Assembly: GCA_918292005.1 (NCBI GenBank)
Contig: CAKJZJ010000007.1
Span: 85,411-149,410, forward strand
Direction of reading: 5' to 3'
Origin: Clostridiales bacterium
GTDB lineage: Bacteria > Bacillota > Clostridia > Christensenellales > UBA1242
DNA length: 64,000 nt
Shown here: positions 1 to 64,000 of the stretch, piece after piece
How positions within the stretch are numbered: position 1 is the first letter of the stretch
How the letters are laid out: the number at the start of each line of letters is the position of its first letter
Program-made: the position numbers and the translations under genes
Notes under the pieces: generated by a model
The model's input: only the letters and a program-made list of their open reading frames with translations
The model's database searches: none
Told to the model about the DNA's origin: nothing

Positions 1-1524
1 TAATCCATATCTTTCAGTTCCTCTAGCTTTATTCTTTACCCATTTTTTAGCTATTTCTAAATTTCGTGTAATTTTAATAGGATATTGGTTTAAATTTAAT
101 AAAGTTTCATTTGCTTTTATAGGATTGTTGTCCAAAAGTTGTTTTACAAAAGCAGATACATTTTCGCTTCTAAATGAGCGAATTGATGTTGCTAAATGCA
201 ACTCTGTTTCAATATGTACGTTAAGCCCTTCTGTTAGTTCTTCAACTCTGCGTCCTCTTGTATATTCATCATCTGTAATCTTATTAGATACATATATATC
301 CCAATGACTAAAAGAACGCCTTAAAGAATCAAACCACTCAATTAATCCTGATTCACCAGTATTAATTTCTTGTCCGCCACCAATTAAGCAAACAATCACA
401 GCCCAATCTTTATGTCTATCTAATGTGCTAATCAAAAATTCCGGCTCGCTGTATTCAAAATCAAATACACCTTTCTTTCTTGACATAAAATTAGCAATTT
501 GTTCTTTTGTCCAAGCTCTTTGCGCTTCATCAAATATTGCTACTTTTTCTGTCGGGATGTCTTCATTTCCTACGTACGCATCTCTATAATGATGAATTAT
601 TTGAATAAAAGATTTTACTTTTCTTAACGCATCGCCTTTTGTTGTTTTACTTCTTTCTTTTTCGTTCCTTGCCAAAGCTTCTTGCAATACGTCAACAAGA
701 GGGAGGTTTCCAGATAAAAACACTGCGTGTTCGTTTTCTTCAAATTTGTGTCTTTCGTTTGCAATATTTATTCCTGCCAGTGTTTTACCTGCGCCAGGAA
801 CACCTGTAATAAAGCAAATTGACTTTTTATTATTCGCTTTCGAATATTCAATAATATCATTAATTTTTTGTGTTGTAACGCTTAAATTATATGCACCAGC
901 ATCAGAACGTGAAATTTCTTCTACGTTATGGTTAGAATACAAAGCTTGTGCAGCTTCAATAATTGTTGGTGTTGGCAAATATGTTGAATTTTCCCAATCG
1001 TCATAATTGAAACTATTTTCGTTGTAGTTTTCTAATATTTTTAAAATCGTTTCTTGTAAATTTTGAAAATTACATAAAAGTGGTTTTATGATTTTGTCTT
1101 CATAAGAAGAAATGTTGTTTTCTCTGCTAGTTGCTGCGCTACAAACTAATATTGGAACAATTAGTTTATCATGACTTTCTTTGTGAAAGTTTTTAAGGTC
1201 AAGAGCATAGTCTAAAACCTGGTCAATTTCATTTCTGTTATACGCTGTTTCTCCAACCTTAAATTCCAATAAGAAAACAATATTGTTTATAAGCAAAACG
1301 TTGTCTATACGTTTCCCAATACGAGGTATTGTATATTCAAATAATATTTTACTGTTTTTATCAAAACAATTTAAAATATCTTTTAATAGTTTAATTTCAT
1401 ATAGCCATGTATTTTTCTGTAAATCATTTAAATCAAATCCATTATTAGTTGCCAACGTTCCTAATATTTCAGTTGCGCTATCGTTAAAAAACTTTTCGAA
1501 ATTACTACTGTAAAAAGACCTCAT
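1..1524 (-). CDS. DUF2075-like nuclease / P-loop NTPase; 3' end lies beyond the window edge (absent from supplied ORF track)
   Basis: Own minus-strand translation. ATG at 1524-1522 is preceded by GGAGGAAG. N-terminus MRSFYSSNFEKFF. RIDNVLL..VFLLEFKVGE is a PD-(D/E)xK-like motif. Walker A ITGVPGAGKT is encoded at 781-810 and Walker B VAIFDEAQRAW at 511-543. The frame stays open to position 1. Confidence 0.75.
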   Translation of the reverse strand, partial: MRSFYSSNFEKFFNDSATEILGTLATNNGFDLNDLQKNTWLYEIKLLKDILNCFDKNSKILFEYTIPRIGKRIDNVLLINNIVFLLEFKVGETAYNRNEIDQVLDYALDLKNFHKESHDKLIVPILVCSAATSRENNISSYEDKIIKPLLCNFQNLQETILKILENYNENSFNYDDWENSTYLPTPTIIEAAQALYSNHNVEEISRSDAGAYNLSVTTQKINDIIEYSKANNKKSICFITGVPGAGKTLAGINIANERHKFEENEHAVFLSGNLPLVDVLQEALARNEKERSKTTKGDALRKVKSFIQIIHHYRDAYVGNEDIPTEKVAIFDEAQRAWTKEQIANFMSRKKGVFDFEYSEPEFLISTLDRHKDWAVIVCLIGGGQEINTGESGLIEWFDSLRRSFSHWDIYVSNKITDDEYTRGRRVEELTEGLNVHIETELHLATSIRSFRSENVSAFVKQLLDNNPIKANETLLNLNQYPIKITRNLEIAKKWVKNKARGTERYGL

Positions 1525-1670
1525 TACACTTCCTCCATTAGTTTATTAATAATTGGTTTATCTGCTGGCGCCCAATCTAAAGTATTTATCTCATCATTTC
1601 GTAACCATTTATAATCTTTGTGTACCAATAATTCAATATTATCTGTTTGTGTATTACAAAGATAAGTCAA
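1524..1670 (-). pseudogene. C-terminal fragment of a NUDIX (MutT-like) hydrolase, N-terminus missing
   Basis: Minus-strand frame reads LTYLCNTQTDNIELLVHKDYKWLRNDEINTLDWAPADKPIINKLMEEV*. This resembles the C-terminal tail of MutT-type proteins (compare HEDATWVDKNTIDTLAWLPADIGIIPDI in the intact NUDIX at 21335-21736). Its stop overlaps the DUF2075 start (TAATG). There is no start codon, and the frame closes at a TGA inside the tRNA-like relic. Confidence 0.55.
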
Positions 1671-1674
1671 TATT

Positions 1675-1703
1675 GCAGGTTCGAGTCCTGCTGGGGGTCA
1701 CCA
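1675..1703 (+). other. tRNA 3'-end relic (T-arm, acceptor strand, CCA), probable att-site remnant
   Basis: GCAGG-TTCGAGT-CCTGC forms a perfect T-arm, followed by TGGGGGTCACCA. No complementary 5' acceptor strand lies upstream. There is one extra nucleotide before CCA. Confidence 0.55.
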
Positions 1704-1766
1704 TAACTATATTTAGCGATTTTTTGTTGTTTAATACAGGAAAAGACAGTTTGAATTTAACTGCCT

Positions 1767-4247
1767 TTAAGAATTTATTATAAATGCTGATTTTTTAGCA
1801 TTTTCATACAGAATATACAGGTTGTGTTTAGCCCTTGTTAAAGCTACATAATACAATCTCTCTTCATCTTCAATAGTGTCTAAAGTGGTGTGACCAAATA
1901 TTTCAAACAAATCATTATTAGAATTAAAAACCGGAAAAACACTTTCGTTGACATTCAATATTATAACCACATCTGCTTCTTCACCCTTTGCTTTATGTAC
2001 GGTCTTCATAAATACGTATTTGTTATATTCGTCTATTGAAACAAACTCTGAACATATTTTTCTAAGAGTTAAATTAAATTCATCTAATTCTTTACCAAGT
2101 ATTTGATTGCTACGGTTTAATATCATAATTTTTTCATTTTGATGTTTCTTTATTATATCAGCACACATTTTCAGGTATTTTGCTTTTTCTATTTTGTGGG
2201 GTTCTTCGTCTGTCAAATATTTTAAATAAACATTATTAACATCATCAAATTTACCTATGTATGTGTTTTGGACATCAATTTCTTTGCTTTCGCCTTTGTT
2301 AATTACTATTCCATTTGGTTTTGGACCTGTAAAGCCGCATTTGCTCATAAATTGATTTGCGAACCAGACTATGTGTTTTTCGCTCCTATAGTTATTCTTG
2401 ATACTCAACAAATTTGTATTTGAATATCTAACAGCAAAATTTGTGTAGTATTTTAAATCTGATCCAGCGAATCTATTTATTGCCTGCCAATCATCTCCGA
2501 CACAAAACAACTTGATATTATTGTTTCTATCTATTATTGAATCAATTAAATAATCAAATAATCTGCTGAAGTCCTGGTATTCATCTATAAGAATCCATTT
2601 TAAATTTTTTATTTTGTCATCCAGTTTTTTATCTTTTATTGCTTTACAGCATTCAAATATTATTTGATTAAAATCATATGCATAATCATTGTATGGTGTG
2701 TAATCGCCAGTATTGTCTGTTTTTGATAAAATTTCAATATACTTTTTATATACTATAAATCCTAATCTATAATACATTTTTGTTCTTTCGTCAGTTATAT
2801 CTTTTGCTTTTTCCACAAAAAGTTCAATGTTATCAAAGTAATTTTGTTGTAGTTTGTTTATAAACTGATCAATTAGTATTGTAAAACCATCTATACTTTT
2901 TGACCACACCTTGTCAATTAAAATATTGTCTGGCAGTTTATTTGCAAAAACATTATGATTATTTAATACGTGTTGTATTTTATCTTCAATAAGTTCGCGG
3001 CTGTCATCAGAGAGGTCTTTATGTGTAGTTTCTATTAATAATTTAACCTCTTTTATAGCTGTATTATATTTGTTAATATTAGCAAGTTTTTCTCTCCATG
3101 CTTTATTCCAAAATTTTTGTTTCCATTCTTTTTTATCAATATACTCTTGATATGGGCAAACAATTTTTGTAAATTCATCTTTTTCTTGTTGGTTTTCTGT
3201 TCCATCAACAGCCCAATGTTCCCAAACAATATTGTATTTTGGTAAATAAAAATCCGGCACAGTTTCTTTAAATTGATCTAAGAATTTAATGCATCTTTCC
3301 AGCTCGCTTTTTGTGAAATTTGCTTTTTCTAGACTAATTTTATACGGGTAATAGCTTTTTTCATATACATAATCTATACCATGTTCAAACAAATAGTCGG
3401 CTATATATTTTTCAATTTTTGATTTTACTTTTTCACCATTTAATGTAATATACTCACAATTTCTAATGTATTTATAGTATGATTCTGTGTCTACGAAATT
3501 TTTTCTATCTATTCTTAGTGTTGCTGCTCTAAAAAATTGATACATATTTCTTGCGAAATCTTGATTGGAAGTTCTCAAATCATTTATTATAAGTTTTAAC
3601 AACTTTGTTCTATCCGTTAATATTTTATTACCTATGTCAATTGACTGTTTAGAAAAAGAGTGGAAAGTTTTTGCAACATCAAAATCTTTGTATTTTAACT
3701 CATGATTGATTTCACATTTATTGTTTAATCTGTCGTTTATTTCTACACTAGCATCGTGGTTAAAGCAAAATGCTAAAACATTGTTGTCTTTTATTTTTTC
3801 TTTTTCAAACAAATAAATGAGTTTTCCAATTATGGTTCTTGTTTTACCAGAGCCGGCACGCGCTGTTGTTAATGAGTTTTGGGTAGATAATATGGCATTT
3901 AGTTGTTCATCATCAAAATAAAATGGTTGATTTTCATATAGCACATTATCAATGAAGAATTTACGTAGACTGCTTCTTTGTTCTTTTAATGGATCAATTT
4001 TAATTTGTGGCTCACTTATGGTTTTTTGTTTGTAGTTCGGAATTATTATTTTCCCATTTGTTATTGCATATTCTGCCATCCATAAGACTGGGCGTCCGAA
4101 CTTTGTAATTGTTTTGCCAGTTTTTTTATCTTTAGCATTAAAGTATGTTCCGTTATGATCAGAATGAACATTGTATAGAATAATTTCTTGCATGGTTTTA
4201 CCACCAGTATATATGGCACTCATTCCATCTTCTAGTTCTGTGTTCAT
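1767..4247 (-). CDS. UvrD/Rep-family SF1A helicase, helicase IV (HelD)-like, with an internal nuclease-like insert
   Basis: Motif I ARAGSGKTRT, motif II ILIDEYQDF, motif III VGDDWQAINRFAGS, NYRS, VHKAKGEEADVVII, YVALTRAKHNLYI. The insert reads KYIADYLFEHGIDYVYEKSY...VPDFYLPKYNIVWEHWA, as in helicase IV-type proteins. SD TAGGAGAAC precedes the ATG. Confidence 0.8.
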   Translation of the reverse strand: MNTELEDGMSAIYTGGKTMQEIILYNVHSDHNGTYFNAKDKKTGKTITKFGRPVLWMAEYAITNGKIIIPNYKQKTISEPQIKIDPLKEQRSSLRKFFIDNVLYENQPFYFDDEQLNAILSTQNSLTTARAGSGKTRTIIGKLIYLFEKEKIKDNNVLAFCFNHDASVEINDRLNNKCEINHELKYKDFDVAKTFHSFSKQSIDIGNKILTDRTKLLKLIINDLRTSNQDFARNMYQFFRAATLRIDRKNFVDTESYYKYIRNCEYITLNGEKVKSKIEKYIADYLFEHGIDYVYEKSYYPYKISLEKANFTKSELERCIKFLDQFKETVPDFYLPKYNIVWEHWAVDGTENQQEKDEFTKIVCPYQEYIDKKEWKQKFWNKAWREKLANINKYNTAIKEVKLLIETTHKDLSDDSRELIEDKIQHVLNNHNVFANKLPDNILIDKVWSKSIDGFTILIDQFINKLQQNYFDNIELFVEKAKDITDERTKMYYRLGFIVYKKYIEILSKTDNTGDYTPYNDYAYDFNQIIFECCKAIKDKKLDDKIKNLKWILIDEYQDFSRLFDYLIDSIIDRNNNIKLFCVGDDWQAINRFAGSDLKYYTNFAVRYSNTNLLSIKNNYRSEKHIVWFANQFMSKCGFTGPKPNGIVINKGESKEIDVQNTYIGKFDDVNNVYLKYLTDEEPHKIEKAKYLKMCADIIKKHQNEKIMILNRSNQILGKELDEFNLTLRKICSEFVSIDEYNKYVFMKTVHKAKGEEADVVIILNVNESVFPVFNSNNDLFEIFGHTTLDTIEDEERLYYVALTRAKHNLYILYENAKKSAFIINS

Positions 4248-4420
4248 TAGTTCTCCTAAATATTTATTACTTCAATTATATCTTATTTTAGTTCATTTGT
4301 ATATGCATTAAGACTAAATGTTGTTAATTTCTAAGCACTCGGAAGAGTGTTGTTTTGATATGACTTTATTTTTTATTGTGTTATAATGAAAATACATTAA
4401 AAATTTTCAGGGGTGCGATA

Positions 4421-4638
4421 GTGAAAAAGTGTCCTAAGATTGTTAGGGGAATTAAGAACAAAATGAAATGGTTGTATATAGTTCTGAAGAACTAAGAGAA
4501 AAGATAAAGCAAATTGGAACATTCGAAAGGTTCAATGGGGGAATATTCAAACAACTAGTAGAAAAGATACTAGTAGATGGAAACAAAGCAACATCTGTAT
4601 TCAATGATATGATAAAAGAAACAAAAATAGTAAAATAA
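4421..4638 (+). pseudogene. Frameshifted C-terminal remnant of a large serine recombinase
   Basis: Two short frames are present. The last reads YSSEELREKIKQIGTFERFNGGIFKQLVEKILVDGNKATSVFNDMIKETKIVK*, which resembles the extreme C-terminus of large serine recombinases. No catalytic domain is present. Confidence 0.4.
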
Positions 4639-4646
4639 AATTAATA

Positions 4647-4680
4647 ACCACTTATCATGAAAGATAGGTGGTCTTTTTTT
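4647..4680 (+). terminator. Intrinsic terminator after the recombinase remnant
   Basis: ACCACTTATC / GATAGGTGGT stem (one G-U pair) followed by a T-run. Confidence 0.6.
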
Positions 4681-4690
4681 GTTCTGCCAA

Positions 4691-4720
4691 CTTGACAATG
4701 GGGTTATATTATGTTATAAT
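4691..4720 (+). promoter_or_regulatory. Promoter P1 (TTGACA, 18 nt, TGT-TATAAT)
   Basis: Consensus -35 at 4691-4696. Extended -10 TGTTATAAT at 4712-4720. Confidence 0.6.
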
Positions 4721-4726
4721 AAACAT

Positions 4727-4825
4727 GTACGAATAAATGAATTGGAGTGTTAATCCCTTTCGTACAAATTTGGGTGGAGCTCTCCGAACTGGACTAGTTA
4801 ATAGTTCAGTTTTTTTATTTTTTTT
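4727..4825 (+). ncRNA. Predicted short transcript 1 (~100 nt), function unknown
   Basis: Starts ~7 nt after the P1 -10 with GTACGAA, which pairs with TTCGTAC (4759-4765). Ends in T7-A-T8 (4810-4825). No SD or credible ORF. Confidence 0.4.
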
Positions 4826-4836
4826 GACAAAACCAC

Positions 4837-4866
4837 TTGACAAACAATTTTTCACTATGTTATAGT
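4837..4866 (+). promoter_or_regulatory. Promoter P2 (TTGACA, 18 nt, TGT-TATAGT)
   Basis: Same architecture as P1. -35 at 4837-4842, extended -10 at 4858-4866. A second TTGACA sits at 4824-4829. Confidence 0.55.
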
Positions 4867-4872
4867 ACAGGC

Positions 4873-4945
4873 GTACGAAAGGGATCTAATTCATTTAGAT
4901 TGACACTCCAAAAAGGTCATGCAAATGGTCTGAGTAGGGTTTTTT
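4873..4945 (+). ncRNA. Predicted short transcript 2, or 5' leader of the downstream operon
   Basis: Begins GTACGAAAGGG. Hairpin ATCTAA-TTCAT-TTAGAT at 4884-4900. GGTCAT-GCAA-ATGGTC hairpin at 4915-4930, then T6 at 4940-4945. Confidence 0.35.
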
Positions 4946-5068
4946 CTGATACAGTTAAGTATCAACACTTGAGAAGGATTTTAACTTAATAATAATTAAT
5001 GCGCAGGTTAGAATTAGGTATTTTTTGCGTGGCTCTATAAAAATTTATATTTTTAAGGAGTTTTATTT

Positions 5069-5416
5069 ATGGCAAATTTTATTTATTCAAGAACAACAGA
5101 CAAAGACAAACAAACATTTTATTTGGTTAGCCAGGACAGAGAGTACTATCTTTTTACACAAAAATTTAGAAGAGGTGTAAAGGAATACTTTCATAACAAA
5201 GTTTTATTGAGAGATGCATTAGATGTATCTAAGAGTCGAAGAGATACAGCATTAATTAGAACAATGACCAAATTTCCTATGTATATAAGGTATATAGAGA
5301 AAGAATATGGTATTACGGTTCTAGAATCAACATTAAAGAAGCAATCTAAAACGAGAAACAACCCATGTGGCAGGTATGGGTTAATAAATGATTCTTGTGA
5401 TTATGCGGTTGCGTAA
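5069..5416 (+). CDS. Small basic protein (115 aa), no recognisable motif; first gene of the four-gene operon
   Basis: ORF with SD AAGGAG 8 nt upstream. K/R-rich. 11-nt gap to the next gene. Confidence 0.7.
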   Translation: MANFIYSRTTDKDKQTFYLVSQDREYYLFTQKFRRGVKEYFHNKVLLRDALDVSKSRRDTALIRTMTKFPMYIRYIEKEYGITVLESTLKKQSKTRNNPCGRYGLINDSCDYAVA

Positions 5417-5427
5417 AAGGAGTTAAA

Positions 5428-7938
5428 ATGAAAAATTTCAAATTAGGGTTTTATCCAGACATAAAAAATAAAGAGATGTTAGATTTGGTAAATGATGGCG
5501 AAGGTCATGATGTTTTATTATCAACTAATAGACTTAATATTGAATTCGATAATAGAGATCAAAGGCTTGTAAAAACAATAAAAGAAGTCAAACTTATTTA
5601 TGAATTAGAAGATAAAGGCTGTCTTATATTGCTCGGAAATTTGGGCTGTGATTTTCGACAACCAATGGGTGGTATGTTCTTTTGTAAAAGGGTATACATT
5701 GACCAAAATGTTGACTATCATGCAATAAAAGGCGTTGAAATGAATATCTGTTTTTCAAATTATCCACTTAGTATTGAAAGCACACAATCAGTACTTGCTA
5801 GATTAGTAGCAGATGAAAACTTTGAGTTTAACTTGTCTCAATTCGATGAGTTTATGGATATTTTCACATTTTATAAGAAATTATCTAGTGAATTAAACAA
5901 TAATACAGCATTTTCAATTAGGTCAATTTCAGATTCTTACTATTATGTTCCTGTAGACGTGAAAGACATTGACATTGATGAAGCAAACCAAATAACAAAC
6001 CTTAATGGAATTGTGACTGGTTATAAGATTGAAAGATATAAATACGACATGCTTTCAAGTGAAAACCAGGATAAAGTAAGAGAATTGGTTGATATAAAAA
6101 TAGAGGTGGGAGAAGAAGATGGAGATGCAGATAGAGCCATAAAAAAGGTAAAGAAATTTGCTGACAATCTATATCTTACACCAACTCAAGAAATTGATGA
6201 GAATATGACAAGAAATCTTGTTGGTTTTGATTTGGTCAATATTCAAAAAGATAAAACTGATGTGGTAGTATCTGGAGAAGCCAGTCTAAGAAAAGATGAA
6301 AAGTATAATTATTTAAACCTATATGATATGGGGCAGAAAGTAAAACTTGAATCAATAGATAATTCTTTAAGATTAATAAAGCAAGGTGCAGCAGGTTCGG
6401 CATGTGAATTGTTAGAATACATCATAGGCTCTAAACAAATGCCATCTAATAATTCAGCAAGACAAGATGGAGATAATAAAGATAATTATATAGAAAACTT
6501 GGATGAATCACAAAAGAAAGCATTCTTAATGGCAACAGATGGTTCACCAGTAAGTCTTATTAAAGGCCCACCAGGAACAGGAAAAACCTATGTAATCAAT
6601 GCAATTGTGCAATATATTACAAAGGAATTAAAACAAAAAGTTGTTATTTCTTCTCAAACACACGTTGCGATTGACAATGTCCTTGATGAGTTAATGGAGA
6701 ACTATGACCTTATTATTCCTAACAGAATAACAAATCGTAGAAACCGTTATTCAGGAGAGGAAATTGACTCAACATTGTATAAAACCTGGGCAAAGAAATT
6801 CGAAAGCCACAATCAAAGAGCAACTGATAAAAAGTTGGCAAAAGCCATTTTGGGAGATATGAGCAACTTTACAGGTAGTCAATTGTTTAGATTCTCTCAA
6901 GATACAACATTAGCAGATTACTCAGTTCTTGGAGCAACAACAACAACGAGTGCAATAGGTGGAAAAAAAGGACTTGAATTGCTAGAAGGATATGATTGGC
7001 TTATTATTGATGAAGTTTCAAAATGTCCTATAACAGAAGTATTAAGATATTTGCCTTATGTTGATAAGATAATAATGGTGGGAGATGACTTCCAGCTAGC
7101 ACCATTATTGGAATTTACTAAGGCAGATGTTGAAGGGTTACCATCATATGATGAAGATAAGTTTAACAAACTAGAATCAATCTATGAAAAATCAGTTTTT
7201 GCAAACACGCTAGAAAAAGCGAGGGAAGCTGGCAGAATGATTGAATTGAATGTTAACTATCGTTCAGTAAAAGCAGTTTTGAATGCTTATAACATTTTCT
7301 ATGATGGCAGATTGCAGAACATGAGAGAAATTGTAAAACCTACAAAAGTTCAATTTAATGATTTCAAAAAATATGAAGATAAAGATATTTTCTTTGTAGA
7401 AGTTAAGAATGGAAAAGAAGCTAAAGATGGAACATCAAGATACAATATTGAAGAGTTGGAAGCAACGGCTGACATATTGAAAGATTTGATGAAGACAGTA
7501 GAAAATCCAATTGGGGTAACGGTTTCAGCAATATTCCCATATGCGGCACAAATTGAAAAATTCCAAAAGAAATATAAAGAACTTATCAATGATGCTAAGA
7601 AACACTTTAAAAGTTTTGAAATTGATACAGTGGATGCATTCCAAGGGAAAGAAACAGACATTGTCTTAGTTAATACTGTTGTGACTATGGAAAAAGGGAA
7701 CTTCTTGAGTGAGTTTAGAAGAATCAATGTCTCAATGTCTAGAGCGAGAGATAAGTTGTTTATCTTTGGAAACTCAATAACATTAAGCAAAATTGAAATG
7801 AGAATCAATGGTGGAAATAAGAGAACTTATTTCAGAGAAATAATTGATGATATAAGAAGATTTGGCAAGATGATTGAATATAATGGAGGGTTAGAGTATG
7901 GTTCAAATAAATCTGAAATTAAGCTTAAGAAAGATTAA
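5428..7938 (+). CDS. SF1B Upf1/DNA2-like helicase (AAA_11/AAA_12 type) with a ~370-aa unassigned N-terminal region
   Basis: LIKGPPGTGKTYV, LIIDEVSKC, MVGDDFQLAPL, NYRS, VDAFQGKETDIVLV, NVSMSRARDKLFIFG. SD AAAGGAG upstream. Confidence 0.85.
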   Translation: MKNFKLGFYPDIKNKEMLDLVNDGEGHDVLLSTNRLNIEFDNRDQRLVKTIKEVKLIYELEDKGCLILLGNLGCDFRQPMGGMFFCKRVYIDQNVDYHAIKGVEMNICFSNYPLSIESTQSVLARLVADENFEFNLSQFDEFMDIFTFYKKLSSELNNNTAFSIRSISDSYYYVPVDVKDIDIDEANQITNLNGIVTGYKIERYKYDMLSSENQDKVRELVDIKIEVGEEDGDADRAIKKVKKFADNLYLTPTQEIDENMTRNLVGFDLVNIQKDKTDVVVSGEASLRKDEKYNYLNLYDMGQKVKLESIDNSLRLIKQGAAGSACELLEYIIGSKQMPSNNSARQDGDNKDNYIENLDESQKKAFLMATDGSPVSLIKGPPGTGKTYVINAIVQYITKELKQKVVISSQTHVAIDNVLDELMENYDLIIPNRITNRRNRYSGEEIDSTLYKTWAKKFESHNQRATDKKLAKAILGDMSNFTGSQLFRFSQDTTLADYSVLGATTTTSAIGGKKGLELLEGYDWLIIDEVSKCPITEVLRYLPYVDKIIMVGDDFQLAPLLEFTKADVEGLPSYDEDKFNKLESIYEKSVFANTLEKAREAGRMIELNVNYRSVKAVLNAYNIFYDGRLQNMREIVKPTKVQFNDFKKYEDKDIFFVEVKNGKEAKDGTSRYNIEELEATADILKDLMKTVENPIGVTVSAIFPYAAQIEKFQKKYKELINDAKKHFKSFEIDTVDAFQGKETDIVLVNTVVTMEKGNFLSEFRRINVSMSRARDKLFIFGNSITLSKIEMRINGGNKRTYFREIIDDIRRFGKMIEYNGGLEYGSNKSEIKLKKD

Positions 7939-9307
7939 GTATATAATTAAAGTGTCATATAACACTTTTGAAAAAGCGACATATGATCAATATTTAATGG
8001 CTAGCCTTGCATTAAGAAGCAAGGATGAACAAAGTGCTTACAAATATATTGATGACATAACGGGTTCGGGCAGTTTAAATGCACATTTTAAACAATTATA
8101 CGATAAAGCTCATAAACTTGATGAAAATCAGTTAAAAAATATCATGGGAAACTCAATGTATCCCATGCTTAAAATCGACAAAAGTAATTCTTATGATTAC
8201 TATCCAGAATTAAATGTTTCTGTATTTAACAATAAATTATATGAAGGAGATTTTGGCAAATATGAAGATTTGATACAAAGACTCTATATCCAAGAAGAAG
8301 TAATCGAATCAGAACTAATTGAGAAAAAGAATACTTCTCTTCCAGAACCATATTCAATTAGATTTGATGAAAGCAAGATTCTAGTAAAGATTGCAGAAGA
8401 ATGGGTAGATTTACCAGAAGAAATATTCCAAGAAGTATTTGAGAATAATTTAACTAGCATTGATAAGATTAAAAGTGAGATACATAATGTGGCAGATGGC
8501 AGTGGCTGGTTTGCACTCACAAATGCAGTAATTAACAATATGTATGCAAACAATAATTATTTCTACGATAATGGAGATCATTGTTTAATTAGAAACGATG
8601 ATGTAAGAAAAACAATTATTTCACAATTGGCAGGTTTCTATATTTACAAAGAAGAAATTATTCCATATGCAGGTAATAAAGATCTATGCGAAAAGGTATT
8701 GAATCTTCTATTAGAGAACAAATCAATCAATGAATTTAAAACAAGGTCAGTAATCACTTTATTAACTTATTCTGATGACTTACTTGCACAAAGTGTAATT
8801 AACTACATCTTGGCAAGAAAAGACTCAAAAGAATTGGCTTTAATGGGTATTGAATTACTTGTTAGGGGAATTGAAAAGAACTGGGAAAACGAAGCTTTGA
8901 AGAGTTTCATGATACATGCTGACAGTTCAAAATATAGTTATATCTATAAGGCAAATCCAAGACTTGTAACTGATATTCAAATGTTGTCAATGATAAATCC
9001 TGATTTCTTAACACCTACACACAGGAAAAAAGTGGAAGAGTATAAGAATAATAGACAGGCTATACGTGACAGCATTGACAAAATGGTTGGAGAAATCGCA
9101 ACAAGTGGAATGAGAGAAAGGGCAAAACAATTAAAGTCAACTGATAAAACTAAGAGATTCCATACATTGGTTAAAAGATATGATGCACATAGTAAAGTTG
9201 ACTATGAGCAAGCAACACTAAAAGAACTTGAAAAATATTTGAAAGAAGTTACCGAAATGTATGACCTTATGAAAGAGCTTCAAAAAGAAGTTAATAAAGA
9301 GAAATAA
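7898..9307 (+). CDS. Hypothetical 469-aa, mostly helical protein, no recognisable motif
   Basis: ORF with SD GGAGGG 7 nt upstream of ATG 7898. Overlaps the helicase gene by 41 nt. The C-terminal part is charged and coiled-coil-like. Confidence 0.7.
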   Translation: MVQINLKLSLRKIKYIIKVSYNTFEKATYDQYLMASLALRSKDEQSAYKYIDDITGSGSLNAHFKQLYDKAHKLDENQLKNIMGNSMYPMLKIDKSNSYDYYPELNVSVFNNKLYEGDFGKYEDLIQRLYIQEEVIESELIEKKNTSLPEPYSIRFDESKILVKIAEEWVDLPEEIFQEVFENNLTSIDKIKSEIHNVADGSGWFALTNAVINNMYANNNYFYDNGDHCLIRNDDVRKTIISQLAGFYIYKEEIIPYAGNKDLCEKVLNLLLENKSINEFKTRSVITLLTYSDDLLAQSVINYILARKDSKELALMGIELLVRGIEKNWENEALKSFMIHADSSKYSYIYKANPRLVTDIQMLSMINPDFLTPTHRKKVEEYKNNRQAIRDSIDKMVGEIATSGMRERAKQLKSTDKTKRFHTLVKRYDAHSKVDYEQATLKELEKYLKEVTEMYDLMKELQKEVNKEK

Positions 9308-9321
9308 GGGGGTTGGTGCTA

Positions 9322-10455
9322 ATGAAAAAGTATGTATTTTATGATTCTGAATCTATAGACATAAAACATAAATATTCTTTTACTTTTGGATATGTGGTTA
9401 CAGATGAAAAATTCAATGTAATAATGCCAAGAGAAGATATCGTGTTTAATCCTGATATACCAAAACAAGATTGGGATTGGTGGGCATATAGAAATATGTT
9501 AATAGAATCATATCCACAAAAACAAATATTGTCAGCAAAGACATTCCCACATTTTTACAAGAAAATAAGTAAATTATTTCAAGGGGATGATGTAATTTGT
9601 ATAGGCTTTGAAATTAATGAAGATGTAAAGTACCTTTTATCAAATTGCGAAAGGTACAACTTAGAGCCTATTAATTTCAAGTATGTTGATCTTAGAGAAA
9701 TACTGAGATACTTGACAGGAAAAAAACCTAATTCTTTGTCTTATGAATATATAAGATACTTGCATGTTCCAGATTATCGTGCTCACAGAAGTGATGTTGA
9801 TGCTGGAATGACGATGCTGGTATTGAAAGAAGCTTTGAGAAAAAGTAAAAAGACATTAGATGATATTCTTAAAGATAAAGAAGATTTGCTTGGCGAATGT
9901 AATGGTTTCTGTTATGGGTTCAAAAATAATATCTTTGACATAAAGAATCCAAGGGAATCAAGTCACGAGAATGTTGGAGGAATCAGAGCAAGAAAACTCA
10001 AGGAAGGCAAAGAAGATTGGATACTAAGAGGCTCAGTAAATAATATAATGTTTACTAGATTCCTTGACTATGTGCAACCAGTGAACGAAATAGAGCAATT
10101 TCTCAAAGGAAAGAAAGTGAACTTTAGTTTAAATTATGAAATGTATCATTATCAAAATATGTTGAAACTTATTCAGATTATAACCGATGCAGGTGGTACA
10201 TATGTGAAAAAAGGTAGTCTTGCAGACATCTTCGTAAAGAACTATGAAGAAAGTTTTGATGAAGAAGGAAACCCAAAACCATGCACTAGATACAATAATG
10301 TAATGAGAGCAATAGAACAAGATGGCAAGGGAATAGAGATACTTGAGTTCGATGAATTCTTGGCTATGTTTAATTTAGATAGAGAAAAGCTAGATGCAAT
10401 GCCACAACTTGATATTGAATACTTAAAAGAAAAAAAATACTTTAGGGCAGGTTAA
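9322..10455 (+). CDS. DEDDh (DnaQ-like) 3'-5' exonuclease with a C-terminal BRCT-like domain
   Basis: Exo I FYDSES, Exo II GFEINEDVKYL, Exo III AHRSDVDAG (H-x4-D). C-terminus GKKVNFS...IITDAGGTYVKKGSLADIFV...GIEILEFDEFL is BRCT-like. ATG 9322 is preferred over the track's TTG 9313 because of spacing from AAGGGGG. Confidence 0.75.
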   Translation: MKKYVFYDSESIDIKHKYSFTFGYVVTDEKFNVIMPREDIVFNPDIPKQDWDWWAYRNMLIESYPQKQILSAKTFPHFYKKISKLFQGDDVICIGFEINEDVKYLLSNCERYNLEPINFKYVDLREILRYLTGKKPNSLSYEYIRYLHVPDYRAHRSDVDAGMTMLVLKEALRKSKKTLDDILKDKEDLLGECNGFCYGFKNNIFDIKNPRESSHENVGGIRARKLKEGKEDWILRGSVNNIMFTRFLDYVQPVNEIEQFLKGKKVNFSLNYEMYHYQNMLKLIQIITDAGGTYVKKGSLADIFVKNYEESFDEEGNPKPCTRYNNVMRAIEQDGKGIEILEFDEFLAMFNLDREKLDAMPQLDIEYLKEKKYFRAG

Positions 10456-10470
10456 AATAATAGGTTATAT

Positions 10471-10509
10471 AAGGGGCCGTTGTGGGTTCGATTCCCGCCG
10501 GGAGTACCA
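10471..10509 (+). other. tRNA 3'-end relic (T-arm, acceptor strand, ACCA)
   Basis: GTGGG-TTCGATT-CCCGC, then CGGGAGT-A-CCA. No matching 5' acceptor strand (ACTCCCG) within 100 nt upstream. Followed by a terminator. Confidence 0.55.
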
Positions 10510-10515
10510 TAAAAA

Positions 10516-10539
10516 GCACCCATGCTTGGGTGCCTTTTT
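10516..10539 (+). terminator. Intrinsic terminator
   Basis: GCACCCA-TGCT-TGGGTGC followed by a T-run. Confidence 0.7.
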
Positions 10540-10613
10540 GTTTTCTATAAAGGTGAATATATTTTTCTAAAATTTGCTCCAAAACCCCAGAATAACCATA
10601 AAAAAGAACGGAT

Positions 10614-13496
10614 TTAATTATCCGTTCCCTTTAGCCAACCAAAGTCTTTTTGCGTTATACAATATTTTTTAAACACATTTGGAACTTTAAAAACATCTCC
10701 GACCATATATAATTCAAACTCAGCTGTAAAATGTTTATCGCCGATATCAAAAGTAAATGATTTTGGTTTATCGTTTTCTTCAAATAAAGATTGATATCCC
10801 TGAATTTTAAATTGGTAATCAGTATTTTGGAATCCTTTAGGATCAATAAAAATAATTTTGTATTTGTTATCAGTCTTTATCCAAAAAATGAAATCAGGAT
10901 AAAATTTATCATATTTGTTATTGCTTTCGTTAAAGTACCAAATAAAAATATTGTCCAGCGTTTGGTCTATTTTAGAAAACATCCATTCCTTTGATGTGTT
11001 TTTGGTTTTAATAAAATCATTTAGATTGTTTACAAAAATAATTTCGGATTCTACGTTTATTATATGTTTTAAATAATTTATTTTATCATTAACTGAAACG
11101 ATAATAGGCGAGTAGTAATGTTCTGCAATATTCAAAAATTCCACTTCATTTTTATAATGTATTTTTTCTTGTGTTTGAATTGAAGAAGAAATCTTTAAAA
11201 GTTCATCTAAATCAATTTTACCAGACTCATAGTCTTTTTTTGCTTGTTTTATAGGATCTGTTTTATTTTGCTGAGCTAAACTTATTAATTGTTGAATTTT
11301 TTTACACTCTTCTTCATTTAGCATTGCTTTTATATGTTTAAAATGAATTATATCGTCTTCGTTAATTAACCTAATTTTATCAACGACTCTTTCTTTTTTA
11401 TTTACATGTTCTACAAGCCTACACAGTGTGTTTTTTATATCTTTATAATTATGCTTATCAGTAATGTGGAATATAGACTTATCGATTAGAGCCTGTTTTA
11501 AGAATTCATAATCATCATTTGTTATCCTAAATAAAAGCATAAACAAAGTTTTATCATAAGCATTAAAATACTTTTTAATTTCTTCCAAACAATCTTCAGA
11601 TATAAAGAACTTAGCTTTTGTCCTTTGCTTTTCGTTTATTTTATAATCAGGTATAACCAAATCGAAAACTGTTTGATTTTTCTTTAATGGTTCTATAAAC
11701 AGTTCCTCATCATTTTTTTGTTCTGCCAGTGTGTCAAGAATTGATTTTACAGCCAACTTGTTTGTGGCGTAAATAAACAATGTTTCAAATAACTCATTTT
11801 TAAATGATTCATTATTTGCGGCTCTTTTTCTTTTGTTAATATTATCTGCTTCAGGTTGAATTCTTACACCTCTACCAATACTCTGCAAAACAAATTTTTT
11901 AGCATCACCAGAGCCAATATTGATAAAATTCATCACATTAGGTCGATTACTATCCCAACCTTCATAGAAAGCTCTACTTCCAAGTAATATATTAATTTTG
12001 CTATCTGGATTGTTAAGAGAATTAAAATAGTTAATTTTAGAATAATTTTTGCCTATAACATAACCATCGCTTAATTTATCTCTTCTAAATTTGTTTGCAT
12101 CACCAATTTTGATTAATAAAAATGGGGACTCTGATGTTTGTAATTGTAAGGCAATTTCTTTTGATGATTCACCCATTTTTATGTCTATTTTTCCATGAGT
12201 ATTTGAATTGAACACATAAAATAGAACATCTTTAATTGTGATTGAATCAATATAACTTTTATAATTTTTTTGTAACTTTTCTTTACCAATTGCAAATGGG
12301 GAACCAGCATACATTTCATTGCTTAATTCTTCCTTGGCACTTTCAAAAGATAAATTATCAACATCTCCAGTAGCAATTTTTTCTATTTCTTTAAAAAACA
12401 TGTAAAGATCAGAATCTTCTTCGTTAACTGTATCTACTAGAGTTACTATTAAAGGATTGTGATAGTATCCTTCCCTTTTAAACTTTTTAATTAATGTGCT
12501 TGTAATCAATGACTTTAGAACTTGCTTTTGTTTCGCAAGATCATTTAACTCATCTTTTTTATGGCTGAAAGTGAAATATGAATTGCTTACAAAAATATTC
12601 TTTCCATAACCATCCTCTATAAACTTTTCTAAATTGTAATTATAAACCGTTGTAACATAGTCAATTGAATCAGTAAAAGTTGCTGAAAAATTAAATAAAA
12701 ATCCATTTCTTGTCCATTGCGTTATATAGTTTTGACGCTTAGAATCACCACTTTTATCACCTTTATGTGCTTCATCTAAGAATACAAACCATTTACCATA
12801 GTTATCATAGGCATTTATGTTAATTTTTTTAGCTTTTTCTTCATCAGAAAGAAGATCGCTTCTATACGAAAATACATTAATTTCATCTAACAGAGTAAAA
12901 GCATTTTTTACTTCATCGAAATCTTTTAAACTGTGAATTCTTATTTGTCTATTTTTACCGTTGTTATATTTCCTAACAGCATTTTTAAATTGTGATTCTA
13001 TGCTTGCATCAGGGAATAATACCATAAATTCATTGTTTGGTATTAGCTTTGCTCTTTTTAAAGTATCTAATATTTCAATAAGTTTTATTAAAACAATAGT
13101 TTTTCCACTTGCAGTTGCCATCCAAAAGCAAGCTCTATTAAAAAGATTATAAGCATCAATAAATTTTTCATTTTCTTTTGTTTTAACATCATAGTACTGA
13201 CTTAAAATTTCAAATAGCTCATTTTTCTTTTTTCTTTCAAATTCATTAATATTATAATTGTTTTTATCCAACCCTAAAGCTACACATTTATCCATTAGTA
13301 ATTCTTTTGATTCTTTATTAGAGTAATACAAGTTTAACAGTTTTAGCACATTTTTTAATGCGTTAACTTGATAGGGGAATAACTCTTTGATTTCATTAGA
13401 AAAATCTACAATATTATCAATTCGCCACGATTGATCCATCGATTCATAATTTATATCATCAAGGAATGATTCATAATATATCTTCATACTATTCAC
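10614..13496 (-). CDS. res: Type III restriction enzyme Res subunit (SF2 helicase plus C-terminal PD-(D/E)xK nuclease)
   Basis: ATASGKT, FLDEAHKGD, SATF, QSIGRGVR. C-terminal YPDFIFW...IIFIDPKG. Start is GTG 13496 (overlapping the mod stop) or ATG 13487. Confidence 0.8.
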   Translation of the reverse strand: MNSMKIYYESFLDDINYESMDQSWRIDNIVDFSNEIKELFPYQVNALKNVLKLLNLYYSNKESKELLMDKCVALGLDKNNYNINEFERKKKNELFEILSQYYDVKTKENEKFIDAYNLFNRACFWMATASGKTIVLIKLIEILDTLKRAKLIPNNEFMVLFPDASIESQFKNAVRKYNNGKNRQIRIHSLKDFDEVKNAFTLLDEINVFSYRSDLLSDEEKAKKININAYDNYGKWFVFLDEAHKGDKSGDSKRQNYITQWTRNGFLFNFSATFTDSIDYVTTVYNYNLEKFIEDGYGKNIFVSNSYFTFSHKKDELNDLAKQKQVLKSLITSTLIKKFKREGYYHNPLIVTLVDTVNEEDSDLYMFFKEIEKIATGDVDNLSFESAKEELSNEMYAGSPFAIGKEKLQKNYKSYIDSITIKDVLFYVFNSNTHGKIDIKMGESSKEIALQLQTSESPFLLIKIGDANKFRRDKLSDGYVIGKNYSKINYFNSLNNPDSKINILLGSRAFYEGWDSNRPNVMNFINIGSGDAKKFVLQSIGRGVRIQPEADNINKRKRAANNESFKNELFETLFIYATNKLAVKSILDTLAEQKNDEELFIEPLKKNQTVFDLVIPDYKINEKQRTKAKFFISEDCLEEIKKYFNAYDKTLFMLLFRITNDDYEFLKQALIDKSIFHITDKHNYKDIKNTLCRLVEHVNKKERVVDKIRLINEDDIIHFKHIKAMLNEEECKKIQQLISLAQQNKTDPIKQAKKDYESGKIDLDELLKISSSIQTQEKIHYKNEVEFLNIAEHYYSPIIVSVNDKINYLKHIINVESEIIFVNNLNDFIKTKNTSKEWMFSKIDQTLDNIFIWYFNESNNKYDKFYPDFIFWIKTDNKYKIIFIDPKGFQNTDYQFKIQGYQSLFEENDKPKSFTFDIGDKHFTAEFELYMVGDVFKVPNVFKKYCITQKDFGWLKGTDN

Positions 13497-15960
13497 CCCA
13501 CCATAGTAGAGGTTTTAATATGTCAAAGAAATGTTGTTTTTCTTTGTCTGTCATATTTTGATAGTCATATTTTTCAATTATTTCTTTGTCTCCATCTCCT
13601 AAAACGACACTATCAGCCGTGATTTTTTTGATAGGTAATCCTAAGACATTTGAAATTGTTTCAGGCAAATCTATGTTTTTATATAGTTTATCTAATTCTA
13701 TTTTTATATCTCCGTTGTTTTCAACACTAAAATTGGAAGTTAGTTTTTTATCAGCAAAGAACGTGTACTGATCATAAATATTATCATTAAATAATGATGG
13801 TGAATTTGGTGAATAATTGGCATTTCTTAACGTATCTTCGTATTGTTCTAGTTCAAAATATTTAAAAAATCCACCCCCAGAAAATTTTGTAGGTACTGTT
13901 ATTCCACAAGGCTCATGTCTTCCAGTTTGAGAAATAACTTCTTTCATTCTTCCCAACAAACCAACTTTATTCACTTTGGCGATAATATATTTATCATTTT
14001 CTTCTTTTTCTATTACATCAAAATCTTTATATAAGTTAATTTGATTTGCAGGTGATTGTTTTAATTTAACTTCAGATATGTATGTATCATTAAAATGGTC
14101 ACCAAGTTCGACACCAATAAATTTTCTTCCCATTTTCTTTGCCACACAAATAGAAGTTCCACTTCCTGCGAAATAGTCTATAAAATATTTGTTTTCAGGA
14201 ATATTAACTAATGATTCTAATAAATGAATTAATCCTTCGGGCTTTTGAGAGTTGCTGAAAGAGAAAAATTCATCAGAAAGATTTAGTACCTTTCGGACAT
14301 TGTATTCGATGTTTGTGTTGGGATCTTTTATGACACCTTCAAAAACATCTCTAAGAAGAGTATCTGTATAATATCTACCTTCTGCATCTTTTTGCGCACC
14401 CATGAAAGATTTTTCCATATATTGTCTTTCTGTTATTGGATTTAATATGAATTTATCTTTGTTTTTTGAGTAAAACAAAATACTGTCATGTTTATAAGGC
14501 ATTGTTTTTGAGTCGGATGCACCACCAGATCTATAAGCCCAAGCAATATTGTTAATAAAGTTTTCTTTCCCAAAAATAGAATCTAATAATTCTCTACCTT
14601 TATGTTCTGCAAAATGATCCAAATGCATAAATATTGATCCCTCTGGATTTAATAAATTATAGGATAGATCCAATCTATCATACATTAGAGAAAGCCATGA
14701 GGAATCTTGATACGCATCAACATATTCGAAATCACTACCCGTATTAAAAGGTGGATCTATATATACTGAATAAATATTATTCTTAAACTTATTTGTTAAA
14801 CTATTTAAAGCTTGATAGTTTTCACTGTGTATTAATCTGCCATCTAAAGCATTATCTAAATTGTCAAAAATACTTAAAATTTCAATTTCTAAATCTTTAA
14901 AATATTTAGTATCAAAAGGTAAGTGCTTATATTTGTCATCATTTAAACTTTCAACAGAGAAATTATCTTCAACTAATTTTAATTTTTTCCATTCTTTTAT
15001 TTGATCTTCAAATCCAGTGTTTGCTTTTAGTTTTGAAATCAAGTCGGTTGTCAATTTATCTTTACTTATAACATAATTTGAATTTTTAACAAATTTTGGT
15101 TTATTCCAAATCCTAACCAATTCATCTTCAAACCCAGAAATGAACTGAATCAGTTTCTGTGCATATTTTTTTATTACTTTAATCTGGTCTAATCTTTTTT
15201 GGTCAAAAACATTTTCGTCTGCAAGAAGTATTTGATTCAAATATAGATCAAGCTGTTCGTTTAAAAATTGTTTTGCATTTTTATTAATAAAAAAGTCAAC
15301 ACTTGTTTGTTTTTCAAATTGACGAATTGCCTTACTAATAATATCTTCATTTACATTTAATTCTTTAGACAATTCTTCAACTTTTGTTTTTGATCTTGAT
15401 TCATAGTCAACAGATAGCACAAAAGTAACATCTCCACTTGTAGCATCATGTAAAGATGTTTTTGTTTTTAGTATTTCTTTTACAGTATATAAAAATCCTT
15501 TCTTTTCATTGTTTTGTTTTTGAGTTGCTTGAGTGGTATCAAACCTAAAAACATATGAAAGACCAGCATCTTTATCTTCAACTTTTATATCTGTAGTATT
15601 TAAAAGCTTGTCAGATTTTACATAATAAAGCATATTTGTCTTCCAAAATAGAACGACATCTTTATTATCCGTATATATTTTTTCATAAACTTTTTGCCAA
15701 TTTGCAGATTGGACAAAATAAATACTTCCTGACTCGCTAAAATATTTGTCAAAAAAGTTACAAAGTTTATCAAAAAACTCCTCTTTAAAGTTGGCATCAA
15801 TAATGCTATCGTGATCCACTTCATTTTTAAACTCGTCAATAACTGATTTGTAATATTTTTCTTTAATTCTTAACAGGTTAACAAATCCACCTTGTCCATC
15901 CATTTTTGCACCTTCAAAAATCCCCTTAAGTGCATTGTAAAAACGTTTTTCTTTTACCAT
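13489..15960 (-). CDS. mod: Type III-like N6-adenine/N4-cytosine DNA methyltransferase (beta class) with a long N-terminal extension
   Basis: Motif IV VYIDPPFNTGSDF precedes motif I DYFAGSGTS (beta-class order). SD AGGAGTG. Coupled to res. Confidence 0.8.
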   Translation of the reverse strand: MVKEKRFYNALKGIFEGAKMDGQGGFVNLLRIKEKYYKSVIDEFKNEVDHDSIIDANFKEEFFDKLCNFFDKYFSESGSIYFVQSANWQKVYEKIYTDNKDVVLFWKTNMLYYVKSDKLLNTTDIKVEDKDAGLSYVFRFDTTQATQKQNNEKKGFLYTVKEILKTKTSLHDATSGDVTFVLSVDYESRSKTKVEELSKELNVNEDIISKAIRQFEKQTSVDFFINKNAKQFLNEQLDLYLNQILLADENVFDQKRLDQIKVIKKYAQKLIQFISGFEDELVRIWNKPKFVKNSNYVISKDKLTTDLISKLKANTGFEDQIKEWKKLKLVEDNFSVESLNDDKYKHLPFDTKYFKDLEIEILSIFDNLDNALDGRLIHSENYQALNSLTNKFKNNIYSVYIDPPFNTGSDFEYVDAYQDSSWLSLMYDRLDLSYNLLNPEGSIFMHLDHFAEHKGRELLDSIFGKENFINNIAWAYRSGGASDSKTMPYKHDSILFYSKNKDKFILNPITERQYMEKSFMGAQKDAEGRYYTDTLLRDVFEGVIKDPNTNIEYNVRKVLNLSDEFFSFSNSQKPEGLIHLLESLVNIPENKYFIDYFAGSGTSICVAKKMGRKFIGVELGDHFNDTYISEVKLKQSPANQINLYKDFDVIEKEENDKYIIAKVNKVGLLGRMKEVISQTGRHEPCGITVPTKFSGGGFFKYFELEQYEDTLRNANYSPNSPSLFNDNIYDQYTFFADKKLTSNFSVENNGDIKIELDKLYKNIDLPETISNVLGLPIKKITADSVVLGDGDKEIIEKYDYQNMTDKEKQHFFDILKPLLWWGE

Positions 15961-16141
15961 AAAATCACTCCTAGTTTACTGATAATTTCATTATATCATA
16001 CTTTTTGTCATTTTGTATGGATTTTATCAGAAAAATAATATTTACTATAAATATAAACTTAAATTACTAGAAAGATCGAATAATAACTTGGCTTTTTGAT
16101 AAAAACGATTTATAGTGTCACACAACGCAAGGAGGTGTAGT

Positions 16142-16498
16142 GTGAAAGCAAGGTTTGTTTATAAAAAGACAGATGCACGACTTGTGCGCAATGCTATTGA
16201 TCGCAAAGAAGGACAAATTCACGAGTATGTTGTTGAAAGAACGATATTTCTTCCAAAAGAAAAGTTTATTCATTTTAGAAGACACTTGCTGGAAGATAAT
16301 GATGCGATAGTGGCCTACAAAAATGAAAAGTACGTTGACGATAATAAAGTATGGCACGTGTGGATGTTCTGTTCAATGATCGCCGATATTATGATCCTTG
16401 TTGACAGCGAAGGATTTAATTATGCGCGCTACTGCTCAATAGTTTGCAATGGAGGTGAACAAGTTGAAAAAAGATTTACAATTAAAGAAAGATATTAA
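16142..16498 (+). CDS. Hypothetical small protein (~118 aa)
   Basis: GTG 16142 lies 6 nt after GGAGG and is in frame with track ORF 16115. Visibly more G+C than its neighbours. No motif recognised. Confidence 0.55.
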   Translation: MKARFVYKKTDARLVRNAIDRKEGQIHEYVVERTIFLPKEKFIHFRRHLLEDNDAIVAYKNEKYVDDNKVWHVWMFCSMIADIMILVDSEGFNYARYCSIVCNGGEQVEKRFTIKERY

Positions 16499-18124
16499 TT
16501 ATTTAATCTCTTCTATTGAATTGGCAGTATAAGTATATATAGGAATTTGCTTTGATGTATGATCGTCAAGTTCAAAACTAACATCATTATATTTACAATC
16601 AAAGAAAAGTTGGAATAGGTATTCATTACCAATAGTATCCAAAATAGAAATTACCATATCAAACTCTTTAGCATAAATATAATTTAATAGTTTAATATGA
16701 AAGACTTGCCCCTTTTCAATAAAATTATAACAACTAATATTAATAACATTTTCGTTTATAATAATTTTATCAACAATTATATTTGAGTTGTTTGAATTCT
16801 TAATATATATATCATCTATCTTATAAAAATCGAAACCTAATTCTTTTTTTATATCTATTATTTCATTTTGTGACTTAAAGTCTATGCTTTTGTTTTGATT
16901 TTCGTCTATAGAAAATAACAAACTTTTATTTGTCTTATTAGAAATATTGACAAATGGCTTAAATGCCATTTTATTTTCTTTTTGTTTGGTTGTTTCTTGA
17001 TTTTTAATAGTCCAAGCAACACCACCCAACGTTAATCCACCTCCACACAAGGAAGCATATAAAACTATAACGTTCGTAAAGATGTTAGAATCATAAGCAA
17101 ATATTCTATATAAAGTAAAGAAGCCTAAACCAATTGTAAACAAAATTTCAAAAACAACTGCTAAATAAGACATTACATTTCTGTTGTTATTTTGTATAAT
17201 TAGACAATTTTTAATTATAGATACCATCCAGATAAGGGAAGTTATGACTAGCAATATATTTATTACATACGAAGGAATTGGCATATAACTTCCAAAACTT
17301 TCTTCCAAAATAAAAAGCAATAATGATACTGAAAATGCAAGTGCAAGTATATTAAAAGTACCGTTAGTTAATTTCAATGATTTGATTGCTGAGCCAATTC
17401 CAAAGGTAATAACTGACACATTTAAAACCAAAGATATATAAAACACAAAATTTTTTTCAAGTAAAACGATATTGTACAACGGCATTATACAAATAAATTC
17501 AATAAACAAGCACCACACAATATAACATATTGGTTGCCAATAATCAAAAAAATTCCCGTCGTTATTAATACCCTTGACTTTAATGCGTATATACGTATAT
17601 ATAAAATAAAAATTAACTACACTTAAAATAACAGTATATACAATTGAAACGGGAAGTGATTTAAACGCATAGATTATTGCAGTGGAGAAAAAACTCAACA
17701 ATGGAACTAAAATGTTAATCCAAAAAAATATTATTGATTTTTTTTTGTTTGCTATTCTATTATTAGACATTTCTAATTCATTCTTCAACTCTTTAAAAGC
17801 AACGTCTTTAATTTTTTGTTTTTCATTGTTTAATGAGACAAATAGATCTTCAATTAAAACTTTTTGATTTTGTAGTTCATCTTTTAGTTTTTCTCTTGTA
17901 TCAAAATTTTTAGACAATTCTTTTAAATTTTCATCATCTAATTTGTCATAATTATTTAATACCAAATTAATTAATTTAAGATAGTTTTCTAATTTTTTAT
18001 AGTTAGAATCTTTATATTTTGCATCTAAGTCATCTTCGCATTTTTTTATTGTTTCAATTACAGATTTGTTTAATAATTTTGAATCACGATCCTTTATTAA
18101 TTTTATCAATTCTTTTTTATCCAT
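16499..18124 (-). CDS. Hypothetical 541-aa protein: N-terminal coiled coil, ~8 predicted TM helices, C-terminal soluble domain
   Basis: ORF with SD GAGGT. K/E-rich heptad-like first ~125 aa. Long hydrophobic stretches over aa ~130-385. Asn/Ile-rich C-terminus. Confidence 0.7.
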   Translation of the reverse strand: MDKKELIKLIKDRDSKLLNKSVIETIKKCEDDLDAKYKDSNYKKLENYLKLINLVLNNYDKLDDENLKELSKNFDTREKLKDELQNQKVLIEDLFVSLNNEKQKIKDVAFKELKNELEMSNNRIANKKKSIIFFWINILVPLLSFFSTAIIYAFKSLPVSIVYTVILSVVNFYFIYTYIRIKVKGINNDGNFFDYWQPICYIVWCLFIEFICIMPLYNIVLLEKNFVFYISLVLNVSVITFGIGSAIKSLKLTNGTFNILALAFSVSLLLFILEESFGSYMPIPSYVINILLVITSLIWMVSIIKNCLIIQNNNRNVMSYLAVVFEILFTIGLGFFTLYRIFAYDSNIFTNVIVLYASLCGGGLTLGGVAWTIKNQETTKQKENKMAFKPFVNISNKTNKSLLFSIDENQNKSIDFKSQNEIIDIKKELGFDFYKIDDIYIKNSNNSNIIVDKIIINENVINISCYNFIEKGQVFHIKLLNYIYAKEFDMVISILDTIGNEYLFQLFFDCKYNDVSFELDDHTSKQIPIYTYTANSIEEIK

Positions 18125-18370
18125 AGTAACCTCGAATAAATTATAGCACAGTTTTTATTTAATTGCTATACTTCGACTGAAAAATGCTCAAAATGCACCC
18201 AAGCCATAAAATCTCACAAAAGTTCACCATTTGTGCACCGTAGATTTGAAAGGGGTTGCGTTAAAGATACAAAAGTTAGCCGTTTTGATTAAGATATTGC
18301 ACAATTTTGAGTGTAATTTTCAAAATAATTGTGATTTTTGATATGAAATAAGTTAAAATTATATTTTTCC

Positions 18371-18419
18371 ATTGCTCCTAAGCGGAAGGTCTGCAGTTCA
18401 AATCCGCATACTCACACCA
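18371..18419 (+). other. tRNA 3'-end relic (imperfect T-arm, acceptor strand, ACCA)
   Basis: TGCAG-TTCAAAT-CCGCA (one mismatch), then TACTCAC-A-CCA. No 5' acceptor strand upstream. Followed by the terminator AAACAGC..GCTGTTTTTTT. Confidence 0.5.
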
Positions 18420-18505
18420 ATTTAAACAGCTAAATGATGCTGTTTTTTTATTTAACATATATACATTTGAAAATTTTTATGTTATAATAAGAAAGTGAGG
18501 TATCT

Positions 18506-19462
18506 ATGTTAAAAACTGATGAACTAAAATCATTTATAAAAACCACTTGTACAACAATTAAAGATAAACCAATTGATAATATGCAAATGGCTATTTATGC
18601 TTTTTCTCAAAAATATGATGAAAACCAAAATATCTTTAATTATCCTAGTTATAAAATAAATGTCACGGCGGACCAGATAAAATCTTACGCCCAAAATCTC
18701 TTATCAAAAGCAGCGTCCATTATAAATAAGTCCAGTGAAGTAAAAAACTTCAATTACAACAATAGTAAAACAGCAATCGATTTTATTGATCTAGATAATT
18801 CACCATATTCTACCAAAATTGATGATTGTATATCAAAAATCTCAAATGCAGGCATTGTACGATTTTCTGACATTAAAAACATGGCAAATTGCATCGCTAT
18901 ACATATCAAATATGATGATCAAGATATTTATTTGTTCGCTAAAGGGACCCCTTATGTAAAGACACCAAAATTTATATTTATGGTTGATGAAGATGAAGAA
19001 TTAACAACACCAATATCTTATAATTTAAAATTTCCGATGTCTTTATCTGCATGTATTTTAAATAAAGATGTCTATCTTTTTGGAAGTTTGGTAGAATCAA
19101 TATTTGGTTTTGAAAATAGCTTAAAAGAACAAATGAATGAAGCAATGGAAGAAATTTCGTCTGCAAATATATTTGACGATGAGTCTTTTTCTTTACTTAA
19201 GGAATTATCTTCTAAAGGTAAAAATTATTATTGCTATAATAATTTTGACAAAACAAAGTTAGATTCATTAAAAAACGGGAATTCGTATGCAAAGAAATTT
19301 TTAGAAAAATACAATATTGAAAAAAACAGTCAAGGACAATTAATCCTTGACAGCGAAGAAAAACAAAAAATAATGAACAAATTTCTTTGTAATGATTTAA
19401 AAAGAGATTACGTTAACATAGATCAAGTTTACGATGCTCCAGGAAACGATATTATTGATTAA
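18506..19462 (+). CDS. Hypothetical 318-aa protein, possibly DUF4868/KwaB-like (tentative, from remembered family layout only)
   Basis: ORF with SD GTGAGG and an extended -10 TGTTATAAT upstream. Layout ...IHIKYDDQDIYLFAKG...DVYLFGSLVESIFGFENSLKEQ... resembles what I recall of DUF4868 proteins. Confidence 0.6.
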   Translation: MLKTDELKSFIKTTCTTIKDKPIDNMQMAIYAFSQKYDENQNIFNYPSYKINVTADQIKSYAQNLLSKAASIINKSSEVKNFNYNNSKTAIDFIDLDNSPYSTKIDDCISKISNAGIVRFSDIKNMANCIAIHIKYDDQDIYLFAKGTPYVKTPKFIFMVDEDEELTTPISYNLKFPMSLSACILNKDVYLFGSLVESIFGFENSLKEQMNEAMEEISSANIFDDESFSLLKELSSKGKNYYCYNNFDKTKLDSLKNGNSYAKKFLEKYNIEKNSQGQLILDSEEKQKIMNKFLCNDLKRDYVNIDQVYDAPGNDIID

Positions 19463-19992
19463 AAACATATATCATCTTCAAATTCTCTAACCTTCATTGT
19501 TGAATTTAGAGCTATAGGAATATTTGTTAGATAGGTTTTGGAAACCACGCTATCAGTGGTTTCCTTTTTTAATTCAATATTATAAATTTTCCAACCAAAA
19601 ATTTCGATGAAAGGATTAAACAAGTATAAATTATTTTTAAAAAATAAGACAGCAATAATGAATATCATGATCACTGTAAAAACAATAAGTCCAATATTGT
19701 CAAAGCTAAAAGCTATCAAAGGAAATATATTAGTTACTATAAAATTCAGAGAAGAAGTCCTATCTCTTGTTATTCTTACAATTGTGTATTTATTATCATC
19801 AAATGAGTATTTTTTTGATGTCTTTTTTATAATAGTAGTTAAAATTAACCCTGAAACAACTTGTAAACAAACAACCCCTATTAAAATGCCACGTAATATC
19901 CATGAATATGAATCAATAAGACTTAAAATTAAAATATATACACCAAACGGTAAAAAATTGCTTAGAAAAGAAAATAATTTACTCCAAAACAT
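19459..19992 (-). CDS. Small membrane protein, 4 predicted TM helices (177 aa)
   Basis: ORF with SD TAGGAG and TATGTTATAAT upstream on the minus strand. Its stop codon overlaps the stop of the convergent gene. Confidence 0.65.
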   Translation of the reverse strand: MFWSKLFSFLSNFLPFGVYILILSLIDSYSWILRGILIGVVCLQVVSGLILTTIIKKTSKKYSFDDNKYTIVRITRDRTSSLNFIVTNIFPLIAFSFDNIGLIVFTVIMIFIIAVLFFKNNLYLFNPFIEIFGWKIYNIELKKETTDSVVSKTYLTNIPIALNSTMKVREFEDDICF

Positions 19993-20043
19993 AGTTTACT
20001 CCTATAAAAATATTATAACATAAAAAATTTAAAATTGCACTAC

Positions 20044-20220
20044 TTACTCAAAGATTTTATTTGTCTTTTCACTGGCATGAATATCACTATTCTTTAAGAA
20101 GTGGCTATAGAAGTCGCTGGTGGTTGAAGCTTTGCTGTGACCAGCTCTAGCTGATACAGTTTTCATATCTACACCAGCCATTAGTTGCAAAGTTATGTTT
20201 GTGTGGCGAAGATTTATAAT
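20044..20220 (-). pseudogene. C-terminal stub of a tyrosine recombinase (phage integrase family)
   Basis: NLRHTNITLQLMAGVDMKTVSARAGHSKASTTSDFYSHFL carries the RH..., GH and catalytic Y box. Everything N-terminal is missing, and the stub abuts a terminator hairpin. Confidence 0.7.
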
Positions 20221-20234
20221 TGCTATGATAAAAC

Positions 20235-20262
20235 AAAAAACCACCAGGGTATGGTGGTTTTT
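20235..20262. terminator. Bidirectional hairpin terminator at the island/core boundary
   Basis: AAAAAA-CCACCA-GGGTA-TGGTGG-TTTTT. Confidence 0.6.
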
Positions 20263-20609
20263 ATTGGGTGAAGGACAGGGTGGCAGATGGGATTGGGAAA
20301 AGGTAGGTGGCGTCTAGCAGGCTAATATATTGTGGTGCAGATGGAGTAATAATAGGAAATGCTAATGTGGTGGAGATGCAGGTGGTATTATGGGGTAAAA
20401 ATAATTTTTGGTATATGGTGGTATTGCCATAATGTGCGATCAATAGCAATTCGCACGAATGCACACATATGCACATTCTATACCGATGTGTCTTTACCCT
20501 GCATCTAGATATTATTTCGTGGCAATTCTCATATACTATTATTTCATACGGGATTTTATTGGATAATATCTCAAAGTTTATTAATTGTGTTTTACACATA
20601 TTTTATCCA

Positions 20610-21191
20610 TTAACTATTGTTTGTTTCGTTTTCATCGTTTTCTGGTTCAAATTTCAGTACAGCATCTTTGACAGGGAGTCCTGTATATGTGGCGTCGGTG
20701 AGAGTAAATGTCTGCTCGGTGGTATTCAGGTTGTTTAAAATATATTCTGTCTGCGTTTCATCTCCCATTCCTACAGTGAATACATCTGGATAGATGTCGT
20801 GAGAGCTATCCGAAGTCAGTTGTTTGAAATACAGGGTGTATGGGTTCTCTGGTGATCCATAGGGAACTTTAGTGAATGTGGCTGTACCACTAGAGTCGAT
20901 AGTCGCTGGAGAGCCGTACTGTGTTTCTCCAGTAGAGTCGGTCATTACGACACTACCACTGGTGATAGGTGTGCCACCAGCTGCTCCCGTTTCATTGAAA
21001 ATGATGGTGAGTGTGCCAGATGCTTCTAGAGTAAAGGTGCCAGAGCCTGATGGTGATTGTGCTGTATATGTGGTTGGAGACAGGGTGGTGCTGTCATAAC
21101 CTGGTGCGTATGTCGCAGAAACGGTATAATTCCCGGGTGCCATATTTCCTGTGCCAGAGCCATTGGTGATGGTGATATTATAATTACTCAT
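20610..21191 (-). CDS. Hypothetical Thr/Ser/Gly-rich beta-rich protein (193 aa)
   Basis: ORF. ATG 21191 (MSNYNITITNG) with AAAGGA upstream is preferred over the track start 21242. No signal peptide seen. Confidence 0.6.
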   Translation of the reverse strand: MSNYNITITNGSGTGNMAPGNYTVSATYAPGYDSTTLSPTTYTAQSPSGSGTFTLEASGTLTIIFNETGAAGGTPITSGSVVMTDSTGETQYGSPATIDSSGTATFTKVPYGSPENPYTLYFKQLTSDSSHDIYPDVFTVGMGDETQTEYILNNLNTTEQTFTLTDATYTGLPVKDAVLKFEPENDENETNNS

Positions 21192-21334
21192 AATTAATCC
21201 TTTTGGATAGAATAGTCTACCCATCCCATGATATTCTAGCAATTATTATTTTGTGCATGGTGTTTGGGTGAAAATATTTAAAAAACTCGCTTTATTTAGC
21301 ATACAAATAAAAATGTATGTGGTATAATGTGGGT

Positions 21335-21736
21335 ATGGAAAACGAGAATAGAAGAAAAATAGAGGTGGTGGCAGCCATCATAATAGAGAATGGTAAACTT
21401 TTTGCAACACAAAGGGGCTATGGAGACTTTAAAGATGGCTGGGAATTCCCTGGTGGCAAAATGGAGCCAGGGGAAACCAAGGAGCAGGCATTGGCTAGAG
21501 AACTTAGGGAAGAGTTGGAAATAAAAGTGGAGGTAGGAAAACTCATAAAAACCATTGAATATGATTATCCTAAATTTCATCTAACCATGCATTGTATGCT
21601 CACAAAAATACTAGACGGAGTACCTAAACTACTAGAACATGAAGATGCTACATGGGTAGATAAAAACACCATAGATACACTTGCTTGGCTACCTGCAGAT
21701 ATTGGTATTATTCCAGACATAAAAAGGCTTTTATGA
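21335..21736 (+). CDS. NUDIX hydrolase (MutT/NudG-like)
   Basis: Nudix box GGKMEPGETKEQALARELREELEI. TGGTATAAT at 21320-21328 lies inside the track ORF start. ATG 21335 would therefore be leaderless or near-leaderless; the alternative start is 21317. Confidence 0.8.
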   Translation: MENENRRKIEVVAAIIIENGKLFATQRGYGDFKDGWEFPGGKMEPGETKEQALARELREELEIKVEVGKLIKTIEYDYPKFHLTMHCMLTKILDGVPKLLEHEDATWVDKNTIDTLAWLPADIGIIPDIKRLL

Positions 21737-22042
21737 TAAATATATACAAAAGTCTATATGTTTTATTACACACGCTTTAGGCGTGTTGTTTTTATGCTTT
21801 GTGTTAGTTTTTGGTTGTATATGTGTGTTTTGTGGCAATTACATAATACTTTATGCCATTAATTGTGATATTTGAATTGTGGCTGGTATTGAATAAAATG
21901 CTAAAATATTTTGCGTCTAGTATTTACTTTTGCTGTATTTTATGATATAATATGGACGATCTAAATATGTTTTGTGTGCGTATGCATGCATAAAAACTAT
22001 TACAATCTTCTGTGATAAAACATTATGGAGAAGGTGAGAATT

Positions 22043-22789
22043 ATGGATAAGAGTTTGTGGAAACAATTCGGAGAACTTAATAGAAAATACCACGATGCCA
22101 GAGATAATAGAGTGGGCAGAGGAGAATGGTGTAGATCTGAATCTTCTAAGCTCAAAGCTGATTATGATAGACAGATTGCCGATCTAGAATCGGAGTATAA
22201 AAAGAAACTACACGATCTAGAAGTAGAGAAGGCCAATGCTCTAAAAACTGTTACACGTTCTAGTGATTATTATGGCGCTATTGAATCTGAAGAGAGTAGC
22301 AAAAAAGCACTACAAAGTGTTGCTAGTGAATTGGTAGCAAATGAGTTTATATCCAATAAGGATATGTGTGATATTTTATCTTCTACTACCGGTAGGCTGT
22401 GGAAAATTTTGAATATTTCTGGTCCAGCAATTTATGATGCTGTGACTCGTTCTTTGGAAGATAGGGTTGGTATAGTGTGTGTTAATCATGAAGATCCACA
22501 ATTTAGTCGTAAGGTGTATCTAACTAAGACAGACGCTACTCCTAATACAGTAAATTGCAAAGTGCTACTAGAGGGTGGCATTGAGGATTCTGAAGGCTTT
22601 GTGGAGAAAACAAACAATTTGAACTGGACTGCAATTTTAATTGATTATATGAGTGGTGCTACAGATTTTCAGAGAACTGTCAATGGTATAGTATTAGCGC
22701 CTACCGATATGAAAGTATTTAGATCTCTAATATTGGATTCGCTAGCTGCACATCTGGGGATTATATCTGGGGGTAAAACAAAAGAATAA
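22043..22789 (+). CDS. Hypothetical protein with N-terminal coiled coil
   Basis: ORF. GGAGAAGGTGAG precedes ATG 22043; the track start 22025 lies within that SD. Confidence 0.6.
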   Translation: MDKSLWKQFGELNRKYHDARDNRVGRGEWCRSESSKLKADYDRQIADLESEYKKKLHDLEVEKANALKTVTRSSDYYGAIESEESSKKALQSVASELVANEFISNKDMCDILSSTTGRLWKILNISGPAIYDAVTRSLEDRVGIVCVNHEDPQFSRKVYLTKTDATPNTVNCKVLLEGGIEDSEGFVEKTNNLNWTAILIDYMSGATDFQRTVNGIVLAPTDMKVFRSLILDSLAAHLGIISGGKTKE

Positions 22790-22801
22790 TGGTAAAGTTT
22801 A

Positions 22802-22828
22802 AGAATGGCATTTGCCATTCTTTTTTTT
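22802..22828 (+). terminator. Intrinsic terminator, copy 1 of an identical 26-nt element
   Basis: AGAATGGCATTTGCCATTCT plus a T-run. Identical at 50465-50490. Confidence 0.7.
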
Positions 22829-22959
22829 GCACACTTATTGATTTTGTGGCATATAAATATTAGGCAAAATGGTGAAGGGAATATTGTACAAAATCATTTT
22901 TAGTTTTGACTAATGTATGATATACTATTTGGAACAAAAACAGGGAGAATGAATAATAT

Positions 22960-23844
22960 ATGGATTTAGTAATAATGGCTGCTGGTATGGGTAGCAGATT
23001 TGGTGGATTGAAACAAATAGAACCTATCGACGAGTACAAAAATTTTATTATCGACTATTCTATCTATGATGCTATTAAATATGGCTTTGATAGGGTTGTT
23101 TTTATAATTAAAAAAGAGAATTATGAAATATTTAGAGAGACCGTTGGTAAACGTGTCGAGGGTAGAATAAAGGTAGAATATGTATTCCAGGGTGGTCTGG
23201 ATGCTTATCCTGGTAGAGTGAAGCCTTGGGGTACTGCTCATGCAATTCTATGTTGCAAAGATGTGGTAAAAGACAATTTCGCAATAATAAATGCTGACGA
23301 CTTTTATGGCGAAGATGCTTTTAGAAAGGCTACAGAGTATTTGAGACATTTGGATAGAAATTCTACCGACTTTGCAGTAATTGGATATATGGTTCAGAAT
23401 ACGCTCAGTGAGAATGGCTCGGCTAAACGTGGTGTGTGCGAAGTGAAAGATGGATATCTAAGTGGCATTGTTGAGTCTTCTGTACAAAAAGTTGGCAATA
23501 AAATACTCGCTACCCCACTATGTGGTGGAGATGAGTATGAAGTAAGGGTGGGGCAAACAGTGTCTATGAATATGTTTGCTTTTACACCTAAACTATTTGA
23601 ATATCTAGAGAGAGGCTTGGTTGAATTTCTAGAAGAAAACAAAGGCAATCTAGAGAAGTGCGAATATTTGATTCCAGAATTGGTAGGACATTTGATTCAT
23701 ACTGGTGAAGCAAAAGTAAAAGTATTGGATACCACTGCAGTATGGTATGGTGTTACATACAAAGAGGATAAAGACAAAGTGGTTGCTAGCATAAAAGGTC
23801 TAGTAGATGCTGGTGTATACCCAGCAGGACTGTGGAAAAAATAA
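22960..23844 (+). CDS. Sugar-phosphate nucleotidyltransferase family protein
   Basis: N-terminal MAAGMGSRFGGLKQ (GxGxR signature) and NADDFYG. Confidence 0.7.
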   Translation: MDLVIMAAGMGSRFGGLKQIEPIDEYKNFIIDYSIYDAIKYGFDRVVFIIKKENYEIFRETVGKRVEGRIKVEYVFQGGLDAYPGRVKPWGTAHAILCCKDVVKDNFAIINADDFYGEDAFRKATEYLRHLDRNSTDFAVIGYMVQNTLSENGSAKRGVCEVKDGYLSGIVESSVQKVGNKILATPLCGGDEYEVRVGQTVSMNMFAFTPKLFEYLERGLVEFLEENKGNLEKCEYLIPELVGHLIHTGEAKVKVLDTTAVWYGVTYKEDKDKVVASIKGLVDAGVYPAGLWKK

Positions 23845-23860
23845 TTGATGGAAATATGGC

Positions 23861-24298
23861 ATGGATGAATTTGATGAATACAAGTACCTATTAGGAGAGA
23901 CTATCATGCTCTACCAGTTTGTAGAGAATGATTTGAAACTAATCTATGCGGGGCTAATGGATGGTAATTATTACCAAAATATTGAGAAAGTAAGGTCGAC
24001 TTTTAAAGGTCTAGGTCAGGTAATTCAGGCCCTAGAGGCTCTAGATAATAGTGATGGTAGACCATATTTCAATAGAGAGACGTACGACCTGCTGAGTAGG
24101 CTTGCTAGATACAGAAATTTCTACTGCCATCAATGTTGTGTGGAATTTTGCTACAATCCAGACTTTAGGAATTCGGCAGAGTTTAAAGATGGCTTTGAAA
24201 AATTAAAAAGAACCAACGAAAGCATTAAATATGTGCAAGAGCAGACACAGAGATTTAGATTAGATGTGCTCCAAAGGTTCAAAGGAATTAGACAATAA
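23861..24298 (+). CDS. Hypothetical 145-aa helical protein with an Rx4-6H (HEPN-like) motif
   Basis: ORF 16 nt after the upstream gene. Contains LARYRNFYCHQ. Confidence 0.55.
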   Translation: MDEFDEYKYLLGETIMLYQFVENDLKLIYAGLMDGNYYQNIEKVRSTFKGLGQVIQALEALDNSDGRPYFNRETYDLLSRLARYRNFYCHQCCVEFCYNPDFRNSAEFKDGFEKLKRTNESIKYVQEQTQRFRLDVLQRFKGIRQ

Positions 24299-24304
24299 AA
24301 ATAT

Positions 24305-24332
24305 AAAAAACCACCATAATGGTGGTTTTTTT
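24305..24332. terminator. Bidirectional hairpin terminator between convergent genes
   Basis: AAAAAA-CCACCA-TAA-TGGTGG-TTTTTTT. Confidence 0.65.
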
Positions 24333-24341
24333 GTGTGTGTA

Positions 24342-25256
24342 TTATTTTTGTTTTTTCTCTTTTCTTCTTTTATCGTTAATAATACTTAGAGCATTTTCGT
24401 CTATTAAGGATATTCCTTCTTCTTTTGCTATATTTACCATTTGTGTCAATGCGGCTTTTAGGAATATTCTTGGTATTTTGGTTAGTTTTGCACATGCTTC
24501 GTCGGTAAATTTTACTTCAGGATCAATTCTAGATGCAGCATATTTTACCGAATTGACGTCGCCTTCTTTTGCCTGTATTTTTTCGGCAATAGGGCGTTTA
24601 AATTTGGTGTACCAGAAATTGGTGCTATCTCTATAGCCGTAGTCTACAGGGACATTTGGGAATCCACCTGCTTTGACTCCATCAATTATAGTATTGTAGT
24701 ACTTCTCTTGCATCCAGATTTTGTCTATCTTTAAAATAAAGTGTGCGCCAAATTTGCTAGTAATACCATTGAAATTTTTGTATGGTTCTGGATATCCTTC
24801 CAATTCTCCTGCTTTACATTCGTAGGCGTTTTCTAAAGAATCATCCCATGTGCATTCGAATACTTGGAATGCTTCGCCCACGTATTTTGGTCGGTCTTTG
24901 CCCAGGGTGCTATCTACTAGGGTAAATAGGCAGTCTTTCATTTTTTCGCTAGTAGTGTCTCCGGGGAAGCCTAGTCGTACGGCTTCTTTAAAATACTTTC
25001 TATTGTCGGGAATAAAGGATAAAGTTACCTTTTTTCTTTTTAAAATATTCTGTGCAGTATTAGAACTATTACGACATTCTAATAGCATGGCATAATAATC
25101 TTTGCCGGCGATATAGTAGGGGAAACATAATGAATATGAGCCTAGATTGGTCTGTCCGTCATCTGCTAGTGTGCCTGCCAGAATGGTTGGCATTGGAAAA
25201 AATGCACTAGTTTGATAGAAATTATCTACTATTCTCAAATCTTTAAAATTACTCAT
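24342..25256 (-). CDS. Flavin reductase-like (FMN-binding split-barrel) protein with a C-terminal extension (tentative)
   Basis: FFPMPTILAGTLADDGQTNLGSYS resembles the flavin reductase-like domain N-terminus. Good SD context. Confidence 0.45.
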   Translation of the reverse strand: MSNFKDLRIVDNFYQTSAFFPMPTILAGTLADDGQTNLGSYSLCFPYYIAGKDYYAMLLECRNSSNTAQNILKRKKVTLSFIPDNRKYFKEAVRLGFPGDTTSEKMKDCLFTLVDSTLGKDRPKYVGEAFQVFECTWDDSLENAYECKAGELEGYPEPYKNFNGITSKFGAHFILKIDKIWMQEKYYNTIIDGVKAGGFPNVPVDYGYRDSTNFWYTKFKRPIAEKIQAKEGDVNSVKYAASRIDPEVKFTDEACAKLTKIPRIFLKAALTQMVNIAKEEGISLIDENALSIINDKRRKEKKQK

Positions 25257-25388
25257 AAATTAACTCCTAAAAATTGTTATTACATAGATATTCTAGCACA
25301 TTTAAAAATATTTCTAAATGAATTTGATTATACTTATGCAAATTAAACAAAAAACACTCCGGTTTATATTCTAGGAGTGTTTTATATT

Positions 25389-25988
25389 TTATTTGTTTTT
25401 AAAGGATTTGCCGGTTGTTTTGATATTGTACCATAGCAGAATGCATACCTGAATTGGTGCGCCAAGCAAAAATAGTAGCCACATATTGTATGATAAAAAT
25501 TGTAGATATATAGCTGTAATCAATCCCCAATTAAGTAGGGTTAGGGAGAATAGTGAGAAAAATTTTCTGCCCCATTGACGATTGAATGTCTCTAGAAGTA
25601 GCGCCATTATTGGTACAGCCCATATAAATACTTGCCACCATTTCGTACCACGTATACCAGCGTACACATATATAATTGTAGCCAAAAACCAAACAAGTGT
25701 AACACCTAGTAATACAATGGTAATTCTATTGCCCATGTCTGCTTTTTCTATTTTTTTATACTTTTCTTTGTCTGTATTGTCGGTTATTAAATACTCGAAT
25801 TGTACGCCGAAAATATCACAGATTTTGAGTAGTATATCTATGTCGGGTAGCGTATTGCCTTTTTCCCATCTAGATATTGCTTTATCCGAATAATTAAGCA
25901 TTTGGGCTAGGTCTGCCTGCGTCATTTTTTTGCTTTTGCGCAATTCGCAAATATTAATACCTATTAATTGTCTTATATTATTTTCCAT
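25389..25988 (-). CDS. XRE-family HTH regulator with a C-terminal 4-TM membrane domain
   Basis: MTQADLAQMLNYSDKAISRWEKGNTLPDIDILLKICDIFGV, then hydrophobic helices. Confidence 0.8.
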   Translation of the reverse strand: MENNIRQLIGINICELRKSKKMTQADLAQMLNYSDKAISRWEKGNTLPDIDILLKICDIFGVQFEYLITDNTDKEKYKKIEKADMGNRITIVLLGVTLVWFLATIIYVYAGIRGTKWWQVFIWAVPIMALLLETFNRQWGRKFFSLFSLTLLNWGLITAIYLQFLSYNMWLLFLLGAPIQVCILLWYNIKTTGKSFKNK

Positions 25989-26245
25989 ACCTACATTATA
26001 TCATGGCGTGAGAGATAATTCAAGGATAATTATGGTCGAATAATAATAAATTCTACAAAAGTGAGAATTATTTTTTGATACTCTCTAAACTGTTTACCCC
26101 AAAAGTAAGAATTGTCAGAATATGGCGAACAATGACGACCTATCTTATAGTACAATATTATTAATAATATTATTAGTGCTTGTAAGAGAAATGGAAAATA
26201 ATTGATTCATTTGATTGCATCAAATGAAAAATGTTTAGGAGAGAT

Positions 26246-29200
26246 ATGGGACGCTTGACTAAAAGAGTTAGTTTAATATTAATTTGCCTGGCTGTGCTAT
26301 TTATGTCTGGTTGTTCTTTGTTCGGTGGGGATAATAAACCGAAAACTTACAGTATAGACGGCTATGTGTATATAGATGGCGAAGTTGCATCGGGTGCCGA
26401 GATTAATTGTGGGGGACTAGTTGTAGTTACTGATGACACTGGTCACTACGAATGTGCTGGTCTAGATAGGGCTGTACAGGTAACTGTAAGCAAGAATGGC
26501 GTATATTTCGGTGGAGACTTGGTATATGTCTATACTGATGCTAGTGATGTAAATTTCACAGGTTACACAATATTTGAGATAGGTGGTATTACCAAAAATG
26601 GCGCACAGGTGGTGCCATATGCTAGAGTAAAAGCAACTAGTGTGCTAGGAGAATATGAGACAGTATCCAATGAATTCGGTGTGTTTTATTTACCTAGACT
26701 AGCAGGTTCGGTACAGGTAGTAGCATACAAAGATGGAATTAATTTCTTTACACAAACTATTGATAAAACTGCTCACGAAGTAGTTGTAGATTCCCAGACG
26801 AGAATTACTGGTAGAATAGTTGCTGATGATGATTTTGCGATAGATGATTTTACACTCATGCTAGATGATACAGAGTGTGAGATAAATGCAGATGGTTCAT
26901 TTGTTATGACGGGTGTAGAATTGGGTGCTTGTGTAACATTGAGTAGTGACTTATTCTACATAGCAGATGTAAATCGTGAGATAGAGACAGTTAATGATTA
27001 TTTGGTTTTCCAGGCCTATAAATATTATTCGGCTACTGGTAGAGTACTGAGTGGTGAGACTCCACTGGCAGATGCTGAGATTATGGTGGGCGACAGGGCT
27101 ATAGAGAATATTGATGGAACATTCCAAATAGATGACCTATATGGAGAACAGTCTATATCTACCATACTGAATGGTTACACTTTTGCTGATGCGATTGTAA
27201 GTAAGGATAATAATGATATCGTCATTCAGGGGACATTCGCAATTAGTGGTGTGCTTGAATATGATGTGGCTGGTAATGCTCTAGTGTATGTAGATGGTGT
27301 GGCAGTTGATTTGGATAGGAATAGATTTACATATAATGATGCCCACCTAGGTAGTATTATTACTATAGACAATGCGGCTTATCACATAGATGGCGAAATG
27401 GTGGTAGATGGTATGTCGGAAAAGACTTTCCATCTATATAAATTGTATGATGTGAATATTACTCTATCTGGTAATACAGATGGTCTAAATGCAACTATTG
27501 ATGGCAATAGTGTGGACATAGTAGATGGGTATATCTGGGTGCCTGGTGTGTATGGAGAGCATACACTTGCTTTCACTCAGGCGGGCTATCACTATGATGA
27601 AGTACACTTGAATAGTGCTAATGGAACAATGACAGTTTCTGGCAAAAGATTATACAATCTTAGCATAAAAGTTGTGTCTGGCGAGAGAAATCTGACAGAT
27701 GCACATGTTACTATTGCCGGTGATGATAATGTAGTAAACGACAATGCAGTATTCACTCTAGTCAATATATATGATAGTGGTAGAGCCATAATTACTTGTG
27801 ATGGATACAATACTAGAGAGATTACTTTTAGTGGTGATAATAATGACATAATAGTAGACCTAGACTATGATGTTGTAGGTACTATTACCATTGCAGGTAA
27901 TCCTGTCAATGGTGTTACTATTACAGTAGGCGAGGCTAGCATGGTTACCGGTAGAAATGGTAAATTTGCTATTTCTCATTTGACTGGTGCACATACTATT
28001 AGTTTTACCAAAGAGTATTATACATTCGCTAGTGTGAATGTTAGTGCTAGTGCCACACTGGATATAAGTGGTACATATAGAGTTTCGGGTACTCTTACCA
28101 ATGGTCTAGGGGGTATTGCAGGTATGAGTGTTAGTCTACTCAATACCGACACAATGGACATTGTGAGTGTGCAGACGGACGGAAATGGTGTGTACGAATT
28201 CACCGGTCTGGGTGGAGAATATATACTCTATTATGATGAGTCGGCACACATTACTCTCAAACCTAATTGTTACGATATATCTACTGGTGGCGTGTACAAT
28301 TTCTCGGATACAGGTTATGGATTTGCTGGTAGAATTACATGTGGCGATGTAGGTGTTCCTGATGTAATGCTAGTGGCAGGAGATGTCAGGGCATATACTG
28401 ACGAAGATGGCTACTATAGATTTGATTTGATTGTTTCGGATGCAATACTATCTATTAGCAAGACAGGTTATGTATTTGCAGGTAATGGTCTGGCTGTAGA
28501 TGGAGAATATGATGGTAGAGAAGATGTAAACTTCACATGTACATATAGTATTGCTGGTAGAATTACCATGGGGGGCAATGCAATGTCTGGAGTGGAGATA
28601 TCTACTCAAGGTCAGACTACTACAACTGATGAGTTTGGTTGTTATACATTTGATAGTCTAGTTGGTGCTGGAGAGATAGAGATAAACCATGCAGGATATA
28701 TATTTGATGGTGTTTTGACATACACAGAGCATTGTACTCTAGACTATTCGGCATACTTCAATCAATCATTACATATTGTATCGGGTAATCTAGATGTGTC
28801 GGGTGTAGAAATATGCTGTGGAGAGCAGGTGATTGCAAGTGATGCACAGGGTATGGCAAATCTTACTCATGTTACTAGTGGTGATACTATCACATTCTCA
28901 AAATCGGGATATAGCATAAATAGCATTACCCTAGATGATGTATCGGATACTATACTAGTGCAGACTACTTATACTCTGCAGGGTGTAGTTACTAGTATTA
29001 GTCCTATAGCAAATGTAGTAGTAGGATATGGTGCTAATAGCACTACCACAGATGCCCAGGGTAGATTTACCATATCTGGTATTAGTGGTAGTATTACACT
29101 TACATTTGTCAAGTCCGGATTTGCATTTAATGATGTGGTAATTGCTGGTGAAACTAGCGTAATTATTACAGCGCAGTATTCGGTATCTGGTACCATTGTT

Positions 29201-30895
29201 GTAGGTACTCATGCACTATCTGGTGTTACTGTTACAGCAGGCACTAGGGTAACCACCACAGATGAGAATGGTCTATTCCAATTCGATGGTTTGAGTACTG
29301 CTACAAATATTACATTTGCCAAAACTGGCTACACATTTACACCTAGTAGCGTGAATGTGAATAGTCCAGAAGTATTGAATATTAGTGCATACTACAGTAT
29401 TTCTGGTAGAACAATGAGTGGAAATATAGTCGTAGATGTTGTGCAAGTAACGTTGTCTAATGGCGACTATGTATATACAGATAATGATGGATATTACACA
29501 TTCAATAGTGTATCTGATGTGGTAAATATCACATTTACCAAGTCTGGATATGACACTCAAGTTATTAATAATGTAACAGGATATCGTAATGATTGTAATG
29601 CTAATATGACATATAGTGTAGATATTACATTCACAGGCATTAGCGACTATACTGGACTCAATGTGGGTGTCAATGGTGTAAATTCCACAGCTACTGGTAG
29701 TCCATACACTATAAGTAATCTATCTGGTGAGAATACAATTACATTCAGCAAGACAGACTATCTATTCACTCCTAGCAGTTATATAGTTTCTGGTCACATT
29801 AGTATTCCTGTTAGTGCAACACTCGTATATACCGTCAGTGGTACATTCAAGACATCTTCGGGTATTGCTATACCTGGAGCCACCATTACAGCAGGTACAT
29901 TATCTACTACAACCGATGGTAATGGTGCATATACTCTCACGGGACTCAATACCAGTGCTAGACTAGTAGCAACTATGTCTACTACTAGCAATACTATTAC
30001 CAAAGAGACCAATGTAAGTAGCACATGTACATACAATTTCACTGCTAGTGATTATGAGTATGCATACTTCATGTGGTGTAGGGGCTATGATTATTTGCGT
30101 GCTTCTAGGTATTATGAGATTTATGGCAAAGGTTCAGTTGTGGCTCATCCACCATTAGTTGGCGATCAGACACAGACTGTCACACTCATATATAAGAAAG
30201 ACTTGAATTATAGAATATTCAAAAATCAAAACCATGGTAGTGTAACAATGGGTGTAGACCCTAGGGTTGCTTTACTGACAGCCATTAATATTAATAATGG
30301 TCAGGATGGTGTATTCAGATATCAGAGAAAATCTGGTGGAGATGTGTCTACCAATACTGCTAGTTTCGATACTAATTGGTCGACAGATAAAACCAAGGCA
30401 AGCTTCCTAAGTGATAATGGTATAGATTCGGATAGTTTCTATCCATACACCATTAATAGCAATACAATTAAATCTATTACAAATCTAGTAAAAACTTCTA
30501 CCGGATATACTTTCAAAATGACACTAGACCATAACAAAGCCGAGACCACGGCTAGTTACAAAAAACAAATGTATTATATGTGTTCCGATCAAACATGTAA
30601 GAGTTTCAGTAAAATAGAACTCAAATACGAGATTAATAATAGTGGCTTTATCAAACAGATGGATATAAGCGAGACATATACGGTTACTGCAAAGGGCTTT
30701 GATGTAAGTACAGATGGCGACATTAGTTATTATTTCTATACTACATATATGGATCAGCCTATTACTCCAATAGATTTGAGTACGGCATCGACTATAGCGA
30801 ATGCTGTAGCAATGCCTACATTGCCAAACACTAAAATTTCTTATATTAGTCCTACTGACCTATACATCTATGACGATAGGAGATATGTATTATGA
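26246..30895 (+). CDS. Giant lipoprotein with many tandem carboxypeptidase-regulatory-like (prealbumin-fold) repeats and a distinct C-terminal domain
   Basis: Lipobox LFMSGC. Recurring G.V..G..PV.GV.IT.G....TD..G.Y.F..L.G...I.F.K.GY.F units. ATG 26246 follows AGGAGA; the track start is 26231. Confidence 0.8.
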   Translation: MGRLTKRVSLILICLAVLFMSGCSLFGGDNKPKTYSIDGYVYIDGEVASGAEINCGGLVVVTDDTGHYECAGLDRAVQVTVSKNGVYFGGDLVYVYTDASDVNFTGYTIFEIGGITKNGAQVVPYARVKATSVLGEYETVSNEFGVFYLPRLAGSVQVVAYKDGINFFTQTIDKTAHEVVVDSQTRITGRIVADDDFAIDDFTLMLDDTECEINADGSFVMTGVELGACVTLSSDLFYIADVNREIETVNDYLVFQAYKYYSATGRVLSGETPLADAEIMVGDRAIENIDGTFQIDDLYGEQSISTILNGYTFADAIVSKDNNDIVIQGTFAISGVLEYDVAGNALVYVDGVAVDLDRNRFTYNDAHLGSIITIDNAAYHIDGEMVVDGMSEKTFHLYKLYDVNITLSGNTDGLNATIDGNSVDIVDGYIWVPGVYGEHTLAFTQAGYHYDEVHLNSANGTMTVSGKRLYNLSIKVVSGERNLTDAHVTIAGDDNVVNDNAVFTLVNIYDSGRAIITCDGYNTREITFSGDNNDIIVDLDYDVVGTITIAGNPVNGVTITVGEASMVTGRNGKFAISHLTGAHTISFTKEYYTFASVNVSASATLDISGTYRVSGTLTNGLGGIAGMSVSLLNTDTMDIVSVQTDGNGVYEFTGLGGEYILYYDESAHITLKPNCYDISTGGVYNFSDTGYGFAGRITCGDVGVPDVMLVAGDVRAYTDEDGYYRFDLIVSDAILSISKTGYVFAGNGLAVDGEYDGREDVNFTCTYSIAGRITMGGNAMSGVEISTQGQTTTTDEFGCYTFDSLVGAGEIEINHAGYIFDGVLTYTEHCTLDYSAYFNQSLHIVSGNLDVSGVEICCGEQVIASDAQGMANLTHVTSGDTITFSKSGYSINSITLDDVSDTILVQTTYTLQGVVTSISPIANVVVGYGANSTTTDAQGRFTISGISGSITLTFVKSGFAFNDVVIAGETSVIITAQYSVSGTIVVGTHALSGVTVTAGTRVTTTDENGLFQFDGLSTATNITFAKTGYTFTPSSVNVNSPEVLNISAYYSISGRTMSGNIVVDVVQVTLSNGDYVYTDNDGYYTFNSVSDVVNITFTKSGYDTQVINNVTGYRNDCNANMTYSVDITFTGISDYTGLNVGVNGVNSTATGSPYTISNLSGENTITFSKTDYLFTPSSYIVSGHISIPVSATLVYTVSGTFKTSSGIAIPGATITAGTLSTTTDGNGAYTLTGLNTSARLVATMSTTSNTITKETNVSSTCTYNFTASDYEYAYFMWCRGYDYLRASRYYEIYGKGSVVAHPPLVGDQTQTVTLIYKKDLNYRIFKNQNHGSVTMGVDPRVALLTAININNGQDGVFRYQRKSGGDVSTNTASFDTNWSTDKTKASFLSDNGIDSDSFYPYTINSNTIKSITNLVKTSTGYTFKMTLDHNKAETTASYKKQMYYMCSDQTCKSFSKIELKYEINNSGFIKQMDISETYTVTAKGFDVSTDGDISYYFYTTYMDQPITPIDLSTASTIANAVAMPTLPNTKISYISPTDLYIYDDRRYVL

Positions 30896-33800
30896 AAAAA
30901 TTTGGTTTAAAAATTAAATTATCAATAGTGCTAATATTACTAGCATCTCTAGTAATTCTCTTTTCGCCAGCCTATGTGGCATACGCTAGCCTAAGTGATC
31001 AAGGAACAAATTTTACATTCAAAACGCAATCAACCAATCCTGCTTCATTCAAAAGCACGATGACTGCTCTCAATACTAGATACAATCTATACGGCAATGC
31101 AACTACTACAGAACAAATGTATACCATCAAGGCAACTAATTGTGCAAGTATAGACAATCAAAGTTATGTAGATCCGGTGGCAACGTTTGAATACGTTGGT
31201 GACGATTATACGATACATACGGCTTATGGTAGTAGTACCAGTACTTCAAAGAGAAATTCTAGAGTTTCGACCATATTTAGCATTTCGAATGGCTTGAAAG
31301 ATATGGCAGATAGAAATTGCCTAGTGGCTACACTTACTGCACAGGTTAAATCCAATAAAGAGAATGTGGCTGTAGGTTTCTATAATGGCTCATATTCTAG
31401 TACAGATTATTCTGGACTTAGCAGTACGTCGTCCAGTAGAACAACGTCGGCTGAAACTAGTAGCTCATGGTCTACCAAGACTCTGGCTCTAGGTAATGAT
31501 AGTAGCCACAGAATAACGACAGATACGTTTATGGTTGTATTTGTAACAGAACGTACTAGTGGAGATTTTTTCGGAAGAAAAAACCAATTATATGTGAAAA
31601 CTCCATATATTACCTTTACATCACTAGACACTATTGCTCCTAATGTATCCGATATTAGTTTCGATAATACTTGGGTAAATGCTAATAAAACTATCACTCT
31701 GACTGTCGCTGATAACCATGGTGGTAGCCAGACATATATGAGTGGTATTAAAAGTGTTACCGTAAATGGTACAGCACTTACGGCCACCAATTCCAATAAT
31801 AATAATGTAAATACTTACGAATTTACAGCCAGTCCTAATGTAGATGAATATACAGTTGTCATGACAGATGCATCTGGTAATAGTGCTACTAGGACCTATA
31901 ATAAAACAGATTTCAGAATAGATACTGTAGATGTAAATACTCCTAGCATCACTATGGATGATGAATTTGCTAGCAGACATATAGTGGTTAATTCTAGTTA
32001 TGTATTCGACAATCTCAGTGCAGAGACATTACATTATGAATTGCATAGACATGGCGAGAATGAAGTATTGCAGACGGGTACTCTTAATTTTGGTACAGAT
32101 AGTTTTGATATAGAAGATAATGGAGTATTTGATGTAGTTTACTATGCAACAGATGCTGTAGGACATGGCTCAAATACTACCAATACAGTGACTAGGACAT
32201 TCAATGTAAACGAACCACTATATGAGATACATGTAAATATAATAAACGGAACATTAGAAAATATAGTTGGTGCAGAAGCCAGACTAGAAGGTGGGGTGTA
32301 TAAATACTATTCACTTACTGGCAAAGAAGTAGAGATAAGATACACATGCCAGGCTGGGTACACTTATGCTACTGCTACCCATAATGGCAATAATATTGAT
32401 GCCACACACGAGTCTTGCACAATTACCACTACTGGTAGCGACAATGTCAATATTAGACTAAAATATGTGCTTAGTGTGGAAGATTATGTAGACGAGTATG
32501 TATTTAATAAAGATGGCGGATTGAGCCCAATATATTATTTTGATGTAGATGAGAATATTCAGAATAGTCTAGATGTTGCATTAACCTATTCTGGTAAAGG
32601 TACCGAATTATACAATGCAGGTAATTATACTGTAACATGGTCTTGTGAGAATGATAATTACATAGGTAGTGGCACATTTGATATAGACGTAGTTCCTAGT
32701 CCACAGACTATGACCTATACAGGCGAGACCACATTTAGATATACAGGTGTGGCACATACAGTATCTTATGTACCTTTTGAAGATTTTGAGATAGAGCTCA
32801 GATACTACATAGGTGATATAAATACCGATTTGATTAATGCTGGCAATTATATTCTGAGACCTGTATCACTAGATGAAAATTATGTAATTATTAATAGTGA
32901 CATCACAGTAGTAGTATTACCTATAGAATTGTACGTCAATATTACCGAAAATGACTATACATATACTAGCAATCCTATTCGACTAACATACAATATAACC
33001 GACGAGAATGGCAATCCAGTAGCCCTAACCGATGCAGATATGGATTATTCTGTGGGTGGCAATATTACGGACATTATTAATGCTGGTGTGTATATGGTGG
33101 GCTTTAGACCTAAAAACTCCAATTACGAAGTTTCGGTAGTAATGAATAATACAATCGTAGTAGCACCTAAGCCTACATATGTGACATCTGTAAATGACTA
33201 CACATATACTGGAGAAATACAGACATTCGTATATACTCTATCCGAAGATATAGAGAGTGAATATACTGTAGATGATATATTGAATGTTGGCGAATATGAG
33301 TATAGTATTGTATCGCTAAATGCCAATTATGTGGTTATTCTAGAGAATAATACATTTACAGTATTGCCAATGCAGATAGATGTATTGGATATTGTAAATG
33401 AATATACATATAATGGCGAAGAAATAGATATAGAATATACTCTATCTAGAGAGATTAGCCACACATTTGCAAGTTGTCAGGCTGGTGAAATAACACCACT
33501 AATAAATGTTGGCGAATATAATATAGAATTTGTTTCTACTGATGCTAATTATGTAATAATTAATAATGAAAAAATAGTAGAGATAGTGCCATTACAAATA
33601 GTTGTAGACGTGGTAAACGACACATTTGTATATAATGGCGAAAATAATAATGTAGAGATAACAATCAATGGTACTCCAAATTATACTATTAATTACTATA
33701 TTGGTGGAGAATTGACTACAGATACTAGTATGGTAGGCGAGTATGATTGGACTTTGGTATTAGACGATGATAATTACGTGGGTAGTGCTACAGGGCATAT

Positions 33801-35889
33801 TACTGTAGAAAAAAGAACGGCGTATGTTATAGCACATTCTGGTCAAGCAAAATCTTATGGAGATGCAGAAGGTGTACTCACTTATGATGTAGAAAATCTA
33901 GTCAATGATGATAATGTAGAAGTGCTTTTGTCTAGAGCAGTAGGCGAGAGTGTTGGAGTATATTACATTGATATTGAGAGTTTCAGTAGTGATAGGTATG
34001 TCCTAGATTACTCTGGAGCATATTTCAAAATTACACCTAAAAATATAATAGTCGTAGCAGAGAAAAAGACAAAAACCTATTCAGATGCTGATCCAGAACT
34101 TACTTATAAAATTGTAATGAATGGAGTGATGGTAGACCATTTGATAGGAGATGATGTTTTGTCGGGCAGTCTAACTAGAGTGTTGGGCGAGAATGTAGGC
34201 TCGTATGATATCTTGCTAGGTACTATTACTCATAGCAATTATAGTATTCTATACAAATCATCTACACTAGAAATTGTCCCAATGGACGTGGTAATAGATA
34301 TTGATGATAAATATGTTACATACGGCGAAAGTGCAGAACTTACATATACTATAGTAACACCTTGTGATGAGAGTGGTATTACAGGTAATATTACAAGAGT
34401 TGCCGGTGATACTGTGGGTGAGTATGCTATCACGGCAGGTACTCTGGATAGCGATAATTATAATCTAATTGTGAATAATGGTGTATATACCATAGGTAGA
34501 AAGAATGCCACCATTACAGCACATGCTTCGTACAAAGTATATGGCGAGACAGAAACACTAGAATATGATACTGTAGGGCTAATAAATGGAGATACTCTAT
34601 CTGGCAGTCTAACTAGAGTAGTAGGAGAGAATGTTGGTACATACGATATCCTAGTAGGTACTCTAAATAATGATAATTACAATCTGGAATATGTAGGTAA
34701 TGTGCTTACAATTACCAAGGCCGAGATTGGAATTATTATTGATAGCAAATCGCAAGTATATGGTGGAGTTGCAGTGCCATTCACATATAGTATTACAGGA
34801 CTTAAAAATGACGACCGTATAGGTGTGCAAATCTGGCGTGCAGAAGGCAACAATGCTGGCGAGTATGAGATATCATATCAATTATCTAATGACGACAATT
34901 ATACTGTAGTAAATGTAAATATCGGTGTATATACCATTACACGTGCAGCATCTAGTTTGCATTTGGTAAACGACACCTGCGTATATGATGGCAAAGCACA
35001 CACTATTACTACCGATGAATTTGATGGCATTACTTACGTTTATAAACTAAATGGTTTTGTGGTAGATGAAATGGTAAATGCTGGTGTGTATGAGATACAA
35101 GCATTCTTCGATGGTAATGCTAATTATAATGGTTGCAGAAGTAATGTTGCTACTCTTACAATAGAAAAACAACAAGTGTATATTACACTAGGCGACAATA
35201 ATTTTGTATATGATGGTGAGACCAAATTCCCAATCTACTATTATGATAAAAATACTGGCGTGCTAGATTCTAATATCGTTTACGAATTTGAGAATGATAT
35301 TATTCCAGTCGAAGTTGGAGAATATAATTTCAGAATAAATATTATTGACGATAATTTCGCAGGCTCTGTTAGTGGCATTATCAGGATAGAAAATAAATTT
35401 GTATTAGAGAATGATAATTACTCTGTAGAGAGTGCAGATGCTACATTCTCCGAACGTGCTAGAAGTGTGAGTCTGGTAAAACTAGATGCAGACAATAAAT
35501 ATCATGGTCAAAAGGTTTTGTCAAAATATACACTAGTTTCAGACACAGAAGAAGAAGTTTCTGACAATAAGTGTGTTTATACAATCAAAGTAAAAGCAAA
35601 TGGTAAAAGTGATCAGGCATACATTTATAGAGTAAATGGTGATGAAGTAACACAGATAGCAGTTAGCAAAGAAGATGGTTACTATGTATTTAAGGTAGAT
35701 AGATTGGGTGATGAATTCATCATTACCGAAGACTTTGAACCTGTGAATATGGGACTTATTATTGCTATAAGTGTTGGTGTATTATTGCTAGGAATAATCA
35801 TTGTAGGTATCATTATTAGATCTAAAAAGAGAAAGAAAGAATCTGTCAAGGTTTCTGATGTACCTACAGATACATATAATGTCAATTAA
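30892..35889 (+). CDS. Giant surface protein with a signal peptide, MBG-type repeats (K.YGD.DP.LTY...GL..GD.LSGSLTR..GE.VG.Y.I) and a C-terminal TM anchor
   Basis: ATGA overlap with the upstream gene. At least 6 repeats of the YGD/LTR/GENVG unit. C-terminus LIIAISVGVLLLGIIIVGIIIRSKKRKKE. Confidence 0.8.
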   Translation: MKKFGLKIKLSIVLILLASLVILFSPAYVAYASLSDQGTNFTFKTQSTNPASFKSTMTALNTRYNLYGNATTTEQMYTIKATNCASIDNQSYVDPVATFEYVGDDYTIHTAYGSSTSTSKRNSRVSTIFSISNGLKDMADRNCLVATLTAQVKSNKENVAVGFYNGSYSSTDYSGLSSTSSSRTTSAETSSSWSTKTLALGNDSSHRITTDTFMVVFVTERTSGDFFGRKNQLYVKTPYITFTSLDTIAPNVSDISFDNTWVNANKTITLTVADNHGGSQTYMSGIKSVTVNGTALTATNSNNNNVNTYEFTASPNVDEYTVVMTDASGNSATRTYNKTDFRIDTVDVNTPSITMDDEFASRHIVVNSSYVFDNLSAETLHYELHRHGENEVLQTGTLNFGTDSFDIEDNGVFDVVYYATDAVGHGSNTTNTVTRTFNVNEPLYEIHVNIINGTLENIVGAEARLEGGVYKYYSLTGKEVEIRYTCQAGYTYATATHNGNNIDATHESCTITTTGSDNVNIRLKYVLSVEDYVDEYVFNKDGGLSPIYYFDVDENIQNSLDVALTYSGKGTELYNAGNYTVTWSCENDNYIGSGTFDIDVVPSPQTMTYTGETTFRYTGVAHTVSYVPFEDFEIELRYYIGDINTDLINAGNYILRPVSLDENYVIINSDITVVVLPIELYVNITENDYTYTSNPIRLTYNITDENGNPVALTDADMDYSVGGNITDIINAGVYMVGFRPKNSNYEVSVVMNNTIVVAPKPTYVTSVNDYTYTGEIQTFVYTLSEDIESEYTVDDILNVGEYEYSIVSLNANYVVILENNTFTVLPMQIDVLDIVNEYTYNGEEIDIEYTLSREISHTFASCQAGEITPLINVGEYNIEFVSTDANYVIINNEKIVEIVPLQIVVDVVNDTFVYNGENNNVEITINGTPNYTINYYIGGELTTDTSMVGEYDWTLVLDDDNYVGSATGHITVEKRTAYVIAHSGQAKSYGDAEGVLTYDVENLVNDDNVEVLLSRAVGESVGVYYIDIESFSSDRYVLDYSGAYFKITPKNIIVVAEKKTKTYSDADPELTYKIVMNGVMVDHLIGDDVLSGSLTRVLGENVGSYDILLGTITHSNYSILYKSSTLEIVPMDVVIDIDDKYVTYGESAELTYTIVTPCDESGITGNITRVAGDTVGEYAITAGTLDSDNYNLIVNNGVYTIGRKNATITAHASYKVYGETETLEYDTVGLINGDTLSGSLTRVVGENVGTYDILVGTLNNDNYNLEYVGNVLTITKAEIGIIIDSKSQVYGGVAVPFTYSITGLKNDDRIGVQIWRAEGNNAGEYEISYQLSNDDNYTVVNVNIGVYTITRAASSLHLVNDTCVYDGKAHTITTDEFDGITYVYKLNGFVVDEMVNAGVYEIQAFFDGNANYNGCRSNVATLTIEKQQVYITLGDNNFVYDGETKFPIYYYDKNTGVLDSNIVYEFENDIIPVEVGEYNFRINIIDDNFAGSVSGIIRIENKFVLENDNYSVESADATFSERARSVSLVKLDADNKYHGQKVLSKYTLVSDTEEEVSDNKCVYTIKVKANGKSDQAYIYRVNGDEVTQIAVSKEDGYYVFKVDRLGDEFIITEDFEPVNMGLIIAISVGVLLLGIIIVGIIIRSKKRKKESVKVSDVPTDTYNVN

Positions 35890-35938
35890 AATTTTTGACA
35901 TTTCACTTTACAAAAAAATATTTTATGTTAAAATAGAA

Positions 35939-36073
35939 TTATCCATATAGAGTGTGTTAGGGACAGCCCCGATGACCACACAGCAACCTGTCATATCGCA
36001 AGGTGCTAAAGGCTGATCGATGGAGATAATTAATTCTGTGAATATTATACCCATCGAGTGATGGGTATTTTTT
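35939..36073 (+). promoter_or_regulatory. SAM-I (S-box) riboswitch with terminator
   Basis: TTATCCATATAGAG...TTAGGGACAGCCCCGATGACC...GCAACC...GGTGCTAAAGG...GATGGAGATAA, then hairpin ATACCCATC-GAGT-GATGGGTAT plus a T-run. Sits directly upstream of metK. Confidence 0.85.
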
Positions 36074-36115
36074 GTTTTTACTTATATATGGAAATAATTA
36101 CTACGGAGAAATTTT

Positions 36116-37198
36116 ATGAAATTAATTACTAGTGAATCGGTGAATATTGGACATCCGGATAAAACGTGTGATGTGATAGCCGATGCGATTCTTGACGAAG
36201 CATTACGTCAAGATGCGAATGCACAGATGGCAGTGGAGTGTGCCATCAAAAATAATAAACTATTTATATATGGTGAAGCGACAACCACTGCATCTATTGA
36301 TTATGATAGGGTGGCACGAGATATCCTTAGAGATATAGGGTACACCTGTGACTTTACTATAGTCAAAGAGATTAGCCAGCAGAGTGTAGATATATCTAGT
36401 GCTGTGCATAAAGATAAATTGTCGGCAGGAGATCAGGGTATTATGTACGGCTATGCTACCGACGAGACACCAGAATACATGCCAACCCCTATTATTATTG
36501 CCCATGACCTAATGAGAGAATATGAGAAATTCCGTAAGACCAATAGTGGATATCATGCCGATGCCAAAAGTCAGGTAACTGTAGTATATGATGAAGACAC
36601 ACCTGTGGCTATTGATACAGTAGTTATTAGTGCATCTCATGATGAGAGTGTATCTATAGAGAAGCTACGTAAGACTATTATGGATAAGGTGATAAATAAA
36701 GTATTGCATAAATATAATTATCTAGATAGTTCTTGTACTAGATGTTTAGTCAATCCAGGTGGTAAATTTACTATATGGGGAAGTTTCGGTGATAGTGGCT
36801 GTGTAGGCAGAAAGATTGTTGTAGACACCTATGGTGGTGTGGGCAGAGTAGGTGGTGGCTGTTTTAGTTCCAAGAATGCTACCAAAGTGGATAGATCGGG
36901 TGCATATTATGCGAGATTCGTTGCCAAAAATATTGTTGCGCACAAATTGGCACACAAATGTGAAATACAGGTGTCTTATGCAATAGGTGTGGAGAATGCA
37001 GTTAGTGTCTACATAGATACATTTGGCACTAATATGGTAGATATGTCTGTGATATATAAATATGTGGACGACAATTTTAATTTTAGTCTCAGCAATATGA
37101 TTACTACACTGCATCTCAATGAGCCTATATTCAAACAAACTGCATGCTATGGGCATTTCGGTAGGAATGAGTTTAGCTGGGAAAAAATAATAAAATAG
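36116..37198 (+). CDS. metK: S-adenosylmethionine synthetase
   Basis: GHPDKTCD, GDQGIMYGYA, DAKSQVTV, GGGCFSSKNATKVDRSGAYYAR. Confidence 0.9.
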   Translation: MKLITSESVNIGHPDKTCDVIADAILDEALRQDANAQMAVECAIKNNKLFIYGEATTTASIDYDRVARDILRDIGYTCDFTIVKEISQQSVDISSAVHKDKLSAGDQGIMYGYATDETPEYMPTPIIIAHDLMREYEKFRKTNSGYHADAKSQVTVVYDEDTPVAIDTVVISASHDESVSIEKLRKTIMDKVINKVLHKYNYLDSSCTRCLVNPGGKFTIWGSFGDSGCVGRKIVVDTYGGVGRVGGGCFSSKNATKVDRSGAYYARFVAKNIVAHKLAHKCEIQVSYAIGVENAVSVYIDTFGTNMVDMSVIYKYVDDNFNFSLSNMITTLHLNEPIFKQTACYGHFGRNEFSWEKIIK

Positions 37199-37257
37199 TT
37201 GTACAAACGTCAAATCGTGTGTTAATATTATAAAAAAAATATGTGGAGTAAAAATAT

Positions 37258-38160
37258 ATGGCAGGTAGAAAACCAATTTGGTTGAGAATTATTATATGGG
37301 TTATTAGTACATGTTTATCCATTGCTGCCCTTTTGGCTGTTGCGGGTGTATTTATATACGTGCGTTATCAGGTCAATATGATAGAAGTATATAAACAAAT
37401 CAAAATACTGAATGAACCAATCAAAAAAGATGAACTCATCACAAATCCTTGGACTCAGGAAGATCTGGAAAGTGCACAATCAAGCATTGATAATACCACA
37501 CCATTGCTTTCGGGTGAATTGCTCAATTATACTGATAGAGAGCTCGCAGCATACATCAATGATTCTATCCAGAATAGCGCTGATGGTATGAAAGTTAGTT
37601 TCGGCTCTAGCGAAGTCAATTTATTAGACTATGGATTTGAGATTGTTCAGATTCGCTTTGATAATATTCCAGAAGACTCTGCTAGTAGCAAATTGACAGA
37701 TTTCAATATTATATTCAAGGTTGACCTAACCAAATTGAAAAAAGAAAAAATGGAGTCATTCCCATTTAATTGGATTAGGAAGGGTATTCCAGATGAATTG
37801 TATGTTTCTTCTAGTGTAGAGATTATTATGCCTGATACTGCCGAGAATGAATTTGGCTATGAACTTATAAGCAAAGGACTTATTATTAATAATCTAAAAC
37901 CAGACCAAACCGAGAATATTTTTAAAACTCTCAATATAATAGTAAAAATCGGCTCATCTGACGACTTTAATAAAACTATTAGCAAAGGCTTTGTAGATGC
38001 ATTAATAGGCGAAAATGGCGTGTATTCTGACCTGAAAACCAATAGGAGTGCTAGTGGATATAAGTTTAAGGTTGATGGCGAAGATAGATGCTTTGTGGTA
38101 TATGGACCAATTATAGTACCTATTACACCTATTACACCTATTACTCCTATAACACCATAA
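37258..38160 (+). CDS. Membrane-anchored hypothetical protein ending in (PIT)4
   Basis: N-terminal TM helix. C-terminus VPITPITPITPITP. Confidence 0.65.
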   Translation: MAGRKPIWLRIIIWVISTCLSIAALLAVAGVFIYVRYQVNMIEVYKQIKILNEPIKKDELITNPWTQEDLESAQSSIDNTTPLLSGELLNYTDRELAAYINDSIQNSADGMKVSFGSSEVNLLDYGFEIVQIRFDNIPEDSASSKLTDFNIIFKVDLTKLKKEKMESFPFNWIRKGIPDELYVSSSVEIIMPDTAENEFGYELISKGLIINNLKPDQTENIFKTLNIIVKIGSSDDFNKTISKGFVDALIGENGVYSDLKTNRSASGYKFKVDGEDRCFVVYGPIIVPITPITPITPITP

Positions 38161-38207
38161 AATTCATTTATGAAATAAAAAAAGACTCGTAAATCGAGTC
38201 TTTTTTA

Positions 38208-39284
38208 TTATCTTTCGGTGGATACGTGTATCATACGTTTACGCCATAACCATGGTATCTGGAATTGAACTCCACACATAGCAACTACCATCATAGGGAT
38301 AATAGTCAATGCACAGGCACCTAGTATTGATGCGCCCACGATTGCTGCTACCAAAGATACTGTTTGTAGGGTTCCTGTTAGAGTCTTTACAAGTAGGAAT
38401 GGTAGGGTAAGGGCAACTCCCAATATTTCCATAATATTGAGCTCTAATCCTTCATTGGCATGTAGTCTAACAAATCTATTTTTACCCCTGAAAAGTAGTG
38501 GTATAAAGAATAGTAAATATGCTAGCCATGCAACACCTTTGCCTTCTACTATCTCTTGTTTGTCGAGTTTGATTTTTTCCGTTCCTGGTTTTGCTTCCTT
38601 AGGTGGTTTGATAGCAGGGCCTAGTTTATTTGTATCTATCTGTACTATTTGTTCGCTGGCCTGTTGTAGACCTGTCATTTCGGCTGTAAATGTGCTATTG
38701 TCTACCGGTTGATTTACCGTATCTGGATTGATATCCTTTTCATCAAATACCGTGTTTGCAGTAGTAATGTAGTCGGTTTCAGGTACTTGCTCTTCTGGAG
38801 TTTCTTCGGCTTCTTGTGGAATGGTGCTAGGATCTCTAGCCACAACTCTATCTAGTAGATTGTCCGAACGAACCACTTCGGTAGGAGCATAAGCATCTTC
38901 TTCTTGTTCTACTACTGGTGTTTCTTCTTCTGTTTCGGTAGTTTCTGTGGCTTCTTCGGCTGCTTTTTCTTCTTTATCTGTATTATCTACAAAGTCATGG
39001 TAGTCTATGTATTCGCCTTCGTACAATGGGGTAAATACTGCATTATCCGTAGGGGTAAAGGTACTAACCAAGTTAGTATCTTCGTATTGACCACGCAGTG
39101 CTGCCTGCTTGACTTTTTCTTCATTAACTATCTTCAACTTATTGAGTTTTTTGATAACTTCTGGATCGATTGTTAGCGAATAATTCGCCTGATCGATAGG
39201 TTTGCCTGTAATATTGTCAATGATTGTGTAATTCCTAGTATTTACTGGCAAATCTTTTAGAGTCATAGATTGATCTGCTTCCAT
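38208..39284 (-). CDS. Hypothetical protein with an acidic N-terminal region and a C-terminal membrane domain (DUF4870-like, tentative)
   Basis: SD AAGGTGA. E/T-rich middle region. C-terminus WLAYLLFFIPLLFRGKNRFVRLHANEGLEL plus TM helices. Confidence 0.6.
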   Translation of the reverse strand: MEADQSMTLKDLPVNTRNYTIIDNITGKPIDQANYSLTIDPEVIKKLNKLKIVNEEKVKQAALRGQYEDTNLVSTFTPTDNAVFTPLYEGEYIDYHDFVDNTDKEEKAAEEATETTETEEETPVVEQEEDAYAPTEVVRSDNLLDRVVARDPSTIPQEAEETPEEQVPETDYITTANTVFDEKDINPDTVNQPVDNSTFTAEMTGLQQASEQIVQIDTNKLGPAIKPPKEAKPGTEKIKLDKQEIVEGKGVAWLAYLLFFIPLLFRGKNRFVRLHANEGLELNIMEILGVALTLPFLLVKTLTGTLQTVSLVAAIVGASILGACALTIIPMMVVAMCGVQFQIPWLWRKRMIHVSTER

Positions 39285-39317
39285 CTTTTCACCTTTTCAT
39301 ATATTTTGGTTTTTATC

Positions 39318-40052
39318 TTATTCTCCGCCACCTATCTCATCTGGTGTATTCTCTGGTGTGCTTTCTGGGTTCTCAGTAGGGGTTTCTTCAGGAGTCTCTG
39401 TAGAATCTTCTGAGTTGGTTTGACTGGCTATTCTGGATACTATGTCGTTTACTTTCTCTTGTGTCAGATTCTTCTCACAGAAATCTTCTACATAATTGTA
39501 AGACCATTTGGTAATTGTAGTTTCCCCAATTTTATCTGTAATAGTCGTGCCTATGACAGGTATCTGAGATGCTAGGCAGGTGAGTGCTAGTAATACTACG
39601 ACTACTGCGCCACCTTGCAAAATACCGAATACCATACCGAATAGTCTATTCATACCACTGATGGTAGGGCTGGATTTTGTTACATTCTCAAATATCTTTG
39701 CTAGAATGAATATTGCTAGTTTGAATACAAGGAATAGTATAATCACAGTTATTAGCCACACGGCAAATTTCGCGACTTTTTCATTTGAAAAAGAGAATGC
39801 TCCGCCGAAGAACGATACAGATCCTTCTGGTTTAGCCTTATTAATTTCGGCGAGTAGTGAACCCTCGAAATTAAAAATTTTATTGAAGAAATTTGCAACA
39901 TATTTTGCTAGAAAAACAGAGCCTATCAGAGATATGCCTGTACCTAGTAATCCCAGCAAACCATCAAAGAAACCTTTTGCTACTCCAATGAGAGCAAAAA
40001 TAACAATGATTGCTATTAATATGCCGTCAATAATATATTTCCACATATTCAT
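39318..40052 (-). CDS. cvpA: CvpA-family membrane protein
   Basis: N-terminus IIDGILIAIIVIFALIGVAKGFFDGLLGLLG is typical of CvpA. 4 TM helices. Acidic tail. Confidence 0.6.
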   Translation of the reverse strand: MNMWKYIIDGILIAIIVIFALIGVAKGFFDGLLGLLGTGISLIGSVFLAKYVANFFNKIFNFEGSLLAEINKAKPEGSVSFFGGAFSFSNEKVAKFAVWLITVIILFLVFKLAIFILAKIFENVTKSSPTISGMNRLFGMVFGILQGGAVVVVLLALTCLASQIPVIGTTITDKIGETTITKWSYNYVEDFCEKNLTQEKVNDIVSRIASQTNSEDSTETPEETPTENPESTPENTPDEIGGGE

Positions 40053-40296
40053 TCCTCACACAACTAGTCGATTGTAAATACAATTCTATACATTACATGA
40101 TACCACGAATAAAACATTTTGTCATTTAATGTAGTAGAGATTTTTTATATTTTTTTAAATTTACTGCATTATTACGTATAATATAGGGCACTATGATGTG
40201 GTTGTAATGCCAGTTATTATTTTTTTTTGTACACATTCACCGTTTACATATTCAGATTTTTGACCAATATTTAGAAAAATAAAATGGAAGTGGTAC

Positions 40297-40857
40297 ATGA
40301 AAAAATATAGGCAAAATGATGATGAAATAAAGGCATTTGCATACGACATTTATAGCAGGCTAAAAGCCAATTCAATTCCGGTGTTTTTATGTGTCGGTTG
40401 TGACAAATTCGTCTGTGACAGTTTAGCCCCAATTATAGCCGAAATTCTTAAAAAACGATATAATATTTATGCCTATATTTATGGTGGTCTGGATTATAAT
40501 ATTAATGCTACAAATTTGATGCAAGCAATACACTATGTAGAGACCGAACATCCACACTCTCAAATCATACTCATAGATGCGACTTTGGGTAGTGATGTGG
40601 GGGATATGATTGTGACCGATAGTAGTTATGCAGGAATGGGTAGGATTTTGCCTATTAGGAGAGTGGGAGATTTCTCTATATTGGGTGTGGTGGCTAGACG
40701 TGCCAAAGAATTACATTTGTCCACTACCAAATTTAAAATTGTATCCGATCTGGCACAGGCTATAGCCAGGGGTATTGCTATGGCCATGTCCGTAGTTTCG
40801 ACAAAAATAGGAAGTAATTTCGGGCAAAATTCAAAATATTACGAAAAAAACTTGTAA
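40297..40857 (+). CDS. YyaC-like (DUF1256) putative sporulation protease-fold protein
   Basis: FLCVGCDKFVCDSLAPIIAEIL...ILIDATLG pattern. Confidence 0.5.
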   Translation: MKKYRQNDDEIKAFAYDIYSRLKANSIPVFLCVGCDKFVCDSLAPIIAEILKKRYNIYAYIYGGLDYNINATNLMQAIHYVETEHPHSQIILIDATLGSDVGDMIVTDSSYAGMGRILPIRRVGDFSILGVVARRAKELHLSTTKFKIVSDLAQAIARGIAMAMSVVSTKIGSNFGQNSKYYEKNL

Positions 40858-40967
40858 AATAATATATTTTTATGATATTATATTCATGCTCAAATCTGGA
40901 GCAATTTTGAATATATTAGATTTTTTGAATGGTGAAAACGCCATCTTAAAATTCCTGGAGGTTAATT

Positions 40968-43403
40968 TTGAATAAGCGAAGCAACAAGGCAAGGAATATT
41001 GGACTCATAGTAGTATTCATACTTATTTTCGCCGTAATGGTGTACATTGCCAATCTAGGTAATCCTGGTAGCAATCTGTACATCAACCAAGTACAAGATG
41101 TAGTAGAATTGGGTTACTATGAGAAATTGAATGGCACTGAAATAGAAAAGGTGGAAACGGGATACGTTAGAGATATTTACGTCTCTGGCGGTAATGGTTA
41201 TATCCGACTAGTGACGTCGAATGTTGAGAATAAGAGATTCCCTAAATTTGCCGATTTTAATTTCACATACAATGCATATTCCGACCTTACTTTTATAGAC
41301 GTATTTAATGCCAAAGTTCGTGCAGCTAGCAATAATACAAAAGACTACGAATTCAAACGTGGCGATGTAATAGTAAAAGAGACTATGACAGATGCTGAAT
41401 TTGAAGCATACAAAACTCTGCATCAGATTAATTATACCAAAGACAATCCTACGACTAGTTTCTTTGAGAGAATGTTACCTTATTTGTCTCTAGGCGTAAT
41501 AGTTATTATGATAGGTTTTGTTATCTTCAAAATGTTCTCTGTTAAGGGTAATGGAGCAAATGCTTTCACTAGAAATAGGGCTAGAATGGTAGAGAAATGT
41601 AGTGTAAGATTCAGCGACATAGCCGGAGCAGAAGAAGAAAAAGAAGAAACAAAAGAAATAGTAGAATTTTTAAAAGACCCTGCCAAATTTAGAGCGCTGG
41701 GTGCTAGAATTCCAAAGGGTATTCTCCTAGTAGGTAATCCTGGTACTGGTAAAACACTACTTGCCAAGGCTGTGGCAGGAGAAAGTAATGTTCCATTCTT
41801 CAGTATTTCTGGTAGTGACTTTGTAGAATTATATGTAGGTGTGGGTGCTAGCAGGGTAAGAGATTTATTCGAGACTGCCAAAAAGAATGCACCTTGTATC
41901 GTATTCATTGATGAAATAGACGCCGTAGGTAGACAGCGTGGTGCAGGTCTAGGTGGCGGTAATGACGAGAGAGAGCAAACACTCAACCAGTTGTTAGTAG
42001 AAATGGACGGATTTGATAGCAACTCGGGTATCATAATATTGGCTGCTACCAATAGAGCAGATGTATTAGACCCAGCACTTTTGAGACCGGGCAGATTTGA
42101 TAGACAAATATATGTAAATGTGCCTGATGTAAAAGGTAGAGAAGGAATTATTAGAATCCACGCTAAAAACAAACCTATTGAACAATCGGTTAATTTCCAA
42201 GATATTGCTAGACTAACTGTAGGATTTACTGGTGCAGATATTGAGAATTTCTTGAATGAAGCAGCCATTTTGGCGGCTAGAGATGGTAGACTTACTATTA
42301 CCATGGAAGATATTACAGAAGGTATCAATAAAGTAACCATGGGACCACAGAAAAAGTCTAGATTGGTCACAGAAAATGATAGAAAACTTACTGCATACCA
42401 CGAATCTGGTCATGCAATTATTGCCAAATTTATGGATTGTGGCGACACAGTCCACGAAGTATCAATTATTCCTAGGGGAATGGCTGGTGGATATACCAGT
42501 ATTCGTCCTAGTGATGATGATGCACATTATAGTTACAATAAACTCTGCAATAGACTATGCATGATGATGGGTGGTAGAATTGCAGAAGAACTAGTTTTCG
42601 GAGATATTACTGCTGGTGCTAGTAGTGATATTCAACGTGCAACCGAACTCGCTAGAAAGATGATAGTAGAGTGGGGTATGAGTGAGAAACTCGGATTTAT
42701 GAGTTTCGGTAAAAATAGTGAAGTATTCATTGGTCGTGACTATCAGGTTCAAAATCAATATAGTGATGATACTGCTAGAATAATTGATGAAGAAATCAAA
42801 TCACTACTAGATAAAAATTATTTGAAAGCAAAAGCATTACTCGGTAGCAAGAGAGAATTGCTAGACAATATGGCGACGCTTCTATTGTCAGAAGAGACTA
42901 TCTATACAGAAGAAGTAGACGAACTTATTGCAGGTAAGGATAGCCAGGAAATAATAAATAGATTGCACGAAAAAGAGCAACAGAGAAAAGAGAAAGAAGA
43001 CGCCATCCGTAAAGAGCAAGAAATGCTCAAACAGGAAAAAGTGTCTGAATTAAAAATCAAGACAGCCGAAGCCCTAAAAGAAGCAGGTATTATTGGCGAT
43101 GAAGAATTCGCCAGAATCAAGGCTGAATATAGCAAAAATATAGAGGCGAAAGATAAATATTTTGCAGAAAAAGAAGCGGCTCAGGCTGCCGAAAAGGCAG
43201 AAGCAGAAAAGATGGAAAATAGTGTGACAGAAACATCTAATGTAGAGAATGCACCTGCCACAGAAGAAGTGGCTAAAAAACCTACCAAAAAATCTGCTAC
43301 AAAGAAAAAATCCACAACTGCTAAAAAGACTACCAAAAAGTCTACTGCAAAAAAATCAACTACCAAGAAAAAAGAAACTGACCAAAGCAATAAAGAAGAT
43401 TAA
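40968..43403 (+). CDS. ftsH: ATP-dependent zinc metalloprotease FtsH with a long E/K- then K/T-rich C-terminal tail
   Basis: TTG start after [34 protein letters not shown] zinc motif. Confidence 0.9.
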
Positions 43404-43484
43404 TTTGTTTGACTAATTAGCGTTTTTGTAATATTCTTTTAATATTAAAGACCTAAGGTCTCAGACAACGAAAAGGAAGACAGT

Positions 43485-44096
43485 ATGAAAACTAATACAA
43501 TCAAAAAAGTAATATCTATCGTGATAATCACCCTAGTGCTATTATTGGTGGCAGCAACTATTACACTTGCTTGTGTAAAAAATCCTCTATACAATCCACT
43601 ACCAGCCAATTATGACTATGTAGATGTGTACAATTCCAATGGTTCGGCTACCTACTATTTGGAAGATGGTAATGAGAAAAATAATGCTATTTTCAATACT
43701 ATTGGAGAGAAACATAAAGAATCATTTAAAGCCAATCTTCTCAGCGAAATATTCCAAGGAACACTTAAATACAAAGTTAAAGTTACAAGCACAGCATATA
43801 GCAATATAAACACCATTAGAGATGATGCAAAAGTTTGCCTAGTATTCAATTTCTTAGAGACTCAAACACTAGAATTGAATGGTGAAGTTTATAAAGATGA
43901 TAGTTCTTTTGTAAAAGAGGTTAAATACGATCAGATAGTTTTGCCAGTAATCAACGATACAGAATTTGGCGAATGCACAATGTACCTAGTTACAGATAAG
44001 ACAGAAGGTAAATCTGCATACCAGGTAAAATTCTTGGCACACCAGGGAGATCTGTACGATTATCTAGAATCTCTAACAATCGCCGGTGGTAGATAA
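43485..44096 (+). CDS. Membrane-anchored hypothetical protein
   Basis: ORF with SD AAGGAAG. N-terminal TM helix. Confidence 0.6.
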   Translation: MKTNTIKKVISIVIITLVLLLVAATITLACVKNPLYNPLPANYDYVDVYNSNGSATYYLEDGNEKNNAIFNTIGEKHKESFKANLLSEIFQGTLKYKVKVTSTAYSNINTIRDDAKVCLVFNFLETQTLELNGEVYKDDSSFVKEVKYDQIVLPVINDTEFGECTMYLVTDKTEGKSAYQVKFLAHQGDLYDYLESLTIAGGR

Positions 44097-44344
44097 TAAT
44101 TAAAAAGTCTCATATTAATGGGACTTTTTTTGTGTTAAAAAAATATAAAAAATATGTAAAACAAGATATTTTGTTGTATTTTAGGGTGGGTATTTTTTTA
44201 AATTATTGTTGACAATTACACTATTATTTATTATACTAATTAGGCTATTTTATATATAGCACATTAACTTATGAAAAATTCTGCATTGCAACCATGCTAC
44301 TTTTGCAGATTTTTTAGATAAATATTAAAGGAAGGATTACATAT

Positions 44345-44479
44345 ATGAAAAGAACTTATCAACCTAAGAAAAGACAAAGAAGCAAAGTTCATGGTTTTCG
44401 TGCAAGAATGAAAACTAAAGGTGGCAAAAAGGTTTTAAAGAACAGAAGAAATCGTGGTAGAAAGCAACTTACTGCTTAA
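44345..44479 (+). CDS. rpmH: 50S ribosomal protein L34 (below the ORF track size cut-off)
   Basis: Own translation: [55 protein letters not shown] upstream. Confidence 0.9.
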
Positions 44480-44546
44480 TTGATTTTTGTGTAGTGTCTG
44501 CATTTTTTATGTACGACACTTTTAGTTTTTATGTATAAGGTGTATC

Positions 44547-44891
44547 ATGCTAAAAAGTGAAAATAGACTCAAAAAGCGTAAAGAGTTTACTTACCTATAT
44601 AGCAATGGCAAGGCATGTCATGCGTCTAGCATTACTATGGTGTATTTACCTACGAAAAATAGAAAATTAAAAATTGGTTTTTCTGTTGCAAAAAAGATAG
44701 GCAAAGCCCACACTAGAAATCTAGTTAAAAGACGAATGAGAGTAATTGCTAGAGAATATATAGGTAGACTACCAGACAATTACAATATTGTCTTTATTGC
44801 TAAGGCTGGTATAGAGACTCTCAAACTAAACGACATACGTGAGCAAATGAATGTTGTTATCGCCAAATCAAATCTTATATCGGGTAAATAG
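44547..44891 (+). CDS. rnpA: RNase P protein component
   Basis: LKKRKEFTYLYSNGK...KKIGKAHTRNLVKRRMR. Position after rpmH. Confidence 0.85.
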   Translation: MLKSENRLKKRKEFTYLYSNGKACHASSITMVYLPTKNRKLKIGFSVAKKIGKAHTRNLVKRRMRVIAREYIGRLPDNYNIVFIAKAGIETLKLNDIREQMNVVIAKSNLISGK

Positions 44892-44893
44892 AT

Positions 44894-45175
44894 ATGGGAC
44901 TAAAAGAGATATATGATGCCCTAGTACATACTGCTAGAATTGCATTTTTGATACCCGTATATATCTACAAATGGTGTATTAGTCCACTAATACCACATAC
45001 CTGCAGGTATTATCCTAGTTGTTCTACTTATATGGTGCTTGCAATAAGAGAATGGGGTATATTCAAAGGTTTTATATTGGGTATAAAACGAATATGCCGT
45101 TGTAGGCCGGGTAAAAAAGGTGGTATAGACTATGTGCCACTTAATATTAAAGGAGAAAGGAAATGGACTTACTAA
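44894..45175 (+). CDS. yidD: Membrane protein insertion efficiency factor YidD
   Basis: ISPLIPHTCRYYPSCSTY...CRCRPGKKGGIDYVP. Confidence 0.85.
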   Translation: MGLKEIYDALVHTARIAFLIPVYIYKWCISPLIPHTCRYYPSCSTYMVLAIREWGIFKGFILGIKRICRCRPGKKGGIDYVPLNIKGERKWTY

Positions 45176-46233
45176 GTGCTATAACCAAACCAGTAGGGTT
45201 TTGGAGCAATATAGTCTTTGGGTTAGAATCTGCCGTAAAAGACTATGCGTTAGCCCTAATACTCATAACCATTATTATTAAATTAGTTATGGTTCCTTTT
45301 GATTTCATCAATCGTTATACTTCTAAAAAGAGTAGTCGTATTCAGAACGAGATGAAACCAGAATTAGATAAAATTAACCAGAAATACGCTAATGATCCTA
45401 ATCTAAAGAATCAGAAAACTATGGAACTATATAAGTCCCATAATTATAGTGTGACTGGTACTTGCCTAGGAATGCTATTATATTTGGTATTTACCATGGT
45501 AGTATTCTGGACATTATTCGCATCACTCAATAATATATCTCAATATAAGATTGCCGAGCAGTATATGACTGTTAGACAGGAGTATTTCGCCGAATATGGT
45601 ATAGATGTAGACAATCTACCAGAAGGCACTACTGCTATGGATCAATATAATGCTCTAACAGATACAGAGAAAGAAGCTCACGTGGCTACAGCCAATGAAA
45701 AGGCAGAGCAGGCTTATACTAGTACCAAGACGGGATTTTTATGGATAGAGAATATCTGGTTGCCAGATACTACTACTAGCCCTGTAATGTCTTATAATGA
45801 TTTCATAAATAAATCTAAACTTTCTAAAGAAACTGTATTAGAAGAAGAATATACACTAGTTATGGGCGAAGTAAAAGGTGGAGAACGTAAACAAAATGGT
45901 TTCTTTATCCTAGCAATACTTGCAGCAGGTACTAGTTATCTATCTATGGCAGTTAATGATTGGATTACAAAGGCAAAAGCAAAAAAGCAAGGTATAGATA
46001 CCAGCTTGACTGTGAATAAATCCAATAAAATAATGACTCTAGTAATGCCTGTAATTATGATGTTATTTACTATATTCAATAATGCAGCATTTGGTCTATA
46101 TATCGTAGCAGGTGCACTCATTACACTCATTACTAGTCCACTAGTAACAATGTTTGCAGATATGTTGGAATTTGAGTCTATCAAAAGACAACAGAATAAA
46201 TATCTAGCATCTTACAATAGAAAAAGGAAGTAA
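45163..46233 (+). CDS. yidC: Membrane insertase YidC/Oxa1 family
   Basis: Synteny with rnpA-yidD. Multi-TM. MKPELDKINQKYANDP...MELYKSHNY. Confidence 0.8.
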   Translation: MDLLSAITKPVGFWSNIVFGLESAVKDYALALILITIIIKLVMVPFDFINRYTSKKSSRIQNEMKPELDKINQKYANDPNLKNQKTMELYKSHNYSVTGTCLGMLLYLVFTMVVFWTLFASLNNISQYKIAEQYMTVRQEYFAEYGIDVDNLPEGTTAMDQYNALTDTEKEAHVATANEKAEQAYTSTKTGFLWIENIWLPDTTTSPVMSYNDFINKSKLSKETVLEEEYTLVMGEVKGGERKQNGFFILAILAAGTSYLSMAVNDWITKAKAKKQGIDTSLTVNKSNKIMTLVMPVIMMLFTIFNNAAFGLYIVAGALITLITSPLVTMFADMLEFESIKRQQNKYLASYNRKRK

Positions 46234-46236
46234 TGT

Positions 46237-46953
46237 ATGAGAAATATAGAAGTATCAGCAAAGACTGTCGACCAGGCAGTAGAAAAAGGCCTACAGATGT
46301 TGGGGCTCAAAAGAGATGACGTAGAAGTCAAAGTTGTATTCGAAGGTAGTATGCTGAAAAAAGCAGTTGTAGAGATTTATACTTTTGCTGATGACAACGA
46401 AAGACAAGAGTATCTAAAGAACAACAAGAAAAAAGCCGAAGTAAAACTAGTTAAAACAACCAACGAAGAAGAAATCCAAGACATATCTACCGAAGGCGTA
46501 GAAGAAGTAACCAAAGTGGTAACCGAATTCCTAGAGAATCTGCTCAAGCATATGCAGATAGAAGGTGCAGTATCTAGGGGCATTAGAAATGGAGATATTA
46601 TATTCAAAGTAAGTGGAGATAATATCAACAATCTAATAGGATACCATGGCGAAACTCTAGAAGCAGTACAGTATATCCTAAATACCATTGTTAGAAATAG
46701 GGTAAAAGACTATCATAAAAAAGTTTATATTGATGTAGAGAATTATCGTAGAAAAAGACAAGAGACTGTAGAATCTCTTGCCGAGAAGATGGCTAAAAAG
46801 GTACTTACTACCAAGCGTAGTATTAAACTTGAGCCTATGAATTCATTTGAGAGAAAGGCTATCCACTATGCTCTATCCAATATTGAGCATATAGGTACTC
46901 ACTCTGAAGGTAATGAGCCTAATAGATGTCTAGTAATAGACTACGTTGACTAG
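46237..46953 (+). CDS. jag: Jag/KhpB RNA-binding protein (KH plus R3H)
   Basis: Synteny after yidC. C-terminal R3H signature LEPMNSFERKAIHYAL. Confidence 0.8.
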   Translation: MRNIEVSAKTVDQAVEKGLQMLGLKRDDVEVKVVFEGSMLKKAVVEIYTFADDNERQEYLKNNKKKAEVKLVKTTNEEEIQDISTEGVEEVTKVVTEFLENLLKHMQIEGAVSRGIRNGDIIFKVSGDNINNLIGYHGETLEAVQYILNTIVRNRVKDYHKKVYIDVENYRRKRQETVESLAEKMAKKVLTTKRSIKLEPMNSFERKAIHYALSNIEHIGTHSEGNEPNRCLVIDYVD

Positions 46954-46998
46954 GATATAAAATAAAAAAAACACTATTGGTATAGTGTTTTTTTGTTT

Positions 46999-48051
46999 TT
47001 ACATTACGGAGTCTTCAGCAATTTTTTCCATAATTACTTGTCTGCGTACTTCTCTGTCTGCATCCGTTTCTAGTGTACTTCTGAAATTATCTATTAGATA
47101 TCTTTCTTCTTCTAATTGTTTTGTAATTTTCTTATAAGCATCATTGTCAATTTTACCACTTTTAAGTAGTGAATATATTTTGCTTTCAACACCATCTAGT
47201 TGTAATACTCTCTCGTAAAAAGCACGTAGATATGGTGTTTCGTCGGCAATGAATCCTGTGCCTGTGTGGCCTTCACCCATATCCATTCTATTGGCAATTA
47301 GAAGTGCAGCAGGCGATGGGAAGAAACGTACTTCGTTTTTATCACTGTACACATATCCTGTAGGATTGATGCCGTGTTTTTTATCTATGAATAAATGAGT
47401 ACCTTCTTTGAAAGTAAATTTGTGGTTGACAGGTGTAATGCTAGGGGGATCTTCCCTTCTAAATGAATTTACCGAAACCCTTGAGCCATTTGGGTCCAAG
47501 AAATTGTATTCGCAATCAACAGTGGTATATCTACCTGTTCTAGAATTAAATTCATTCCTGTATATTTCTATAGGATAAAATCCAAAGGCATTGTGTCTAG
47601 ATATAAAGTCCAAACCTGTAATATCTCTAACGACAGTACCATCTTTATGCAAAATCAAATTGCCACCTGGTCTTTTATGCTCATCAAGGTCGAAACCATA
47701 TTTACGTAAAACCATATTTCCATTGTCATCTATAGTATAGTCTTGTTTGTCATCTGTACATATTGGTTTTGAGTAAACTGGTTCAATGATTTCGTCCTTT
47801 ATACCTTGCCTAAAATCTTCCATTGACATCCCTGGGTCTTTCTTATATAGCATCATGCCATATTTGAATACTTTACCATCTGCTTTGGGATCGTGTTCGT
47901 ATATAATGTCGGGCGTCTTTGATGCTAGATAATCCAAATATCTTTTAGCACCACTTCTTTCTACACCTACTATTACCAATTTACGATATAGTGGTGTTCC
48001 TGGTATATTGATTAATTGATGATCTACACTGTGATAATTTATTGGTTGCAT
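46999..48051 (-). CDS. Hypothetical protein (350 aa)
   Basis: ORF. ATG 48051 (MQPINYHS) follows AAAGGAG; the track start is 48081. Confidence 0.6.
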   Translation of the reverse strand: MQPINYHSVDHQLINIPGTPLYRKLVIVGVERSGAKRYLDYLASKTPDIIYEHDPKADGKVFKYGMMLYKKDPGMSMEDFRQGIKDEIIEPVYSKPICTDDKQDYTIDDNGNMVLRKYGFDLDEHKRPGGNLILHKDGTVVRDITGLDFISRHNAFGFYPIEIYRNEFNSRTGRYTTVDCEYNFLDPNGSRVSVNSFRREDPPSITPVNHKFTFKEGTHLFIDKKHGINPTGYVYSDKNEVRFFPSPAALLIANRMDMGEGHTGTGFIADETPYLRAFYERVLQLDGVESKIYSLLKSGKIDNDAYKKITKQLEEERYLIDNFRSTLETDADREVRRQVIMEKIAEDSVM

Positions 48052-48282
48052 AGAAGGCTCCTTTTGTGCATGCGTGTGCACACATTTATATTATATATAT
48101 TTTAGCAGATATTTAGCAATTTGTAAATAGCCAAAATTTTATTATATTATTACCATTAAATATTGCGTAATATTTGTATCAATTCTTGCTAAATTATTTG
48201 TAAAAAAAGCGATATTTTGATATAATTATACTAGATGTGATGTGTGATAATATTACATCAAAAATGACAAAGCAGGTATTTT

Positions 48283-50457
48283 ATGGATATAGCAAAAGAA
48301 TTAAGTATGGAATTGGGTCTAACTCTCAATCATACGAATAATATTATTAGTCTTTTAGACGAAGGTTGCACAATCCCATTCATTGCCAGATACAGAAAGG
48401 AGCTTACTGGTAGTTGTGATGACCAGACACTACGTGCATTCGATGATAGACTGAAATATTTGAGAAATTTAAACAAAAGAAAAGAAGAAGTCGCAAATTT
48501 GATTACCGAACAAGGTAATATGACCGAAGAGATAGAGAAGGCTCTATCTGATGCGGTAACACTCACAGAAGTGGAAGATATTTATAGACCATTCAAGCCT
48601 AAAAGAAAAACCAGAGCATCTATTGCTATTGCAAAAGGTCTACAAGAATTGGCAAATAAGATTGTTGCCCAAAAGCCTTTTGACCTAATGGCAGAGTGTG
48701 CTAAATATATAAATCCAGAGAAAGAAGTAAACACAGCCGAAGAAGCTCTCCAGGGGGCAAAAGATATTATTGCCGAGATGATATCTGATAATGCAAATCT
48801 ACGTAAGGCATTACGTGAAGCATTGGTAGAAAAGGGCTTTATTCAATGTAAATTTGATGAAACCAAAGAGACGGCTCCAACGTATGAGATGTATAAAAAT
48901 TACAATTCCGAGATTAAAACTCTACCATCTCATAGAATACTAGCCATCAATCGTGGTGAAAAAGAAGAAGTACTCAAAGTTAGTCTTACTCTAAATGATG
49001 AGATTGCTCATGGACTCGTAGAAGACTCCATAATTATTAAAAATAGCCCATTCGAAGATTTGCTAAAAGAAGTATGTTTGGATAGTTATGATAGACTTAT
49101 TTTCCCAAGCATAGAGAGAGAAGTAAGGTCTGATCTTACGGATAAAGCAAATGAACAGGCAATTAAAATGTTCGAAGTAAACCTAAAACCATTACTCATG
49201 CAACCACCTTTGAAGGGTAAGGTTATTTTAGGACTAGATCCAGCATATAGGACGGGTTGTAAAATTGCAGTTATAGACAGTAATGGAAAGGTATTGGATA
49301 CTGCTGTCGTATATCCAACTCCACCACAGAATAAAATAGAAGAAGCAACAGCCAAACTGACACAGCTTATTATGCGTCATGATGTAGATGTAATATCTAT
49401 AGGTAATGGTACTGCCACAAAAGAGAGCGAAATTTTCGTAGCAAATCTAATAAAGACTTGCCCTAGAAAAGTAACATATGCAGTCGTTAATGAAGCAGGT
49501 GCATCTGTATATAGTGCTAGCAAATTGGGTGCTGCAGAATTCCCATCATTTGACGTAGCATTACGTAGTGCGGTATCTATCGCTAGAAGACTACAAGATC
49601 CACTAGCCGAACTGATTAAAATAGATGTAAAGTCTATCGGTGTAGGACAATACCAGCATGATATGCCACAGAATAGACTAACCGAAGTTTTGGACGGTGT
49701 GGTAGAAGATTGTGTCAATACAGTAGGTGTTGATGTCAATACAGCCAGCCCAAGCCTACTATCATTCGTAGCAGGACTAAACTCAGGTGTGGCTAAAAAT
49801 ATAGAGAAATATAGAGAAGCTAATGGTGCATTCGCCACTCGTGAAGAACTAAGGAATGTGCCAAAACTAGGCGACAAAGCCTACGAACAATGTGCAGGAT
49901 TTTTGCGTATTAATGGTGGTAAAAATGTACTAGATAATACAGGCGTACACCCAGAAAGCTATGAGACTGCATATAAACTACTCAAATATTTCAAATTGGA
50001 TATAAAAGATGTTAAGGGGGATAATCTACAATTACTACCTAAAATGCTTGAGAAAGAAGGTGCTGACAAGGTAGCAAAATCTATAGGCGTAGGAACACCA
50101 ACACTTATTGATATTGCGAATGAACTAGCAAAGCCTGGTAGAGATGTCCGTGATGATCTACCTAAACCAGTTTTAAAGAGTGCGTTATTAGGAATCGAAA
50201 ACCTAAAAGTAGGTATGGTAATGACTGGTGTAGTTAGAAATGTTATAGACTTCGGTGTATTCGTAGACATTTCCGTTCACCAAGACGGTCTCGTACATAT
50301 CAGCGAAATTAGCAAAGACTACATCAAACACCCAAGTGAAGTATTAAAAGTTGGGGATGTTGTTAAGGTAAAAGTAATAGGTATTGACCTTAATAAAAAG
50401 AGAATTTCTCTGACCATCAAAGGTGCTGTAGACGACGAAATTACAGAAGGTTTATAA
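48283..50457 (+). CDS. tex: Tex-like transcription accessory protein (YqgF, HhH and S1 domains)
   Basis: N-terminus IARYRKE.TG. LGLDPAYRTGCKIAV. C-terminal S1 motif GMVMTGVVRNVIDFGVFVDI...GLVHISE. Confidence 0.85.
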   Translation: MDIAKELSMELGLTLNHTNNIISLLDEGCTIPFIARYRKELTGSCDDQTLRAFDDRLKYLRNLNKRKEEVANLITEQGNMTEEIEKALSDAVTLTEVEDIYRPFKPKRKTRASIAIAKGLQELANKIVAQKPFDLMAECAKYINPEKEVNTAEEALQGAKDIIAEMISDNANLRKALREALVEKGFIQCKFDETKETAPTYEMYKNYNSEIKTLPSHRILAINRGEKEEVLKVSLTLNDEIAHGLVEDSIIIKNSPFEDLLKEVCLDSYDRLIFPSIEREVRSDLTDKANEQAIKMFEVNLKPLLMQPPLKGKVILGLDPAYRTGCKIAVIDSNGKVLDTAVVYPTPPQNKIEEATAKLTQLIMRHDVDVISIGNGTATKESEIFVANLIKTCPRKVTYAVVNEAGASVYSASKLGAAEFPSFDVALRSAVSIARRLQDPLAELIKIDVKSIGVGQYQHDMPQNRLTEVLDGVVEDCVNTVGVDVNTASPSLLSFVAGLNSGVAKNIEKYREANGAFATREELRNVPKLGDKAYEQCAGFLRINGGKNVLDNTGVHPESYETAYKLLKYFKLDIKDVKGDNLQLLPKMLEKEGADKVAKSIGVGTPTLIDIANELAKPGRDVRDDLPKPVLKSALLGIENLKVGMVMTGVVRNVIDFGVFVDISVHQDGLVHISEISKDYIKHPSEVLKVGDVVKVKVIGIDLNKKRISLTIKGAVDDEITEGL

Positions 50458-50464
50458 GAAAATT

Positions 50465-50490
50465 AGAATGGCATTTGCCATTCTTTTTTT
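50465..50490 (+). terminator. Intrinsic terminator, copy 2 of the identical 26-nt element
   Basis: AGAATGGCATTTGCCATTCT plus T-run. Identical to 22802-22827. Confidence 0.7.
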
Positions 50491-50502
50491 ATCTTTAATC
50501 AC

Positions 50503-50721
50503 TTATCCACAAATTCACACATTTATTTTTATAAATTATTATGTATAAATATGAATATTTGCATTTTATTACGTATTTTTGCATAAAAAACAGGGTAAAA
50601 GGGTAAAAGTTATCCACTTATCCACATATATTTGCGAGTTATCCACAATAAATGTTTGAAATATTTTCGATATTTAATCTAAAAAACGTCCAAATGTGAA
50701 TAACTTTGTGAGTTTTCCACA
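50503..50721. promoter_or_regulatory. DnaA-box cluster with adjacent AT-rich tract (candidate oriC or DnaA-binding regulatory locus)
   Basis: Perfect TTATCCACA at 50503-50511, 50618-50626 and 50639-50647. One-mismatch boxes TTATCCACT 50610-50618, TGTGAATAA 50695-50703 (reverse) and TTTTCCACA 50713-50721. AT-rich tract at 50512-50590. Confidence 0.6.
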
Positions 50722-50802
50722 TGGTTTTGGACGTTTTTGTGGGTGTAAAAACACATAATGTGCATGTATATTTGTAGGCGTTTATACATATTGATTTAAT
50801 AA

Positions 50803-52251
50803 TTAATTGGAAATAATTTTTACACCAGAATCGATTGGCGAAACTCCAGCAGGCAGGTCTTCTACTCCTTCGACCACCACGCCCGGCTGTGCTTGATAGA
50901 TTTCGTGTCTAATTTCGGTCTCATCTACCAGAGTATCTCCTAGATATTTCTGTAGATATGCCTTTGCTTCATACCCATCTTTAGGATAACTAATCCTAAA
51001 ATACTCACCTTTGAATAATACTTTGCTAGAATATTTACCATCATAATCTTGTATAATTTTATCTCCAGATGATGGAATAGTCTCCAGAGTTTCGCTACGT
51101 GTTTTATATTTATACTCTGTTGGATGTGAGTATAGATCTACGCCGACCGAATTGCTATCCGAATATGTGTGAATATATATAGGATAATCTGATACATTGG
51201 TAAATTTCAAATCGCTAGTGTATTCGGCAACCATGGCATCAAGTGCGAGTGGTACATATCTTACCGGTAGGGTATGACGGTGAACTTCATTGATTTCCAC
51301 ACCACCTAGTAATAGGGCATTATATAGTGTTGTACTGGCTTGGCATATACCACCACCAATACCATCGGTGAATTCACCATTATATATTATTGTTGCATTT
51401 TTATATCCATTTTCAGTTGATTGTGATCCTATCACATCATTGAATGATATTGTTTCGTGAGGATCCACTATCATACCATCGAATTGAGACAGGGCGAGTT
51501 TTACATTGTGCTTTCTACCACCCGTGCTATCGGAGACATTGGTGGTAAATGATGATATTTTTTGTGTTAGATTTTCATTGTATGTTTTGCTAATGGTGGG
51601 TTGTTCTTCGATAAAAGGTATGTCTACATCTATTTGGTCACTAGTTAAAAATTGTTCGTTGATACTATTGTATAGTTTGACTTTGTCTACACGTTTACCC
51701 ACCTTGCTCTCCGATATGTCAAACATTTTTTTGCTAGATGGGTCGAATGTAATTGTGCTATCGATGGGGCTAGTCTCCACAGATGCAATAATATCGTTTA
51801 TTTTATCGTCTAGTCCCTGGAATATATAATTGAATGTAACATTGATATTTCCACCCGATCTATTGAATTGAGCATGTAGGGTTCTTTCTTCTTCTTGGCC
51901 TAGGTATGCCAGTTTACTCTGACTGGCATTGATGATTGAATGCATATCGTTATTGACAATAAAGTCATCTTTATCTAACGTCCATTCGTGGTTTTTGTCA
52001 TGAATGGTCAGTTTGAAGTCTTCTGCACGCTCGTTAAATTTGTTTTTAAGCAATTCATTGGCGTCTGTTTTAGACATGCCAGATAGATTGTATCCATTGA
52101 TGACTGTGCCTGGTTGCATAGTTTTATTGATATTATCGTCTAGCACCATGAATTGTCCTAGTATTATTACCGTTACTCCTAGAGTGCATAGTGTAAGTAT
52201 AGCCAGTAGTTTATTGGTTTTACTTTTTGATGATGTTGTTTTCTTTTTCAT
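50803..52251 (-). CDS. VanW-family protein with an N-terminal membrane anchor
   Basis: GGGICQASTTLYNALLLGG motif. N-terminal TM helix. Confidence 0.75.
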   Translation of the reverse strand: MKKKTTSSKSKTNKLLAILTLCTLGVTVIILGQFMVLDDNINKTMQPGTVINGYNLSGMSKTDANELLKNKFNERAEDFKLTIHDKNHEWTLDKDDFIVNNDMHSIINASQSKLAYLGQEEERTLHAQFNRSGGNINVTFNYIFQGLDDKINDIIASVETSPIDSTITFDPSSKKMFDISESKVGKRVDKVKLYNSINEQFLTSDQIDVDIPFIEEQPTISKTYNENLTQKISSFTTNVSDSTGGRKHNVKLALSQFDGMIVDPHETISFNDVIGSQSTENGYKNATIIYNGEFTDGIGGGICQASTTLYNALLLGGVEINEVHRHTLPVRYVPLALDAMVAEYTSDLKFTNVSDYPIYIHTYSDSNSVGVDLYSHPTEYKYKTRSETLETIPSSGDKIIQDYDGKYSSKVLFKGEYFRISYPKDGYEAKAYLQKYLGDTLVDETEIRHEIYQAQPGVVVEGVEDLPAGVSPIDSGVKIISN

Positions 52252-52342
52252 ATATTATCCCCAAACATTTGCTTATAGTTAGTTTGTCTACTTTGGTGGT
52301 ATAATATGCATAAAAAAAAGACCAGCATCGCTGGTCCATAGA

Positions 52343-53374
52343 TTATTTCAATCTATATATTAATTTGCCATTGTAGAATGAGCCTTGTTGCTCTTCTGTA
52401 AGTGCCGTGGTTTGTACTACATCATCGTATGGTAATTCGTTATAATTGATGTATGATACTAGAGTAGAGTATATTAGCATTAGCGTATCGCTAGTTTTTG
52501 TGTCTAGATAGAATAGTCTTTCTACGTAGGCTGTGTAATTTTTAATACACTGTTCTTCGTTTAGGTCTAGTGCAGTTGTTGTTTGTATTCCAGCAAAGTC
52601 AATATTCTCGGTAGCACAGATATCTTTGATTAATTGAATGGTGTCGATGGCTAGTTTGTTGGTTAGATATTTTTTGGTCTCTACTTCGCCCAGGTCTTGC
52701 GCTCTCTCCAATTCTCCTAGTTTCATTAGGTAATCTTCACGTGGTGCTTTTTTGGTAAATATATCCATGAGTTCTGCCTGCCTACGCAATTCATATCTCA
52801 GATATGTTTTTAATTCACTCTGGGTAGGGGAGAGTACCATGTAATTTTTGTTTTTGCGATATTCCAATGCTTTGTAATCACGTACGAATTTGACTTCTCT
52901 ATAATGGGTAGGTGTAGAGAAATAGAATTCTATAGGGGCACAGTTGGTTGCTCCCATAAAAGGAAAGTCATCTGATGGCTTGAGTCCTAGATTGGCGCAG
53001 ACAAAGGCAGATAAATTTACTCCACTAGTCACACAGATGATGGTTGCATCATCATTGTATTTGGTGAGTATATCATTGATAGCAGCAATATTTCTCTCGA
53101 TGCACGCCTTCCAAGACTCGCCTTCGACGCTACCCACTTCATTAAATCTAGGTTCTTCATAAACGGGTACTTCGAATGTTTGATTGAGTATTTGGGCAGT
53201 CTTTTTGCAACGATAAAAATCCGATGTGTATATAGCAGTTACCTTTTGATTGCTGAGTGCTTCTGCTACTAATTGTGCATCTTTAAATCCATTAGATGTT
53301 ATATCATCAGCCTGGCTTCTTAGTTTGTGTGGATTTACTTCTCTCTCTGCATGATGACAATATATTATTCTCAT
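52343..53374 (-). CDS. Histidine phosphatase (PGAM-like) family protein with a ~170-aa C-terminal extension
   Basis: RIIYCHHAERE...DITSNGFKDAQLVAEAL...IYTSDFYRCKKTAQIL. HH stands in place of the usual RH. Confidence 0.55.
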   Translation of the reverse strand: MRIIYCHHAEREVNPHKLRSQADDITSNGFKDAQLVAEALSNQKVTAIYTSDFYRCKKTAQILNQTFEVPVYEEPRFNEVGSVEGESWKACIERNIAAINDILTKYNDDATIICVTSGVNLSAFVCANLGLKPSDDFPFMGATNCAPIEFYFSTPTHYREVKFVRDYKALEYRKNKNYMVLSPTQSELKTYLRYELRRQAELMDIFTKKAPREDYLMKLGELERAQDLGEVETKKYLTNKLAIDTIQLIKDICATENIDFAGIQTTTALDLNEEQCIKNYTAYVERLFYLDTKTSDTLMLIYSTLVSYINYNELPYDDVVQTTALTEEQQGSFYNGKLIYRLK

Positions 53375-53388
53375 ATTATGCTCTCCGA

Positions 53389-54669
53389 TTATTTTATATT
53401 TTTGAATTGATTGTGTATTTGTAATGCTGTGTCTACTAGCATTTGTTTGTCATTCTTGATTTTTAGATTTAGTACTAGATTGTATAAGGCCTGTAGTATG
53501 CGACCAATAAATTTATTATCTATACCCACGTCAATCAAGTCCTGTGGCACAATATCTAGTTCGTGTACTCCTAGTGGTAGGTTTTTGTCTTTTATATATG
53601 TGATATTGTCAGAAAGTGTCTTTTTTGATTTTTTGTTTAGACACATATCTATTACCATTCTTTCACCAGTAGAAGACTGCAGATAATTGATTGAAGCATT
53701 GATTGTGTCTTTGCCGTAGTTTAAGTTTTCTGTAATGAGTAATATTTTTTCGGTAGTACGTATATGCTGTGAACTTTCTTTCAGTCCATCGTGACCTAGT
53801 ATGCAATTAATATAGTATGCTAGGTGTTTGTGGGACAGATACGTAAATAATGTTTTGTGAATAATTATGGCGTATAGACCTACGAGTCTAGCAGTGTCTG
53901 GTAATGCATAGAAATTATCTTTTTCTGCTTTGTTTAGTTTGTGCACTTTTCTTGCTTTTCGACCCCAAATGATAGGTATTAGACGCAGTCTATTTATGTA
54001 GTCAATGAAAGCAGTGCTATGGCTATTGTATTTTAGGTCTGCCACTACACACTTTTGTAATTCATCTACAATTCTCTCTTTAGATATGGCATTGAGTCTC
54101 GTCCGATACTTTTTGATGGCACGTATAGTTTTATGCTCTATGTGGTAGTCTAGTGTACTAGCGAAACGTATGATTCGTAGTATTCTTAGTCCGTCGTCGT
54201 TTAGAGTAATGTGTGGTTGATTGGTAGTGCGTATCGTATGTGTAACTATGTCTTTAGTGCCAGATGCAGGGTCTACAATTTTATCGTCTAGTATATCGTA
54301 GTAGATAGAATTGATTGTGATGTCACGTCTGAGATAGTCGGTATCTATATCATCTACGAATTTTACTGCATTGGGAGAATGTTCTCCAGGTGTGCCATAC
54401 GATTCTACTCGGAATGGGGTGTACTCGTACGATTCTTTTTCATCACCTATATGGACTGTACCTAGTTGTTTGTTTACAATGTGTGCCTTTAATTTTAGAC
54501 TATGGGCTATAGTTATCATATCGTCGGGAGATGCATTGGAGCAAATATCTATATCATGACTGATATTGCCAATGATACTATCTCGCACATATCCACCGAC
54601 TATGTATAATCTGTGTCCCTGTGTGGCACATTTTTTAGCCAAATCTTTCAGTTTACTTGATACTTCCAT
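53389..54669 (-). CDS. cca: CCA-adding enzyme / poly(A) polymerase-family tRNA nucleotidyltransferase
   Basis: LYIVGGYVRDSIIG...HDIDI and RDITINS motifs. Confidence 0.75.
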   Translation of the reverse strand: MEVSSKLKDLAKKCATQGHRLYIVGGYVRDSIIGNISHDIDICSNASPDDMITIAHSLKLKAHIVNKQLGTVHIGDEKESYEYTPFRVESYGTPGEHSPNAVKFVDDIDTDYLRRDITINSIYYDILDDKIVDPASGTKDIVTHTIRTTNQPHITLNDDGLRILRIIRFASTLDYHIEHKTIRAIKKYRTRLNAISKERIVDELQKCVVADLKYNSHSTAFIDYINRLRLIPIIWGRKARKVHKLNKAEKDNFYALPDTARLVGLYAIIIHKTLFTYLSHKHLAYYINCILGHDGLKESSQHIRTTEKILLITENLNYGKDTINASINYLQSSTGERMVIDMCLNKKSKKTLSDNITYIKDKNLPLGVHELDIVPQDLIDVGIDNKFIGRILQALYNLVLNLKIKNDKQMLVDTALQIHNQFKNIK

Positions 54670-54869
54670 AGCATAATTATATCATTTTGTAGGTTCAAAG
54701 ACAAATTTTTGCAATCATTTTTGTTTCTAGATGTTACAAAATCACATAGCGTCCATTATATTTTCTGCAGTTTTAGAGTTTTTTTGGTTTTTTTATTGTG
54801 TAAAATGCACTTATTTGTTATACTAATTACGTATATGATAAATATAGAGTAATTCGAAAGGGAGAACCA

Positions 54870-55370
54870 ATGAAAGCAAGAAATGTACTTTTGATAATTG
54901 CAGGTGTGCTAAAGACCATTGTGGCTAGTCTAATGCTTTTCTTTGGACTATTGTCGTTGGTTCTATCTGGATTAATCAGGACTATGTATGAGCAGTCCCC
55001 AGATGCTCTGCATAAGAGTGCAAAAGAACTAGCCGAAGCAGATGCTAGATACGAATATTTGCTAGATTATACAGATGCACAATTGGTAGATTTCATGATG
55101 CATGTAGTTATGATTTTGTGCGCTGTGGCTATCATCTGGGGATTAATAATATTGACCATCGGTATATTTAATTTTCTCTATGTGAAATATTCGGAAATAT
55201 TCCTAGATGGCAAAAAATGGAAAATTATCATGATTGTGGTCACATGGGTATTCTCACCTATTGTGGTGTCAACCATTCTTACCACCATTGCTCTAGCATT
55301 GGGACGTAGAAAAAAGATTAATAATAACGATAAAAACACCAGTCCAGACATAGAGTCTTTTCAGGTGTAG
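54870..55370 (+). CDS. Hypothetical membrane protein (4 TM helices)
   Basis: ORF with SD AGGGAGAA. Hydrophobic helices. Confidence 0.6.
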   Translation: MKARNVLLIIAGVLKTIVASLMLFFGLLSLVLSGLIRTMYEQSPDALHKSAKELAEADARYEYLLDYTDAQLVDFMMHVVMILCAVAIIWGLIILTIGIFNFLYVKYSEIFLDGKKWKIIMIVVTWVFSPIVVSTILTTIALALGRRKKINNNDKNTSPDIESFQV

Positions 55371-55382
55371 GAGGATATATTT

Positions 55383-55772
55383 ATGAAAGGTGCTATGGGC
55401 AAAAGATTTGCATATTTGCTAGCGAGCATATTTAGAATATTTATGTTTTTCGCATGTTTAATTGCATATATTGTGGTAAAACTAGCAGTAAAGCCACCTA
55501 TTGACTGGCTAAACGCATTACTATTGTCTCTCAGTATTGGTGGACTACTATCTGGTGCTTTCAATCTAATCATGTGTGGATTTTCGGCATATGGATATAA
55601 GAAAAATCTTACACTGCAGATATGTGACTTCATTCTTACATTTATTACCGGTGGATTTGTAGGTACAGCATTTGCTGGTATTGGACTTTTCACTAGAGTA
55701 CGTGAAGAAGATATTACTAGCGAAGGTATAGCGATTGCTGTGCCAAAAAGGAGCGAAAATGAAGAAAAATAG
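55383..55772 (+). CDS. Hypothetical membrane protein (4 TM helices)
   Basis: ORF with SD GGAGGA. Hydrophobic helices. Confidence 0.6.
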   Translation: MKGAMGKRFAYLLASIFRIFMFFACLIAYIVVKLAVKPPIDWLNALLLSLSIGGLLSGAFNLIMCGFSAYGYKKNLTLQICDFILTFITGGFVGTAFAGIGLFTRVREEDITSEGIAIAVPKRSENEEK

Positions 55773-56334
55773 AAATGGATTATTACTGGCTGCTAGCATC
55801 TTTAGTTATATATCCGTATTGGTAAGTATAGCAGTAATATTCATACTATCCTTTGACCTATTTGGTTTGGCTACGGCATATGCTATTCAGATGGAAAAAA
55901 TGGGTGTATATGTCGATACTGAGATTACATTTATGTGTATTAATGTGGGACTGGGAGCCTGCATTGATCTGTACTATGGTAATATCTACATCAAGGGCTA
56001 TAAGTATAGGGTAAATAATGTTATGTATGGCAAGAGAGTATTGTGGTGTGGTGTATTTCAATTATTGTTTGCATCTAGAATAGCAGGAATAATAGCACTA
56101 ATAGCCGGATATAAAATTCAGAATGATAGAGCACCTAGGCCACAGCCAGAGCCTATTGAGCCTAATGTTCAGCCTACCATCCAGACAGATACTCCCAAGG
56201 TTAATCCTAGTGTGCCAGAATATAAATTAAAGGCGATGAGTGAAGCAATCACTAGACTAAAGGAATTGCGTGCTCAAGGGGCTATTAGTGAAGAAGAATA
56301 TTATGCTACTCTAGATAAAATAATAGAAGGTTGA
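55759..56334 (+). CDS. Membrane protein with a C-terminal SHOCT-like motif
   Basis: ATG 55759 follows AAGGAG. C-terminus LKELRAQGAISEEEYYATLDKII. Confidence 0.6.
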   Translation: MKKNRNGLLLAASIFSYISVLVSIAVIFILSFDLFGLATAYAIQMEKMGVYVDTEITFMCINVGLGACIDLYYGNIYIKGYKYRVNNVMYGKRVLWCGVFQLLFASRIAGIIALIAGYKIQNDRAPRPQPEPIEPNVQPTIQTDTPKVNPSVPEYKLKAMSEAITRLKELRAQGAISEEEYYATLDKIIEG

Positions 56335-56335
56335 T

Positions 56336-57364
56336 ATGGATTATAGTAAATGTAAAAATTGTGGTGCAACGTACAAATTTGATCCAGCATCTGGAAATTT
56401 AAAATGCATAAAGTGTGGCAGTGAGATTGTCCTGGAAAATAATGCTAATTTCCGTATGCACGATATTGACATGAAGGCTCCAATATTAGATAAAAACGAA
56501 GAACCCCATGCTGTACATTTAAAATGTATTAATTGTGGTTCGGAATTTGAGTCCACAGACACCAGTATGTCAATTACTTGTATGTATTGTGGCTCAAATG
56601 TCGTGCAAGACCTAGATATCTCTAGTAGAAGGCCAGATGGTGTAATTCCATTTACATTTGTCAAGGAAGATGCTAGACAAAAATTTTTAGACGGTCTACA
56701 AAAGAAAAGATTTATACCCAATGCTATGAAAAGGGGGGACGTTCCCCTAGAGATAGATAGTATCTACATACCTGCATTTAAATTTACTTGCGATACTACC
56801 AGTAATTATGATGGTAAAATATATGAAGACTATGAAGACGCAGATGGAGATAAACATAGGAATTATAGGCATATAAGTGGCGCTCTCACTACAGTAACGG
56901 ATAATATCCTAATAGAGTGTAGTAAGTTTTTAGATCAAACTACCTTGAATGGCATTAGACCTTTCAATCTAAATCAATGTTATAAATTTGATGATGGCTT
57001 CATTATGGGATATTCGGTAGAATTTTATAATCGTCAAATGGGTGAAATCAGGGACATCGCTGTAAAAGGGGTAGAGAGAGATGTTCGCTCAAAGATATTA
57101 TCTAGATATCACTATGATGGTGTGTCTTATCTGAATGTGGATACCAAATATAATCGTAGTGCCTATGCACATTTGATTTTGCCTACATATAGGGTAAAAT
57201 ACCAGTTTGGCAAAAAGTCTTATTATACATTTATGAATGGACAAACAGGAAAAGTGGGAAGTAACGTACCTAGATCGGGTGCAAAGATATTCTGGACAGT
57301 ACTAGGTATACTGGGAATAGTTGGAGCAATCGTAGGTGCAATAGTCGCAGCATTAACAAAATAA
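56336..57364 (+). CDS. Zinc-ribbon protein with a C-terminal TM anchor
   Basis: Three CxxC...CxxC pairs (CKNCG..CIKCG, CINCG..CMYCG). C-terminal hydrophobic helix. Confidence 0.6.
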   Translation: MDYSKCKNCGATYKFDPASGNLKCIKCGSEIVLENNANFRMHDIDMKAPILDKNEEPHAVHLKCINCGSEFESTDTSMSITCMYCGSNVVQDLDISSRRPDGVIPFTFVKEDARQKFLDGLQKKRFIPNAMKRGDVPLEIDSIYIPAFKFTCDTTSNYDGKIYEDYEDADGDKHRNYRHISGALTTVTDNILIECSKFLDQTTLNGIRPFNLNQCYKFDDGFIMGYSVEFYNRQMGEIRDIAVKGVERDVRSKILSRYHYDGVSYLNVDTKYNRSAYAHLILPTYRVKYQFGKKSYYTFMNGQTGKVGSNVPRSGAKIFWTVLGILGIVGAIVGAIVAALTK

Positions 57365-57377
57365 TAGTGAGGACGAT

Positions 57378-58712
57378 ATGGATAGTGTATTATCAGACAT
57401 AAAGAAATATGGATTAATTAAACCAAAGGAGAGAGTGGCTGTAGCCTGTTCGGGCGGTAAAGACAGTATGGCGTTGCTACATTTTTTATGGAGCAATAGA
57501 GAAGAATTGAAATGTGATGTGGTGGCAGTCAATGTAGACCATAGTATACGTGAGACTAGTACCAATGATAGCGCTTTTGTTACCAATTATTGCAATAAAA
57601 TGGGTATCAAATTGTACTCTTTCAAGGTAAATGCTGTGAAATTTGCCGAAGATAAAAAAATGACTCTAGAACAGGGTGCTAGAGAATGTAGATATAAAGT
57701 ATTTAAAAGCCTAGTGAATAAAGGTATTGTAGATAAAATTGCTCTAGCTCATCATCTGCAAGACCAGGCAGAGACCATACTTCTCAATATCTTCCGTGGT
57801 ACTGGTATTGCTGGTGCTAGTGGTATGGATTATCAGAGAGATAAAATATTTATCCGTCCAATGTTGAATGTGACACGTCCACAGATATATGCATACATAG
57901 AGATGAATAATATTCCGTATGTGGAAGATGAGACCAACCAGGACAATGAGTATAATAGAAACTATATCCGTAATAAAATAATGCCACTCATTCGTAATCG
58001 TTGGCCAGTAGCCGATGTTGCTATTAGCAATTTCGGCAAAAACTGCAGACAGGACGAAGAGTATATACAATCATGCATTAGTGATGATGCTATAATGGTA
58101 GAAGATGGTTTAGCACGCATATATAGTAATTATTTCGTATATCCAGATGCGTATGTATTCCGTCTAATACTACGTGCATGCAAAGCAATAGGGACTACTA
58201 CCAATATTGAGCGTAAACATCTACGTATTATCAAAGATATGGCAGTCGAGGCTGAAAATGGCGCAAAAATAAGCCTACCTAATGGTATTTCTGTTATTAA
58301 AGAATACAATTTCATAACTATTACCAATAGAAATATGAAAGCAAGTAATAAATCATATCCTTTCGTAAAAGGCAAACTAGATATCAATAATTTTGGACTA
58401 ATTGAGACATTCGTTATCAAGAAATTTAATGTTGGCGAGTATTCTCACATAATTGATGCTGCCAAATTGCCTAAAGATGCCGAATGGAGATTTAGAAAAG
58501 ATGGCGATACATTCGAAAAATTCGGTGGTGGAACTAAATCTCTTAGCGATTATCTAATAGATAAAAAAGTTCCTATTAGACTACGTAATACTATTCCAGT
58601 ACTAGCATCTGGTAATGAGATACTTATAATTGCTGGCGTGGAGATATCCGATAAAGTAAAAATAGATAGATCTACCAAAACCGGCTATGGTATCAATGTG
58701 GTAAGATTTTAA
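57378..58712 (+). CDS. tilS: tRNA(Ile)-lysidine synthetase
   Basis: PP-loop VACSGGKDS. LAHHLQDQAET. C-terminal TilS domain GDTFEKFGGGTKSLSDYLIDKKVP. Confidence 0.85.
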   Translation: MDSVLSDIKKYGLIKPKERVAVACSGGKDSMALLHFLWSNREELKCDVVAVNVDHSIRETSTNDSAFVTNYCNKMGIKLYSFKVNAVKFAEDKKMTLEQGARECRYKVFKSLVNKGIVDKIALAHHLQDQAETILLNIFRGTGIAGASGMDYQRDKIFIRPMLNVTRPQIYAYIEMNNIPYVEDETNQDNEYNRNYIRNKIMPLIRNRWPVADVAISNFGKNCRQDEEYIQSCISDDAIMVEDGLARIYSNYFVYPDAYVFRLILRACKAIGTTTNIERKHLRIIKDMAVEAENGAKISLPNGISVIKEYNFITITNRNMKASNKSYPFVKGKLDINNFGLIETFVIKKFNVGEYSHIIDAAKLPKDAEWRFRKDGDTFEKFGGGTKSLSDYLIDKKVPIRLRNTIPVLASGNEILIIAGVEISDKVKIDRSTKTGYGINVVRF

Positions 58713-58747
58713 TTAAAAAAACACCTAAAACTAGGTGTTTTTTCTTT

Positions 58748-60121
58748 TTAGTTGAATTGAATTCTTTCTTCGATATATTTCTCTACTTCGTCCATTGGGA
58801 GTCGGATTTGTTCCATGGTATCTCTATCACGGATGGTAACTGTATTATCTTCTAGAGTATCGAAGTCAATGGTTATAGAGAATGGTACACCGATCTCGTC
58901 TTGACGGCGATATCTTTTACCTATGGAGCCTGCTTCGTCATATACGCAAGGGAATTTTTTGGTAAGTTTATTATATAATTCTAGTGCTTTTTCATTTATA
59001 TTCTTTTGCAATGGTAGAATGGCTGCTTTGTATGGAGCGATAGCAGGGTGGAATTTCATTACCACTCTAGTATCTCCACCTTCTAGGGTTTCTTCATTGT
59101 ATGCTTCTGTTAGTACTGCTAGCATTAGTCTGTCTGCACCTATAGAGTATTCGATTACATTAGGAATATATTTTTCATTGGTTACAGGGTCTAGGTATAG
59201 CATGGATTTGCCACTGAATTCTTGGTGACGAGTTAGGTCGTGGGTAGAACGATGATGTATACCATTTAGTTCGCTCCAGCCCATAGGGAATAGGTAGAAA
59301 ATATCGCAGGCAGCCTTGGCATAGAATGCTAGTTTCTCATGGTCGTGATATTTCAAGTGATCTTCACTAAATCCTAGGTCTAAAAGGAATTGTTTTGCTC
59401 TAGCTTTGTAGTCATTGTAAAAGTCGAAACTATCGCTTTCTTTACAGAATTTTTGCAATTCCATCTGTTCAAATTCTATTGTCCTAAAAATGAAATTTCC
59501 TGGGGTAATTTCGTTACGGAAAGACTTGCCTATTTGTGCTATAGCGAAAGGTACTTTGGCACGCATAGATCTCTGTACATTCAGGAAATTTACATATTCG
59601 CCTTGGCAGGTTTCTGGACGTAGATATACTACATCTTTTTCGCCATCTAGTGTGCCACGACTGGTCTCAAACATGAGTTTAAATTGTCTAATAGGTGTCC
59701 AATTAAAATTACCACAATGTGGGCATTTGATTTTATTATCTTCGATATATTTTTGCATTTCTTCTTGTGTCATCGCTTCGGCAGAAATTGTGCCTTTGGA
59801 GTGTTCTTCGATTAGATTGTCTGCACGGAATCTCTGTTTGCACGATTTGCAGTCCATTTTTGGATCGGAGAAATTTTGTGTGTGACCACTGGCATCCCAT
59901 ACTCTAGGATTCATCAGTATTGCAGCATCTACGCCGTATGTAGCAGGGTCTTCTTGTACAAATCTTTTCCACCAAGCACGTTTGATATTATTCTTTATTT
60001 CTACGCCTACAGGGCCATAGTCCCAGGTATTACCCATGCCACCATAGATTTCGCTACCCTGGAATATTATACCCCTTTGTTTGCATAGATTGACTATTTT
60101 GTCCATTGTTACATTTGCCAT
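58748..60121 (-). CDS. glyQS: Glycine--tRNA ligase (single-chain GlyQS type)
   Basis: GIIFQGSEIYGG, FRNEITPGNFIFRTIEFEQMELQ. Preceded by a T-box with a GGC specifier. Confidence 0.9.
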   Translation of the reverse strand: MANVTMDKIVNLCKQRGIIFQGSEIYGGMGNTWDYGPVGVEIKNNIKRAWWKRFVQEDPATYGVDAAILMNPRVWDASGHTQNFSDPKMDCKSCKQRFRADNLIEEHSKGTISAEAMTQEEMQKYIEDNKIKCPHCGNFNWTPIRQFKLMFETSRGTLDGEKDVVYLRPETCQGEYVNFLNVQRSMRAKVPFAIAQIGKSFRNEITPGNFIFRTIEFEQMELQKFCKESDSFDFYNDYKARAKQFLLDLGFSEDHLKYHDHEKLAFYAKAACDIFYLFPMGWSELNGIHHRSTHDLTRHQEFSGKSMLYLDPVTNEKYIPNVIEYSIGADRLMLAVLTEAYNEETLEGGDTRVVMKFHPAIAPYKAAILPLQKNINEKALELYNKLTKKFPCVYDEAGSIGKRYRRQDEIGVPFSITIDFDTLEDNTVTIRDRDTMEQIRLPMDEVEKYIEERIQFN

Positions 60122-60149
60122 ATATTTGTCTCCTTTTTTTATTTTTGAT

Positions 60150-60380
60150 TTGAAAACAAAAAGTCCCCAAATCTACTAATCAATAGATTGTAAGGGACGA
60201 TATTATTAACCGCGGTTCCACCCTAATTGACACTATAAATTTTAGTGTCCACTTTTAATTTTTTTTACGTGTAAATTATTAAAACACGGATATACAATAT
60301 CTATCCTATGCAAGTTGCCAATTTGCTTTATAACGGACTATCCAAAGTATAGCACCGTGGGAGTATTAAAGCAAGTGTTT
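60150..60380 (-). promoter_or_regulatory. T-box leader (Gly, GGC specifier) with terminator
   Basis: On the minus strand: stem I TTGCTTTAA...TTATAAAGCAA, specifier AAATT-GGC-A (plus 60317-60319), T-box AATTAGGGTGGAACCGCGG (plus 60210-60228), and terminator GTCCC...GGGGAC plus U-run. Confidence 0.85.
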
Positions 60381-60541
60381 TTATTCTTATTTATATACAA
60401 AAATATGCGTATATGTGCGTAAATACAAATAATTTCTTTGGAAAAAACGTAAGTATATGCTAATATACTAGTAGAAATATAATTGTATTCACTATGAGTA
60501 TAGTAGTGCTAAAAATATTCTAATATACAAAGGTTGGCAGT

Positions 60542-63310
60542 ATGAGTAATAGCAAAACAACGAAAAAGAAAAAGTCTACAGCAAAGTCATCTAAGAAAAA
60601 GACGACTCGTGTAAACACTAAGAAAAAGGTTCAGAAGGCTCCAGCAAAAGTAAAACCCGAAGAAGAATTGGTGGAAGGATACCTAGTACTCGATGAAAAT
60701 ACCGAAGCACAAGCTGTCTTTGCAAAAATTGCCGAGGGTGTGAAAGATGAGCCAGAGACTCAGACTCAGAGCGTGGAGAGTGTGGAGACGGCGAATGTCG
60801 AGACGATATCTAAAGAAGAAGAACATGTAGAAGAGCAGAAGGGTGCTCATAAAAAGGGTAAGATGGAGAAGGCTAAAAAAGAGCCAATGATAAAAGCTCC
60901 TAGGATTATTCCTAAAGAAGAAGAACACCACTCTAATAAAGACTACAAAAAGAAGAAAGCAAATGTCGAGATAGTTAGATTCAATCCTACAGCAACTGAC
61001 GGTCTAACTGCCGAGCAGATAACACAGAGAATAAACGAGGGACTTACCAATAAAGTTCAGTCGAAGAATACCAAGACATATAGAAGTATAATCCTTGGCA
61101 ATATATTTACATTCTTCAATATTCTATGTTTCCTAGTGGCTGGTGCGCTAATTGTAGTAGGATCATGGACAGATTGTTTCTTTCTAGTAATAGTACTTGC
61201 CAATATGCTCATTGGTATCATTCAGGAAATTAGAGCGAAAAAGACTATAGAAAAAATTTCTCTAGTATCTTCACCGACGGCTATTGTTATTAGAGATAAA
61301 TTTGAGAGCAAAATACCAGTAAGTGATGTGGTACTAGATGACGTTATGGTATTGCAGACTGGCAAGCAGGTATGTGCCGACTGTATAGTAATGGAAGGCT
61401 CGGTAGAAGTGAATGAGAGTCTGCTAACTGGTGAGAGTGTATCTATCAAAAAAGAAGTAGGAGACACTCTATATAGTGGTAGTTTCATTGTAGGTGGTAA
61501 ATGCCTAGCGAAAGTAGAGAAGGTGGGTAATAATACCTATACTGCGAAACTAGCTGCTCAGGCTAAACAATACCAAAAGCCTAAGAGTGAACTTATGGGT
61601 ACTCTGAATGTTATAATAACCATCATTGGTATTATAATCATACCTTTGTCCGTATTAATGTTTTTGAATAACTACAATCAGTTGGATAATAACCTAGTAG
61701 AAACTGTAGAAAAAACTGCCGGTTCTATGATAGGAATGATACCATCTGGAATGTTCTTGCTCACATCTATGGCATTAGCAGTGGGTGTAATCAAATTAGC
61801 AAAAAGAAGAACACTGGTACAAGACCTTTATTCTATAGAAATGCTAGCCAGAACAGATGTGTTGTGTCTAGATAAAACTGGTACAATTACAGATGGCACT
61901 ATGAAAGTTAGCAATGTTATTCAATTAAAAACCGACTTTAAATATACCATAGATCATCTGATAGGCTCCATGCTTACAGCATTAGATGATAATAATCAGA
62001 CGAGCCGTGCTATGATTCAGCACTTTGGATATAGCAAAGAATTGACTGCTATTAAGGTGTTACCTTTCAATAGTACTAGGAAAATGAGTGGTGTTACTTT
62101 CGCAAATCACGAGACGTTTATCTTCGGTGCACCAGAATTTGTACTTCGTACCAAAAATGTACCGGTAGAAGAATTGGTAAAAACATATGCTAGCAAAGGC
62201 TTCCGTGTAATATTAGTGGCACAATGTGAAGGCGAATTGGAAGACGATAAAGTTCCACTCAAAAGAGAGCCTGTGGCACTCATAGTTATCGAAGACCATA
62301 TTCGTGAAGATGCTCCACAGACTATTGCATGGTTTAAAGAAAATGGTGTAGAGATAAAAATTATATCTGGTGATAATCCAGTTACCGTAAGTGAAGTTAG
62401 CCGTAGGGTAGGTGTAGAGAATGCCGATAGATATATTAGTCTAGAAGGTCTCAGCCAACAACAGGTAATTGATGCTGCCGATCAATATACAGTATTCGGA
62501 CGTGTTAGCCCAGAGCAAAAGAGCATTCTAGTAAAGGCTCTGAAATCTAAAGGACACAAAGTAGCAATGACTGGTGATGGTGTCAATGATATACTTGCGC
62601 TCAAAGAAGCTGACTGTAGTATAGCCATGGCTAGTGGCTCGGAAGCAACCAGACTAGTGAGCAACCTAGTGCTAATGGATAGCAATTTCGCTAGCATGCC
62701 TAGCGTAGTAGCCGAAGGTAGAAGAGTTATTAATAACGTACAGAAGTCTTCTTCGCTATTCCTAATGAAAACACTATTTACTATACTATTGTCTATATTC
62801 TGTTTGATAATCAAAACCAACTATCCATTCACTACCAAACAGGTATTGCTACTAGAAGTACTAGTCATTGGTATTCCATCATTCTTCTTGGCATTACAGC
62901 CGAATAATGAACAAATCAAAGGTAAATTCTTGATAAATGTCTTGTCCAAGTCTTTGCCTAGTGCGATAATACTATTCTTAAATGTTCTAGCATGTTATTT
63001 CTTTGATAGATTGCTAGGTACTGATGGTCAATTCCAAACAATGGCATCTATTGCGATTACATTTGTAGGACTATTCATACTATTCAGAATTTGTAAACCA
63101 TTTGATGTATTTAGGGGCATAATGTATGCTGCGATGATTACTCTATGTGCAGTAGTATTAATTATACCTAATTGGAGACTATTCCTAGAATACCAGACAT
63201 TGACATTACAAAATATACTATTTATATGCTGTCTAGTACAGGCATCTTATCCTACATACAGTGTGATAGTCACTGGACTGGATAAATTATTTAATTTCAA
63301 AAAAGAATAA
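60542..63310 (+). CDS. Cation-transporting P-type ATPase with a ~150-aa K-rich N-terminal extension
   Basis: CLDKTGTITDG, MTGDGVNDILALKEADCSIAM, ~10 TM helices. Confidence 0.85.
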   Translation: MSNSKTTKKKKSTAKSSKKKTTRVNTKKKVQKAPAKVKPEEELVEGYLVLDENTEAQAVFAKIAEGVKDEPETQTQSVESVETANVETISKEEEHVEEQKGAHKKGKMEKAKKEPMIKAPRIIPKEEEHHSNKDYKKKKANVEIVRFNPTATDGLTAEQITQRINEGLTNKVQSKNTKTYRSIILGNIFTFFNILCFLVAGALIVVGSWTDCFFLVIVLANMLIGIIQEIRAKKTIEKISLVSSPTAIVIRDKFESKIPVSDVVLDDVMVLQTGKQVCADCIVMEGSVEVNESLLTGESVSIKKEVGDTLYSGSFIVGGKCLAKVEKVGNNTYTAKLAAQAKQYQKPKSELMGTLNVIITIIGIIIIPLSVLMFLNNYNQLDNNLVETVEKTAGSMIGMIPSGMFLLTSMALAVGVIKLAKRRTLVQDLYSIEMLARTDVLCLDKTGTITDGTMKVSNVIQLKTDFKYTIDHLIGSMLTALDDNNQTSRAMIQHFGYSKELTAIKVLPFNSTRKMSGVTFANHETFIFGAPEFVLRTKNVPVEELVKTYASKGFRVILVAQCEGELEDDKVPLKREPVALIVIEDHIREDAPQTIAWFKENGVEIKIISGDNPVTVSEVSRRVGVENADRYISLEGLSQQQVIDAADQYTVFGRVSPEQKSILVKALKSKGHKVAMTGDGVNDILALKEADCSIAMASGSEATRLVSNLVLMDSNFASMPSVVAEGRRVINNVQKSSSLFLMKTLFTILLSIFCLIIKTNYPFTTKQVLLLEVLVIGIPSFFLALQPNNEQIKGKFLINVLSKSLPSAIILFLNVLACYFFDRLLGTDGQFQTMASIAITFVGLFILFRICKPFDVFRGIMYAAMITLCAVVLIIPNWRLFLEYQTLTLQNILFICCLVQASYPTYSVIVTGLDKLFNFKKE

Positions 63311-63318
63311 GGTAAAGT

Positions 63319-64000
63319 ATGTACACATATACCAATATTAAAAAAATTAATAAATCGGTAGAGAGAAATCTGCAAAAATTTGTATTAGATACAGAGAGCA
63401 CATATCGTGGGCAATTATTTACCGTTGCTAATAAAATTATTGCAAAAAATAAAGTAAAAATAGTATTGCTCGCCGGCCCTAGTTGTGCAGGTAAAACTAC
63501 AACTGCCAAACTTATAAAACAGATACTAGAACTCAAAGGTAGAGAAGTACAAGTCATATCTATGGACGATTTCTTTATCGATCTAGATAAAAGAAAAAAA
63601 TTGCCAGATGGCAGTATCGATTACGATAGCCCAGAAGTGCTGAATTATGATTTAATGAAAGAGTGCTTTAGTAAACTTTTCTCAGGTCAGGATACATATT
63701 TCCCAGAGTATGACTTTAAAAATAGCAAAAGCATACCTAATAGCAAATTGTATAAGTACAAATTTAATTCAATAATCATATTCGAAGGTATCCATGTGCT
63801 TAATCCTAAACTGCTCAAAAACCTAGGAACTAAAGACTACTTTAGATTGTACGTCAGCCCACTCAATTCATTTAAAAATGACGAACACAATATGACCACT
63901 AAAGATCTAAGACTGCTACGTAGAGTGGTTAGGGATATCAAACGTAGGAATACTCCTGCTAGTAAGACTATGGAGATATGGCCGGGTGTGGTAGATGTAG
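63319..64000 (+). CDS. Uridine kinase-family nucleoside kinase, 3' end beyond the window
   Basis: P-loop LLAGPSCAGKTT, ISMDDFF, IIFEGIH. ATG 63319. Open to the window end. Confidence 0.6.
   Translation, partial: MYTYTNIKKINKSVERNLQKFVLDTESTYRGQLFTVANKIIAKNKVKIVLLAGPSCAGKTTTAKLIKQILELKGREVQVISMDDFFIDLDKRKKLPDGSIDYDSPEVLNYDLMKECFSKLFSGQDTYFPEYDFKNSKSIPNSKLYKYKFNSIIIFEGIHVLNPKLLKNLGTKDYFRLYVSPLNSFKNDEHNMTTKDLRLLRRVVRDIKRRNTPASKTMEIWPGVVDV

Follow-up and report, generated by a model that had tools for sequence, protein, structure and literature searches.

A candidate base-pairing small RNA beside the leader of a likely anti-phage operon in gut and rumen Clostridia

Introduction

The known systems closest to the locus described here are RoxS-yflS of Bacillus subtilis and, grouped with it, FasX-ska of Streptococcus pyogenes. 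Pairing of RoxS with yflS stops the 5'-to-3' exonuclease RNase J1 and, in addition, raises ribosome binding (PMC5419742). As in RoxS-yflS, a C-rich stretch of the putative small RNA (sRNA) of our locus (AUCCCUUUC) would pair with the G-rich 5' end of an mRNA, beginning at its predicted +1. RoxS, however, is a global regulator that is encoded elsewhere and is itself transcriptionally regulated, whereas the sRNA gene described here (unit 1) adjoins an apparently single target on the same strand and has a constitutive-looking promoter. The predicted pairing is also much longer here (about 30 bp in three helices) and includes a loop-loop contact.

A second point of reference is the par locus of pAD1, in which a kissing contact through a U-turn comes first and the pairing then spreads to dispersed repeats, and in which helices at the 5' ends serve RNA stability (PMC7472228). 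Our locus shares with par a dedicated sRNA beside a single target, complementarity divided into several dispersed blocks and a YUNR loop. The RNAs of par run convergently and have a bidirectional terminator in common, whereas here the two units lie in tandem on one strand; and the pairing in par extends over the start codon and the Shine-Dalgarno (SD) sequence of the gene for a 33 aa membrane toxin, whereas here its end lies about 150 nt upstream of the gene for a 115 aa soluble protein. We rejected the type I toxin-antitoxin class in general (Fst/par, TisB/IstR-1), which needs a small (less than about 60 aa) hydrophobic toxin, since the protein in question is neither.

In the attenuation systems of pT181, pIP501 and pAMbeta1, from Gram-positive bacteria, a small RNA present in abundance binds the nascent leader in its 5' part and shifts the hairpins downstream; these regulators are true antisense transcripts. 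The leader of our locus resembles theirs in that a U-run comes after an AU-rich hairpin (4984-5026), and a search for an alternative pairing linking the sRNA site to this terminator-like hairpin found none. Countertranscript-driven attenuation was discarded because the regulator should come from the opposite strand, and the two units stand in tandem on the + strand. Other classes were also set aside. For a type III toxin-antitoxin system (ToxI-like), the direct repeats are confined to the duplicated promoter and start region and no ToxN or AbiQ family was found; for a retron or DRT non-coding RNA, there is no reverse transcriptase domain in the operon or the flanking proteins; and for a riboswitch, T-box or other cis-acting leader, there is no Rfam match and the partner of the leader 5' end is a separately promoted and terminated unit.

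Results

The operon and its promoters

The window (the whole stretch of 64 kb of DNA that was analysed) contains a four-gene operon under a common leader, spanning 5069-10455; all the features given below, like the operon, are on the + strand. The genes are g1 (5069-5416; 115 aa, no family), g2 (5428-7938; a UPF1/SEN1-like SF1 helicase), g3 (7898-9307; no family) and g4 (9313-10455; a DEDDh-like exonuclease). This g1-helicase-g3-exonuclease order is kept in the homologous loci L001-L007. The operon sits in a defence island and is likely an anti-phage operon. The g1 product is hydrophilic with a predicted soluble alpha/beta fold, and comparison of this fold with the PDB gave no match (best E-value 0.85). 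For g3 and g4 no sequence relatives were found among solved structures, and g3 was not found in plasmids or phages.

Two putative promoters precede the operon. P1 (4692-4720) consists of TTGACA (4692-4697), a 17 nt spacer ending in an extended TGt and TATAAT (4715-4720), a 12/12 match to the consensus. P2 (4837-4866) has TTGACA (4837-4842), an 18 nt spacer, also with TGt, and TATAGT (4861-4866), matching at 11/12. The original prediction of tandem consensus promoters with 18 nt spacers therefore stands, except for the spacer of P1, which our scan shortened by one nucleotide. After each promoter, as had been described, comes a GTACGAA, starting 7 nt past the -10 hexamer (at 4727 and 4873); these positions are the predicted transcription starts, and the 146 nt between them agree with the spacing that had been reported. 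A TTGACA together with a -10 hexamer that matches in 5/6 positions or more occurs at only five sites in the whole window, and among these five the TGn extension is present in P1 and P2 only. Both promoters and the start-to-start distance are kept in 17 loci, with unrelated spacer sequences. Across these 17 loci, the -35 hexamer of P1 is invariant, its spacer measures 17-18 nt in most (19 nt in L046, a doubtful call) and its TGn is retained everywhere except in L046; the TTGACA of P2 is invariant in 16/16 aligned sequences. The two predicted promoters are equally strong, of consensus grade, and look constitutive.

Unit 1, a predicted sRNA

Each promoter had been proposed to make a short structured RNA. 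This description fits unit 1, a predicted sRNA of about 90-100 nt (4727 to about 4820) that would start at G4727 and end in the T-runs at 4810-4825; the sequence provides it with both its own promoter and its own intrinsic terminator. Its 5' hairpin (4727-4765) is closed by GUACGAA (4727-4733) pairing with UUCGUAC (4759-4765), and within the 25 nt loop lie block B (4735-4743), block C (4742-4750) and, of block A, the 5' half (4753-4758). The closing stem is paired in 100% of the alignment cells, with two compensatory pairs (L006, L048) and two G-U pairs (L046).

Downstream of this hairpin is an invariant stretch, GGGUGGAGCUCUCC (4772-4785), for which RNAalifold pairs GGG with CCC at 4755-4757 and CUCC with GGAG at 4744-4747. 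Since they cross the 5' hairpin, these modelled pairs are a pseudoknot or an alternative fold; their variation is to G-U only, with zero two-sided changes. The terminator (4786-4825) comprises an 11 bp stem (4786-4812), T7 (4810-4816), an A and T8 (4818-4825), and it is behind this stem that the T7-A-T8 run noticed earlier is found. The 8-pair core of the stem (4789-4796 with 4802-4809) is 100% paired and G-U is replaced by A-U in 6 sequences; in L046 the stem is two base pairs longer. Unit 1 is nearly invariant across loci in which g1 protein identity spans 56-95%. The view that neither unit has a credible open reading frame (ORF) was borne out. The sole ORF in unit 1 (4737-4865) is non-coding, since its ATG is lost in five loci (L006, L007, L045, L048 and L051), which rules out a small protein there, and a scan of the leader for a small conserved ORF found none.

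Unit 2 and the rest of the operon leader

Unit 2 did not hold up as a separate short RNA. Its T6 run (4940-4945) lacks a terminator-grade stem before it, so we consider unit 2 to be the 5' part (4873-4945, the first ~70 nt) of a leader of about 196 nt (4873-5068) driven by P2. As a terminator the T6 run was rejected: the only stem has 4 bp and lies 3-4 nt away, and in L006 there is no U-run at this place.

The first 13 nt of the leader form block A' (GUACGAAAGGGAU, 4873-4885), whose partner is 4753-4765 of unit 1. Next comes the B' hairpin (4884-4900; AUCUAA, loop UUCAU, UUAGAU), which displays a YUNR motif in its loop; block B of unit 1 is complementary to this loop and the pairs that close it (4888-4896). 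The stem is 96% paired with one compensatory pair, and the hairpin is missing in L006. Block C' (ACACUCCAA, 4903-4911) has its partner at 4742-4750, and its ACUC also pairs inside the leader with GAGU at 4932-4935, an invariant internal stem. This stem encloses an invariant hairpin, AGGUCAU-GNRA-AUGGUCU, which is followed by GAGUAGG(G) (4914-4939 together) and is 100% paired. Its loop varies within GNRA only (GCAA, GUAA, GGAA, GCGA).

The remainder of the leader (4940-5068) contains the U-run at 4940-4945, hairpin P3 (4948-4963; 98% paired, 3 compensatory pairs), a conserved motif, GAAGGAUUUUAACUUAAU (4973-4990), a long AU-rich hairpin (4984-5019; 86% paired, 2 compensatory pairs), a U6 (5021-5026) and a local hairpin over the SD AGGAG (5056-5060). 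By eye, the U-run at 4940-4945 can lengthen P3 in several loci via an A-run on the far side. The predicted leader fold as a whole is a conserved, covarying multi-hairpin structure.

Complementarity and covariation between the units

The three antiparallel matches that had been listed between the units are all in place: 4753-4765 with 4873-4885 (A:A', 13 nt, 100% complementary), 4735-4743 with 4888-4896 (B:B') and 4742-4750 with 4903-4911 (C:C'). The matched coordinates also bear out that the two 9 nt blocks are permuted in order between the units. As proposed, the 3' arm of the unit 1 hairpin pairs better with unit 2 (13 bp in A:A') than with its own 5' arm (7 bp); since the hairpin of unit 1 covaries too, this arm has two alternative partners. 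Co-folding of the units, one of the checks that had been suggested, put the binding energy at -19 to -23 kcal/mol; with unit 1 shuffled, the value was -6.4 +/- 3.0. Elsewhere in the window the complementarity to unit 1 nowhere exceeds ~10 nt, and the leader is the sole target-like match.

Covariation of this pairing was assessed in homologous loci, as likewise suggested at the outset. In an alignment of 16 distinct homologues, 98.5% of the cells of the three helices between the units are paired, and five pairs changed on both sides; none of 500 shuffles (0/500) reached the observed two-sided covariation, and slid controls gave 33-49% pairing. The diversity of this set is low, many pairs being invariant in the 16 sequences, and the signal comes from these five positions in about five lineages. 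Helix A:A' is 100% paired, with 3 positions altered on both sides. In helix B:B', which joins the unit 1 loop to the B' hairpin, G-C is replaced by A-U in 4 sequences. Helix C:C' is 98.6% paired, with U-A replaced by C-G in L055 and 3 G-U pairs; these G-U pairs, like the two of the GNRA hairpin, can form as + strand RNA only.

Individual loci are also informative. In all of them the pairing reaches the predicted nucleotide 1 of the leader (G4873 in the window), 7 nt after the -10 hexamer, and in L051 an additional 5' G on the leader is answered by an additional C in unit 1, giving one more G-C pair. In L046 the 5' arm of the sRNA has become GUGCGGA; G-U pairing keeps it paired, and the leader 5' end is still perfectly complementary to the 3' arm. 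In L006, where the B' hairpin is absent, A' and C' adjoin and a plain antisense match of 24 nt results. Two long invariant stretches, 4772-4785 and 4910-4938, lie outside the inter-unit pairing and are not explained by simple base-pairing control.

Distribution

Both units are present in 19 related loci of gut and rumen Clostridia. The RNA cores are nearly invariant, in a setting where promoter spacers and flanking DNA diverge and g1 protein identity goes down to 56%. Rfam 15 matched zero families in the region 4600-5100 at gathering thresholds, and a permissive search gave a best E-value of 0.54 with every score far under gathering. A covariance model of unit 1 (R1) found matches confined to this clade. 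There was no DNA match of the 461 nt region among phage or plasmid records, the unit 1 core was not found in viral contigs, and searches of the literature brought up neither these RNAs nor this operon.

Operons with 60-65% identical helicase and g3 lack both RNAs. The predicted sRNA-leader element is hence restricted to one clade, and its absence from distant operons does not refute it. At the same position, the distant versions have a CARF-like and a sigma-like gene together with a special promoter motif.

Discussion

We propose, with a probability of roughly 0.72, that unit 1 acts in trans as a dedicated base-pairing sRNA, one that captures the operon leader's 5' end and remodels it. This is the role that the original prediction had suggested, and the compensatory changes in homologous loci support it. 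We infer the transcription starts, the 3' end, the RNA abundance and the regulatory outcome from the DNA itself. In the proposed scheme, P1 would make the sRNA, ended by its own terminator, and P2 the g1-helicase-g3-exonuclease mRNA with its leader. The loop and the 3' arm of the sRNA 5' hairpin (4735-4765) can pair with nucleotides 1-39 of the leader in three helices, as sequence and covariation show. The first step would presumably be B:B', a kissing contact of the sRNA loop with the YUNR loop of the first leader hairpin, and the other two helices would come after it. The 13 bp of A:A', which reach nucleotide 1 of the leader, would push out the 7 bp stem of the sRNA itself, while the 9 bp of C:C' would pull the ACACUCCAA strand from the stem closing the invariant GNRA hairpin. 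In this way the pairing would set the fate of the operon mRNA post-transcriptionally.

As to the direction of the effect, we tentatively favor activation, at slightly less than even odds, by analogy with RoxS and yflS: an mRNA whose 5' end is double-stranded would be protected from 5'-to-3' decay, and the capture of CUCC might loosen a sequestration of the ribosome-binding site (RBS). RNAalifold and partition functions allow C' (ACUCC) as a possible anti-SD strand. When nucleotides 1-39 were blocked, predicted SD accessibility went up in 14/14 loci, negligibly in three, and in the locus of the window the change is nil (0.21 to 0.23). The matching of C' to the SD across loci was not significant in a permutation test (p = 0.06). 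No direct effect on translation is evident, because the paired region is at least 150 nt upstream of the RBS (the SD is at about nucleotide 184 of the leader).

The opposite outcome, an antitoxin-like repression, is in our view somewhat less probable than activation, with which it shares its pairing geometry and its covariation. The stacked A:A' and C:C' duplex of about 22 bp (24 bp contiguous in L006) would be cut by RNase III, or the leader would be locked in an inactive fold; a potentially harmful defence operon would in this way remain silent until the sRNA is depleted, for example by phage shutoff of host transcription. The arrangement would be akin to trans-encoded type I antitoxin sRNAs such as IstR-1 (with tisB) or par RNA II (with RNA I). 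Low expression is common for defence operons, the consensus promoter of the sRNA would supply it in molar excess, and a distant target site has a precedent in IstR-1, which pairs far upstream of the tisB RBS. The YUNR loop and the multi-block pairing also recall par of pAD1, a system in which pairing leads to repression (PMC7472228). However, g1 encodes a hydrophilic protein of 115 aa and not a small membrane toxin, and the thermodynamic models give more SD exposure on binding, not less. Moreover, cutting by RNase III needs no pairing to the exact nucleotide 1, yet this pairing is conserved and is co-extended in L051.

Three further explanations depart from a regulatory trans-acting sRNA altogether. 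The RNAs could be working parts or sensors of the defence, their duplex or the GNRA hairpin being bound or unwound by the helicase, which is of the UPF1/SEN1 RNA-helicase type, or by g1, and would thereby give a direct readout of RNA metabolism disturbed during infection; the invariant non-pairing stretches (4772-4785, 4910-4938) and the loop kept as GNRA suggest protein or tertiary contacts. We regard this as improbable, because the sister operons with 60-65% identical helicase and g3 lack the RNAs and have the CARF-like/sigma-like module instead, which points to a control role and not an effector. Very improbable is an action in cis without a trans-acting sRNA, in which P1 read-through transcripts carrying both units would adopt a long-range fold and the P1 and P2 mRNA isoforms would differ in stability or translation. 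The units do share one strand, with the A arms 107 nt apart, and intramolecular pairing would produce the same helices and the same covariation; but the strong, strictly conserved terminator (11 bp stem, T7-A-T8) should stop most P1 transcripts, and it would be hard to see why a consensus P2 is conserved just downstream if read-through from P1 gave the functional mRNA. Finally, GTACGAA, TTCGTAC and GTACGAA might be DNA half-sites for a repressor of both promoters, with no RNA pairing at all, given that GTACGAA is equidistant from both -10 hexamers and that the three copies change in concert in L006 and L048. This is hardly credible: the first copy in L046, GTGCGGA, pairs through G-U only and hence only as RNA, the complementarity (13 + 9 + 9 nt) goes far past the 7-mer and has compensatory changes outside it, the entire ~90 nt of unit 1 are conserved, terminator included, and the searches of the operon proteins gave no DNA-binding domain.

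Returning to the trans-acting sRNA, relatives of the operon carry sigma-like and CARF-like genes and a dedicated promoter at the same position, so that the RNA pair resembles an alternative module for controlling the same defence operon. Protein control modules, among them CalpL/T/S-type sigma signalling and the CARF-like and sigma-like pair of the sister operons, likewise stand at the operon head and presumably have the same expression-setting task; they act through proteins at transcription initiation, whereas the module proposed here is RNA and would act after initiation. A bolder version, speculative and in our opinion unlikely, is that the sRNA-leader pair is an RNA-only infection switch that replaces the CARF-like/sigma-like sensor. 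The trigger would be host RNA synthesis or decay disturbed by the phage, throwing off the balance or the pairing of the two constitutively made RNAs, or the UPF1-like helicase of the operon acting on the duplex, and a stored, silent or unstable mRNA would give a burst of defence proteins.

Taken together, since the sRNA and the leader have kept matching base pairs through evolution, our observations point to a previously undescribed RNA switch. They bring to light a new and well-conserved candidate RNA family pair from uncultured gut Clostridia, with a compact and clear design (two promoters, one terminator and about 30 base pairs between the units). The restraints known for anti-phage operons are mostly repressor proteins or dedicated sigma factors, and the switch would add an RNA-based device to the ways in which bacteria hold these operons back. 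The relatives with CARF-like and sigma-like genes offer a natural comparison of protein- and RNA-based control of the same defence genes, and this may help to show which signal the uncharacterised helicase-exonuclease system answers to.

Two promoters, a terminator and a leader

The two tandem promoters of the original prediction were borne out by the sequence of 4300-5400 and by a consensus scan. In P1 (+ strand, 12/12 match), TTGACA at 4692 and TATAAT, whose last base is 4720, are separated by 17 nt with TGt at the 3' end of the spacer. In P2 (+ strand, 11/12), the spacer between TTGACA at 4837 and TATAGT, whose last base is 4866, measures 18 nt and likewise closes with TGt. Five sites in the 64 kb window combine TTGACA with at least 5/6 of the -10 hexamer, and only P1 and P2 among them carry the TGn extension. 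The start motif GTACGAA is found at 4727 and 4873, each time beginning 7 nt past the -10 hexamer. Unit 1, the predicted sRNA (4727 to about 4820), has a canonical terminator in our scan (stem 4786-4812 followed by T7-A-T8, + strand), and it is taken as non-coding because the start codon of ORF 4737-4865 has been lost in five lineages. The T6 run that had also been pointed out in unit 2 (4873-4945) is present but makes no convincing terminator, and unit 2 is therefore the start of an mRNA leader. An extra TTGACA at 4824-4829, seen in the window and absent from its relatives, shares bases with the end of the unit 1 T-run; its start lies 13 nt before that of the P2 -35.

Related loci

Relatives of g1, the first gene of the operon under the leader, numbered 33 in the protein collection, and 38 loci were found in species-representative genomes. 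They come mostly from gut or rumen metagenome-assembled genomes of the class Clostridia, with a few from other phyla. A DNA pattern search with unit 1 matched six metagenome contigs and gave zero matches in viral contigs; more loci were added through contig look-ups. Both units are present in 19 loci besides the window, and three further loci are truncated where their contigs stop. In the two-unit loci g1 is 56-95% identical to that of the window and, wherever the contig is long enough, is directly followed by the helicase gene.

Free variation is seen across the alignments in the promoter spacers and over much of the leader further down, whereas both -35 hexamers, both TGn motifs, the spacing up to the first G and the transcribed cores hardly vary. 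This pattern is as would be expected for two real promoters driving RNAs whose sequence matters. The DNA upstream of P1 is dissimilar in most loci, so that the conserved cassette begins at the P1 -35 hexamer. This region holds a promoter-like site with TG just upstream of P1 (4360-4387), an ORF of 56 aa without family (4468-4638) and a terminator (4647-4672), which lies outside the cassette since its sequence is shared with two loci only (L041 and L044).

Pairing between unit 1 and the leader

The three antiparallel matches were recovered exactly as predicted: 4753-4765 (block A) with 4873-4885 (A'), 4735-4743 (B) with 4888-4896 (B') and 4742-4750 (C) with 4903-4911 (C'). Elsewhere in the window unit 1 has no complementarity longer than about 10 nt. 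The energy gained on co-folding is -19.1 kcal/mol for a short leader and -22.9 kcal/mol for the full one, against -6.4 +/- 3.0 for shuffled unit 1. Among 16 distinct sequences, the 29 inter-unit pairs are standard in 98.5% of the alignment cells and five of them show two-sided changes with pairing kept. None of 500 shuffles did as well, and pairing fell to 33-49% when the partner was shifted by 1-3 columns.

Individual loci illustrate this covariation. The three copies of the start motif have changed jointly in L048 (GCACGAA / UUCGUGC / GCACGAA) and in L006 (GUUCGAA / UUCGAAC / GUUCGAA), the latter also with AUCCUUUU paired with AAAAGGAU. In L007, L045, L048 and L051 a G to A change in block B goes with C to U in the B' loop; in L055 block C has changed from UUGGAG to UCGGAG and C' from CUCCAA to CUCCGA; and an additional G at the leader 5' end of L051 is matched by an additional C in unit 1. 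The sRNA 5' arm of L046 has drifted to GUGCGGA, pairing with UUCGUAC via two G-U pairs, although the leader 5' end retains perfect complementarity. Judged from the sequences, neither a DNA-level explanation nor one on the opposite strand can account for such G-U pairs. L006 lacks the B' hairpin and its A' and C' are contiguous, and therefore the permuted block order of the window is a plain antisense match with an inserted hairpin. The loop of this hairpin varies (UUCAU, UUUAU, UUCAAG, UUUUCAU), and every variant contains YUNR, a general mark of recognition loops in antisense RNA systems. The motif has been described in the recognition loops of par of pAD1 (PMC7472228).

Folds within each RNA

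In the 5' hairpin of unit 1 (4727-4733 with 4759-4765), pairing holds in 100% of the alignment cells, with two compensatory and two G-U pairs. RNAalifold preferred another fold (GGAG:CUCC and CCC:GGG) that crosses this hairpin; a nested-only model puts that fold 2.7 kcal/mol ahead. Either unit 1 is pseudoknotted, then, or it switches between two folds. From 5' to 3', the leader has the B' hairpin, an invariant AGGUCAU-GNRA-AUGGUCU hairpin, whose loop varies only within GNRA, whose G-U pairs occur on the + strand only and which is closed by a 4 bp ACUC/GAGU stem, and the hairpin P3 with three compensatory pairs. A long AU-rich hairpin (4984-5026, including U6; two compensatory pairs) follows, some 40 nt short of the ribosome-binding site. 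Most leaders have kept this hairpin, which, with its U6, could be an attenuator. Lastly, the Shine-Dalgarno (SD) sequence is covered by a local hairpin. A conserved motif, GA(A)GGAUUU(U)AACUUAAU, lies just ahead of the AU-rich hairpin and overlaps it; the motif partially resembles block A' and might be a second sRNA site. Two stretches outside the inter-unit pairing are invariant in all loci, AAAAAGGUCAU-GNRA-AUGGUCUGAGUAGG in the leader (4910-4938) and GGGUGGAGCUCUCC in the sRNA (4772-4785), which suggests a protein partner or a tertiary contact, e.g., a GNRA receptor.

Possible mechanism

The comparison of loci establishes conservation of two promoter-like units with a terminator, covarying RNA structures and about 30 bp of covarying intermolecular complementarity, extending to the predicted +1 nucleotide of the leader. 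In each of the two RNAs, one stem competes with this pairing. First contact would take place at the YUNR loop (B:B') and would spread to A:A', where 13 bp would displace the 7 bp stem of the sRNA, and to C:C', opening the ACUC/GAGU stem of the leader.

As for the sign of regulation, activation is slightly favoured, because pairing up to the predicted +1 is conserved, and co-extended in L051; in another Firmicute, RoxS shields the yflS mRNA from RNase J1 by pairing to nucleotide +1 (PMC5419742). The lean also comes from the 5' 13 nt of the free leader, which belong to no conserved leader stem (the sRNA, unlike this segment, begins with a hairpin at nucleotide 1), and from the predicted SD exposure, raised in 14/14 loci by blocking nt 1-39. 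There are real arguments on the other side: in the window itself the predicted change is nil, and C'-to-SD matching across loci was not significant (p = 0.06). Repression via RNase III cleavage of the paired RNAs would, by analogy with type I antitoxin RNAs, be almost as likely as activation.

The operon and its surroundings

The operon comprises g1 (5069-5416; 115 aa, no family in Pfam, NCBIfam or PADLOC), g2 (5428-7938), g3 (7898-9307, no family) and g4 (9313-10455, a weak DEDDh/epsilon-like exonuclease). g2 is an SF1 helicase (Pfam AAA_11/AAA_12; PADLOC MkoA, E = 1e-79) whose closest solved structures are UPF1, SEN1 and SMUBP2. The AlphaFold model of g1 is confident (pLDDT 80), yet has no PDB match. 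g1 heads many different operons, e.g., a Metallophos and SbcC-like pair in L049, and may be an as yet unnamed adaptor or regulator found widely in defence operons. Upstream lies a UvrD/GajB-like helicase (1767-4247, - strand), with no GajA partner seen nearby, and downstream a type III restriction-modification pair (Res, 10614-13496, and Mod, 13489-15960, both on the - strand); the element therefore heads an uncharacterised operon in a defence island. The sole Rfam match in the window is a SAM-I riboswitch (RF00162, 51.9 bits, 35940-36026, + strand) upstream of ORF 36116-37198.

Loci without the RNAs

Covariance models of both units gave no matches in the other 33 loci. In six of these the same helicase, at 60-65% identity, occurs together with g3, in the order g1, sometimes the exonuclease, a CARF-like protein (about 205-225 aa; weak match to TIGR02221, E = 1e-8), a sigma-like protein (about 290 aa, weak sigma-70 matches), helicase and g3. 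In L012 the trio of g1, CARF-like and sigma-like genes precedes a TerY-P triad (VWA, PP2C and kinase, identified by Pfam in this locus only); L008 and L009 have the same run of ORF sizes, and L017 and L018 agree as far as read. The cargo downstream of the CARF-like and sigma-like genes is either the helicase with g3 or the TerY-P triad. A motif GTTAAG-N17-CTATA, in fuller form aaaa(T/G)GTTAAG-N17-(C/T)CTATA, lies about 60-80 nt (range to about 150) upstream of g1. It is present in all loci with these two genes (L008, L009, L012, L015, L017, L018, L024 and L028-L033) and nowhere else among the loci, is tandemly duplicated in L028-L030 and probably serves as a promoter for the sigma-like protein encoded in the same operon. 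That a protein-based transcription module takes the position of the RNA pair in sister clades argues for a control rather than an effector role of the RNAs.

Relation to known systems

The element matches no Rfam family. Its proposed action resembles that of antisense or antitoxin RNAs encoded next to their target (par of pAD1) and of sRNAs that protect 5' ends (RoxS-yflS). However, it lacks the small toxin of type I toxin-antitoxin systems, the RNA repeats of type III systems and the reverse transcriptase of retrons, and, in contrast to countertranscript attenuation, both RNAs come from the same strand. The finding is real, and the proposal of a trans-acting sRNA that remodels the operon leader is supported to the limit of what sequence comparison can offer. 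The element is best described as a new form of base-pairing RNA control, in which a dedicated sRNA and its cognate leader are encoded in tandem where a putative anti-phage operon begins.

Follow-up and report, generated by a model that had tools for sequence, protein, structure and literature searches.

An unnamed operon of gut anaerobes pairs a Mokosh-like helicase with a protein of no known fold: a candidate defence-type system

Introduction

Four tightly packed genes in a genomic island of a Clostridiales bacterium encode a helicase, an exonuclease and two proteins that could not be assigned when the locus was first read, and together they were proposed to be an undescribed defence system. 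Is this a system in its own right, a variant of one already named, or a module serving some other end? [quoted passage not shown] Here we analyse the operon in its window (the whole stretch of 64,000 nucleotides, GCA_918292005.1 CAKJZJ010000007.1:85411-149410) together with related loci. The reading that we favour, at a probability of roughly 0.55, is that the operon belongs to an unnamed, horizontally mobile and tightly regulated defence-type system of gut anaerobes, with a protective role that we infer from its gene content, regulation and surroundings.

Results

The invariant unit is HEL with G3

The four ORFs (Table 1) and their junctions (gaps of 11 and 14 nt on either side of a 41-nt overlap) were reproduced where the original prediction had placed them. 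Judged by homologues of 34-96% identity to every one of them on many independent contigs, they are genuine genes; the G4 ORF starts at 9313 or 9322, giving 380 aa from TTG or 377 aa from ATG. Their description as one functional unit had to be given up. Two genes, HEL and G3, are the constant element of ~30 related loci, the 38/41-nt overlap between them being kept in every one, and the HEL, G3 and G1 core is found without the exonuclease, whose family also occurs elsewhere and alone. G3 adjoins HEL in every locus where both are visible, no case of HEL without G3 being found in the loci compared, and of the 25 loci used for the counts of G1 position and CARF presence, 18 have a G1 homologue at the head of the operon. 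In one locus (L030) the three-gene set stands by itself between housekeeping genes, with no recombinase near. What is conserved as a unit are the Mokosh-like helicase, G3, of no known fold, and G1, with two conserved small RNAs ahead of them.

Table 1. Features of the operon and its upstream region (positions in the window)
Feature	Position	Strand	Description	Basis
RNA1 promoter	4692-4720	+	TTGACA-17-TATAAT with TG, 12/12 consensus	
RNA1	4727-4820	+	~90 nt: 5' hairpin P1, internal helix, intrinsic terminator 4786-4812	
RNA2/operon-leader promoter	4837-4866	+	TTGACA-18-TATAGT with TG, 11/12 consensus	
RNA2/5' operon leader	4873-5068	+		
G1	5069-5416	+	115 aa, basic, no family; first gene of the operon	ORF
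Gene 2 (HEL)	5428-7938	+	Upf1-like SF1B helicase, 836 aa	PADLOC, Pfam, PDB profile
G3	7898-9307	+	469 aa, signature protein of the system	AF2 model, 41-nt overlap with HEL
G4	9322-10455	+	Predicted DEDDh 3'-5' exonuclease (aa 1-180) and C-terminal half without assignment; accessory	Catalytic residues
tRNA 3' fragment	~10473-10509	+	T-arm and acceptor-CCA; directly after gene 4, unique in the window	Read directly
Intrinsic terminator	10516-10533	+	Closes the operon	

Two covarying RNAs are replaced in a sister clade by a CARF protein and a sigma-like protein

The stretch at 4692-4950 holds two tandem consensus promoters, and the -35 TTGACA of the first is kept in most aligned loci, L009 and L010 being offset in that block. 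RNA1 shows 11 pairs altered on both sides and 98.9% of cells paired, equalled by 0 of 500 shuffles, in an alignment of ~10 sequences that represent only three or four diverged lineages; the repeated GTACGAA-type boxes could in part be co-evolving protein operators instead. RNA1 has no match in Rfam and occurs once per locus, only upstream of operons of the G1-HEL-G3 type. RNA2 is complementary to RNA1 over its 5' 13 nt and over ACACUCCAA (4903-4911), so that the two pair in two blocks flanking a hairpin, as a three-way junction, with a computed duplex energy of -34 to -39 kcal/mol in 9/9 loci and compensatory changes in L031 and L024. The RNA2 block CUCCAAAAAGGUCA...AUGGUCUGAGUAGG (to ~4940) is nearly invariant, with a single G/A difference in L030, and all five metagenomic matches to the RNA2 motif lie directly 5' of a gene 1-helicase pair. 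RNA1 and RNA2 are conserved, mutually complementary, covarying and found only with this operon. ACUCC in RNA2 (4905-4909) could pair with the Shine-Dalgarno sequence of G1 (5057-5061), a weak pairing of only 5 bp, and the leader folds no better than shuffled sequences (z = -1.0).

In a sister clade a CARF protein that stands alone, a sigma-like protein and a promoter motif peculiar to the clade take the place of the RNA pair. The CARF protein (205-212 aa, a stand-alone domain; PADLOC CARF2 3e-78, Csx1 6e-49) occurs in 12 of the 25 loci alongside the sigma-like protein, a separate product of 290 aa whose assignment as sigma is weak (E ~0.003-0.01). The private motif TGTTAAG-N14-21-CTATA lies, always on the + strand, before the first gene, before HEL and before accessory operons. 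No Cas10 was found within 6.5 kb of these loci, a protease and an anti-sigma are likewise absent, and the families met most often in 125 flanking proteins include no cas genes. PADLOC detected neither a CARF nor a SAVED sensor in the window, and a sigma is missing there too. The original prediction contained neither the small RNAs nor the CARF/sigma clade, which are the most informative features of the family.

Given an RNA strictly linked to its operon, and an operon that sits in islands beside recombinases, the locus might chiefly be a toxin-antitoxin or addiction module stabilising the island, with RNA1 as a putative antisense antitoxin of a toxic G1-helicase-G3 set and defence (abortive infection) as a by-product. 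We consider this unlikely: a helicase of 836 aa and a partner of 469 aa far exceed known type I and III toxins in size, and where the clade of the window has the RNA pair the sister clade carries a CARF/sigma switch, which favours signal-induced expression over addiction.

HEL resembles MkoA in its motor half only, and G1 and G3 match no family

All five helicase motifs originally listed were found, without variation across 17 homologues, in a core at about aa 357-790, and the protein ends 50 aa past motif VI. The best library match of HEL is MkoA (PADLOC PDLC03920, E 1.2e-79, aa 211-812 against 476-1100 of the 1112 profile positions), spanning the entire helicase half plus ~150 aa upstream; aa 211-370 are common to HEL and MkoA, and aa 1-210 form a beta-rich domain peculiar to the family of HEL itself. 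MkoC matches only the helicase part (PADLOC, E 3e-29, aa 518-786), and Pfam assigns AAA_11/AAA_12. For the operon as a whole, PHROG matches are to families of DNA helicase and polymerase-exonuclease. PDB profile relatives are Upf1 (1e-30), Sen1, IGHMBP2 and DNA2, the first three being the closest solved. A tentative PD-(D/E)xK motif near the N-terminus does not hold up, since E53 of the D...ExK candidate varies and the N-terminal model (pLDDT 73, beta-rich domains) gave no match in the fold search, nuclease folds included; nor did Pfam together with the fold search find a nuclease family or fold in aa 1-360. Pfam detected no kinase domain in HEL, and positions 1-475 of the MkoA profile are without a match.

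G1 has no placeable motif, as originally described, and gave no match in PADLOC, Pfam, NCBIfam, PHROGs or the PDB profile search. G3 had been taken for a helical protein and is not purely so, the N-terminal half of its AF2 model (pLDDT 90) being beta-rich. As a fold search of PDB and BFVD with that model returned nothing at E < 0.1, G3 is predicted to be a partner protein with a novel fold. Its family comprises only 134 cluster representatives (50% identity) among 1.84 billion proteins, and these are all ~470 aa or fragments, with fusions absent. The three-gene core contains no domain that could be recognised as a nuclease or as otherwise toxic, and among G1, G3 and G4 the four libraries named G4 alone, weakly. 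The view that no named system has this gene set stands: the helicase core and, with a weak match, the exonuclease are all that PADLOC, Pfam, NCBIfam and PHROGs could name.

The extent of the MkoA match and the Upf1-like core shared with it, together with the MkoC match, could indicate a divergent Mokosh system with a shortened MkoA, in which G3 (or G4) stands in place of the PLD nuclease MkoB and the Mokosh mechanism is retained. This seems distinctly unlikely: the first 475 positions of MkoA have no counterpart, there is no kinase, PADLOC and Pfam found no PLD nuclease in G1, G3 or G4, G3 has no fold relative whatever, and the definition of Millman et al. demands both a helicase and a PLD nuclease. 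PLD/MkoB was also missing among the called flanking genes and the most frequent flanking families.

G4 is a promiscuous accessory with the catalytic residues of DEDDh exonucleases

The proposed fusion of a DEDDh exonuclease to a BRCT-like domain is borne out in its first part. Residues D11, E13, D104, H158 and D163 make up Exo I (DxE), Exo II (D) and Exo III (H-x4-D) in the correct order; D104, H158 and D163 are invariant in 6/6 homologues, and D11 and E13 are kept in the 5/5 that are full-length. The G4 of the window stays under the Pfam cut-off (RNase_T, 17.4 bits), which distant members of the family exceed (P0325 and P0328 for RNase_T; P0323 and P0325 for DEDDh_C). It matches phrog_192 at 2e-9, and its sole PDB sequence matches, all weak (E 1e-3 to 0.1), are Orn (oligoribonuclease), Cas2-DEDDh and ISG20. 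The BRCT part is unproven: the single signal, BRCT_2 at E 0.029, came only from the L018 homologue of the C-terminus, the PDB profile search of the C-terminus for BRCT gave nothing, and hhalign against an approximate sequence of the E. coli LigA BRCT gave 2.5% probability over 16 columns. This C-terminal half of ~200 aa is conserved and without assignment.

The gene joins the core in at least three distinct positions: 3' of G3 (the window, L009, L010), within the operon (L018, L021, L029, L043) and after a system promoter motif (L028). Members of the family also occur in unrelated operons and alone, one of them in an element carrying Zot, Rep and PcfJ genes. G4 is a promiscuous accessory that has been recruited repeatedly.

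The operon lies in variable, defence-rich neighbourhoods

The neighbours originally named were all recovered: a Type III R-M pair (Res/Mod) at 10614-15960(-), a DUF2075 ATPase upstream (SLFN-g3/DUF2075 helicase, 1-1542(-)) and a UvrD/helicase IV-like gene at 1767-4247(-). The GC content is 27-32% in window positions 1-20000 and 35-38% elsewhere in the window. The tRNA relics and recombinase stubs reduce to one tRNA 3' fragment, the stub at 4468-4638 being a by-eye reading to which Pfam lends no support; ARAGORN found no tRNA. The same 26-mer of the fragment lies beside different cargo in L045/L046, and it is probably an old attachment-site remnant at the edge of the insert. A close relative, with a 94% identical UvrD-like protein and the same tRNA fragment, holds other cargo at this place, marking a hot spot. 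Presence of the operon varies between near-identical strains, and the genomic sites of the family differ from genome to genome.

The expected co-occurrence in variable, defence-rich neighbourhoods was seen in other genomes, where neighbours include TIR and RnlAB, SoFic-like Fic proteins (6/125 flanking proteins), type I restriction-modification, and integrases and recombinases; toxin-antitoxin genes are among the island contents in related contexts. A NYN-LOTUS RNase is a neighbour in L018. The distribution is patchy (Clostridia, Lachnospiraceae, Christensenellales, Gastranaerophilales, Bacteroidales). A home in phage or plasmid replication modules, which the original prediction had named as evidence against defence, finds no backing, with matches in 0/50,697 phage and 0/72,556 plasmid records. 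There was one match in 2.9 million viral contigs, at the end of a prophage after holin/lysis genes and outside the replication module.

Many loci adjoin integrases (directly in L001 and L031), so the operon might serve the replication, transfer or upkeep of an integrative mobile element, with helicase and exonuclease as DNA processors. The by-eye recombinase remnant and the attachment-like tRNA fragment at its flanks, the exonuclease relative in the Zot/Rep/PcfJ element and the replication-type PHROG matches point the same way. We give this little credence, because the core of L030 stands alone away from any recombinase, the plasmid and phage records are empty, the viral copy follows lysis genes, the helicase is Upf1/MkoA-like rather than replicative or relaxase-linked, and a link to CARF would be unexpected. 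Housekeeping RNA surveillance or repair, with helicase and 3'-5' exonuclease degrading aberrant RNA as the kinship with Upf1, Sen1 and IGHMBP2, the weak oligoribonuclease and ISG20 matches and the nearby NYN-LOTUS RNase might suggest, is scarcely credible for a family so rare and so patchy across phyla, which sits in a low-GC island at differing genomic sites and varies between near-identical strains.

Discussion

In an unnamed defence-type system, as we favour, HEL would act as an Upf1/MkoA-like 5'-3' SF1B motor made together with G3. Since the two are translationally coupled, we infer a stoichiometric complex, which would translocate after loading on foreign RNA, on RNA:DNA hybrids or on ends of single-stranded DNA. 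The damaging step would fall to G3 and, where present, to G4, degrading 3' ends exposed by the motor; the core in the window would have gained a further effector in this DEDDh 3'-5' exonuclease. The effector step is a guess, since neither G3 nor the N-terminus of HEL has a fold relative. Because such a complex presumably does harm, its expression would be tightly controlled. In the clade of the window, constitutive RNA1 would pair, as repressor or activator, with the first ~40 nt of the leader RNA2, which also carries a putative anti-Shine-Dalgarno element, and in the sister clade the sigma-like protein and the stand-alone CARF sensor would drive the same core from the private motif in answer to a nucleotide or RNA-end alarm.

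A more specific and speculative proposal, which we hold to be unlikely, is that RNA1:RNA2 does more than restrain expression and is itself a guarded sensor: the three-way junction would hold or silence the complex of helicase and G3, together with G1 on the nearly invariant RNA2 block, and would let it go when phage infection changes the level of RNA1 or cuts the duplex, G3 being an effector enzyme with a fold not seen before. If so, the guarded sensor and the CARF/sigma clade would make up a new family whose common helicase-effector core receives interchangeable RNA-based or nucleotide-based alarm inputs.

Comparison with known systems

The original prediction held that neither Mokosh nor Nhi matches, and neither fits, but HEL is nearer to MkoA than had been stated. 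Mokosh is defined by a helicase with a PLD nuclease (Millman et al. 2022). Like type I, the operon centres on an Upf1-like, COG1112-type SF1B helicase and lies in defence islands; unlike it, the operon has no N-terminal Ser/Thr-kinase half and no PLD gene, has G1, G3 and in some loci the DEDDh exonuclease as partners, and possesses its own small-RNA or CARF/sigma control. Against type II, the MkoC match covers the helicase only, and 50 aa follow motif VI. Because it lacks both the kinase domain and a PLD partner, the operon is not Mokosh. Nhi is a single gene with a nuclease fused to an SF1 helicase, whereas HEL has no nuclease in aa 1-360 and is always accompanied by G3; no Nhi model was among the PADLOC matches, although PADLOC-DB 2.0 may hold none.

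Hachiman (HamB/HamA) and Gabija (GajB/GajA) follow what would be the same logic, producing from tightly coupled genes a helicase that serves as motor or sensor and a second protein which it inhibits or positions, but their helicases are SF2 (HamB) and UvrD-like SF1A (GajB) rather than Upf1-like SF1B, and G3 is dissimilar to HamA and GajA, with no PADLOC match. G4 keeps the D-E-D-D-h residues of Cas2-DEDDh, ISG20 and oligoribonuclease and differs from them in its additional C-terminal half and in moving between operons. Antisense control in type I toxin-antitoxin or RNA-IN/RNA-OUT-like systems also uses a small terminated RNA with a strong promoter that pairs with the 5' end of its target mRNA, and a possible anti-Shine-Dalgarno element is a further likeness; RNA1, in contrast, lies in tandem on the same strand, pairs in two blocks, belongs to no Rfam family and has a 5.4-kb multi-enzyme target.

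An ancillary module of Type III CRISPR/cOA signalling was rejected for the operon of the window, which contains no CARF or SAVED domain. RtcR-like CARF regulators have been proposed for CoCoNuT superoperons, and the arrangement in the sister clade agrees with the concept treated in PMC11090510. Compared with CARF-controlled transcription in general (Csa3, sigma release by CalpL-CalpT-CalpS, RtcR-like regulators), the window has neither CARF nor sigma, and the CARF of the sister clade stands alone with no protease or anti-sigma; in that clade, as in those systems, CARF and sigma-like proteins precede the effectors, here with a private motif.

Gene arrangement in the window

The four ORFs of the original prediction, encoding a 115-aa basic protein (G1), an Upf1-like SF1B helicase (HEL), a 469-aa protein (G3) and a DEDDh exonuclease (G4), were found exactly where it had placed them, as were their junctions: an 11-nt gap, a 41-nt overlap and a 14-nt gap, the last counted from the ATG at 9322. 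The flanking type III restriction-modification pair, DUF2075 gene and helicase IV-like gene are also as described, and GC content is 27-32% in region 1-20000 compared to 35-38% in the remaining window. As for the tRNA relics reported there, ARAGORN detected no tRNA, but one 3' fragment is readable. Farther downstream, a 318-aa ORF (18506-19462) gave a borderline KwaB-like (Kiwa) Pfam match (26.1 bits, cut-off 26.3), and the adjoining 541-aa ORF (16499-18124, minus strand) is without any family.

Table. Coordinates of features in the window and in related loci.
Locus	Feature	Position	Strand	Remarks
Window	SLFN-g3/DUF2075-type helicase	1-1542	-	flank
Window	UvrD/helicase IV-like gene	1767-4247	-	flank
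Window	Promoter 1 (RNA1)	4692-4720		12/12 consensus, with TG
Window	RNA1	~90 nt after promoter 1		ends in intrinsic terminator 4786-4812
Window	Promoter 2 (RNA2, operon leader)	4837-4866		11/12 consensus, with TG
Window	G1	5069-5416	+	ORF, 115 aa
Window	HEL	5428-7938	+	ORF, helicase
Window	G3	7898-9307	+	ORF, 469 aa
Window	G4	9313/9322-10455	+	ORF, DEDDh exonuclease
Window	tRNA 3' fragment (T-arm plus acceptor-CCA)	~10473-10509		directly after G4; read from sequence
Window	Intrinsic terminator	10516-10533		after tRNA fragment
Window	Type III Mod/Res pair	10614-15960	-	flank
L007	TGTTAAG-N14-21-CTATA	4916-4944, 4996-5024, 7430-7458		examples
L028	TGTTAAG-N14-21-CTATA	11460-11488		example
L044	HTH/243-253-aa/exonuclease operon	5005-9128		
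L045	HTH/243-253-aa/exonuclease operon	5355-9137		
L046	HTH/243-253-aa/exonuclease operon	2471-6253		
L015	ThiC-like + 185-aa genes	5735-7445		
L018	ThiC-like + 185-aa genes	10949-12648		
L019	ThiC-like + 185-aa genes	10778-12477		
L021	ThiC-like + 185-aa genes	2482-4196		

A three-gene core and a promiscuous exonuclease

Using G3, we collected related loci from metagenomes and a one-genome-per-species set, and mapped all their gene families. HEL adjoins G3 in every locus, with an overlap of 38 or 41 nt kept throughout. G1 is the first operon gene in 18 of 25 loci and gives way to a 148-aa protein in four. The G1-HEL-G3 set stands alone in L030, with housekeeping genes on both sides, and adjoins an integrase in L031. 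Only seven of the 25 loci in the initial comparison have G4 (G4 itself later led to an eighth, L043), and its position varies: 3' of G3 in the window, L009 and L010; between G1 and the following genes in L018, L021, L029 and L043; and in a separate small operon 2 kb downstream in L028. Its family is also known without HEL and G3 from four settings: at the end of a three-gene operon, after an HTH protein of 627-739 aa and a protein of 243-253 aa (L044-L046), which may be a second unnamed system; alone, 3' of a small HTH gene (L047, L048); within an element that also encodes Zot, Rep and PcfJ (L040); and within a WYL/Macro island (L042). Given this variable position and independent occurrence, the "four-gene operon" is a three-gene core that recruited a promiscuous exonuclease more than once. 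The proposed unit thus stands as four real and contiguous genes, but its core is G1-HEL-G3, with G4 a recruit.

In L027 (9977-11421), G3 is broken into two pieces of 343 and 140 aa, and in L012 (1829-2170) G1 has an in-frame stop; the system may be decaying in some genomes, or both cases may be assembly errors. Two diverged G1-family copies occur in L028 (2886-3170 and 5683-5967), and a Sel1-repeat protein gene is inserted between G1 and HEL in L016 (1684-2541).

Protein components

HEL has all the helicase motifs originally listed for it (GPPGTGKT, DEVSKC, GDDFQLAPL, VDAFQGKETDIV and SMSRARDKL), none of which varies among 17 homologues; K386 is its Walker A residue. HEL matched PADLOC MkoA, the helicase of the Mokosh defence system (E 1.2e-79; aa 211-812 on profile positions 476-1100 of 1112), its single-protein version MkoC (3e-29), Pfam AAA_11/AAA_12, and PDB profiles of Upf1, Sen1, IGHMBP2 and DNA2; its NCBIfam matches (IGHMBP2 family, 'PLuB system helicase-like', ProA) all fell far under cut-off. 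The AF2 model of its first 360 aa, built on an alignment made mostly of fragments, comprises several beta-rich domains (pLDDT 73) and gave no fold match, the best PDB matches being beta-barrels with E above 0.01. The D...EVK pattern tentatively read in this region as PD-(D/E)xK-like fails because E53 is variable, and a nuclease of this type was rejected, the model also being without a nuclease match.

G3 had been described as a helical protein with no motif. It indeed matches no family in Pfam, PADLOC, NCBIfam or PHROGs, but in a confident AF2 model (pLDDT 90) only the C-terminal half is helical, the N-terminal half being beta-rich. A known fold was rejected (best Foldseek E 0.35 in PDB and 0.16 in BFVD). 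Its 169 close database relatives are each ~470 aa and none is named; searching 1.84 billion cluster representatives with a profile yielded just 134 matches, all full-length or fragments, with no fusions or distant relatives. Polar residues that are invariant in G3 include K26, D30, H63, D94, H228 and R406/E407. For G1, there was no match in PADLOC, Pfam, NCBIfam or PHROGs or by PDB profile, and cluster look-up put no names on the window proteins.

G4 is a DEDDh exonuclease, as predicted, with D11, E13, D104, H158 and D163 conserved. It is recognised weakly (RNase_T, 17 bits; phrog_192, 2e-9; E 1e-3 to 0.1 against Orn, Cas2-DEDDh and ISG20), and more distant family members pass the Pfam RNase_T and DEDDh_C cut-offs. 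The BRCT domain proposed at its C-terminus is unproven.

A small-RNA pair upstream of G1

Two tandem promoters with near-perfect sigma-70 consensus lie upstream of G1, where the non-coding stretch is more conserved across loci than G1 itself. The first would yield a small RNA (RNA1) and the second the operon leader (RNA2). In RNA1, the terminator is preceded by a 5' hairpin and an internal helix. Two-sided changes affect 11 of its 28 pairs and pairing holds in 98.9% of cells, a level that neither 500 shuffles nor any slid register approached. Its nt 16-39 are complementary to RNA2 nt 1-13 and ACACUCCAA, two blocks separated by a covarying RNA2 hairpin. The predicted duplex (-34 to -39 kcal/mol) was obtained in 9/9 loci tested, with the two RNAs changing in concert in the diverged loci L031 and L024. 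The RNA2 3' block CUCCAAAAAGGUCA...AUGGUCUGAGUAGG is nearly invariant, its sole deviation being one G/A in L030, and had five matches in 241 million metagenome records, all directly upstream of G1-HEL. With nhmmer, RNA1 and RNA2 were each found once per locus, restricted to the window's clade and absent from CARF-type loci; neither matched Rfam. In both minimum-energy and alignment folds, ACUCC of RNA2 pairs with the G1 Shine-Dalgarno sequence, and RNA1 could therefore compete with that pairing, which spans 5 bp only and lies in a fold no better than shuffles.

Right 3' of the RNA2 U-run is a hairpin, GAUAC...GUAUC (window 4945-4965), whose stem is maintained with differing sequences in L022, L031, L024 and L039.

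CARF and sigma-like genes in the sister clade

Sister-clade loci have two additional genes between the first gene and HEL, encoding a stand-alone CARF protein of 205-212 aa (PADLOC CARF2, 3e-78; Csx1, 6e-49) and a ~290-aa protein with weak sigma-70 region 3/4 similarity. They share a promoter-like motif, TGTTAAG-N14-21-CTATA (for example, TGTTAAG-N17-CTATATAA), located 5' of the first gene, of HEL and, in L028 and L043, of an accessory operon downstream of G3. It is on the plus strand in every case, has a chance rate of ~0.3 per 64 kb, does not occur in the window, and is presumably read by the sigma-like protein. Thus, a single core is connected to an RNA-based switch in one clade and to a CARF/sigma-based switch in the other, an argument that it needs tight gating of its expression. 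Among the rival readings of the system is an addiction or toxin-antitoxin module.

A ThiC-like radical SAM protein (Pfam 3e-92), an unexpected enzyme there, recurs inside or beside the CARF-type cluster together with a 185-aa protein, which had no family match in the single copy scanned. Other accessory genes adjoining the core encode an NYN RNase fused to a LOTUS/OST-HTH domain (L018 10109-10927) and a radical SAM protein (L028 11581-13196).

Genomic setting and hosts

Among 125 flanking proteins from 19 loci, Fic/SoFic-like proteins, type I restriction-modification, serine recombinases and integrases recur, and TIR and RnlAB adjoin the cluster in L007. A mobile-element function is another rival reading. 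Origin from a phage or plasmid was rejected: there were zero matches in 50,697 phage and 72,556 plasmid records and one in 2.9 million viral contigs, where the genes lie at the end of a prophage, past those for tail and holin. L045/L046 represent a genome closely related to that of the window and share with it the tRNA fragment (identical 26-mer at L045 4048-4073 and L046 1164-1189, both minus strand) and a UvrD-like protein (94% identity), but the cargo between the two differs (HTH-627, the 243-aa protein and an exonuclease of 61% identity), making the site a variable insertion hot spot. The cluster is carried by uncultured gut and rumen bacteria, namely Clostridia, Lachnospiraceae, Christensenellales, Gastranaerophilales and Bacteroidales.

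Two fairly distant loci both have a BtuF/FecCD/ABC-type uptake operon immediately 3' of the cluster (L014 11432-14269, L028 14430-17285), which may reflect a shared insertion site or chance.

Interpretation and relation to known systems

Our best reading, to which we give a probability of roughly 55%, is a candidate unnamed, mobile defence-type system. Its core would be an MkoA/Upf1-like helicase co-produced with a novel-fold partner, G3, plus the small basic protein G1; in the window version, this core would be extended by G4 and held in check by the sRNA-leader pair. We infer a complex of HEL with G3, an effector role for G3, RNA or RNA:DNA as the target, and the direction in which RNA1 acts on the operon. 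A divergent Mokosh system, also a rival reading, would share the helicase, but Mokosh is defined by the MkoA kinase half and a PLD nuclease (MkoB), and since both were sought here and found absent, the locus is not Mokosh. The remaining rival, housekeeping RNA surveillance, would assign a cellular role to the Upf1-like helicase.

The candidate system is rare and restricted to little-studied gut anaerobes, in which, to our knowledge, few defence systems have been tested so far. Many comparable candidate defence systems exist; interchangeable control modules and an orphan fold raise this one above the average. A private small-RNA pair versus a CARF plus sigma-like switch on one core is a natural experiment on silencing toxic immune effectors, and G3 and RNA1/RNA2 add new families to structure and RNA databases. 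If it does protect against phages, it would be a new defence family on the helicase branch of Mokosh and human Upf1/MOV10 with a structurally novel partner, and the same branch with a different partner would identify the helicase as a sensor module that can be reused. Consistent with the original prediction, no named system with this gene set was found in PADLOC, Pfam, NCBIfam, PHROGs or the literature searched. Altogether, its relation is to the helicase-plus-effector defence systems of the Mokosh branch, with G1, G3 and the RNA1/RNA2 pair as new components.
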